Virus record (IMG/VR): IMGVR_UViG_3300037296_000054
Span: 1-35,556 of that record
Origin: a virus
Taxonomy: Duplodnaviria > Caudoviricetes
DNA length: 35,556 nt
Direction: 5' to 3' (one strand)
The position numbers were made by a program, and so were the translations under genes. Below, piece after piece: positions 1 to 35,556 of this stretch (position 1 is its first letter; each line of letters starts with the position of its first letter). The notes beneath the pieces are model-generated. The model had not been told where the DNA came from. It was given only the letters and a program-made list of their open reading frames with translations, and did not search any database.

Positions 1-2
1 AG

Positions 3-419
3 ATCGGCGCGGCGCTTGGCCTTTCGGTGTCTGGCGTGCGGTATCGGCAAGACCGCCTTGGCCTTCGCCCCGCCGTTGATCGCCCGCGCCCGCATCGCCT
101 AGGCGTGGAGTGGACGCCAGAGGTGCAGGCCCTTTGGGATGGCCCGATGAAGAAAACGGAAATCGCTGCGGCTCTAGGCGTTGGCAAGACTGCACTGACA
201 AGCGCGGCTAAGAGGGCAGGCGTCCCGCCGCGTCCGAACAAGGTGGAGCGGGCAACACCTGCGCCAGTTGACCCAATGGCAGGGCTGACCGCCGCGCAGA
301 TCGCGGACGTGAACACGCTTCGCAAATCCCGCTACACGCTCAAGGAGGCGGTTGCGATGGTGACGGCACCCAAGGCCAAGATACGCCTTGCCACGCCAGC
401 ACACGAGGCCCGCGCATGA
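3..419 (+). CDS. HTH DNA-binding protein with two HTH-like repeats, 5' end outside the window
   Basis: Frame is open from the window start: IGAALGLSVSGVRYRQDRLGL, then KTEIAAALGVGKTALTSAAKRAGV. ATGA overlap with the next gene. Confidence 0.6.
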   Translation: MGAALGLSVSGVRYRQDRLGLRPAVDRPRPHRLGVEWTPEVQALWDGPMKKTEIAAALGVGKTALTSAAKRAGVPPRPNKVERATPAPVDPMAGLTAAQIADVNTLRKSRYTLKEAVAMVTAPKAKIRLATPAHEARA

Positions 420-601
420 AACGTGTTTGGCAATACCTAGATGGTGCAGTGATCGGCGTTCAGATTGGCATCTTGGAGATCGGCAGTGTCCCGTTGCCGT
501 ATTCGCTAAAGGTGACGGTCAATCAGCCTGCCAAGTTTGTCGTGGCGTTTGCGCTTGTCGGCCTGAACGCCGCGTTCGTCATGTCTGGGCTTGGCCTATG
601 A
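416..601 (+). CDS. small membrane protein
   Basis: 61 aa with hydrophobic segments; GAGG SD; ATGA-coupled at both ends. Confidence 0.5.
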   Translation: MKRVWQYLDGAVIGVQIGILEIGSVPLPYSLKVTVNQPAKFVVAFALVGLNAAFVMSGLGL

Positions 602-789
602 CCGCCTTCACAGCCACAACCACAGACGGACAGATCACCGTAGAGGGGACGTGGGTTGACACGTTCCCGGCATCGGATGCCCCGGCCAAGCTGGCGCTGT
701 TTGATGATCTGCACGAACTGCCGGGATACACGCAGGCCGCAACGGCGCTGCGCGAGGCAATCAACGCAACAGAGGAGGGCAGGGGATGA
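598..789 (+). CDS. hypothetical phage protein
   Basis: Internal ATG at 598 (MTAFTATTTDG) overlaps the upstream stop as ATGA and is ATGA-coupled to the gene at 786. Confidence 0.55.
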   Translation: MTAFTATTTDGQITVEGTWVDTFPASDAPAKLALFDDLHELPGYTQAATALREAINATEEGRG

Positions 790-1148
790 CTGACACACGC
801 AAGGACGCGCTGGCCGTGATGATGGACAAAGTGCGCACCGGGACAGCGATTGAGACGGATTTCGCCGAGGCATGGCCCAACGCAACGCAGTCAGAGCATA
901 GCAACGCATGGCTGGCCTACATTGGGTCACTGGATGGAGCTAAACAACTGCATGACGCGGCGTTGCCCGATAGAGGCTGGGAAATTTACCGAACAGCAAA
1001 GTATCCCGGCATGATCCCCGGGTCATCGCCTTACCCGTTTGCGGCGAAAGTAGGATGGGGAACATATCACACAGGTGAGGCCGATACCGCGTCCCGCGCT
1101 TGGTTGATCGCAATCCTGTCGGCCCTGATTGCGCAGGCCCAGCCATGA
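786..1148 (+). CDS. hypothetical phage protein (SLDxA...LP...W motif family)
   Basis: GSLDGAKQLHDAALPDRGW and a C-terminal SRAWLIAILSAL resemble a common small-phage-protein pattern; SD-like GAGGG upstream. Confidence 0.65.
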   Translation: MTDTRKDALAVMMDKVRTGTAIETDFAEAWPNATQSEHSNAWLAYIGSLDGAKQLHDAALPDRGWEIYRTAKYPGMIPGSSPYPFAAKVGWGTYHTGEADTASRAWLIAILSALIAQAQP

Positions 1149-1219
1149 CCACCCGCCACCAGCTATCCGCCGCAATCCTACACGGTGGCACGCGCTTGTC
1201 ACGTTGGCGGGCGGAAGTT

Positions 1220-1516
1220 TTAGGGACGGACAACGCTGCGCGCGCTAATCTGTGACCCCTCGCAAATCATGCGCCACAACTCAATGTCCAGCGTTCCTGA
1301 CACGTCATCACGAGCGCTGGCATCCGCCACGCCAACGAAATACGCCACAACCTCGCGGGCAACAATTTCCGCCTCGTCCGCTGGCAGGTTCAACGGGTTT
1401 TCGCCATAGGCATATGCAACCGCGATGTCGCACGTCTGACCGCCAAGGATTTGCAGCCCAGTCTGGCCCTGCGCTTGTGTGGCAAAGATAGTGGCTGCGA
1501 GTATAGCTAGACGCAT
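1220..1516 (-). CDS. putative secreted/periplasmic protein (moron-like, opposite strand)
   Basis: ATG at 1516 gives MRLAILAATIFATQAQG, a signal-peptide-like N-terminus; AGGA SD upstream; 98 aa. Confidence 0.55.
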   Translation of the reverse strand: MRLAILAATIFATQAQGQTGLQILGGQTCDIAVAYAYGENPLNLPADEAEIVAREVVAYFVGVADASARDDVSGTLDIELWRMICEGSQISARSVVRP

Positions 1517-1586
1517 CGGGCAATCCTGTGTATGGTAAAGCCAATTTACCGCACAAGCAGCAGGTAGCACAACGGAATCGTGAAAA

Positions 1587-1973
1587 ATGCCAAAGGCAAT
1601 CCTATACACTGACAAAGTGGGCGATGCGATCTGTGAGCAGCTTGCAGAAGGTAAGTCGCTGGTCAAAATCCTCAAGTCGCCAAAGATGCCATCTTACTCG
1701 ACCGTGATGAAATGGTTGCGTTTGAATGATGAATTTGCAAAGAGTTACGCGCACGCGCGCGAGGACAGCGCAGACAACGACTTTGACAACGTGCGTGACA
1801 TTGGTGAACAGGTGCGGGCAGGATTGATTGACCCGTCTGCCGCGCGGGTTGCGATTGACGCACTCAAGTGGACCGCTGGCCAGATGCGCCCCAAAAAATA
1901 TGGCAACCATTTGGACGTGGACATGAAAGCCGCATTCAACGTCACCATCTCAGGTGACGACGCAGACCTGTGA
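1587..1973 (+). CDS. terS: terminase small subunit (Sf6/P22-like)
   Basis: AICEQLAEGKSLVKIL..MPSYSTVMKWL..F...YAHARE and ARVAIDALKW...PKKYG patterns; GTGA overlap with terL. Confidence 0.9.
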   Translation: MPKAILYTDKVGDAICEQLAEGKSLVKILKSPKMPSYSTVMKWLRLNDEFAKSYAHAREDSADNDFDNVRDIGEQVRAGLIDPSAARVAIDALKWTAGQMRPKKYGNHLDVDMKAAFNVTISGDDADL

Positions 1974-4900
1974 CATTCAGCCTGACGCCTAAGCAGCAAG
2001 AGGTTCGCCGCATCTTTGCGACTGCGGCTCGTTATGTGCTGGTCTACGGGGGTTCACGCTGCGTGTCCGGCGATACAGTGTTAGACGGCCAGCGCTTCAC
2101 GATTGCAGAACTCGCCGCTATCGGGAAGCCCGTCAAGGTCAGAACGTCGCACGGATCGCAATGGGCAGGCGCGCCGTATCGCAAGGGCGCGGTTGAACTG
2201 TTGCGGGTTGAGACTGACGACGGGCGCGTGGTGTCCGTGACGCCAGATCATCGATTCTGGGATGGGGCCGGATGGATTGCGGCCAAGGATATTATGGCCG
2301 GGGATGCTTTGGCGGTCGCCCAGTCATCCTCGCCTTCCCCTCGTCCGACCAGTTCGGCACCTTCCCTGCCAGTGTTTCGGCGAGGTGTTCCGCGTTCGAT
2401 GCAAACACGTCCAGATTGTCGGGATGATTGTTCGCCACGTCACCATCTATGTGATGGACAACCTCGCCCGGCATCAAGTCGCGGCCTAGTTTATCGTGCA
2501 TCACTATTCGATGCGTTGGAGCATATCCCCGCTTATCTCCATGCCGCAGCGCGCGAATTAGGTATCCATACGGGCCATCAGCATCAACCCGTTGGAGTTG
2601 ATAGCCAGACCTATCTAGCGTCACCCCGCCCTGCCACGACGGGTGATTTTCCATGGATTGATCTTGGCGCACAATCTCTAGCGACCGTCGCCGCGCGAAT
2701 TTGCGGATGGTTTCAGGGAACACACCGAACCGCGCAGCCAGAGCATCGGCAGTCTGCCCCTGCGCAATCAGGCGTTCAAGTTCCGCATAGTTTTGACGGC
2801 CAATCCTGCCAGTTGTTCGTTCCAAAGTCAGATACCCCCTGCGTGTCCGGCTATGATGTTCGCCGCGTTACCTGCATAACACGAACCGCCAAACAAGACT
2901 ACTACACTTTGCACGTCCCCGGCTGCGCGCAGTATTTTGCGAACGGAATGCTGCACCACAATTCTGGCAAGACGTTTTTCATCATTTACGCAATTATAAC
3001 TCGGATGCTCAAAGCGCCGGGGTCGCGTCATGTTGTCTTTCGGCAAGATGGCGTGGATGCCAAGCAGTCAATCGGCAATGAAACCGTTCCCGCTGTTATC
3101 GCGCTTGCGTATCCAGGATTGGAACTTAAGTGGCGCGAGAAGGATGGCTACTATGAGGCACCAAACGGATCGCAGTTGTGGCTTGCCGGTCTGAAAGACA
3201 AGGAACGCCTAGACAAGGTTCTCGGCAAGGAGTTCGTCACGATCTACTTGAACGAGGCCAGCCAGATCACGCTTGAGGCGCTGCGTGTGGTGCTGACCCG
3301 ATTAGCGCAGGTTGTCATGCAGACGGACGGGCGCAAGCTGACACAAAAGCTGTATGTTGACCTTAACCCGACAGTTGCTGCGCACTGGACCTACCAGATG
3401 TGGATATTGGGCTTGCGTCCCGATGATAGCACAAAAATCAGCGACCCCGAAAATTACGCCAGCATCACAATCAACCCTGCTGACAACGCGGCCAACCTAG
3501 ATCCGATCTACATCGAGAGCTTGGCAAACATGCCGGAACGGATGCGCCGCCGCTTCTATGACGGTGCGTTTACTGCTGACGATGATAACGCAATATGGCG
3601 GCGGTCCTATATCCAGTACGACGCGCTGCCTACCATGTCGCGGATTGTGGTTTCTATCGACCCCGCCACCACGTCCGAAGTCGGGTCTGACCTTACCGGC
3701 ATTATCGTGGCTGGCATTGGTGCGGATGGGCGCGGCTATGTCATCGCGGACGAGTCCGGCAAATATCGACCGGAGGAGTGGGCGCGCCGCGCTGTTTCGC
3801 TGTATGATACCTACGACGCCGACTGCATCGTGGCGGAAAAGAACCAAGGCGGCGACATGGTGGAAAGCATGGTCAAGGCCGCAGCCAAGGGTCGCACTGT
3901 GCCTTATCACGGGGTTACGGCCACAAGGGCAAAGCATATCCGGGCCGAGCCTGTTGCCGCGCTGTATGAGCAAGGCCGCGTCCGTCATGCCGAGGCGTTC
4001 CCTGAGCTTGAGGATGAGATGTGCTTTGTCGCAGGAACGCTTGTCGAGACAAACACAGGACAGGTTGCAATTGAGAACGTAAGGGCTGGGGATATGGTCT
4101 TGACCCGCGCCGGATTCCGTAAGGTTGAAGTTGCATGCAAAACAGGGACGGCGTATAGTGTGGTTGACATTGCGTCTCAGGACGGAAGGGCAATCACATG
4201 CACGGAAAATCATCCAATTTTCATACGGGACAAGTTTGTTCCTGCGTCAAGTGTTCGACCTGGCGACGTCCTGTTCGGAAGCCCCAACTGGGCGTCAACG
4301 GGGAGCCTATTGCTTGGCGGGGGCGCTGGTATCACAGAACAGTATCAGGACACTTCAAGCATGCTAAAGGGCCTTTGCTGCACAGGCTTATCTGGGAATC
4401 CCACGTCGGCCCGATCACGGACGGGAACCACATTCACCACAAAAACTCTGATCCGGGCGACAACCGCTTGGAAAACCTTGAGAGCCTATCTGCGGCAGAG
4501 CACTATGCTAAGCACGATCCTCGCGGGTGGCATGGCGACCCTAGTAAAAGTGGGGGCGGTGCTGAATCATGGGTGGGGCGTGTCTGGCACGACAAAGCAT
4601 GCGCGCATTGTGGGTCAGCGTACAAAACGCCATATCCGAACAAATCTCTGTTCTGTTCTGCCCCTTGCGGGCAAAGAGCAAGATCTGCTGCAAAAGTTGT
4701 GGAGCGTGGATGCACCCATTGTGGGAACGCCTATGAGGCACGCGATCCAAGGAGAAAGTATTGCAGTAGCGCATGTAACGACGCGGCGTATCATGCCCGC
4801 AAGCGTCTACAACTTAAAGGTTGAGGGTTTGCCGGAGTTTTTTGCCAATGGCATTCTAACGCACAACTGCGCGTTCACCGTCGGGTTCGACCGCAAGGCG

Positions 4901-5029
4901 CAAGGCTATTCCCCCGACCGTGTTGACGCGCTGGTCTGGGCATTTACCGATCTATTCCCCGCCATGACGCGCAAGCCGAAGCGCGCCGCTGCTGTATATG
5001 TGCCGCTGAATAACCCGATGGCGGGTTGA
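1970..5029 (+). CDS. terL: terminase large subunit precursor with two inteins (mature protein ~436 aa)
   Basis: Removing intein 1 restores Walker A GGSR|SGKT. Walker B IYLNEASQ, coupling motif DLNP, nuclease motifs VSIDPA, AEKNQGG and SPDRVDALVWA are present. Confidence 0.95.
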   Translation: MTFSLTPKQQEVRRIFATAARYVLVYGGSRCVSGDTVLDGQRFTIAELAAIGKPVKVRTSHGSQWAGAPYRKGAVELLRVETDDGRVVSVTPDHRFWDGAGWIAAKDIMAGDALAVAQSSSPSPRPTSSAPSLPVFRRGVPRSMQTRPDCRDDCSPRHHLCDGQPRPASSRGLVYRASLFDALEHIPAYLHAAARELGIHTGHQHQPVGVDSQTYLASPRPATTGDFPWIDLGAQSLATVAARICGWFQGTHRTAQPEHRQSAPAQSGVQVPHSFDGQSCQLFVPKSDTPCVSGYDVRRVTCITRTAKQDYYTLHVPGCAQYFANGMLHHNSGKTFFIIYAIITRMLKAPGSRHVVFRQDGVDAKQSIGNETVPAVIALAYPGLELKWREKDGYYEAPNGSQLWLAGLKDKERLDKVLGKEFVTIYLNEASQITLEALRVVLTRLAQVVMQTDGRKLTQKLYVDLNPTVAAHWTYQMWILGLRPDDSTKISDPENYASITINPADNAANLDPIYIESLANMPERMRRRFYDGAFTADDDNAIWRRSYIQYDALPTMSRIVVSIDPATTSEVGSDLTGIIVAGIGADGRGYVIADESGKYRPEEWARRAVSLYDTYDADCIVAEKNQGGDMVESMVKAAAKGRTVPYHGVTATRAKHIRAEPVAALYEQGRVRHAEAFPELEDEMCFVAGTLVETNTGQVAIENVRAGDMVLTRAGFRKVEVACKTGTAYSVVDIASQDGRAITCTENHPIFIRDKFVPASSVRPGDVLFGSPNWASTGSLLLGGGAGITEQYQDTSSMLKGLCCTGLSGNPTSARSRTGTTFTTKTLIRATTAWKTLRAYLRQSTMLSTILAGGMATLVKVGAVLNHGWGVSGTTKHARIVGQRTKRHIRTNLCSVLPLAGKEQDLLQKLWSVDAPIVGTPMRHAIQGESIAVAHVTTRRIMPASVYNLKVEGLPEFFANGILTHNCAFTVGFDRKAQGYSPDRVDALVWAFTDLFPAMTRKPKRAAAVYVPLNNPMAG
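2060..2962 (+). mobile_element. intein 1 in the TerL Walker A loop (301 aa)
   Basis: Cys1 CVSGDT, block B VTPDHRF, block F/G YYTLHVPGCAQYFANGMLHHN, followed by Ser+1. Confidence 0.93.
2292..2825 (-). CDS. HNH homing endonuclease encoded antisense inside intein 1
   Basis: N-terminal HTH (ADALAARFGVFPETIRKFARR), ENHPSWQGG motif, HNH core HRIVMHDKLGRDLMPGEVVHHIDGDVANNHPDNL. TTG start preceded by AGGGGG SD on the minus strand. Confidence 0.88.
   Translation of the reverse strand: MERTTGRIGRQNYAELERLIAQGQTADALAARFGVFPETIRKFARRRSLEIVRQDQSMENHPSWQGGVTLDRSGYQLQRVDADGPYGYLIRALRHGDKRGYAPTHRIVMHDKLGRDLMPGEVVHHIDGDVANNHPDNLDVFASNAEHLAETLAGKVPNWSDEGKARMTGRPPKHPRP
4022..4867 (+). mobile_element. intein 2 in the TerL nuclease domain (282 aa)
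   Basis: Cys1 CFVAGTLV, block B CTENHPIF, block F/G VYNLKVEGLPEFFANGILTHN, followed by Cys+1; spliced junction LEDEM|CAF. Confidence 0.93.
4198..4824 (+). CDS. HNH endonuclease with two C-terminal Cys4 zinc-finger repeats, in the -1 frame inside intein 2
   Basis: LHRLIWESHVGPITDGNHIHHKNSDPGDNRLENL; CAHC..FCSAPC and CTHC..YCSSAC. GGAAGGG lies 7 nt before ATG 4198; the true start is uncertain. Confidence 0.87.
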   Translation: MHGKSSNFHTGQVCSCVKCSTWRRPVRKPQLGVNGEPIAWRGRWYHRTVSGHFKHAKGPLLHRLIWESHVGPITDGNHIHHKNSDPGDNRLENLESLSAAEHYAKHDPRGWHGDPSKSGGGAESWVGRVWHDKACAHCGSAYKTPYPNKSLFCSAPCGQRARSAAKVVERGCTHCGNAYEARDPRRKYCSSACNDAAYHARKRLQLKG

Positions 5030-5101
5030 CAAAAGCACATTACCTTTACCTAGCGGGCTAACGGTGCTATCTAGGCGGAAATATCCCACTTGAGGTGAGC
5101 C

Positions 5102-7198
5102 GTGGCCCGTCAATCTAAAGCTGATAAATGGTCAAAGGTTCACGCTGACGCGCTGGCCGAGTTTTCCAATATCGAATCCGCAGCGCACGACGAACGGCAG
5201 CAGGCCGTCGAGGACCGCCGCTTCTACAGCTTGGCTGGCGCACAATGGGCTGGCCCGCTTGGCGAGCAGTATGAAAACCGCGTTCGCCTTGAGATTAACA
5301 AGGTTCACCTGGCGTTGATCCGTATCATCAATGAATATCGGAACAACCGGATATCAGTCCAGTTTGTCAGCAAGTCTGGCGAGGCTGACGACGATCTGGC
5401 CGACCTTTGCGCGGGATTGTATCGCGCCGATGAGCAGGACAGCGAAGCTGACGAGGCATTTGATAACGCCTTTGAGGAGGCGCTGGGCGGGGGATTTGGC
5501 GCGTATCGCCTGCGGACTGAATACGAGGACGACGAGGACGACGAGGACGACCGCCAGCGCATCCGCCTAGAGCCGATCTATGACGCGGACACCTGCGTTT
5601 ACTTCGACCTGAACGCCAAGCGGCAAGACAAGTCCGACGCCAAGTCGTGCTTTGTGCTGACCGCAATGTCGCCCGCCGCCTATGAGGACGCTTGGGGCGA
5701 TAACCCCGCGACGTGGCCGAAAGACATGACGTCCAACGGTAGCTTTATGTGGTGCACCCCGGAGGCCGTCTATGTAGCCGAAGTCTACCGCGTTGAGGAG
5801 GTTAGCGAAACGGTCCAGACGTGGCTGCACCTTGACGGGTCCGAGGAGCGCACGGTGCTAGACGACGACACTGACGCCGCGTCAGAGATGACCTCGCTGG
5901 GGGCTGTCTGGCTGCGTGACAAGCAGGTGAAGCGCCGGAAGGTTCGCAAGTGGATTATGTCGGGCGGCAAAGTGCTGTCTGATGAGGGCTATATCGCTGG
6001 CAACCTAATCCCGATCATCCCTGTATATGGCAAGCGATGGTTTGTAGATAACGTTGAGCGATTCATGGGCCATGTTCGTTTGGCCAAGGATGCCCAGCGC
6101 CTGCTCAACATGCAGATGTCTGGCCTTGCCGAGATTAGCGCCAAGTCGCCCATTGAAAAGCCGATCTTTTTGGCTGAACAAATGGCTGGCCACGAACGGA
6201 TGTGGGCAGACGATCCGGTCAAGAACTATGCCTATATGCTGGTCAACCCGATTGAGGATGCGTCCGGCAATGAAATGCCTTCCGGCCCTGTCGGATACAC
6301 TAAGCCACCCGCTGTTCCGCCTGCCATGGCTGCACTGTTGCAGCTTGCTGACCAATCCGTCCGCGACATTCTGGGCAACCAGGAACAGGGCGACGAGATG
6401 CAGGCTAATCAGTCGGGCATCGCCGTGGAGGCCGTGCAGAAGCGGCTGGACATGCAAACCGAGATTTACCTGTCCAACTTCGCCAAGGCCATGAAGCGCA
6501 CTGGCGAGGTGTGGCTGTCGATGGCAAAAGACGTGCTGGTCGAAAAAGGCCGCAAGATGAAAACCGTCGGCGTGTCCGGCGAGTCTGAAATGGCAGAGAT
6601 TTACAGCGCCCCCAAGACTGACATCAAGACGGGCGACATCCACTACCAGAACGATATGAGCCGCGCCAAGTTTGACGTTGCCGTAACCGTCGGCCCATCG
6701 TCCACGTCCAAGCGCCAAGCAACTGTGCGCAGCCTCACAACCATGATGCAGATGACCGCTGACCCTGAGATGCAGATGGTTCTCGGCTCTATGGCGCTGA
6801 TGAACATGGAGGGCGAAGGCATTAGCGACGTGCGCCGGTATGCGCGCAAGAAGCTGGTTGCAATGGGCGTCATTGATCCGACCGAGGACGAAAAGGCCGA
6901 GATGGAAGAAGCCGCAGCCAACCAGCAACCGGACGCAAACGCCGCGCTGTTGCTGGCATCCGCCGAGGAGGCTATGGCTAAGGCCGAGAAGGTTAAAGCC
7001 GAAACGCAGAAGGTTGTCGCGGAGATTGACGAAACCCACGCAGATACGGCATACTCTACCGCACGCGCAATCAAGACTTTGGAAGAAGCCAGAGACTTAG
7101 GCGCTACAGAATTACCCGGTGCTGGCGAGGAACTTTCCGCCGCACCGACACAACGGCCAGCCGCCCAGCCGATCCAACCGGGTGAGATTACGGGGTAA
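5102..7198 (+). CDS. portal protein (P22 gp1-like)
   Basis: 698 aa after terL; GAQW, INKV, YRADEQDS, G.VRLAKDAQRL.N, SGIAV and long helical C-terminal barrel typical of P22-family portals. Confidence 0.93.
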   Translation: MARQSKADKWSKVHADALAEFSNIESAAHDERQQAVEDRRFYSLAGAQWAGPLGEQYENRVRLEINKVHLALIRIINEYRNNRISVQFVSKSGEADDDLADLCAGLYRADEQDSEADEAFDNAFEEALGGGFGAYRLRTEYEDDEDDEDDRQRIRLEPIYDADTCVYFDLNAKRQDKSDAKSCFVLTAMSPAAYEDAWGDNPATWPKDMTSNGSFMWCTPEAVYVAEVYRVEEVSETVQTWLHLDGSEERTVLDDDTDAASEMTSLGAVWLRDKQVKRRKVRKWIMSGGKVLSDEGYIAGNLIPIIPVYGKRWFVDNVERFMGHVRLAKDAQRLLNMQMSGLAEISAKSPIEKPIFLAEQMAGHERMWADDPVKNYAYMLVNPIEDASGNEMPSGPVGYTKPPAVPPAMAALLQLADQSVRDILGNQEQGDEMQANQSGIAVEAVQKRLDMQTEIYLSNFAKAMKRTGEVWLSMAKDVLVEKGRKMKTVGVSGESEMAEIYSAPKTDIKTGDIHYQNDMSRAKFDVAVTVGPSSTSKRQATVRSLTTMMQMTADPEMQMVLGSMALMNMEGEGISDVRRYARKKLVAMGVIDPTEDEKAEMEEAAANQQPDANAALLLASAEEAMAKAEKVKAETQKVVAEIDETHADTAYSTARAIKTLEEARDLGATELPGAGEELSAAPTQRPAAQPIQPGEITG

Positions 7199-7201
7199 GA
7201 C

Positions 7202-8032
7202 ATGACAGAATTTGCGGAACAAGAACTGGTTGACGACATCGACGGCGAACTGCCTGATGATGACGTGTCCGACGTTGATGACGTAGCGGAGCCGGTCGAG
7301 GGTGAACAACCCGAAGCTGAGGCCGAGGCGGATGACGACGGCGAAGTTGAGGTGACATTTGGGGATGCGGCACCGGCGGATGAAACCGCCGAGGAGACGC
7401 CGGTTATCCGTGAAATGCGCCGGAAGCTGCGCGAAGCTGAAAAGGAACGCAAGGCACTGCAAAAGCAGATCGCCGAACGTGACGGGCCAGCAAAGGACAG
7501 CCTGCGCGAAAAGCCGACACTGGCAGCGCACGATTACGACCAAGATGCGTTTGAGGCCGACCTTCTAAAATGGGCCGAGGACAAGCGCGACCATGAAACC
7601 AAGGCTAAGGCCGTGACGCAGGAATGGGACCAAAAGGTTCAAAGCTACGTCAAAGCCAAGGCGTCCTTGAAGGCATCGGACTACCCCGAAGCCGAGGCAG
7701 CATTCATGGCCGAAATCGACGCCAATCGTCAGGGTATGCTGCTTGACGCAGTTGAGCGTCCTGAGTTGGTGATCCTTGCATTGGGCCGCAACCCTGAAAA
7801 GCTGGCAGAAATTGCCGCCATTACGAACCCCGTGAAATATGCCGCAGCGTTGGCACGATTGGAGACACAGATGAAAGTCGGCAAACGCAAGGCACCCGCA
7901 CCCGAGCGCAAGGTTGTAGGTTCGACAACGGGCAGCACTGTCCCGAACCGCACCCTTGAGCAATTGGAAGCCGAGGCACTCCGCACCGGCGACCGCACCA
8001 AGGTTCTGGCATTTAAGCGGAATCAGAAATAG
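7202..8032 (+). CDS. scaffolding protein
   Basis: Acidic N-terminus, coiled coil, KPTL..HDYD motif; lies between portal and coat. Confidence 0.85.
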   Translation: MTEFAEQELVDDIDGELPDDDVSDVDDVAEPVEGEQPEAEAEADDDGEVEVTFGDAAPADETAEETPVIREMRRKLREAEKERKALQKQIAERDGPAKDSLREKPTLAAHDYDQDAFEADLLKWAEDKRDHETKAKAVTQEWDQKVQSYVKAKASLKASDYPEAEAAFMAEIDANRQGMLLDAVERPELVILALGRNPEKLAEIAAITNPVKYAAALARLETQMKVGKRKAPAPERKVVGSTTGSTVPNRTLEQLEAEALRTGDRTKVLAFKRNQK

Positions 8033-8043
8033 GATCACTGGAA

Positions 8044-9312
8044 ATGGCAAACGCATTTTCGAAAGAAGAAACCGTCGCTTTTGACAACCTGCTGGAAGGC
8101 TTCAATGACGCGCTTGTCATGTCGTCTCTTGTCAGCAAGTACAACTTTGGCGACGTGACGGCAGAGCGCAGCAACGACACGATCTGGCGTCCGCAGCCCT
8201 ATATCGGCATCACTTACGACGGACTGGACCAAACCGCCAACTTTGGCGATGCAACCCAGATGTCTGTGCCTGCCTCGCTGGGCTACAAGAAGTCCGCACC
8301 GTTCAAGCTGTCCGCTACGGATTTGCGCGACGGATCGCAGGAAACTGGCCTTGTTGCTGCTGCGCGTCAAAAGCTGGCGTCCGACATCAACGTGGCTTGT
8401 CTAGCAACCGCGTCCACCTACGGATCGCTTGTCGTAAAGCGTACCGCTGCGGCCACTGGCTATGACGACGTGGCCGAGGCTGACGCGATCATGAACGAGC
8501 AGGGCGTCCCGATGGGCGACCGTGTGATGGCGCTGTCCTCGCGTGACTATAACAAGATGGCCAGCAACCTCGCCCAGCGTCAGACCATGAACGAGATGCC
8601 TACCAAGGCTTATCGTCAGTCCTACGTTGGCGATGTCGCGGGCTTTGAGACGCACAAGCTGGACTATGCCAAGCGCCTTGCCGCTGCAACCGCGACCGGC
8701 GTTACCATGTCGGCTGCGAACCAGCGGTATGTCCCAAAGGCTACCTCTACGGCATCGACGGGCGAGACTGCAAACGTGGACAACCGCTTTCAGACGATCA
8801 GCGTTGCTGTCACGGCAAGCACGATCAAAGTCGGCGATGCGTTCACGATTGCAGGCGTTAACAGCGTCCACCACATCACGAAAGAGGACACGGGGCAGCT
8901 TAAGACGTTCCGCGTTGTTGAAATCGTGACTGGTGCAGGCGGCTCTGGAACCATCAAGATCACGCCGGCCATCGTTGCGGCTGACGTGACCCCGAACGAC
9001 GCACAGAAGCGTTACCAGAACGTCAGCGCAACGCCGGCAAACGGCGCAGCCATCACGTTCCTGAACACCGTGACTGCTGCGGTAAACCCGTTCTGGCACA
9101 AGTCCTCGCTGGAATTGATCCCTGCGAACTACGTTGTCGGGAACAACGGTCTAGTGTCGATGGTTGCCACCACGGATCAGGGCATCTCTGTCCGCATGAC
9201 CCGCGAGGGCACAATCAACGACCTTTCGACCAAGTACCGTCTGGACGTGTTCTTTGGCACTGTGGCTTTGCAGCCTGAGATGATGGGCATCGAGATTTTC
9301 GCCCAGACCTAA
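8044..9312 (+). CDS. major capsid protein (P22 coat family)
   Basis: MANAFSKEE.V.F, DTIWRPQPY, KVGDAFTIAGV, KYRLDVFFG...QPEMMG; 422 aa. Confidence 0.93.
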   Translation: MANAFSKEETVAFDNLLEGFNDALVMSSLVSKYNFGDVTAERSNDTIWRPQPYIGITYDGLDQTANFGDATQMSVPASLGYKKSAPFKLSATDLRDGSQETGLVAAARQKLASDINVACLATASTYGSLVVKRTAAATGYDDVAEADAIMNEQGVPMGDRVMALSSRDYNKMASNLAQRQTMNEMPTKAYRQSYVGDVAGFETHKLDYAKRLAAATATGVTMSAANQRYVPKATSTASTGETANVDNRFQTISVAVTASTIKVGDAFTIAGVNSVHHITKEDTGQLKTFRVVEIVTGAGGSGTIKITPAIVAADVTPNDAQKRYQNVSATPANGAAITFLNTVTAAVNPFWHKSSLELIPANYVVGNNGLVSMVATTDQGISVRMTREGTINDLSTKYRLDVFFGTVALQPEMMGIEIFAQT

Positions 9313-9318
9313 GCTAAC

Positions 9319-9345
9319 GGGGCGTCCCTTCGGGGGCGTCCTTTT
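9319..9345 (+). terminator. intrinsic terminator after the coat gene
   Basis: GGGGCGTCCC-TTCG-GGGGCGTCC stem with cUUCGg loop, followed by TTTT. Confidence 0.75.
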
Positions 9346-9366
9346 CCCATGAGAGGAGCCTAAATC

Positions 9367-9528
9367 ATGGCTGACAAGACCCCCGACCCAACGATGCTCT
9401 ACAAATTCCCCGGCGACGTGGAATTGCAGGACGGCGGCTATCAAACGCTGGTCACTGACGACGTAGACGCGGCGAAAAAAGACGGCTGGAAACTGACCCC
9501 CGCCGAAGCCAAAAAGGCTGCGAAATGA
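9367..9528 (+). CDS. small virion-associated protein (53 aa, absent from the ORF track)
   Basis: Strong GAGAGGAG SD; MADKTPDPTMLYKFPG...DGWKLTPAEA; ATGA-coupled to the gp4-like gene. Confidence 0.75.
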   Translation: MADKTPDPTMLYKFPGDVELQDGGYQTLVTDDVDAAKKDGWKLTPAEAKKAAK

Positions 9529-9986
9529 CCAAGCGCCAGATCATTCTTGACGCCTTTGCCGAGATTGGTCTGGCGTCCTATGCGTTCGACCTATCGCCGG
9601 AGCAAATGCAGGCGGCAGGCAAACAGCTTGACCGGATGATGGCCACTTGGTCAAACAACGGCCTCAAGATGGGATATTTCCCCGAAGGCGATGATCTGGA
9701 CGACGAAACCGATGTGCCAAAGGCGGCTAGCGACGCGCTTGTTCTGAACCTCGCTGTCCGCCTTGCCCCAAGCTACGGCAAGACTCCATCGCCTGACACT
9801 AAGTCAGCCGCGCGCGGGGCCAAGCGGTCATTGCTGAATATGTCCGCCGCACCGCAGCCGATGCAGATGGATACGGGGCTTGTGCCGGCGGGGCAGGGTA
9901 GCCGTGCGTATGGCCGCGATCCTGTTTACTTGGACGAATCCGCCCCCTACGTTGCGCCGGACGTAACCGATATTGAATTGGGCTAA
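9525..9986 (+). CDS. head-tail adaptor / DNA stabilization protein (P22 gp4-like)
   Basis: TKRQII..AF.EIGL, LDRMMATW, NLAVRLAPSYGK, P.GQG motifs; position after coat. Confidence 0.88.
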   Translation: MTKRQIILDAFAEIGLASYAFDLSPEQMQAAGKQLDRMMATWSNNGLKMGYFPEGDDLDDETDVPKAASDALVLNLAVRLAPSYGKTPSPDTKSAARGAKRSLLNMSAAPQPMQMDTGLVPAGQGSRAYGRDPVYLDESAPYVAPDVTDIELG

Positions 9987-9989
9987 TCC

Positions 9990-11378
9990 ATGCAGATCCC
10001 CATCTTGTCAGGCATCAAGACCGATGAAACCGCAGACTTCGCCGCTGATTACCCGCTTAACCTTGTGCCTGTCGCTGGGTCGCAGGGTATCAGTGACGGC
10101 TATTTGCAGCCAGCCGAGGGGCTAGTAAAGCGCGGCACCGGTGCGGGTGGCTGTCGTGGCGGCATCTTGTGGCGTGATGCGCTTTATATGGTCCTTGGAT
10201 CGACCCTGACGCGGATTAACGCAGACGGCGTGACGGAGGCTATAGGCGACGTGGGTGCGGGTGGCCGCGTTACGCTGACCTATTCATTTACGCACTTAGC
10301 CTGCGCGGCGGGCGGGAAGCTGTTTCTATACGACGGCACAGAATTTGCCCAGGTGTCGGACCCCGACTTGGGGTTGGTGCTGGCTGTGGCATGGCAGGGC
10401 GGCTATCTCGTCACGACAGACGGTGATGCCATTGTCGTGAATGAATTAAACGACCCCTTTGAAATCAACCCGCTGCGTTATGGCTCGTCGGAAGTCAGCC
10501 CAGATCCGGTTGTGTCCGTGCTGCGCCTGCGCAATGAGATATATGCGATCAACAAAACCACAATCGAGGTTTTCCAGAACGTCGGCGGCACGGGTTTCCC
10601 ATTCCAGCGAGTAGACGGGGCTATGGTTTCGCGCGGCGCTGTCGGAACGGATGCGTGCTGCGTGTTTGCCGAGACTATCGCCTTTATCGGTGGCGGCGAG
10701 GAGGAATCGCCTGCGGTGTGGACGACAACGGGCGGATCATCTGCCCGCATATCAACCCGCGAAATAGACAAGATGCTTGCGGCTGTTCCTGATATGTCCG
10801 CTGTATTCATGCAGTCCCGCGTCTACGATGGTCACGTCCACCTTTATGTCCACTTGCCTAACCAAACATTAGTCTACGACGCTGCGGCGTCTGCCGCGCT
10901 TCAACGCCCCGTTTGGTTTCGGCTGCAAAGCGGAATCGGCGGCGCGTGGCGTTGCGGCGCAATGGTTTGGGCTTATGGTGAATGGTGGGCCGGCGATACT
11001 ATGTCCGGCGACTTTGGCGTCATGGATCGGACATCTGGCGCTCACTGGGGCAAGAAAACTGTTTGGCAGTTTGGCACGCCGATCATTTACAACAACAGCA
11101 TGGGTGCGATCATCCACGACCTAGAGTTGGTGAGCCTGACGGGCCGGATTGAATTTGGCAAGTCGCCGGTCATCGCAACGGAATACAGCCGAGACGGCGA
11201 AACATGGTCACAGCCTCGCACAATTAGCGCGGGCGTGTCTGGTGATCGTCGCAAGCGGCTGATTTGGCTGCAATGCGGCGGTATGGACAACATGCGGATG
11301 CAGCGGTTTACGGGAGACAGCGATGCGCATCTCACTTTTGCGCGCCTTGAGGCCAAGCTAGAGCCGTTGGCGTTCTAA
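9990..11378 (+). CDS. tail hub / DNA stabilization protein (P22 gp10-like)
   Basis: MQIPILSGI, YGSSEVSPD, SRDGETWS; 462 aa; synteny. Confidence 0.9.
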   Translation: MQIPILSGIKTDETADFAADYPLNLVPVAGSQGISDGYLQPAEGLVKRGTGAGGCRGGILWRDALYMVLGSTLTRINADGVTEAIGDVGAGGRVTLTYSFTHLACAAGGKLFLYDGTEFAQVSDPDLGLVLAVAWQGGYLVTTDGDAIVVNELNDPFEINPLRYGSSEVSPDPVVSVLRLRNEIYAINKTTIEVFQNVGGTGFPFQRVDGAMVSRGAVGTDACCVFAETIAFIGGGEEESPAVWTTTGGSSARISTREIDKMLAAVPDMSAVFMQSRVYDGHVHLYVHLPNQTLVYDAAASAALQRPVWFRLQSGIGGAWRCGAMVWAYGEWWAGDTMSGDFGVMDRTSGAHWGKKTVWQFGTPIIYNNSMGAIIHDLELVSLTGRIEFGKSPVIATEYSRDGETWSQPRTISAGVSGDRRKRLIWLQCGGMDNMRMQRFTGDSDAHLTFARLEAKLEPLAF

Positions 11379-11848
11379 TGGTTGACGAGGTAATCCGCAT
11401 TCCGCGCGAGGCCATCCAGCGCCTTGCTAATGGTGACACACGCCTTGCCGCCCAGCTTGAATTGCTATTTCGCACGGCTGGCGAAATCACAGTTTCCGAA
11501 ATATCAGATATCCGCGCAGACATTTCGCTTTCCGAGGCTGAGATTGAAAACAATGCCTTCGACATTGCGACAAACGCGGCGGGTATTGCTGCTAATGTTT
11601 TGGCGATTGCTGCGAACACTAGCGGCGTATCTGTTAACGCTGGCGGCATCGCAAGCAACCTAGCATATATCATTATCAACGCCGCAAATATAGCTGACAA
11701 CGCAGCGGACATATCTGCCAACGCGGGCGCTATTTCGGCGCTGGATGCTCGCATTGATGCGCTAGAAGGTGGCGTGTCCGGCAGCTTTACGACGGTTGAC
11801 GGCAAAACCGTTACTGTCACGGACGGCATTGTCACCGATATCGTGTAA
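11378..11848 (+). CDS. tail needle (gp26-like) trimeric coiled coil
   Basis: I-A-x-N heptad repeats and C-terminal SGSFTTVDGKTVTVTDGIVT; follows the gp10-like gene. Confidence 0.75.
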   Translation: MVDEVIRIPREAIQRLANGDTRLAAQLELLFRTAGEITVSEISDIRADISLSEAEIENNAFDIATNAAGIAANVLAIAANTSGVSVNAGGIASNLAYIIINAANIADNAADISANAGAISALDARIDALEGGVSGSFTTVDGKTVTVTDGIVTDIV

Positions 11849-11936
11849 GTGTTGCGCGGTGGGCCGATCCGTTGTAGGGTTTGATTGTTGAGAAATTGAC
11901 CGGCTTCCAACGGCCACCAGCTAACATGGTGCCGAT

Positions 11937-12377
11937 TTGGATTATACCCCAACCCTTCGCAAGCAGTTTACAGACCTCGGAATTCATGCCGATGCGTCTG
12001 ACTGGTTGGTTGGCGTCTGGGGTGCTTTCCAGTTTTACGACGACCTTGCCGACGGCGACGAGATAACGCGCGCCGATGTTGACCGTGAATTGTGGTCTGG
12101 CATGGTAGCAATGCCAAGCAATCCGTTTTTCATGGCGCGCAGCCAGACGCTGTTGCCGGTGCTGGCGCTACAGATACTCAAGTGGCAAGCAAGCGACTAT
12201 GCCGAGCGCAACGGCCAAGCTGACGCGCGGTCCTACGTTTGGCGCGCTGGGTATTATGACCTCGTGCTGCTGGTGGCCCATCTGTGCGGCGGCGCTGACG
12301 CTGAAAAGGCGTGCGCCGTGCTGTCTATGTATGGCGAAACGATTGACGAATATATGGGGGAGTTTCCCAATGCCTAA
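11937..12377 (+). CDS. conserved hypothetical protein at the P22 gp14 position, with a DDxxD motif
   Basis: 146 aa, predicted helical, FQFYDDLADGD; overlaps the next start. TTG start is uncertain. Confidence 0.75.
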   Translation: MDYTPTLRKQFTDLGIHADASDWLVGVWGAFQFYDDLADGDEITRADVDRELWSGMVAMPSNPFFMARSQTLLPVLALQILKWQASDYAERNGQADARSYVWRAGYYDLVLLVAHLCGGADAEKACAVLSMYGETIDEYMGEFPNA

Positions 12378-13065
12378 TCCGCTAATGGTTGTGGGTGGCT
12401 TGTCCGCTGGTGCCAGCCTTCTAGGCGCTAAGTCTGCGTCTAACGCATCCTCTGCCGCATCTGCCGCACAGACTGCATCCGCGCAGGCTGGTATCAATGA
12501 AAACCGCCGGCAGTTTGACAAGGTGCAGTCGCTGTTGTCGCCTTATGTGACCGCTGGCGATACGTCCCTGCGGTCGCTTATGGCGCTGTCCGGTCAACTT
12601 GGCGTGGATAATCAACAATTCAAAATTAACGAAATCACGAACGGCGCGGAATACCAGGCGATAAACAGCGCGGGCGAGGATGCTATCCTTGCCAATGCAA
12701 GCGCGACGGGTGACCTGCGCGGCGGGAACACGCAAACAGCGCTTGTCGAGAATCGACAAAGCGTATTGGCCAACCTGATAAACCAGCAATATGAACGGTT
12801 CGGCGGGATTGCTACTATGGGGCAAAACAGCGCGACGGGCGTTGGCGCGGCAGCGCAGAACATGGGAGCGCAGAACGCGGCGCTATATAGCCAGCAAGGG
12901 TCTGCCATTGCGGGCAACGCGCTGGCGCAAGGTGCCGCCACGCAGAACGCGCTAGGCGGGCTGGCGCAGGCAGGCGGCTGGATTGCCTCGCAGTACTCGA
13001 CCCCGGCGGGCACTGCCGGCGGCTTGCCTGCTGGCGCAACACCTTTCGGAAGCTGGGGATTCTAA
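12370..13065 (+). CDS. ejection / DNA transfer protein (gp7-like)
   Basis: ATG 12370; Gly/Ala-rich N-terminus, LSPYVTAG, ANASATGDLRGGNTQ. Confidence 0.85.
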   Translation: MPNPLMVVGGLSAGASLLGAKSASNASSAASAAQTASAQAGINENRRQFDKVQSLLSPYVTAGDTSLRSLMALSGQLGVDNQQFKINEITNGAEYQAINSAGEDAILANASATGDLRGGNTQTALVENRQSVLANLINQQYERFGGIATMGQNSATGVGAAAQNMGAQNAALYSQQGSAIAGNALAQGAATQNALGGLAQAGGWIASQYSTPAGTAGGLPAGATPFGSWGF

Positions 13066-14562
13066 ATGGAACCTATGAATTATATGCTGGGCGGCGAAAG
13101 CCCCGTGACGATGGCCATGAAGGGCTATTCGCAAGGCTTGTCCGATACCGCATCGCGTCAAAGCATCCTTTCCGGCGCGCAGAACATGGACGTGCAATTG
13201 CGCGACGAGGGGCGAGCCAATCGCGGCCTAGACCAAGCGGATCGAGGGCTTGCTCAAGCCGACCGCCGGTTGGGGCAGGGCGACCGTGTCCTAGATCAAG
13301 CAGATCGCGGCCTTTCGCAAGCTGACGCGCAGTTGGCCATGCAGCAAGAGGCGCAGGCTTACGAAATGGAGCAGGCGCGGGCTTTGCAACAAGACCTGTC
13401 CGCGCTTATCAGTAACCCCGCCGCGCGTGCCGAGGATTACGCCGCTGTTGCGATCAAGCATCCGCAGATGGCCGATGGCCTGACGCAGGGCTGGGAATTA
13501 ATGTCTAAGCCACGTCAAGAGGCGGACGCGCTGCGGCTGGCGCAGGTTCACGGCGCTATTGAAGCTGGCAATATAGATGTGGCCGAGCGCCTACTAACAG
13601 AGCATGTCGAGGGGCTACGCAACGCGGGGCAAACGCAAGACGCAGACATGGCCGAGGCTGTGCTGGAAACCCTGCGCGAAGATCCAGCCACGGCGAAGAT
13701 GATGACCGGCTTAACGCTTTCCATTGTGGGCGGCAGCAAGTTTGACCGCGTGCTGAATGCGGGGCGTGAGGCTGGCGTACAGTCTGCGAGCGCGATTGGC
13801 GATGCTATTACGATTTTCCCAATGGATAACGGGTCCGTGCGTGTCGTGGACAACGCGACGGGGGAAACCCTAACGGGCCAAGCGGCGACGGATGCTATCG
13901 CGGCATCCCGCGCGGCTGAGACTGATAACGAGCGCATTAAGTACCAGAGCCGCCGAGAAGGCACTTTGGGCGGCGATATTAACCTTGGCGGCGAAGCTGC
14001 GGCAAGTGTTGCTGCGGGTTCGGAGGCTGTTGATCGCGGCACTGAATTGTTCGACCAATATGGCATCGTTAAGTCTGGAATCAACCTGATGGACGATGGC
14101 ATCGCTGCCATTGATAGTGGGGCGAAGTCTGGCGCGCTGGATAAGTTTAAGATCGACACGACGGAAGCATCCGCGCGGCTGCGCATCACCATGAACAAGC
14201 TGGGCTTGAACGTGTTGCAGATGGTCACGTTCGGCGCGTTGTCCGAAAAAGAGTTGGGCCTTGCACTAGAGACGGGTGTTCCACAGAACTTAAACGAGGC
14301 TGAATTGCGCGCATGGTTCGTGCGCCAGAAAGCAGCGCAAGAGCAAGTCGCTGCGGCGATGCTTGATCAAGCTCAATTCTTGCTGACCCCAGGCAACACA
14401 ACAAAGATGTGGATCGACATGCAGAGCGAAAAGGCGGCAGGTCGCGGTCCTGTCGCGCCGGCAGCGGCGGATGCTACTGCGCAACCTGCCCCCATGGGTG
14501 GCGCTGACATGATGTCGATGGGTGATTTTAACGCGTACATGAACGAATTGGGTGGCAACTGA
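13066..14562 (+). CDS. ejection protein (gp20-like)
   Basis: 498 aa, Ala/Gln-rich, FGALSEKEL motif; position between the gp7-like and gp16-like genes. Confidence 0.75.
   Translation: MEPMNYMLGGESPVTMAMKGYSQGLSDTASRQSILSGAQNMDVQLRDEGRANRGLDQADRGLAQADRRLGQGDRVLDQADRGLSQADAQLAMQQEAQAYEMEQARALQQDLSALISNPAARAEDYAAVAIKHPQMADGLTQGWELMSKPRQEADALRLAQVHGAIEAGNIDVAERLLTEHVEGLRNAGQTQDADMAEAVLETLREDPATAKMMTGLTLSIVGGSKFDRVLNAGREAGVQSASAIGDAITIFPMDNGSVRVVDNATGETLTGQAATDAIAASRAAETDNERIKYQSRREGTLGGDINLGGEAAASVAAGSEAVDRGTELFDQYGIVKSGINLMDDGIAAIDSGAKSGALDKFKIDTTEASARLRITMNKLGLNVLQMVTFGALSEKELGLALETGVPQNLNEAELRAWFVRQKAAQEQVAAAMLDQAQFLLTPGNTTKMWIDMQSEKAAGRGPVAPAAADATAQPAPMGGADMMSMGDFNAYMNELGGN
13216..13326 (+). 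repeat. five degenerate 21-bp (7-aa) tandem repeats, consensus ADRGLxQ
   Basis: ANRGLDQ ADRGLAQ ADRRLGQ GDRVLDQ ADRGLSQ. Confidence 0.8.
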
Positions 14563-17414
14563 TGGCGGATTATCTGCAATACGCCAACCAAGGTGCAAAG
14601 CGGGCGTTGCCGATAGATGACAGCCTGATTAACGCAATGGCGTTTCTGGGGGACATGGGCGTCACGATGCGCGTTGTGTCGGGCGGACAGGCGTCTAAGG
14701 ACGAATTGCGCGCCGAGGCGGCGGCTAATGGTCTAGCCGGATCTGCGATTGACGCCTATGTCAAAGAGCACAGCACTGGCAGCGACCGCCACGATCACGG
14801 CAAGTCTGCGGACGTGGACTTTTACAAAGATGGGCGCAAGCTGGATTGGAACAACGCGGACGATCTGCCGACATTTCAAACCATCGTTAAAAACGCGCGG
14901 GCGAACGGGATCACCGGCATAGGCGCGGGCGACGATTACATGGGCGCTGGGCGGATGCACATTGGCTATGGCCCTGCGGCTGTCTGGGGCGCGGACGGCA
15001 AGGGCGCCAACGCCCCGTCATGGCTGCGTGCTGCGTATGATGGCGCGCCTCAAGGCGTGTCCGGCGGTGGCGGCGCTGACACGATGGTCGGGCAAGCGGC
15101 TGAAGACACGCTGGGCCTGCCCGCTATTCCGCAGGCATTGCAGGACGCCTATGATGCTGGACGGCTGACACCGGAAATGCGGGCCGCGTTTGAGGCTAAA
15201 TTCATGCCAGCCCCTGTCGCTGGCGGCACCACTGCGCCAACGCCTACTGCCCCGCCGTTGCCTACGGCGCGCTTTATCCCCATTGATGTTGCCTCGGCAT
15301 ATGCGGCTGGCACGATGGACCCTGACAAGCGGGCGCGGCTGGATAGCCTGCTAACTGCCGGTCAAGTGGCTCTGCCGACGCAGACCGCGATTGATAACTG
15401 GAACATGACGCCGAAAGGTGTTGACCCTGCCGGCGCGGTCGGCCCTGGCAATACGCGCGGCACGTTCGACCGGACCCGCGAACTTGGCGGCGATATGCTG
15501 AACGCATCGGCACAATACGCTGCTGGCGCGACTGGCCTTGGCCCGTCCGTCACGGCACAACAGTTGCCGGATGCTATCCCCGAAGTGGCGCGGCGCGTTA
15601 TCGGCGGCGGTGCTGATTTGGGCATGGCGGCACTGACTGGCGTTGCTGGTCTGTCGCAAGGCGCGGCTGGATTGGTTGGCGATGCTGCGGATGCTTTCGG
15701 CATGAACCCCGCAAGCGCTGACCGCCTGTCCTATGACTTGGCCGCGATGCCAGACGCCTTCGCTGGTAGTCCCGGCATGGTGACACGGCCCGGCGCGAAC
15801 CTGCCCCGCACAACGCCGGAAGCGCGCCCCGTCGCGCAGGCTGCGGCGCGCGTTGAGCCGCCTGTGACGGCCCTGCCCGACGATCCCGCCACCGTTGGGC
15901 GTCTGGTATCGCAGGCAAGCCGCACGGAAAAGCCTAACGCCTCGCAACGCCGCTTGGCCGCTGGAATGGATATAGACCCCGAAGCCAAGGCTGCGGCGGA
16001 TTCGCTTGGCTTTGATTTGCCGCCTGACGTTATGTCGAACAACCAGCAGATCCGCGAGGCTGCGGGCCTGACACGTTCGCAGGCTGGCACGTCTACATCT
16101 GCATCATGGCGTGACACGGTGGCGCGCGCGTCTGACCGTGCGTTGGAAGTCATGGGCGAGATTAAATCCACCAACCTATCTGAAATTTCCGAGCGCGTGA
16201 AAACATCGCTGCGTGCGACCCGCGACGACCTGAACACGCAGGCGGGCGCGATCTATGATCAGATCGGGCAGCAAGTTGGCAAGCGGGCGATCATCGAGCC
16301 GAACAACATGGTGCGGTCTCTGAATGAGACAATCATGGATCTGGGCGGCGAGGCTGGCATGTCCAAAGCCGAGCGCGACCTGTTTGCGCTTGTGACCGGC
16401 GACCAGCCTATCACCTATGAGCGCCTGTCGCGTGAACGCCGCGCGGTTGGCCGTGCTATTTCGCGCGGCGATGGACCTTATGCCGACGCAGACCAAGCAT
16501 CGCTCAACCGTATTTACGGGGCTATGGCCGAGGACCAACTGGCCAACGTCGAACGTCTGGCAGGTCCGGAGGCCCGGGCCAACCTAGAGGCGGCAAACGC
16601 GCTTTACACACAACAGAAAGACCTAGAAGGCACCATAGTCAGCGCGTTCGGCAAAGACGGCGAAGGCAGCATCGCGTCTAAACTAGTCACGGCTGTAAAC
16701 GGCGGGGCCAAGCGGGGCGATATTTCGGGCCTTAACCGCGTGCTGAACGCTATTCCAAAAGACTTGCGCGGCGAGGCAATGGCCACGGCAATCGGCCATG
16801 TTGCATCGTCCACAGGATCGACTGCCAGCCCGTTCAACTTCGCGGCCTATTCCAGCATGTATAAGGGTATGCGCGACAACCCAGCAGTTTATTCCCGCGT
16901 CATTGGCGAACTTGGTCCAGAGGCGGACGGCATCCTACGCGGCCTCTATGTGGTGTCAGACCGTGTAACAAAAGCCCGCGCGAACGTGCTAACGACGGGC
17001 AAGGCGAACCAGTCTCTCGTCAACAGCCTGACCGCAGACGGGCTTGTCAATCGCGTGATGGAAACGTCTATTGGGCGGCGGGCGACACAAGGCGCGGCGA
17101 CTATGGCCGGGGCGGCGGCAGGCGGTGCGCCGGGGGCTGTAGCTGGCAATGCGATTGCCGAGGCGCTGGCCAAAGGCGGTCGCAACCATATCGACCAAGC
17201 GGGCCGCATGTTTTCCAGCCCTGAGTTTCAGCGCCTTGTGACCGAGGCGGCAACGCAGGCAACCCCATCGCGGCAGGCCATCAATGGCGTGACCAATTCG
17301 GCACCGTACCGCCGATGGGCGCGCGCGTCCGGCATCCAGAACCCCGACCAATGGCTTGCACAAGCCGTCATCATGTCCACACAAGCCACGGCGGAGCCAA
17401 ACAATGTCCAATAG
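14562..17414 (+). CDS. large ejection protein (gp16-like) with an N-terminal M15-like zinc peptidase domain
   Basis: 950 aa; STGSDRHDHGKSADVDF (H-x6-D) plus GITGIG...RMHIG. Confidence 0.8.
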   Translation: MADYLQYANQGAKRALPIDDSLINAMAFLGDMGVTMRVVSGGQASKDELRAEAAANGLAGSAIDAYVKEHSTGSDRHDHGKSADVDFYKDGRKLDWNNADDLPTFQTIVKNARANGITGIGAGDDYMGAGRMHIGYGPAAVWGADGKGANAPSWLRAAYDGAPQGVSGGGGADTMVGQAAEDTLGLPAIPQALQDAYDAGRLTPEMRAAFEAKFMPAPVAGGTTAPTPTAPPLPTARFIPIDVASAYAAGTMDPDKRARLDSLLTAGQVALPTQTAIDNWNMTPKGVDPAGAVGPGNTRGTFDRTRELGGDMLNASAQYAAGATGLGPSVTAQQLPDAIPEVARRVIGGGADLGMAALTGVAGLSQGAAGLVGDAADAFGMNPASADRLSYDLAAMPDAFAGSPGMVTRPGANLPRTTPEARPVAQAAARVEPPVTALPDDPATVGRLVSQASRTEKPNASQRRLAAGMDIDPEAKAAADSLGFDLPPDVMSNNQQIREAAGLTRSQAGTSTSASWRDTVARASDRALEVMGEIKSTNLSEISERVKTSLRATRDDLNTQAGAIYDQIGQQVGKRAIIEPNNMVRSLNETIMDLGGEAGMSKAERDLFALVTGDQPITYERLSRERRAVGRAISRGDGPYADADQASLNRIYGAMAEDQLANVERLAGPEARANLEAANALYTQQKDLEGTIVSAFGKDGEGSIASKLVTAVNGGAKRGDISGLNRVLNAIPKDLRGEAMATAIGHVASSTGSTASPFNFAAYSSMYKGMRDNPAVYSRVIGELGPEADGILRGLYVVSDRVTKARANVLTTGKANQSLVNSLTADGLVNRVMETSIGRRATQGAATMAGAAAGGAPGAVAGNAIAEALAKGGRNHIDQAGRMFSSPEFQRLVTEAATQATPSRQAINGVTNSAPYRRWARASGIQNPDQWLAQAVIMSTQATAEPNNVQ

Positions 17415-19275
17415 CGTCCAGCAGGCGTTTCCAACTTTCTTTGACGCGAACGGCCTAGCGCTTGAAGCTGGCTATATTTACGTCGGGCGTGAGGGGTTTG
17501 ACGCGCAAAGCAACCCGGTCGCCGTGTATTGGGACCGTGACCTAACCATCCATGCAGAGCAGCCCGTTCGCACGTTGGCAGGATATCCGTCACGCGACGG
17601 AAGCCCCGCAATGATATACACTGAGGGCGGCTTTTCGCTGACGGTGCGGAATAAGTTTCTGGAGCTTGTTTATAGCGCCCTGCGGCCAACCCTTGCCGTG
17701 TCAACACCGCAAATTGAGTTTGCAGACCGTTCTGCACTATCCGCTGCACTATCGGACGGCCTGACCCCGATTGACGGATTGCTCTATGTGGCGGACGGAC
17801 TGCAATACGTCGGATCGCCGGGGGCTACGGTCATCGCTGACCTGCCGGGGCTTGTCCCGTTTGGTATCCCCATCTTTGAGCATTTCGGGGCCAAGGGCGA
17901 CGGCGTTACCGATGACAGCGTGGCAATGCAGGCCTGTGTCAACTATGTCGAAAGCATAGGCGGCGGCGTTATCTTTGCGCGGGCCGTGACCTATATCTCT
18001 AACAACGTCACGGTGCCTTCAAAGGTTTACGTCGTAGGCTCGGGCATCAACGCCACCACTTTTAAGGCCTCGGCAAACAACGCAGTCATGCGGCTTGGAA
18101 CGCTGGGCATCCCCTCGAACGGCGGCGGTATCAGCCACGCTGACATTCGCGGCTACTGGAACCAAGTAGAGGGCGAGCGCACAAGCAGCTTCGGAGTTGT
18201 CGTTACGCAATCGAATAAGGGCGCGCTGTCGCACCTTCGCGTCCTGTCCTGCCATGTTGGGATTGTGTTTATCCAATGCAGCAAGGCAACCTGCGACGAG
18301 GTAACGGTGCTTGGCGCTGGCACGGACCAAAACCGGATCGGGTTTTTGCAGCCTGAGCAGACGGTGTTGCTTAACAGAAACGCTGTGATTTTCACGCGAT
18401 GCACGGCGCTTCGCTGTAGCCTTTACGGATTCCGCATCATCACTGGCAGCGGGTCGCAGTATTCGGATTGCGAAGTCGCCGGTTCGCCTGCAAACGACAC
18501 GACGCAGATCGGTTTCTACGTTGGCGATCCTGTCGGGGCAACGCCCGCAACGGTCGAGTTTATGCACTTTGCAAACTGCCTCGCGGACCAATGTTCGTCG
18601 CACAATATCCTGTTCTCTAAAGGTACAGCGACCTTGATGCGGGATATCCAGTGGCAGGGGCTTTGGTCTGGCGGATCGAACAACACCGGCCTGCGCGTTG
18701 TTGATGGTATCGGTATGCAGTTTTCCGGCATCATCTGCCGCGATGCGGTTAGCTGGGGCGTAAATTTCCTGCGCTGCACTGACTGCACAATCACGGGCGG
18801 CGTGATTAAGGAGTGGAATAAGGGCAACCCCGCGACGGGCGGCGCGGCTGGCATCTTGCTTCAAGACTGTTTCCGGTGCGTTGTGACTGGTAACGCCGTT
18901 CGCTCTACATACACCACAGCGCCTGACGTTGTTTCCATCCGTGAGGAAGGCACATCGAACCAGAACGTAATCGTCGGCAACGGCGCGGTGAACGGCGGCA
19001 AGATCACTGGCGCGGATAGCCTATGGAACAACAACGAGGGCATCAAGACGACCGAAAGCGGCACAGCCGAAGTCGCTGGCGGATCTACGTCTATTGTCGT
19101 ATCGCATGGGGCTAACTTCACACCGACGTTCGGTCAGGTCCAGTTGACGCCAAGGGATAACCCCGGCGCTAACTATTGGGTCAGCGCCATTACAGCAACG
19201 ACATTCACGATTAGCATGGCGTCCGCCCCCGGTGGCGCGATCCGGTTTGGCTGGAATGTGAGCCGCAGCCAATGA
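17404..19275 (+). CDS. tailspike 1: P22-like head-binding domain plus beta-helix depolymerase
   Basis: FFDANGLALEAGYIYVG...NPVAVYWD; FGAKGDGVTDDS pectate-lyase-3-type entry motif; beta-helix repeats. Confidence 0.9.
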   Translation: MSNSVQQAFPTFFDANGLALEAGYIYVGREGFDAQSNPVAVYWDRDLTIHAEQPVRTLAGYPSRDGSPAMIYTEGGFSLTVRNKFLELVYSALRPTLAVSTPQIEFADRSALSAALSDGLTPIDGLLYVADGLQYVGSPGATVIADLPGLVPFGIPIFEHFGAKGDGVTDDSVAMQACVNYVESIGGGVIFARAVTYISNNVTVPSKVYVVGSGINATTFKASANNAVMRLGTLGIPSNGGGISHADIRGYWNQVEGERTSSFGVVVTQSNKGALSHLRVLSCHVGIVFIQCSKATCDEVTVLGAGTDQNRIGFLQPEQTVLLNRNAVIFTRCTALRCSLYGFRIITGSGSQYSDCEVAGSPANDTTQIGFYVGDPVGATPATVEFMHFANCLADQCSSHNILFSKGTATLMRDIQWQGLWSGGSNNTGLRVVDGIGMQFSGIICRDAVSWGVNFLRCTDCTITGGVIKEWNKGNPATGGAAGILLQDCFRCVVTGNAVRSTYTTAPDVVSIREEGTSNQNVIVGNGAVNGGKITGADSLWNNNEGIKTTESGTAEVAGGSTSIVVSHGANFTPTFGQVQLTPRDNPGANYWVSAITATTFTISMASAPGGAIRFGWNVSRSQ

Positions 19276-19685
19276 TGCGTCTTGGCCCCCTTGTCCGCGC
19301 GAACATGAACGCGAGTTTGGTTTCGTTTCTAGGCGTTGTCTATGATCTACGCCTAGAAAACCTTGCCGGAATCCAGATCCGCGATGGCGCTGGCGACGTG
19401 GTGCAGGTCCGCGATGACGCGGGTGACGTTATCACGATGCTAGACACGCGGTATTTGCTGGCTGGTTCGCCGGGCGTAGGTTCAACGGCCATCATCACGG
19501 GCCTGCCGACTATGGCCCGCATCCGCGCGGGGTCGCCGCTTGTAATATATTCTGGCGCGTTGCGGGAATATCGTATCATCACAAGAACAGTCGTGGCGTC
19601 AGGCGGTGCCGCTATTGTCCAGATTACAGAGCCGATCACAGTGATCGGCATCGCGTCAATAGGCACACCAGAGGGTTTCGCATGA
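19272..19685 (+). CDS. hypothetical beta-rich protein between the tailspikes (possible adaptor)
   Basis: ATGA-coupled at both ends; duplicated motif QIRDGAGDVV/QVRDDAGDVI. Confidence 0.6.
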   Translation: MMRLGPLVRANMNASLVSFLGVVYDLRLENLAGIQIRDGAGDVVQVRDDAGDVITMLDTRYLLAGSPGVGSTAIITGLPTMARIRAGSPLVIYSGALREYRIITRTVVASGGAAIVQITEPITVIGIASIGTPEGFA

Positions 19686-21463
19686 CCGCAATTACCATTT
19701 TAAACGACGGCGTTAAGTATATCCCGATTGGCGCAGTTGAAGCGCAGGGGCGGCGCTATCTCGCGCGGATTGATGCAATCGCAGCGCTGCCAAACATGCC
19801 GCTTTGGACGACATTCACGGCTGGGCGTCTGTCGTATGTCAAGAACGGCGGATCAGCCATTGCGGATATGCCAGGCTGCGCGCCGCTGGACGAAATCACG
19901 CCTAACCACTTCCAAGACAACGTGACTGAGAACGTGACGGATATGTCGGTGGGCAGTATGGCCGCTATTGCCTACGCATCCACCTTCAAGGCCGGGGCTG
20001 GCTTCGGGTCAGGCAACACAGTGTTGTTTCTGGATCAGCAATACCGTCTGACGCAAAGCCTGCCTGTCCGGCAGTCCGGTGTTAGCATCAAGGGCGTCAA
20101 CCGCAACCGCAGCAAGATCAATTTTGATAACCCGACGGGGGTTCTGTTCGACTTCGCTGCTGCAAACACGCTTTCCGGCACGCAGCTTGCGCGAAACTAC
20201 ATCGAGAACCTGACGCTGGAATGTACCGCAGCAGACCCAACGGGAGCCGTGCTCATCCGAATGACGCGTGGCGCACAGGCTGGCATCAAGCAGATCACTT
20301 TCATCAACCCCTATCGCTGCATTGAATTGCTGGGAACTGGCGAAACCGTAGTCATTGATGATACGACCTCGGCGCACGGTAGCAATAGCACGTCTTATAA
20401 GGCCGGCTCTGCAACGCTATTCCTTGGTCGGGCAGAAGTATCGTCTGGCGGTTATCTGGATACGGTCGACGGAAAGTATTATACCGAGCCGAATAGCGTA
20501 TATGTGAGCAACTCCAACTGGCGTTCAGGTAATAACGGCGTCATGGACAACGTGATCATCGGCTGCGTCGATGGCCTTTACATGAGCAATAATCACATCG
20601 GCTTCGCTAAAAATGCTTGCATGAAGATCAGCGCGCAGCAGGACGTCATATCCGTCAACAACATCAACGTATCGAATACATTCTTCGACCCCAACCCTAC
20701 GTTTGGCACGGCTTACGGCGTCCTCATCGACGGCACGCTGGGGTCAGCCATTGCGACCGTAGGCACTCTGAATTTCACCGGCTGCGATATTGGCGGCGGC
20801 GACATTGCAGGCGTTGCGATCAAGGCTAAGTGCGGGCGCTTTGTTTACAACGGCGGCACTGTGAAAGGGACTGGCGGACCAGCTTTCGACGTGGACCATG
20901 CCGATGCCGAGGACGTGGTTGTCAACGGTGTCAGCATCTATGCGACAAACCGGTCAGCGCCGGGCGGGAACAAGCCAGCCGTGCTTCTGCAACGAGGCAA
21001 GAAAGCGACTGTCGTCAACTGCCCAATTAGTTCGGGCTATCGCGGCGTCCATATCGCAGCGGCGTTCAACCGCGCCCATGTTGCAGGCAATACCTTTGAC
21101 AGCCTGACTAACGGCGTGTCGATCTACCTAGAGGACGCGCACCAAGATAATCACACCTTCAGCGTGAATAACATTGTTGAGAGCATGACCGTCGCATCCA
21201 CGTCTGTCCTGAGCCTGCCGCTTGGCGGCACCGACGTTTTCTACGTGACTGGCACTAACAGCTTCTCGGCTATTCGCACCCAAGCCCCCTCAAGCACAGT
21301 GACGGGCCGTATCGTCACACTGATTTTCGAGGGTATTCTGAACGCGAACAATGGCACGAACGTCCGCACGGCTGGCGGGGTCAACTTCCCGACGTCGGCT
21401 GACATGGTTGTGCAGTTTGTCTATAAGAACGGCAAATGGCGCGAAATGAGCCGCGCCGCGTAA
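19682..21463 (+). CDS. tailspike 2 / beta-helix receptor-binding protein without a head-binding domain
   Basis: Beta-helix-like V/I/N/G repeats; C-terminal GRIVTLIF...WREMSR; N-terminal module resembles tailspike 1. Confidence 0.82.
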   Translation: MTAITILNDGVKYIPIGAVEAQGRRYLARIDAIAALPNMPLWTTFTAGRLSYVKNGGSAIADMPGCAPLDEITPNHFQDNVTENVTDMSVGSMAAIAYASTFKAGAGFGSGNTVLFLDQQYRLTQSLPVRQSGVSIKGVNRNRSKINFDNPTGVLFDFAAANTLSGTQLARNYIENLTLECTAADPTGAVLIRMTRGAQAGIKQITFINPYRCIELLGTGETVVIDDTTSAHGSNSTSYKAGSATLFLGRAEVSSGGYLDTVDGKYYTEPNSVYVSNSNWRSGNNGVMDNVIIGCVDGLYMSNNHIGFAKNACMKISAQQDVISVNNINVSNTFFDPNPTFGTAYGVLIDGTLGSAIATVGTLNFTGCDIGGGDIAGVAIKAKCGRFVYNGGTVKGTGGPAFDVDHADAEDVVVNGVSIYATNRSAPGGNKPAVLLQRGKKATVVNCPISSGYRGVHIAAAFNRAHVAGNTFDSLTNGVSIYLEDAHQDNHTFSVNNIVESMTVASTSVLSLPLGGTDVFYVTGTNSFSAIRTQAPSSTVTGRIVTLIFEGILNANNGTNVRTAGGVNFPTSADMVVQFVYKNGKWREMSRAA

Positions 21464-21494
21464 TTACACCACATAACCCCAAGGAGACGACACC

Positions 21495-21734
21495 ATGACA
21501 GACGAACGCAAGGCAATCGAGGCGGCGCAGGACGCGCTATGCACGCTAAAGCAGGCGATGCGTACCATTCAGGACATCAACACCAAGTCCGGCAACCTTG
21601 AGGCTGCTAACGCGGCCATGGGGCTGCGCGGCGAGTTGATCGTCTGGCACAGCAACGCGACGGCCACGATGCACGCCTATTTCCCAGAGTTTGCGTCTGA
21701 TATCCAGACGCGGGGCGGCGGCGGCGGTCGCTAA
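21495..21734 (+). CDS. small protein ending in TRGGGGGR
   Basis: Strong AAGGAG SD; 79 aa. Confidence 0.75.
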   Translation: MTDERKAIEAAQDALCTLKQAMRTIQDINTKSGNLEAANAAMGLRGELIVWHSNATATMHAYFPEFASDIQTRGGGGGR

Positions 21735-21736
21735 CC

Positions 21737-22189
21737 ATGGACGACTGGCAGTTACTCTATGCCGGTCTGCTAACGCTGGCGACCCTAATGGGTCGTCCGC
21801 ACAAAGCGCTATTGCTGGTGATGTGGGGCAACTTTGTCCTGACGATCCTAGTTAACGGCGACCCTCGCGCTGTGGCCATTGCCGACATCATCTGCGCTTC
21901 GGTTCTAGTCCTGCGCACTCCCCGCGAGGCTATCATCGCGGCTTTGTTCGTTTTGATGATTCCAGTTTACATTCTGTCGCATCACCTATCGTGGCAAATT
22001 GGCGCAACCTATGCGATCGTAGACGCAATCGCATACGCACAACTGTGCGTGGTGGGAAAGGTTGACGGTGGATATTCTGGTCTCAAGCATTATTTTATTC
22101 AACGCAGCCATTCTGGGCGTGATCGTGTGGCTTCGACTTGGGCCAATTCGGGACATCAAGAACCATCTCGCAAGGAAAGCAGCCGATGA
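21737..22189 (+). CDS. multi-pass membrane protein
   Basis: About four hydrophobic segments, then a hydrophilic tail. Confidence 0.7.
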   Translation: MDDWQLLYAGLLTLATLMGRPHKALLLVMWGNFVLTILVNGDPRAVAIADIICASVLVLRTPREAIIAALFVLMIPVYILSHHLSWQIGATYAIVDAIAYAQLCVVGKVDGGYSGLKHYFIQRSHSGRDRVASTWANSGHQEPSRKESSR

Positions 22190-22395
22190 CTGACCCGCAA
22201 CGATTATCAGCAATCGAGGGGCGTCTATCGGCCTTGGAGATGCGCAACGCTGTGGACGAGGTGCATCATACCAATGTCACAACGCGCCTGGGTTCTATTG
22301 AGGACACGCTCAAGTGGCTTGTGCGGCTGATGATCGGCGGGATGCTGTTAGCGTTTGTCGGTTATGCAATGGGGGGCGGCTTGAGTGTTATTTAA
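22186..22395 (+). CDS. XhlA-like / holin-like small membrane protein
   Basis: ATG 22186; coiled coil RLSALE..RLGSIEDTLKWLVRL plus a C-terminal TM segment. Confidence 0.75.
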   Translation: MTDPQRLSAIEGRLSALEMRNAVDEVHHTNVTTRLGSIEDTLKWLVRLMIGGMLLAFVGYAMGGGLSVI

Positions 22396-22846
22396 GCGTC
22401 ACATTAGCTTTCTGATCGGCGGGCTGTTTATGCTGGCCGCGTTTTACCTAACGCCGCTTGCGGGGCGCGTAGAGGGCAAATATTTCCCTGTCGCCAAGGA
22501 TGTGCGGATCACCGCCACAGAACGCACAAGCACGACGTGGACGCGGTTCTGGGGCGGTTTTGATAAGGTGCGCGACTGCGACTTTGTGCGGATTGATTGG
22601 GCGCTACAAATTGGCGGGAATTACGCGGTCGCTGACTTCCGTTTTGATGAGGGGCCAAAGATCAGATACGGCGGCGGCGAGGAGTTCGGGCCGTGGTCAG
22701 TGCAGCTTAACGTCGAGCAGCTACAGCATCGGGGATACGCCGTGGTGTTTCATCGCTGCCATCCGTTCTGGCTGACTGAAACGCTGTTCTATAAGGGGCC
22801 GGTTTCAACGGGTCCGCTGTTTGCGCCGTATGGTGCTTTGAAATAG
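22385..22846 (+). CDS. membrane-anchored hypothetical protein
   Basis: N-terminal TM segment; KVRDC...HRCHPFWLTET Cys pair. Confidence 0.7.
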   Translation: MLFKRHISFLIGGLFMLAAFYLTPLAGRVEGKYFPVAKDVRITATERTSTTWTRFWGGFDKVRDCDFVRIDWALQIGGNYAVADFRFDEGPKIRYGGGEEFGPWSVQLNVEQLQHRGYAVVFHRCHPFWLTETLFYKGPVSTGPLFAPYGALK

Positions 22847-22847
22847 C

Positions 22848-22879
22848 AAAAGCCCGCCATGCGCGAACATGACGGGCTT
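22848..22879 (-). terminator. hairpin with a T-run on the minus strand
   Basis: AAGCCCGCCATG-cgcgaa-CATGACGGGCTT, preceded by an A-run on the + strand. Confidence 0.5.
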
Positions 22880-22888
22880 GGTCGGTGC

Positions 22889-22906
22889 GACATTTTGCAA
22901 AATGTC
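22889..22906. promoter_or_regulatory. perfect 18-bp palindrome upstream of the endolysin
   Basis: GACATTTTGCAAAATGTC. Confidence 0.45.
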
Positions 22907-22986
22907 ATAGCAACACGATCAGATAACGGAGTTACACAGATTCTGAACAAGAGCGAATTTACACCATCCGCCATGAAAGGCAAGCC

Positions 22987-23604
22987 ATGAACACGCAACC
23001 ACTTCTAGACTTCATCGGAAAATATGAATCCAACGGCGATTACAATATCGTCTGGGGCGGAATCAAAAGCGCGGACAAGCCGCCGAAGCTGCTGACCACA
23101 ATGACAGTGGGAGAAGTTCTAGACTGGCAGGACAGCATCGACGCCAAGTATAATTCCGAGGCGTCTGGCAAGTATCAGATCATGGAGGATACGCTGCGGG
23201 AATTGGTGAGCCAAGGCCACGCGCAGAAAACCGAAAAGTTCGACATCAACGCGCAGGATCGGCTGGCCACGGCGCTGCTGAAACGGCGCGGGCTTGATAG
23301 CTACCTGTCTGGCAAGATCACGGCTGAGAAGTTCGCTAACTTCGTCGCGCGGGAATGGGCGTCAATGCCTCTGGTTGATGGGCCGAACAAAGGCAAAAGC
23401 TATTATGAAGGCGACGGGCTGAACACGTCTCACACTCCGGTTGCCGCATACCTTGCTGCAATCAAATCCGTGCGCCTAAGCGATGACACGCCATTTGTGC
23501 GGCCAGATGCCCCGAACAACCCGACAAGCGCACCAGCCGCCACCGTAGGCGCGCTGGCGGCTATATGGGCGGCTGTGGTGGCATTCTTTGCGTTGCGCAA
23601 ATAA
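22987..23604 (+). CDS. endolysin, lambda-lysozyme/GH104-like, with a C-terminal hydrophobic tail
   Basis: LLDFIGKYES.GDYN, ASGKYQI...TL, QDRLA..LL.RRG, EWASMP. Confidence 0.88.
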   Translation: MNTQPLLDFIGKYESNGDYNIVWGGIKSADKPPKLLTTMTVGEVLDWQDSIDAKYNSEASGKYQIMEDTLRELVSQGHAQKTEKFDINAQDRLATALLKRRGLDSYLSGKITAEKFANFVAREWASMPLVDGPNKGKSYYEGDGLNTSHTPVAAYLAAIKSVRLSDDTPFVRPDAPNNPTSAPAATVGALAAIWAAVVAFFALRK

Positions 23605-23607
23605 CTA

Positions 23608-23641
23608 AAGCCCGCGTCAATGATGCTGGCGCGGGGTTTTC
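23608..23641. terminator. probably bidirectional intrinsic terminator
   Basis: AAAG-CCCGCGTCA-loop-TGGCGCGGG-GTTTT between convergent genes. Confidence 0.75.
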
Positions 23642-23655
23642 GTTCGGGCGGTCCT

Positions 23656-23859
23656 TTAAATGGGTTTGAATGTCGGGCAGTCCCCAATCTCGTCAATACG
23701 TGAAATAGGAACATCGGCTGTGCGCAGGTTGACCATGCCCGGATCACCGCGCTGCCACTGTGGGCCGCGTTCGTTTGTCACTGGGTGGCAGCAGTCGAAG
23801 TGGGTGGGGCTTTCGTGGTCTTTGTAGATATTCCAGAAGCAGCTTAGGCAGTTATTCAT
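23656..23859 (-). CDS. small Cys-rich hypothetical protein
   Basis: CLSC...CCHP...CPTF; AAGGT SD. Confidence 0.6.
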   Translation of the reverse strand: MNNCLSCFWNIYKDHESPTHFDCCHPVTNERGPQWQRGDPGMVNLRTADVPISRIDEIGDCPTFKPI

Positions 23860-23895
23860 TTCTGCGGACCTTATGCAATGTTGGGTGGGCGGGGC

Positions 23896-24039
23896 TTATG
23901 CCACTAGCCCTATTTTAAATACTGGACCTAGTTCTACCCAGTTTGCCCGGTTGTGGGCTTTGCGGTGGGCTTCGGTATAGTTCTTCGCCTGCACCGTTTC
24001 TTTGCGTCCGCTGTGCCAGATGATTTCCCATTCCTGCAT
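23896..24039 (-). CDS. small hypothetical protein (47 aa, absent from the ORF track)
   Basis: MQEWEIIWHSGRKETVQAKNYTEAH; GAGGG SD. Confidence 0.5.
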   Translation of the reverse strand: MQEWEIIWHSGRKETVQAKNYTEAHRKAHNRANWVELGPVFKIGLVA

Positions 24040-24060
24040 GTTCTCGGTCCCTCGTAATTC

Positions 24061-24173
24061 ATTCGGTTTCATCTGTATTCGGTTTATGCCCAGTTGATCG
24101 TTTTGTAAAGCACTTGTTCGGTTTTACCGCAACGTGTAATCGGAATAATTCCAGTTGTTCGGCTATTCGGTAT
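24061..24173. repeat. cluster of (A/G)TTCGG(T) direct repeats in a divergent intergenic region
   Basis: ATTCGGTTT 24061 and 24077, GTTCGGTTT 24116, GTTCGGCTA 24157, ATTCGGTAT 24165. Confidence 0.6.
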
Positions 24174-24190
24174 GGTGTACGCCTGACACT

Positions 24191-24643
24191 ATGAAGATAG
24201 CATACCTCTATAAACGGCACGTTCTCGATGCCGATGGTCTCGACGCTGACAAGGTGTTTGCGGACGATGAAACTACTAAGAGAATGGAGCGCGCCGCCAT
24301 GATCGACGGCGGCAGGCTGCGGTCTGGCGATACTCTGTTGCTGCGGGACTTGGCCGATCTGGGCAAGCCGTCAGAAGGTGACAGGCTGCGCCGATTGATT
24401 GAGGGCATGGGCGTCATGGTGCAGGTTATACCGCTGCCCGTGGCCCCCAAGCCGCTGCGTAAGGTCTGGCTATCGCCCACCGACGAACAGCAAGCCGATC
24501 TGTGTCGGCTTTGGTACAGCACCCTGCCGCCCAGCTACGTCCTGCAAAGCGCGGAGCGCATCATGGGGCGCAAGGTATCGCGACCGCAACTAGACAGACT
24601 GTGCGGCCCGCGTGACGGGTCTCGGAAAACAGGAAAGAAATAG
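24191..24643 (+). CDS. degenerate serine-recombinase (resolvase)-like protein
   Basis: MKIAYLYKR, DKVFADD, LRSGDTLLLRDLADLGK and GVMVQVI mirror resolvase motifs, but the catalytic RVS is absent. Confidence 0.65.
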   Translation: MKIAYLYKRHVLDADGLDADKVFADDETTKRMERAAMIDGGRLRSGDTLLLRDLADLGKPSEGDRLRRLIEGMGVMVQVIPLPVAPKPLRKVWLSPTDEQQADLCRLWYSTLPPSYVLQSAERIMGRKVSRPQLDRLCGPRDGSRKTGKK

Positions 24644-24645
24644 AT

Positions 24646-24903
24646 ATGGCCCGCGATGAAATATAGGACGCACTCAAGGATCACGGCACCGAAAAGTTCA
24701 ACGCGGATCGCCAGCGGTTTTTAGAGGAGGCGACAAGCGACGACGACGGCAACTGGACGAAGCACGACACCTATCATTGGTCGCGAACGGTAAGCGGCAA
24801 GCGGCTGGATTACTGGCCTTCGCGCAAGAAATGGCAATACGACGGCAAGGTGAAGCGCGGCCTCAAGTCGATGTATGCGCTAATCAGGCCGAACAAACCG
24901 TAG
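24646..24903 (+). pseudogene. hypothetical gene with an in-frame TAG at codon 7
   Basis: MARDEI*DALKDHG...WTKHDTYHWSRTVSGKRLDYWPSRKKWQYDGK; TAG at 24664-24666; purine-rich SD before ATG 24646. Confidence 0.65.
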
Positions 24904-24915
24904 GGGAGACTGCGC

Positions 24916-25104
24916 ATGGCCGACTTAAACGAAAATCTGCAAATAGCGGCAGAGATAGAAGCTCAAGCGATTGATCGCATGGCTGGCGTCACTTTCCCGC
25001 TTCTGAATGAGCCGCAGGCGTACAAGCGATCCTGCCTTCGTGCTGGATACCGAATGGCAATGGCGATTGCCACGGCTCGTGAAGTAGAGCCGAACAAGCT
25101 TTAA
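24916..25104 (+). CDS. hypothetical protein
   Basis: GGGGAG SD; 62 aa. Confidence 0.55.
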   Translation: MADLNENLQIAAEIEAQAIDRMAGVTFPLLNEPQAYKRSCLRAGYRMAMAIATAREVEPNKL

Positions 25105-25117
25105 AGGAGCAAGCGAC

Positions 25118-25321
25118 ATGAAAGCAGTAATGGTTTTGGCGTATTTGGTGGGCGCAGCGATGTTTGCCGTTGGTAGCGGCGCTGGTTGGCAGCACCAATG
25201 CGGCACCGAAGTGCCCGTTCAGATTTACGGATTGGCGACAATTTGGCCAGCAATGACAGCGTGGGCAGCAGGAAAGAATGGCGATCCGCTTTATAAATGC
25301 CCAGCCCAACAACCCAAGTAG
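25118..25321 (+). CDS. small membrane/exported protein
   Basis: AAGGAG SD; hydrophobic N-terminus. Confidence 0.6.
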   Translation: MKAVMVLAYLVGAAMFAVGSGAGWQHQCGTEVPVQIYGLATIWPAMTAWAAGKNGDPLYKCPAQQPK

Positions 25322-25391
25322 GAGGCACCACCCCGCTAGACCAAAGGCATCGCCCGCGCTACAATGCGGGCGAACCTTGAGAGGATAGGAA

Positions 25392-25589
25392 ATGCGATTA
25401 GTTCCTGAATGGAAGAAACTTTGGCGCGCGTTCTCGGTGCAGGCGATGGCGCTGGCGGCTGCTATCCAAGCGTCATGGGCGATGATTCCCGACGACATGA
25501 AGGCCAGCATCCCGGTTGACTGGGTGTCATATGGCACGATGGCGCTGCTTGTGCTGGGCTTGTTTGGCCGCGTGGTGGACCAGACATGA
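25392..25589 (+). CDS. holin
   Basis: MRLVPEWKKLWRAFSVQ...two TM segments...GRVVDQ; directly upstream of the spanins. Confidence 0.75.
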   Translation: MRLVPEWKKLWRAFSVQAMALAAAIQASWAMIPDDMKASIPVDWVSYGTMALLVLGLFGRVVDQT

Positions 25590-25798
25590 TGGAGGCAATC
25601 GCCGTCCTTGCCGCACTTGGCGTTGCGGTGTTAGCATTCCTCAAGGGGCGGTCGTCTAAGGCCGCTGACGATGCGCAATCCCGCGCGGATACCTTTGAAA
25701 GGGCAAACAATGCGGATACTGGCAACCCTGACGGCAGTGGCGATCTTGAGTTCTTGCAGCGCCGTGGCAAATCAGCCCGCCCTGGTAAGCGTCCTTGA
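25586..25798 (+). CDS. inner-membrane spanin (Rz-like)
   Basis: N-terminal TM segment followed by a short periplasmic helix; overlaps a lipoprotein gene. Confidence 0.7.
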   Translation: MMEAIAVLAALGVAVLAFLKGRSSKAADDAQSRADTFERANNADTGNPDGSGDLEFLQRRGKSARPGKRP

Positions 25799-25910
25799 TC
25801 CGCTAATGACGAACCACGCCGCAGCCCTTGGAGGCGACGACGTGGCGCAGATGCGTAGGACGGGGCGAATACTTATCGCGACGTATGACGCTTCAACCTT
25901 CCGACAATGA
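25710..25910 (+). CDS. outer-membrane spanin lipoprotein (Rz1-like)
   Basis: MRILATLTAVAILSSC lipobox; overlapped-spanin arrangement. Confidence 0.7.
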   Translation: MRILATLTAVAILSSCSAVANQPALVSVLDPLMTNHAAALGGDDVAQMRRTGRILIATYDASTFRQ

Positions 25911-25945
25911 ACCTTGCCCTACGCAGGCCCGAAGTTGCCCGTCAC

Positions 25946-26317
25946 CTAATCGGTGGCGGGTTTTTCTTTGCTGACGTAGAAACGCGGCTCTGGCTTGATG
26001 TCTGCAATGGTGTCGCTGATTAACGCCTTCTCAGCATATGCAGCCATACGCCGCACCGTTGCATTAGGCGCAGCGCCAGGCGACTCCACGATATCAGCCA
26101 GAGCAGCCCACAAGTTTCCGTGCGCCTCCCGCAGCTTGGCAATCTCGGACTGCGCGGCGTCGTGCAGATCGGCGCGGATGTAACGTTGCGGTGTCCCGTC
26201 GCTTTCGTCCCACACCTGATCTTGGCACCACATCCGGCCTTCTTCGGTATATTCTGCGGCTTTCGGTTCTAGCCAGATTTCGGCATGGTCCGGCGCGTCT
26301 GTCTGGTCAATCGTCAT
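25946..26317 (-). CDS. hypothetical early protein
   Basis: EIWLEP...GRMWCQD.VW...YIRADL pattern; ATG overlaps the upstream gene. Confidence 0.7.
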   Translation of the reverse strand: MTIDQTDAPDHAEIWLEPKAAEYTEEGRMWCQDQVWDESDGTPQRYIRADLHDAAQSEIAKLREAHGNLWAALADIVESPGAAPNATVRRMAAYAEKALISDTIADIKPEPRFYVSKEKPATD

Positions 26318-26624
26318 CGCTGTATTCCTTCAATGCCTCGTGCGCGGCCATCATCTCAACCACGTCGCCACTGGCGCAGGCGCGGACTGCCGATTTAATT
26401 TCTTGCTGCATGATGTTGATGCTGAATTGCATTCCCGGCCCCATGTCGTGGTCGCGCATGTAGCCCTGCCAGCGTTCCTTTTTGGCTGTCACGCGGGCGA
26501 TTTCACGGGGTAGCGTGTCGGCCAGTGTCTCCGGCGCGTCTGTCTGGGCGGCATCCGGCAAGTCCCGCTCGTGCTCCATCGGGCTGCAGCGGCTGTTCGG
26601 CGTGGGGTCTGTCTGGGCGGTCAT
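26307..26624 (-). CDS. hypothetical early protein
   Basis: TLPREIARV...ASGDVVEM...LKEY; GGAGG SD. Confidence 0.7.
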   Translation of the reverse strand: MTAQTDPTPNSRCSPMEHERDLPDAAQTDAPETLADTLPREIARVTAKKERWQGYMRDHDMGPGMQFSINIMQQEIKSAVRACASGDVVEMMAAHEALKEYSDDD

Positions 26625-26821
26625 GGGCGGGCCTCCTTTTTAACTCGTCCTGCATGAAAGTCGCGGACGGTCCCGCATTTGCAGGTATGGGTCAGCGTTT
26701 CGCGCCAATGCGCGGCGGCATATGCGTCAAACTTATGCGCGGCACCGCAGTGGCAGTGCCATGTATCGTTTGGCTCAAATTGTGCGCCTTTCACGGCGAA
26801 GGTGACGGTCTCAATGTGCAT
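26621..26821 (-). CDS. small zinc-ribbon-like protein
   Basis: CHCG...CKCG. Confidence 0.55.
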   Translation of the reverse strand: MHIETVTFAVKGAQFEPNDTWHCHCGAAHKFDAYAAAHWRETLTHTCKCGTVRDFHAGRVKKEARP

Positions 26822-26822
26822 C

Positions 26823-27056
26823 CTACAGCCCCCCGCAGTTCAGGCATTGCAATTCAGTCCACCACGTCCCTAGCGCCAAGAGCACTGTGCTAGTGATGTG
26901 CGGCAGTGTCAGGGCGATGATAACCAGCACGGTAGCTGCGGCGCATGCGTATGTCAGCATCGCCACGCCTAGCGCTACAGGCGGCGGGGTAGGCTTGGCC
27001 ATAGCGCCAGTGTGCAACTCGGCGTATCGTGCGGGGGTTTCGGTGTGCAGGGTCAT
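26823..27056 (-). CDS. small membrane protein
   Basis: Hydrophobic core; ATGA-coupled to the upstream gene. Confidence 0.5.
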   Translation of the reverse strand: MTLHTETPARYAELHTGAMAKPTPPPVALGVAMLTYACAAATVLVIIALTLPHITSTVLLALGTWWTELQCLNCGGL

Positions 27057-27721
27057 TGCTTCTCACCTTCCAGTAATTTTGCAAGCCGTTCGCTGCTTCC
27101 GAGGGCGGCAAGGCCAACGCGTTGCACGGCGGCGTTCATATGTGCTTCGATATCGCTCTTGGCACGTTCAACCCTCGTCTCCATGTGCTCGTCAAAGCTG
27201 TCTGCGACGAATGATATGCTTGACGTGATGTCGCACCGGATCATGGCTAGTTCGGACTGCTGCGCCTTGGTCATCTTTGTCTGAGATAGTTCGTCAATTC
27301 GATCGACTGCCCCTTGCACCATTGCCAGCATTTCATGGCCATACTTCTCTGTGCGGCGGTCAACCTTCGGCGGCTCAACCCGTTCGTGTAGAATGTGTTG
27401 CAAAGTTGCTGGGACGCCGCTCCCGCTATTCTGGGTAGATATCATCGCAGCCCATTGCGCATGGCTCATATTGACTTCGATCAGTTCGCGGTCTGCGTGT
27501 ATCCAATCGCGGCCAAGGCCACGGTCACGGCTGGCACTGTGGATACGCAGGGCGACAAAACCTTGGTGTCTGTGTTCACTATCGAAAAGCGCAGCGTCCC
27601 CGCTAACGTGGCTCGCCTGCACCGTGACCATATACGGCGCTTGCTCTGTTTCGCTGTCGTGCATGGACGACTTGCGCGGCGTTTTCCAATGTGGCCACCA
27701 CTTGTCCCAGTCAATGCTCAT
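27053..27721 (-). CDS. conserved hypothetical phage protein
   Basis: 222 aa; LFDS..H..FV.LRI...EV.MS.AQWA.MIS...GSGVPAT. Confidence 0.75.
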   Translation of the reverse strand: MSIDWDKWWPHWKTPRKSSMHDSETEQAPYMVTVQASHVSGDAALFDSEHRHQGFVALRIHSASRDRGLGRDWIHADRELIEVNMSHAQWAAMISTQNSGSGVPATLQHILHERVEPPKVDRRTEKYGHEMLAMVQGAVDRIDELSQTKMTKAQQSELAMIRCDITSSISFVADSFDEHMETRVERAKSDIEAHMNAAVQRVGLAALGSSERLAKLLEGEKQ

Positions 27722-27936
27722 GCCATCACCTCGCGGTCCCGCTTTTGCTCAAGCATCCAGTCGCCGCGCTCGTCCGCAGCATCGCGGGCCATCGACACAC
27801 GGGCGGCAAAGTCGGTGCCTGCGTCGATCAGCGCGTTCTCAACCGTGGCTGGTGTCGCCTCTGGGTGATCGGCAAGCCATTCCTCAATGCGGGCGTTCAG
27901 TTCGTGGTTCAGGTCAGTTTGCAGGGTGTGTTGCAT
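27718..27936 (-). CDS. hypothetical protein
   Basis: GAGG SD before MQHTLQTDL; ATGA-coupled downstream. Confidence 0.55.
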   Translation of the reverse strand: MQHTLQTDLNHELNARIEEWLADHPEATPATVENALIDAGTDFAARVSMARDAADERGDWMLEQKRDREVMA

Positions 27937-28087
27937 CTTGTGCCTCGTTCCAGTTGTACAGGTAGTCATCAATCGCGTCGGCTTGCGTTGGCCCTTGGCC
28001 GACAATCTCGCCGTCGGTGGCCTCCCAATCGTATTCGCGCCAGGGTATCGGCGGCGCGACGTATGCGATGTTTACGCGCGTTGTCAT
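27914..28087 (-). CDS. hypothetical protein
   Basis: PPIPWREYDWEA...G.GPT.ADAI pattern. Confidence 0.6.
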   Translation of the reverse strand: MTTRVNIAYVAPPIPWREYDWEATDGEIVGQGPTQADAIDDYLYNWNEAQDATHPAN

Positions 28088-28243
28088 GTCTTGCGCCCCT
28101 TCGCCAAGGTACACACGACAGCCAGCGGAACATCTGCCAGCGGGTCATATAAGCGGCGCGGTGCGGCGGGCAGGGGCGGCGATAGCGTGACGGGGGCGAC
28201 GTAATAGCGGTGCGTGTGCGTGTGCATGGGGTGTCCTTTCGGG

Positions 28244-28681
28244 TTACGGGTTAAGTTCGAGGCGGGCTTCAACCCACGCCAGCCAGTCGTGGTCTGGTCC
28301 GTATGCGGCTTCCCAAGTGGCTTGGCCGTTGTGGTAGCCGATCTTGGCTTCGTCGCCGGGGTAGGGTCGCAGCTTGTTGTGGTGACTGTGGCAAAGGGGC
28401 AGGGTCTTGGTGTCGTCCTCTCGCGCCGTTCCGTAGCGCCCGCTCTTGACGTGGTGCACTTCGGTCGGGCTATTCTGGCGCATGTCCCATTCCCAGCAGA
28501 TCACGCAGGGCAGGGCGGCAACGCGGGCCATGTGATCCAGACCAGCCTTGCCAGCGTCCGACGCACGGTGCGCTGCCCGCTTGTGGCTGATCTGCCGGAC
28601 GGGCTTGCGCAGCTTCGGCGCGTCCTTGCGGGTGCGGTCCTTTGCCAATGAGCCGATAGGGGCAATGCCTCGGATGCTCAT
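28244..28681 (-). CDS. HNH-like nuclease (Ref/DUF968-like)
   Basis: HMARVAALPCVIC...EVHH...TLPLCHSHH...H...WEAAYG. Confidence 0.8.
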   Translation of the reverse strand: MSIRGIAPIGSLAKDRTRKDAPKLRKPVRQISHKRAAHRASDAGKAGLDHMARVAALPCVICWEWDMRQNSPTEVHHVKSGRYGTAREDDTKTLPLCHSHHNKLRPYPGDEAKIGYHNGQATWEAAYGPDHDWLAWVEARLELNP

Positions 28682-29118
28682 GCCGACACCGGAACAGTCA
28701 GCACCACGCCAAGGCTCTCGAAGTGGACACGCACCGCGTCGAGGTAGGCTGTGAATTGCTTCGTCGTCATTTTGCTGGTGACGGGGAAGTCAATCGGGGC
28801 CTGCATCATCAGCAGCTTGGACTCGTATGGCAGGGGCTTCACGGTCGCCTTGTATTGGTCGCGCCACGCCTCGTTTTCGGCGTAGAGGATCGGCACCCCG
28901 ATATGCAGCTTGCACCAGCCGCGCTTTTCGTCTGCGGTGCCGTCGCCAAGCTGGGCGGCGGCTTCTGGATACCATTTGAACGATAGGTCATTCTGGCGGT
29001 TGCTGCGCTTGATGCCGTCCTCAATGGTGACGGTAAACGGCTTCTGGCGCTCCTTCATAAGCTGCACCAGATTGAACACGTCACGGGCTTCTTTGATGGG
29101 GCGCGTGGTTGTGCTCAT
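28678..29118 (-). CDS. NinB/Orf-like recombination protein
   Basis: KRSNRQN..FKWY, CKLHIGVPIL, PVTSKMTTKQFTAYL. Confidence 0.7.
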   Translation of the reverse strand: MSTTTRPIKEARDVFNLVQLMKERQKPFTVTIEDGIKRSNRQNDLSFKWYPEAAAQLGDGTADEKRGWCKLHIGVPILYAENEAWRDQYKATVKPLPYESKLLMMQAPIDFPVTSKMTTKQFTAYLDAVRVHFESLGVVLTVPVSA

Positions 29119-29861
29119 GCCGCCACCTTTTCAGCGCCTGTGCGCTTGCGGGCGTCCTGAATGGCAGACAGCACGTTCCTGGCATCGTCGGGCGATTGCG
29201 CCTCTAGCCAATCGTAATCGCCGCTGAATTTCGGATCGTCATTGATCGCGCTGAACTTCGCCGCGTCTGTCACGCTGCGCATTGCGGCGATCATGCCGTT
29301 GGCTACTTCGCGGTATTTCGGCGTAGCTGTTGCGGCTGGCTTCGGTGCATCATTGCGCGGGTCGGGCTTCGGTTCATCATCTGGCAGGTCGTGCGCGTGA
29401 AGGTCGCCCTTGTGCCACAAGTCCAGCGCAGCACCGAACCGCATGGCCGCGTTGCGCATGGCGTCGCCGATCAATTCCTTGACAGCGTTCCCACCGCTTT
29501 TGCCTTCCGCATCGCCATATCCAAGGCGCGTCTGGCCGCAGACCGTCAACTTGATCCACATGCCGCCGTTGCGGTCCAGTTCGGGCAGGCCATTGGCAGA
29601 AAGTGCCAGCGGTTCCCAATTCCACATTGGGTCGCAATCTAGCAACCGATCGGTCAAAGCGGCGTGGCCAACGTAATCTAGGTGCACCACGTCCTTGTGG
29701 TGCCATGCGCCGCAAAGCTGGCAGCGAATGCCGGACTTGAAGTCATTGCGCACGGCGTCTGTCTGCGCTTTGGTTGGCTTTGGCAGCTTGCTGATCTGGT
29801 TTGATGGGAACGGTTCACGCAGCAGGTCTAGGCCAGTTGGTTTTGCTGTTGCTTCGGTCAT
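29115..29861 (-). CDS. Rad52/Sak-like single-strand annealing protein
   Basis: LDYVGHAALTDRLL.CDP.WNW, LTVCGQTRLGYG, KELIGDAMRNAAMRFG.ALDLW. Confidence 0.8.
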   Translation of the reverse strand: MTEATAKPTGLDLLREPFPSNQISKLPKPTKAQTDAVRNDFKSGIRCQLCGAWHHKDVVHLDYVGHAALTDRLLDCDPMWNWEPLALSANGLPELDRNGGMWIKLTVCGQTRLGYGDAEGKSGGNAVKELIGDAMRNAAMRFGAALDLWHKGDLHAHDLPDDEPKPDPRNDAPKPAATATPKYREVANGMIAAMRSVTDAAKFSAINDDPKFSGDYDWLEAQSPDDARNVLSAIQDARKRTGAEKVAA

Positions 29862-30052
29862 TGTGCTGTCTCCAAAATGGCGGTCAATTTCGTGTAGTGC
29901 GCGATCTGCGCTAGTGCGTCGTCGCGGATCACCACGTATTCAGTCGTGGCGGCAACGCGGCGTGCGCGGGCAATTCGTGCGGCGATGAAGGCGGCGAAGT
30001 TGTCGCGGCGCGTGGCGTCATCGGCGGCAATAATCGGGGCGAAGGCGTTCAT
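29858..30052 (-). CDS. hypothetical protein
   Basis: GGGAG SD; ATGA-coupled downstream. Confidence 0.5.
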   Translation of the reverse strand: MNAFAPIIAADDATRRDNFAAFIAARIARARRVAATTEYVVIRDDALAQIAHYTKLTAILETAQ

Positions 30053-30054
30053 GG

Positions 30055-30303
30055 TCAGTCTCCCATTCCGCGATCTACAGGACCGCCATATGCAACCGGA
30101 TTGTTGCGGGGTTTCAGCCACCAGTATGGGCCGTTTCGGCGAATGCGGTCGGTGTCAGCGCGGGCCATCGCGGCAAGGCGGGCGTCCACATCGGCTTGTG
30201 TCTCTACGGGCGCAGCGTCAAACCAGTCGGCAACGCTGTGCGGGCGGTTCTGCCACCACGTCTCCACATCGGGCGGGCCTAGCGGGGCGCTGCGGGCGTT
30301 CAT
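30055..30303 (-). CDS. hypothetical protein
   Basis: 82 aa in a tightly packed operon. Confidence 0.5.
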   Translation of the reverse strand: MNARSAPLGPPDVETWWQNRPHSVADWFDAAPVETQADVDARLAAMARADTDRIRRNGPYWWLKPRNNPVAYGGPVDRGMGD

Positions 30304-30647
30304 GCGGCACCTGTGGCGCGGTAGGCGGCGAGGGCGGCGCGAAGTGCGTATGAGTTCCCGCCTTCGGTTGCGACGACGCAGACAACATATGGCTCAATCA
30401 GTTCCGCCATTGCGTCTGCCGCTTCCACCCGCTTGCGCAGGGCGATGACCTCGGCGGCGAGGGGTGCCATTGCCGTCAGGATCGCTTTTTCGCCGTTCAT
30501 GAAAATGGCGGTGCAAGCAACATCGTCGCACTCTGCTTCGCCGCGAAGAAATGCGCGGTTTTGCGTTGCTGTAGCGACCGCATCAACCAGCCAATCGGCA
30601 CGGTCCTTTGCTACTGCGGTGCAATTTGTGTTATCAGGAAATGTCAT
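30300..30647 (-). CDS. hypothetical protein
   Basis: GGAG SD; APLAAEVIALR...LRAALAAYRA. Confidence 0.6.
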   Translation of the reverse strand: MTFPDNTNCTAVAKDRADWLVDAVATATQNRAFLRGEAECDDVACTAIFMNGEKAILTAMAPLAAEVIALRKRVEAADAMAELIEPYVVCVVATEGGNSYALRAALAAYRATGAA

Positions 30648-30714
30648 AGCCATGCTCCAAACTTGAGGGCCACGGTTGCGCAGAACAGCGCGGCGTAGAA
30701 AAATACGGGGCGGG

Positions 30715-30936
30715 TCATAGCAGCGCCTGTTGTGCGCTGTGCGGCCATTCTGGGATGTCTACGGCGCACCAATGCGTTGCGTCTGGGTGGCTGATAGACT
30801 TGCCATCTTCGCAGCAATCTTCATGCCACCACCAATAAGCCTTAGTCCCGCCTTTGCTCTTTGGCTGGACGCCAGCCACTAATATGCGCAGATGATCCGG
30901 CGCGGTTGCAATCGGTTGCCACCCTTCGCGGGTCAT
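30715..30936 (-). CDS. DUF551-like phage protein
   Basis: WQPIATAP...ATHW motif. Confidence 0.7.
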   Translation of the reverse strand: MTREGWQPIATAPDHLRILVAGVQPKSKGGTKAYWWWHEDCCEDGKSISHPDATHWCAVDIPEWPHSAQQALL

Positions 30937-31058
30937 GCCATCACCTTCGCAGCCAGCGCAGCCCCTGCGGCGATAGCGCAGCACACGGCGATAAGGACGT
31001 AAGCGCCACGGATGATCTCGTCGTGAACGGCGGCGCGGTATTGCTCTACGGTCATCAT
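30933..31058 (-). CDS. small membrane peptide
   Basis: GAGGT SD; single TM segment; ATGA-coupled. Confidence 0.45.
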   Translation of the reverse strand: MMTVEQYRAAVHDEIIRGAYVLIAVCCAIAAGAALAAKVMA

Positions 31059-31324
31059 GACTGCACCTCGCGGGCGGCAAGCATCGCGTCGGCTGCGGCA
31101 TAGGCGGCAAGGGCGACGTGCGACCAATATTCGAAGTGTGAGGCGCGGACTTCATCCGCATCCGCATCCAACGGCATATCAACGATTTCATCGCCTCCGC
31201 TTGTTACAGCGCCCGCGAAAAATTGGCCTGCGAAGTAATCACGCAGAGACATACCAGCATCGCCGCCTTGTTCGTGGTTCCCGTGGGCGAAAGCTGGCCC
31301 ACCATCGTTGACAGGGGCGCTCAT
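31055..31324 (-). CDS. conserved phage protein (GGPAF...GMSLRDYFA family)
   Basis: DGGPAF, GMSLRDYFAGQ, AYAAADAMLAAR. Confidence 0.8.
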   Translation of the reverse strand: MSAPVNDGGPAFAHGNHEQGGDAGMSLRDYFAGQFFAGAVTSGGDEIVDMPLDADADEVRASHFEYWSHVALAAYAAADAMLAAREVQS

Positions 31325-31506
31325 GCCGACACCTGCGCAATCATGTATGCGGGAAGCTCAATCGCCTCGGCGTCCGTGACAAGCTGCCACGGGTTGCCCA
31401 GCGGACGAACGCGGGAAGGCTGGGGAAGGTAGATCGCTGCGCCGTCTGCCGTGATAAGGTCAGGCTCTGGCGTCACGTTGCGGCGGGTGGTCAGTTGGGT
31501 GTTCAT
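31321..31506 (-). CDS. hypothetical protein
   Basis: GAGGA SD; ATGA-coupled downstream. Confidence 0.55.
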   Translation of the reverse strand: MNTQLTTRRNVTPEPDLITADGAAIYLPQPSRVRPLGNPWQLVTDAEAIELPAYMIAQVSA

Positions 31507-31555
31507 GGTCTCGTCCTCTATGTGTGGGGACGGGGGATCGCCCCGCCCAGATGGG

Positions 31556-31783
31556 TTAGGCGGGTTCGTGAATCGCTAGGGCGTTCGCCTTCCGCGTGCC
31601 GTGGCGTTTTGCCGAGAAGCACTTGCCGCAGAACTGGGTTTCGTTAGCGGAATGGATTGCCGGGGCGTCGATGCTGTTGACGACAATGGCTTGGCTACAC
31701 GCAGCGCGGCCAACGGCGTTGTTCGCGCTGGACGTGGAGTAGATCGCGTGGATCTTGCCGGTGTAGTTCTTGCCGATCAGCAT
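31556..31783 (-). CDS. first gene of the leftward early operon, small His/Cys protein
   Basis: GAGGA SD; H...C...CGKC. Confidence 0.6.
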   Translation of the reverse strand: MLIGKNYTGKIHAIYSTSSANNAVGRAACSQAIVVNSIDAPAIHSANETQFCGKCFSAKRHGTRKANALAIHEPA

Positions 31784-31822
31784 GGGGCAATCCTCTATGC
31801 GGCGTTAGTGCCGTTGAGGATT

Positions 31823-31851
31823 AGAGTATGTGAAGTTTCACACGCCGTCAA
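31823..31851 (-). promoter_or_regulatory. PL-like sigma70 promoter with an operator in the spacer
   Basis: Minus strand reads TTGACG-17 nt-TACTCT; the spacer contains TGTGAAACTTCACA. Confidence 0.8.
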
Positions 31852-31872
31852 GAACAATTGGGAAAAATCACA
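31829..31872. promoter_or_regulatory. OL operators (two)
   Basis: TGTGAAGTTTCACA 31829-31842; TGGGAAAAATCACA 31859-31872. Confidence 0.7.
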
Positions 31873-31987
31873 TTTGCCATGCAAGGCGAAGCACAACTAT
31901 AAGGTTAATATATAGCAAAAATGTAGGTTTTTATGGATGAAATATTGTCGTTAACGCCTTTTCAGGCGGCTAGCTTCGCTTACGCGA

Positions 31988-32308
31988 TCAGCCAGGCTTG
32001 CGCGGAAACGCCGCAAGAGCAGCTAGAAGGCGTGATTGACCTTCTGCGTCGAATTGCTCAAGAAAATCTGCCAGATCAGAGTTAATCTTAACTCGTGACC
32101 CCAACCCCATCATTTCAGCCGGATCGGCGTCTAGCGCCTTAGCCAGTGAAAAAACGGTGGAAATCTTGGGGCTTTGGGATCTGCCCTCTTCGATGTCTTT
32201 TACATTCCGCTCACCTAGTCCGGCGCGTTCCGAAAGCTGACGGGCGTTGAAACCTTTCTCAAGGCGCAACGCTTTCAGGTTTTTGCGAAATGTATCATTG
32301 GCATCCAT
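31988..32308 (-). CDS. CI-like XRE-family repressor without an S24 peptidase domain
   Basis: FRKNLKALRLEKGFNARQLSERAGL...IEEGRSQSPKISTVFSLAKAL; divergent from a cro-like gene. Confidence 0.85.
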   Translation of the reverse strand: MDANDTFRKNLKALRLEKGFNARQLSERAGLGERNVKDIEEGRSQSPKISTVFSLAKALDADPAEMMGLGSRVKINSDLADFLEQFDAEGQSRLLAALAAFPRKPG

Positions 32309-32345
32309 GCGCTGCCTTATAGAGCAGGCCATGGATTTGGTGAAA

Positions 32346-32381
32346 TGTGAAATTTCCCCTTGTTGTGTGTGATAAATCACA
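32346..32381. promoter_or_regulatory. OR operators (two) between the cI-like and cro-like genes
   Basis: TGTGAAATTTCCCC 32346-32359; TGTGATAAATCACA 32368-32381. Confidence 0.7.
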
Positions 32382-32393
32382 TTACAAGACGTC

Positions 32394-32681
32394 ATGGCAA
32401 ACACTCATGAAATAATCACCAAACTTGAAGAAGCGGCAACGGAGTTCGGCGTAAAGCCGTCCACCATTGGCGAAAAAATCGGGCAGGGCGGTCAATTCTA
32501 CGCCCGCCTCCTTAAGGGCAAGCGGTGCTGGCCAGAGACATACGCCAAGGTTGACTTGGGTCTGCGGTTGATGCGCGAAAATGGCGATATCAATCTCCCT
32601 AGTGGCTGGCAGCGTGATCTTTCACATGGCAACGCGGCCAAGGGCTTACAAGATGCCGTGCCGAAAGAAGGTGCGGTATGA
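32394..32681 (+). CDS. Cro-like HTH regulator
   Basis: GVKPSTIGEKIGQGGQFYARLLKGK; position divergent from the repressor. Confidence 0.75.
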   Translation: MANTHEIITKLEEAATEFGVKPSTIGEKIGQGGQFYARLLKGKRCWPETYAKVDLGLRLMRENGDINLPSGWQRDLSHGNAAKGLQDAVPKEGAV

Positions 32682-33286
32682 GCATCAGCGAATACCTCTA
32701 TTGCATCGAATTGGTTGGCGGCGACATAGCCAAGATCGGCACCACTTGCCGCCCGCGCAGCCGCTTGACGAGTTTGATGTCTGGTTCCCCATTTAACATG
32801 CGGTTCCGTCATTTGCTGATGCTGGATGATCGGGGCGTTGCTGCAAGTTGGGAACGCCACATCATCGCCAATTCTGACCCGCATACTGGTCGCGGCGAAT
32901 GGGTGGCCTGCAATGACAAGATGGATGCGCTATTTCGTAGCGCCCCCGGCAAATCAGCCTTGCATAAGTTTCCCAAAATGGCAGCACCGGGTATTTCGCT
33001 TGATCCGGACCGCGCCGAGGCCAGCAACACTGACGCGCTGGTTCACGGCTTGTCACGCCCGCACGGACAACAGCCCCGCGCGAAAGACTTCAAGGGCATA
33101 GTTAGCAACTACGAGCGCACCGTCATCCACACCCGGCTGCATAGCGGCTACGGCGTCGAGGATATCCACGTCATGGACGGCTTGTCACTGGCGATGATCC
33201 GCGCCGAGGTGGCTCGACTGACAGCGGACGGCCAATTGCGCCGTGTCCTTGGCCTATCCCCCACCCCCACGGAGGCCCGCGCATGA
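32678..33286 (+). CDS. T5orf172/GIY-YIG-like domain protein
   Basis: YLYCI...KIGTT..P..RL..L..GSP...E...RGEW. Confidence 0.75.
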   Translation: MSISEYLYCIELVGGDIAKIGTTCRPRSRLTSLMSGSPFNMRFRHLLMLDDRGVAASWERHIIANSDPHTGRGEWVACNDKMDALFRSAPGKSALHKFPKMAAPGISLDPDRAEASNTDALVHGLSRPHGQQPRAKDFKGIVSNYERTVIHTRLHSGYGVEDIHVMDGLSLAMIRAEVARLTADGQLRRVLGLSPTPTEARA

Positions 33287-33504
33287 CCGATCACGAACTT
33301 ATCCGAGACGCTGCCGAGAAGGCATACGGCCTACTGTGGATGTATCTAGGCCACGCGAAACTGCCTCATGAAGCGCGGGGGCAGTTGCTGGCTCAGATTG
33401 GCAAAGCTGGGCAAGAGCGCGGCATCGCCTACGCCATTGCGAAATATGGCGAACCTGACATCGCGGCCCTGATAGCGGCCACTGACAGTGGTGACGTAGC
33501 ATGA
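33283..33504 (+). CDS. hypothetical protein
   Basis: GGAGG SD; ATGA-coupled. Confidence 0.55.
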   Translation: MTDHELIRDAAEKAYGLLWMYLGHAKLPHEARGQLLAQIGKAGQERGIAYAIAKYGEPDIAALIAATDSGDVA

Positions 33505-33704
33505 CCCGCCCCACGCTATCCCCAGCGCCGTTTGCCATTCCTTCCGCGCCTATCGCCCGATCCCGCGCGGCGCGTGTAGCCGTTGTGAGTTCCCGCGACC
33601 GCGTAGGCACTAGCTTCGCCTGGCACGTTGACGCGCGGACCTCGTATTACGTTCCCGCCCCTGACGCTGCGGCTGACGTGTGCGACCAGATCGGCGGTGT
33701 TTGA
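33501..33704 (+). CDS. hypothetical protein
   Basis: Coupled to both neighbours (ATGA and TGATG). Confidence 0.4.
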   Translation: MTRPTLSPAPFAIPSAPIARSRAARVAVVSSRDRVGTSFAWHVDARTSYYVPAPDAAADVCDQIGGV

Positions 33705-34081
33705 TGCTGACCCTGCCTTGGCCTGATAAACGCATGTCGCCTAACGCCCGCGTTCACCGCATGGCCGTTGCGCCGATCCGCAAGAAATATCGCACCGATT
33801 GCGCGTGGCTGGCGAAGGCTGCGCGGATGAATTTTGCGCATCTTGCTGAAACGGGGCTGCACCTGAGCATTACGTTTAACCCGCCTGACCGCCGCGCCCG
33901 CGATATCGACAACATGCTGGCGTCGATCAAGTCTGGCCTAGACGGCATTGCTGACGTGATCGGTGTTGACGACAGCAAGTGGGCGCTGACGATCCAGCGC
34001 GGCGATGTTGTCAAAGGCGGTGCCGTTCAGGTGGCCGTAATAGACACACGCGCCGTTGAGATTAAAGGGGCATCGCTATGA
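33704..34081 (+). CDS. rusA: RusA-like Holliday junction resolvase
   Basis: LPWP...SPN, PPDRRARDIDN...K...DG.ADVIGVDD. Confidence 0.8.
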   Translation: MLTLPWPDKRMSPNARVHRMAVAPIRKKYRTDCAWLAKAARMNFAHLAETGLHLSITFNPPDRRARDIDNMLASIKSGLDGIADVIGVDDSKWALTIQRGDVVKGGAVQVAVIDTRAVEIKGASL

Positions 34082-34440
34082 CCTTTGCAATCGCAACCGT
34101 CGCGCAAGATCAGCCGCAGCGCCCTTATGGCAGCTTTGGCAAGTATGAGCATGACGACGGCTTGAGCGTCGATCTGTCAAACTGGCAGCGTGCGGACCGC
34201 TTCAAGCGCAAGTGCCTTTCCGTCATTTGGAGTGTCGAAAGCCTCAATGATTTGGAAGGCTACCTCGCCGGACAATATTTCATGCTGGATGCCCTGCATT
34301 TGGCGCACCCTGAAATGTCCGCAGAAATTCGTGAGAACGAACAAGAATGCCGCGCTGGCTTTGCCAATGCGACAAGCCCATCGGCGCAAGCTGATCCGAC
34401 CCCGGCGGCACCGGGTAACAGCCTTGGGATTCAATTCTGA
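34078..34440 (+). CDS. hypothetical protein
   Basis: AAGGGG SD; ATGA-coupled; 120 aa. Confidence 0.6.
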   Translation: MTFAIATVAQDQPQRPYGSFGKYEHDDGLSVDLSNWQRADRFKRKCLSVIWSVESLNDLEGYLAGQYFMLDALHLAHPEMSAEIRENEQECRAGFANATSPSAQADPTPAAPGNSLGIQF

Positions 34441-34479
34441 GGCAGCGCGATTTGAGCGCACAAGTGAAAGACGAAAAAC

Positions 34480-35169
34480 ATGTTTAGCATCGACACAGGC
34501 GACACTGGCGGTTCCAAAGGCCCTTGGATGTCTTGGACATCAAACGGTTCTGCGATGAAGGGCTTCAAGCCTAAATCGTGGGTTCTGCGCGGCAAGGACG
34601 CCAACGATATGAAGTTTGAGAACGTCATCCCGGCGTTCGAAAATGGCTGCGTTCTGGATCTGGATACGCTGCAACTTGGCTGGATGAAGGATGGCGCAAC
34701 CGGGCAGGCACCCGAAAAGCGCTGGAACCCGCATTTTTCGCAGGCAACACCGCGCCCGGATGACAGCAAAAAGCAGTCCGGCGCATACGCTTGGTCTGCG
34801 GCGCTTTCGATCCGTTGCGCCGTTGGCGGCGGGCAGGCGGCGACATGGGAACAGGCTGCGTTCGGCGCATACGATGCCTTTTCGAAACTGTCCAAGCAGA
34901 TCGCGGCGGAATGGTCGGCAAAGTCTGAAAATGGCCGCTTGCTGCCACTGGTAAAACAGACTGGCGTGGAAAGCCAAACGCTTCAATCTGGAACGTCGAA
35001 CAAGCCTATCTTGGCCGTTGTAGAGTGGGTGCCGCGCCCTGACTGCCTCAAGGATGACGCGCCTGTCATCGCAACGGCTGCGTCAACACAAACGGCAGCG
35101 CCAGCGGTTACAGCCGCCAGCGCCGCCCCGGCGCAAGCCCCCGTCTTGGAAACCCAAGACGACTTCTAA
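34480..35169 (+). CDS. hypothetical protein, possibly ssDNA-binding
   Basis: Beta-rich core, Ala/Pro linker and acidic-aromatic C-terminus (QDDF), as in SSB-like proteins. The SSB function is inference only. Confidence 0.6.
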   Translation: MFSIDTGDTGGSKGPWMSWTSNGSAMKGFKPKSWVLRGKDANDMKFENVIPAFENGCVLDLDTLQLGWMKDGATGQAPEKRWNPHFSQATPRPDDSKKQSGAYAWSAALSIRCAVGGGQAATWEQAAFGAYDAFSKLSKQIAAEWSAKSENGRLLPLVKQTGVESQTLQSGTSNKPILAVVEWVPRPDCLKDDAPVIATAASTQTAAPAVTAASAAPAQAPVLETQDDF

Positions 35170-35185
35170 GCAAAAGAACGACTCA

Positions 35186-35210
35186 CCCGGTCCCCGCAAT
35201 GGGGGCCGGG
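35186..35210. other. GC-rich hairpin without a clear U-tract
   Basis: CCCGGTCCCC-gcaat-GGGGGCCGGG. Confidence 0.4.
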
Positions 35211-35235
35211 CCACTGAATATCAGAGGCACAGACG

Positions 35236-35535
35236 ATGCAACTCTACTACAATCACAACAACCAAGACCAAGTGACGAATTGCGCTGCGTTTGAAACGTT
35301 TATGCGCCGTTTCGAGTGGGTGAAATTTTTCCAACCTAACCCCGAAAAAGCGCCTTGGCACGTTCAATGCAATATCAAAAGCGAACATGGGGAACCGCTG
35401 ATCCTGAACTTTTGGCCGCACAAGCTGAAAGGCCAATACGACGGCAAGTCTGTCGAGGGCATGGAGGAATTGCGGCGCATCATGGCGCAGGCAATCGAGG
35501 ACAGCACGTCAGATTTTAGTCTGATCGAGGATTGA
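35236..35535 (+). CDS. hypothetical protein
   Basis: GAGG SD; 99 aa; WHVQ...NFWPHK.K. Confidence 0.65.
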   Translation: MQLYYNHNNQDQVTNCAAFETFMRRFEWVKFFQPNPEKAPWHVQCNIKSEHGEPLILNFWPHKLKGQYDGKSVEGMEELRRIMAQAIEDSTSDFSLIED

Positions 35536-35556
35536 CCATGATGGCCGAACCTATCC

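What the first reader, a model, noticed from the sequence alone, without database searches (positions are those of the whole stretch)
1970..5029. Overprinted-endonuclease inteins: both TerL inteins hide their HNH nuclease outside the intein reading frame
Seen: both inteins have intact N- and C-terminal splicing blocks, but about 170-200 in-frame residues between them are Ser/Thr/Pro/Arg-rich filler with no nuclease motif. In each case a recognisable HNH gene covers that interval in another frame. Established: canonical inteins carry the homing endonuclease in frame, as part of the spliced protein. Inference: here the intein acts as a protein-level bracket that excises whatever off-frame peptide a nested gene produces. 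An independently expressed gene could then sit inside an essential gene, provided the host frame stays stop-free, and nuclease expression would be uncoupled from late TerL synthesis. The two nucleases differ in architecture and orientation, which points to two independent origins in one gene. I recall separate-frame intein endonucleases being mentioned for actinobacteriophages, so novelty needs a literature check.
Basis: partly seen in the sequence, partly recalled or inferred. Interest (0 to 1): 0.93.

Follow-up and report, generated by a model that had tools for sequence, protein, structure and literature searches.

The report
Two inteins hiding off-frame HNH genes
A phage DNA-packaging gene carries two inserts predicted to splice themselves out of the protein, and each hides a separate, conserved gene for a likely DNA-cutting enzyme in another reading frame (one on the opposite strand) that likely spreads the insert; the layout is real and common in phages, but separate-frame intein nucleases of other types are already described.

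Summary
Observation confirmed. terL (1970-5029, 1019 aa) is one open frame with two inteins (2060-2962, 4022-4867) leaving a 436-aa TerL. HNH_3 matches only nested ORFs, 2292-2825 (antisense) and 4198-4824 (+2 frame); the in-frame linkers match nothing, and intein 1's linker is predicted unstructured. Among viral relatives, 82 of 82 (HNH1) and 76 of 80 (HNH2) keep the same frame inside an intein; none is in frame. Selection acts on the HNH frame. The intein frame avoids stops (0 against 276 and 90 expected) with little amino-acid constraint. Start codons and ribosome-binding sites are conserved. The closest TerL relatives lack both inteins, so both likely arrived recently by homing. Best reading: two mobile intein-plus-nuclease elements, each nuclease translated separately. 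The architecture is in print (Gosselin 2025: antisense LAGLIDADG/VSR, frame-3 EndoVII, in terL); I found no paper with HNH_3 versions. This scan noted the class before on other DNA (at least 8 notes). Added here: both families in one gene, and signs that the arrangement is stable rather than transitional. Splicing, expression and cleavage are untested. New variant of a known kind; interest 0.5.

The parts
1970..5029 (+). terL precursor, 1019 aa; predicted mature TerL 436 aa, P22-like podovirus packaging module
   Evidence: (Terminase_6N, Terminase_3, Terminase_6C); neighbours terS 1587-1973 (Sf6_terminase) and portal 5102-7198 (P22_portal)
2060..2962 (+). Intein 1, 301 aa, inserted in Walker A (GGSR|SGKT); C1, block B TPDH, terminal HN, +1 Ser
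   Evidence: AlphaFold2 splicing halves pLDDT 96-98, linker about 50 with no secondary structure; top fold hits are DnaB/RecA mini-inteins
2292..2825 (-). HNH1: antisense nested gene, 177 aa, N-terminal helix-turn-helix plus HNH_3; TTG start
   Evidence: Pfam HNH_3 E 4.9e-7; PHROG HNH E 9e-19; model pLDDT 91; best fold hit I-HmuI 1u3e, prob 0.99, E 0.032; weak HTH hits
2835..2839 (-). Shine-Dalgarno-like GGGGG 9 nt before the HNH1 start, written on the Asp-Thr-Pro codons of the intein frame
   Evidence: sequence; duplex -10.7 kcal/mol; similar site with ATG/GTG/TTG at nearly the same place in the 16 close relatives aligned, window included
4022..4867 (+). Intein 2, 282 aa, inserted in the TerL nuclease domain (DEM|CAF); C1, block B TENH, terminal HN, +1 Cys
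   Evidence: a related contig in run X1 joins 4021 to 4868; empty DQM|C sites in close TerLs
4198..4824 (+). HNH2: nested gene in the +2 frame (frame 3 of the intein), 208 aa, HNH_3 plus C-terminal Cys-rich zinc-finger-like repeats; ATG overlaps the Thr-Cys codons of block B, TGA overlaps the Val-Glu codons of block F
   Evidence: Pfam HNH_3 E 1.1e-14; 6 full-length homologues at 48-60% with the same start; weak I-HmuI and zinc-finger hits
4184..4189 (+). Shine-Dalgarno-like GGAAGG 8 nt before the HNH2 ATG, on Gly-Arg codons of the intein
   Evidence: -6.2 kcal/mol
4154..4159 (+). Possible -10 box TATAGT, 44 nt before the HNH2 ATG (weak)
   Evidence: reached by 4% of synonymous recodings of the intein frame; no matching -35 passed the scan

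Best explanation
terL carries two unrelated inteins, each predicted to splice itself out of the TerL protein together with an unstructured filler peptide, and each holds in another reading frame a conserved HNH gene that is likely translated on its own and likely cuts intein-free terL alleles so that the intein spreads by homing. Shown: both open frames, intact splicing motifs, HNH motifs, a fixed register across two families, purifying selection on the HNH frame, stop avoidance in the intein frame, conserved start signals, empty alleles in close relatives. Inferred: protein splicing; translation of HNH1 from an antisense transcript (required by its strand) and of HNH2 from terL mRNA or an internal promoter; cleavage of the empty site; recent separate arrival of both elements. 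Inferred origin: a free-standing HNH gene inserted into a mini-intein without a stop in the intein frame. Inferred reason for persistence: bringing HNH2 into frame needs two compensating indels and HNH1 an inversion, while one indel alone destroys essential TerL.
For: Frame fixed in relatives found by HNH sequence alone: 82 of 82 HNH1 loci antisense in one register; 76 of 80 HNH2 loci in +2 frame, 4 free-standing, 0 in frame. In prokaryote genomes, all 17 of 80 loci scoring >=133 bits are antisense-nested. Nucleotide identity by HNH codon position 0.66/0.72/0.35 (16 close HNH1) and 0.61/0.65/0.42 (9 close HNH2). Amino-acid identity 0.585 in the HNH frame against 0.239 in the intein frame (null 0.214), and 0.509 against 0.316 (null 0.246). 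Closest pair L096/L097: pS 0.58, pN 0.08 in the HNH frame, 0.09 and 0.24 in the intein frame. Residues not in the search patterns are invariant: N137, N144, H147 in 64 of 64; N93, H102, H106 in 61 of 61. Intein-frame stops 0 against 276 expected (64 sequences) and 0 against 90 (61). Dipeptides that would force a stop are absent: F-[IMTNK] 0 against 46.7, M-[IMTNK] 0 against 19.6, each only in the family where it matters. SD stronger than intein-frame recoding where only one start is possible: 16 of 19 (p 0.002) and 20 of 29 (p 0.016). No intein in 80 of 80 TerL relatives; among the 7 closest (67-79%), each site is empty in 6 of 6 that show it. The window's TerL nests among those 7 (SH-aLRT 99, quick tree). 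For all 10 intein-1 relatives compared, the splicing domain (52-63%) is closer than the host TerL (39-47%). Four cultured or deposited phages keep a +2 HNH inside an open terL intein.
Against: No expression, splicing or cleavage data. Promoter evidence is weak: no -10 excess before HNH1 in the window (p 0.48) or in the single-start subset (4 against 3.5). The fold match to I-HmuI is below the usual threshold (E 0.032). pN/pS values are uncorrected and near saturation, and overlapping frames are not independent. For HNH2 part of the intein-frame excess over null comes from overlap with splicing blocks. Only the top 80 of 433 and of at least 521 viral candidates were seen, so in-frame forms may exist lower down; one distant in-frame case appeared in genomes (L332) and one in viral contigs (L007). 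One nested HNH has an internal stop (L031) and one intein frame a stop (L141). On the extein tree, 14 of 15 HNH1-intein TerLs form one group (support 91), which fits long vertical carriage as well as homing. Block F has Thr (intein 1) or Asn (intein 2) where Asp is usual (recalled).
Confidence: 0.82

Rival explanations
1. The nested HNH genes are expressed and selected, but serve the phage (for example as packaging or recombination nucleases) and not intein homing.
For: HNH proteins assist some terminases (stated in PMC11855218 discussion); the genes sit inside terL; the HNH1-intein TerL group on the extein tree could be vertical.
Against: 80 of 80 TerL relatives, including the 7 closest, do without them; both carry DNA-binding add-ons like I-HmuI-type homing enzymes; the HNH2 family occupies many different insertion sites and HNH1 also helicase-like Walker A sites.
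Confidence: 0.07
2. HNH2 is made by a programmed -1 frameshift as a TerL-intein-HNH fusion, not from its own start.
For: The +2 frame is the -1 frame; some distant HNH2 relatives have weak SD or no start found (3 of 61 none).
Against: The HNH2 frame opens only 10 codons before the ATG (stop at 4165), and I saw no slippery heptamer there by eye. The 6 closest members, window included, have ATG or TTG at the same block-B position with an SD-like site. It cannot apply to antisense HNH1.
Confidence: 0.05
3. The nested ORFs are silent relics in this phage: the families were once mobile but these copies are inactive.
For: No promoter shown; relatives at 50-63% date selection to the lineage, not to the present; decay exists in the family (L031).
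Against: Both ORFs are full length with all invariant residues and an SD; nesting among empty alleles implies recent gain.
Confidence: 0.05
4. Assembly indels, or RNA-level splicing (introns with ORFs), produce the picture.
For: Metagenomic origin.
Against: Same register in 158 of 162 viral loci and in GenBank phages; X1 contigs agree letter for letter; no Rfam match in the window; complete protein-splicing fold.
Confidence: 0.01

Closest known systems
   Same: Intact splicing domain, unstructured in-frame filler, nuclease on the antisense strand or in frame 3, terL among the hosts, patchy distribution, proposed origin from free-standing nucleases.
   Different: Nuclease here is HNH_3/I-HmuI-like, which that paper lists only in frame. 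Two families share one gene. HNH2 overlaps the splicing blocks, whereas the paper says secondary ORFs typically lie outside them. The paper calls the layout rare and possibly transitional; here 158 of 162 viral relatives keep it and none is in frame.
ShiLan domain: out-of-frame HNH inside phage DNA methylases (PMC11855218; abstract, discussion and passages read)
   Same: HNH gene hidden in another frame while the host frame stays open; disordered in-frame product; HNH1 matches the nested HNH in the Mantra methylase at 33%.
   Different: ShiLan has no splicing domain and lies in a dispensable gene; here an intein is predicted to remove the filler from an essential gene.
Canonical inteins with in-frame LAGLIDADG or HNH endonuclease
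   Same: Splicing motifs, insertion at conserved motifs such as Walker A, empty alleles in relatives.
   Different: The endonuclease is not part of the excised protein.
Split inteins with a free-standing endonuclease gene between the halves (Dassa et al. 2009, known only as cited in the bioRxiv paper)
   Same: Separate nuclease gene between N- and C-terminal splicing halves.
   Different: Here the host frame is continuous, so splicing would be in cis; L141 with one intein-frame stop may be such a split, or an error.
I-HmuI (PDB 1u3e), HNH homing endonuclease
   Same: Best structural match to HNH1 and a weak sequence match to both.
   Different: Intron-encoded (recalled); DNA-binding modules differ: N-terminal HTH in HNH1, C-terminal Cys-rich fingers in HNH2.

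Membership tests
Class 1 intein | N-terminal Cys, block B TxxH, terminal His-Asn, +1 Ser/Thr/Cys | tested here: met
   C1 and N301 invariant, H64 and H300 >=90% in 61 aligned intein-1 sequences
Class 1 intein | HINT fold | tested here: met
   intein 1 model, halves pLDDT 96-98, top hits mini-inteins; intein 2 by Pfam only, not folded
Class 1 intein | Precise insertion; empty alleles restore the host motif | tested here: met
   GGSRSGKT and DQMC intact in close TerLs
Class 1 intein | Protein splicing occurs | not testable with these tools
   inferred from motifs and from deposited phages with such inteins in terL
Canonical full intein | Endonuclease in frame with the splicing domain | tested here: not met
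   linkers match 0 families; HNH_3 only off frame
Separate-frame-nuclease inteins (Gosselin 2025) | Nuclease ORF antisense or in frame 3, intein frame open | tested here: met
Separate-frame-nuclease inteins (Gosselin 2025) | In-frame filler has no fold | tested here: met
   intein 1 residues about 90-260, pLDDT about 50, no secondary structure; intein 2 linker by HMM and conservation only
Separate-frame-nuclease inteins (Gosselin 2025) | Patchy distribution suggesting continued transfer | tested here: met
   quick tree only
The three described subtypes (antisense LAGLIDADG, antisense VSR, frame-3 EndoVII) | Nuclease family | tested here: not met
   only HNH_3 and DUF2116 in Pfam at E<=0.1; Gordonia is not among the ten genera tallied for HNH2 (19 of 59 records not listed); their EndoVII sequences were not compared directly
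ShiLan-type insertion | No self-splicing domain | tested here: not met
Split intein with intervening endonuclease gene | Host gene broken into two ORFs | tested here: not met
   one 1019-codon frame
HNH homing endonuclease (HNH_3, I-HmuI-like) | His-metal finger residues conserved | tested here: met
HNH homing endonuclease (HNH_3, I-HmuI-like) | Fold like I-HmuI | tested here: inconclusive
   top hit, prob 0.99 but E 0.032, TM 0.36; HNH2 not folded
HNH homing endonuclease (HNH_3, I-HmuI-like) | Cuts the empty allele near the insertion site | not testable with these tools
   no assay
Group I/II intron with ORF | Intron RNA structure | tested here: not met
   0 Rfam matches in the window at gathering scores

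The most novel reading that the evidence does not exclude
Overprinted-HNH inteins are not rare transitional forms but two old, widespread and evolutionarily locked classes of phage mobile element, in which the intein's own coding DNA supplies the nested gene's ribosome-binding site, start and stop. The antisense class has its own transcript, so nuclease timing and dose are freed from late terL expression. The intein works as a general carrier that lets an independently expressed gene live inside an essential gene, and two such carriers can stack in one gene.
Probability: 0.5. Interest if true: 0.68.

Novelty: new variant of a known kind. Interest (0 to 1): 0.5.

Why it matters
It shows two natural, long-lived cases of dual coding in which one frame is under amino-acid selection and the other mainly has to avoid stops, leaving a predictable footprint (missing dipeptides, forced rare codons). 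It suggests many terL inteins annotated as degenerate or mini hide active nucleases that gene callers miss: the nested HNH is unannotated in TJE1, phiCDHM19, Highwayman and LS06. It bears on how inteins gain endonucleases: the published idea that off-frame forms slide into frame is not seen in 158 nested cases. Cultured carriers and empty alleles make expression and homing directly testable. The principle itself is already published.

Tried and rejected
No RNA holder listed for this stretch; this says nothing on expression. Single-sequence scan for HNH2 loci found none; the alignment search did. Sigma-70 scan: 1 promoter-like site against 2.5 expected. A -10 excess in both families may reflect base composition; in the stricter subset it held for HNH2 (12 against 3.0) but not HNH1 (4 against 3.5), so no promoter is claimed. 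The and SD figures pick the best start and are biased; one search is the fair test. Intein 1 has no match among GenBank phages, so no cultured carrier of the antisense family was found. Foldseek gave no HNH1 hit at E<=0.001. The careful extein tree did not finish; the quick one is cited. The splicing-domain tree has few columns and no outgroup. Rows dropped: L095, L024, L050, L053 (alignment ran past the ORF end), L031 (true internal HNH stop), L141 (intein-frame stop). Literature: 7 full-text searches found no paper on off-frame HNH_3 inside an intein; PMC6669764, PMC12613952, PMC1513399, PMC10885494, PMC12768974 and bioRxiv 2022.08.31.505936 were seen as listings only. The library lacks most subscription journals, and the Gosselin supplements could not be seen and may list such cases. 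Rejected: assembly artefact, intron, folded in-frame domain.
Full report
Observation. The window is a 35.6-kb virus record with a P22-like head module. terL at 1970-5029 is open for 1019 codons. Two inteins lie at 2060-2962 (301 aa, in Walker A, GGSR|SGKT) and 4022-4867 (282 aa, in the nuclease domain, DEM|CAF); their removal leaves 436 aa. Both start with Cys, have TxxH in block B, end in His-Asn and are followed by Ser or Cys. Pfam finds HNH_3 only in an antisense ORF, 2292-2825 (HNH1, 177 aa, E 4.9e-7), and a +2-frame ORF, 4198-4824 (HNH2, 208 aa, E 1.1e-14). The in-frame linkers match nothing in Pfam or PHROGs. An AlphaFold2 model of intein 1 from 61 sequences gives splicing halves at pLDDT 96-98 and about 170 linker residues near 50 without secondary structure; its best fold hits are mini-inteins. 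HNH1 folds at pLDDT 91, with I-HmuI as top but sub-threshold hit (E 0.032). HNH1 has an N-terminal helix-turn-helix and HNH2 has C-terminal Cys-rich fingers (weak hits).

Not an artefact. Contigs of run X1, perhaps the source of the window, cover both inteins with no difference or gap. More decisively, relatives found with HNH patterns alone keep the layout. Of 82 viral loci with HNH1 relatives (37-62% identity; the best 80 of at least 521 candidates plus 2), 82 are antisense in one register inside an intein, 81 with both splicing blocks in one open frame. Of 80 HNH2 loci (26-63%; best 80 of 433), 76 are in the +2 frame inside an intein, 4 are free-standing and none is in frame. In prokaryote genome records (best 80 of 126), the 17 loci scoring at least 133 bits are all antisense-nested; 62 weaker ones are free-standing and 1 is in frame. 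Record titles span Proteobacteria, Planctomycetes, Clostridia and archaea, though bins may misplace phage contigs. TJE1, phiCDHM19, Highwayman and LS06-2018-MD07 carry an unannotated +2 HNH within an open terL intein.

Selection. In 16 close HNH1 and 9 close HNH2 sequences, nucleotide identity by HNH codon position is 0.66/0.72/0.35 and 0.61/0.65/0.42. HNH position 3 is position 2 of the intein codon in both registers, so the normally most constrained intein position is the most variable. Amino-acid identity is 0.585 in the HNH1 frame against 0.239 in the intein frame (null 0.214), and 0.509 against 0.316 (null 0.246) for HNH2, whose ends overlap splicing blocks. The closest pair has pS 0.58 and pN 0.08 in the HNH frame and 0.09 and 0.24 in the intein frame (uncorrected, near saturation). 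Asn and His residues outside the search patterns are invariant in 64 of 64 and 61 of 61 dereplicated sequences. The intein frame has 0 stops against 276 and 90 expected from synonymous shuffles, while the other off-frames hold hundreds. Dipeptides that force a stop are missing only where they matter: Phe-[IMTNK] 0 against 46.7 in HNH1, Met-[IMTNK] 0 against 19.6 in HNH2. Ile before an A-starting codon is ATA in 50 of 50 cases in HNH1. Exceptions: L031 has an internal HNH stop and L141 a stop in the intein frame.

Expression signals. HNH1 starts at TTG 2825 with GGGGG 9 nt upstream; the 16 close sequences have a start at nearly this place with an SD-like site on conserved Asp-x-Pro intein codons. 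HNH2 starts at ATG 4198, formed by the Thr-Cys codons of block B, with GGAAGG 8 nt upstream, and stops at a TGA formed by Val-Glu codons of block F. The 6 closest members have ATG or TTG there. Where only one start is possible, the SD is stronger than after recoding the intein frame in 16 of 19 and 20 of 29 loci. Promoter evidence is weak and mixed. HNH1 needs an antisense transcript; HNH2 need not be uncoupled from terL.

Mobility. None of the 80 best TerL relatives has an intein. Among the 7 closest (67-79%), each site is empty in the 6 that show it, and the window's TerL nests among them (SH-aLRT 99, quick tree). The nearest intein-1 relatives are 52-63% identical in the splicing domain but sit in TerLs 39-47% identical; the nearest intein-2 relative is 71% against 53%. 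A contig at depth 6.6 in X1, from a related but different sequence, joins 4021 to 4868, the intein 2 bounds; letters between are not known and one side is 33 bases, so it is only consistent with an empty allele in the same sample. The HNH1 family targets Walker A of diverse TerLs and two helicase-like genes; the HNH2 family occupies many sites. Splicing domains of the two families fall on opposite sides of one branch (support 96, 118 rows, few columns). Both families also share one gene in L108 and L163, among 7 multi-intein hosts of 123. Against: 14 of 15 HNH1-intein TerLs group together, so vertical carriage also occurs.

Mechanism. Most likely each element is an intein that captured a free-standing HNH gene off frame. 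TerL is translated through both and spliced; each nuclease is made from its own start and cuts empty alleles during co-infection; repair copies the intein. Splicing, translation, cleavage and homing are inferred. The absence of in-frame forms fits a lock: HNH2 would need two compensating indels, HNH1 an inversion, and one indel destroys TerL (inference). Rivals are a phage-serving nuclease (0.07), frameshifting for HNH2 (0.05), silent relics (0.05) and artefact or intron (0.01).

What is known. Gosselin et al. (bioRxiv 10.1101/2025.01.02.630785; supplements not seen) describe inteins, many in terL, with antisense LAGLIDADG, antisense VSR-like and frame-3 EndoVII-like nucleases, unstructured in-frame filler, origin from free-standing nucleases and signs of transfer. 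HNH appears there only in frame. Arsenault et al. (PMC11855218) describe off-frame HNH without an intein; HNH1 matches the Mantra copy at 33%. Seven searches found no paper on off-frame HNH_3 in inteins. This scan's notes record the class in other genomes at least 8 times (unchecked AI notes, seen after my reading was formed) and nothing for this genome.

Verdict. New variant of a known kind: HNH-type, two families, both in one gene, widespread and apparently stable. Interest 0.5.

Noticed in passing
L109:614-3841 (-): terL with two inteins, each holding an antisense HNH1-type gene (Walker A and AFYD|CNPP sites).
   Followed up: partly
L108:443-3952 (-), L163:599-3889 (-): Other terL genes carrying both an antisense HNH1-type and a sense HNH2-type intein; the L163 HNH2 appears in two pieces.
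   Followed up: partly
L112:2840-3706 (-), L131:2807-3706 (-): HNH1-type intein at LD|TGLGKS and LD|CGMGKT, a helicase-like Walker A, suggesting host switching through the shared nucleotide-binding motif.
   Followed up: no
L141:2996-3793 (-): Intein frame broken by one stop while the antisense HNH is intact: a possible natural split intein or a sequence error.
   Followed up: partly
L031:1878-2369: Nested HNH with an internal stop inside an open intein frame: possible decay.
   Followed up: partly
L254:201-2595 (phiCD119, AY855346): terL is annotated as three ORFs; it resembles the intact intein-bearing terL of phiCDHM19, with the +2 HNH unannotated.
   Followed up: partly
L255:1246-1938 (Mycobacterium phage Mantra): Off-frame HNH in the methylase (ShiLan type) is a distant relative of HNH1.
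   Followed up: partly
L007:2221-4737, L332: Distant HNH_3 nucleases in frame inside inteins (a helicase-like gene in L007).
   Followed up: no
L117 upstream of the nested HNH; L004, L119, L142, L164: Near-consensus sigma-70 signals on the antisense strand (TTGACA-18-TATAAT in L117; TGnTATAAT in the others), good candidates for testing the antisense promoter.
   Followed up: no
window 1220-1675 (-): 151-aa ORF with a signal-peptide-like segment, opposite to and partly overlapping terS; no PHROG match.
   Followed up: no
window 28244-29861 (-), 33680-34081 (+): Recombination genes (single-strand annealing protein, NinB, Ref/HNH-like, RusA) that could support homing repair.
   Followed up: no
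window 17356-22846: Tail-spike-like gene followed by several ORFs, including 593 aa at 19682-21463, with no PHROG match.
   Followed up: no
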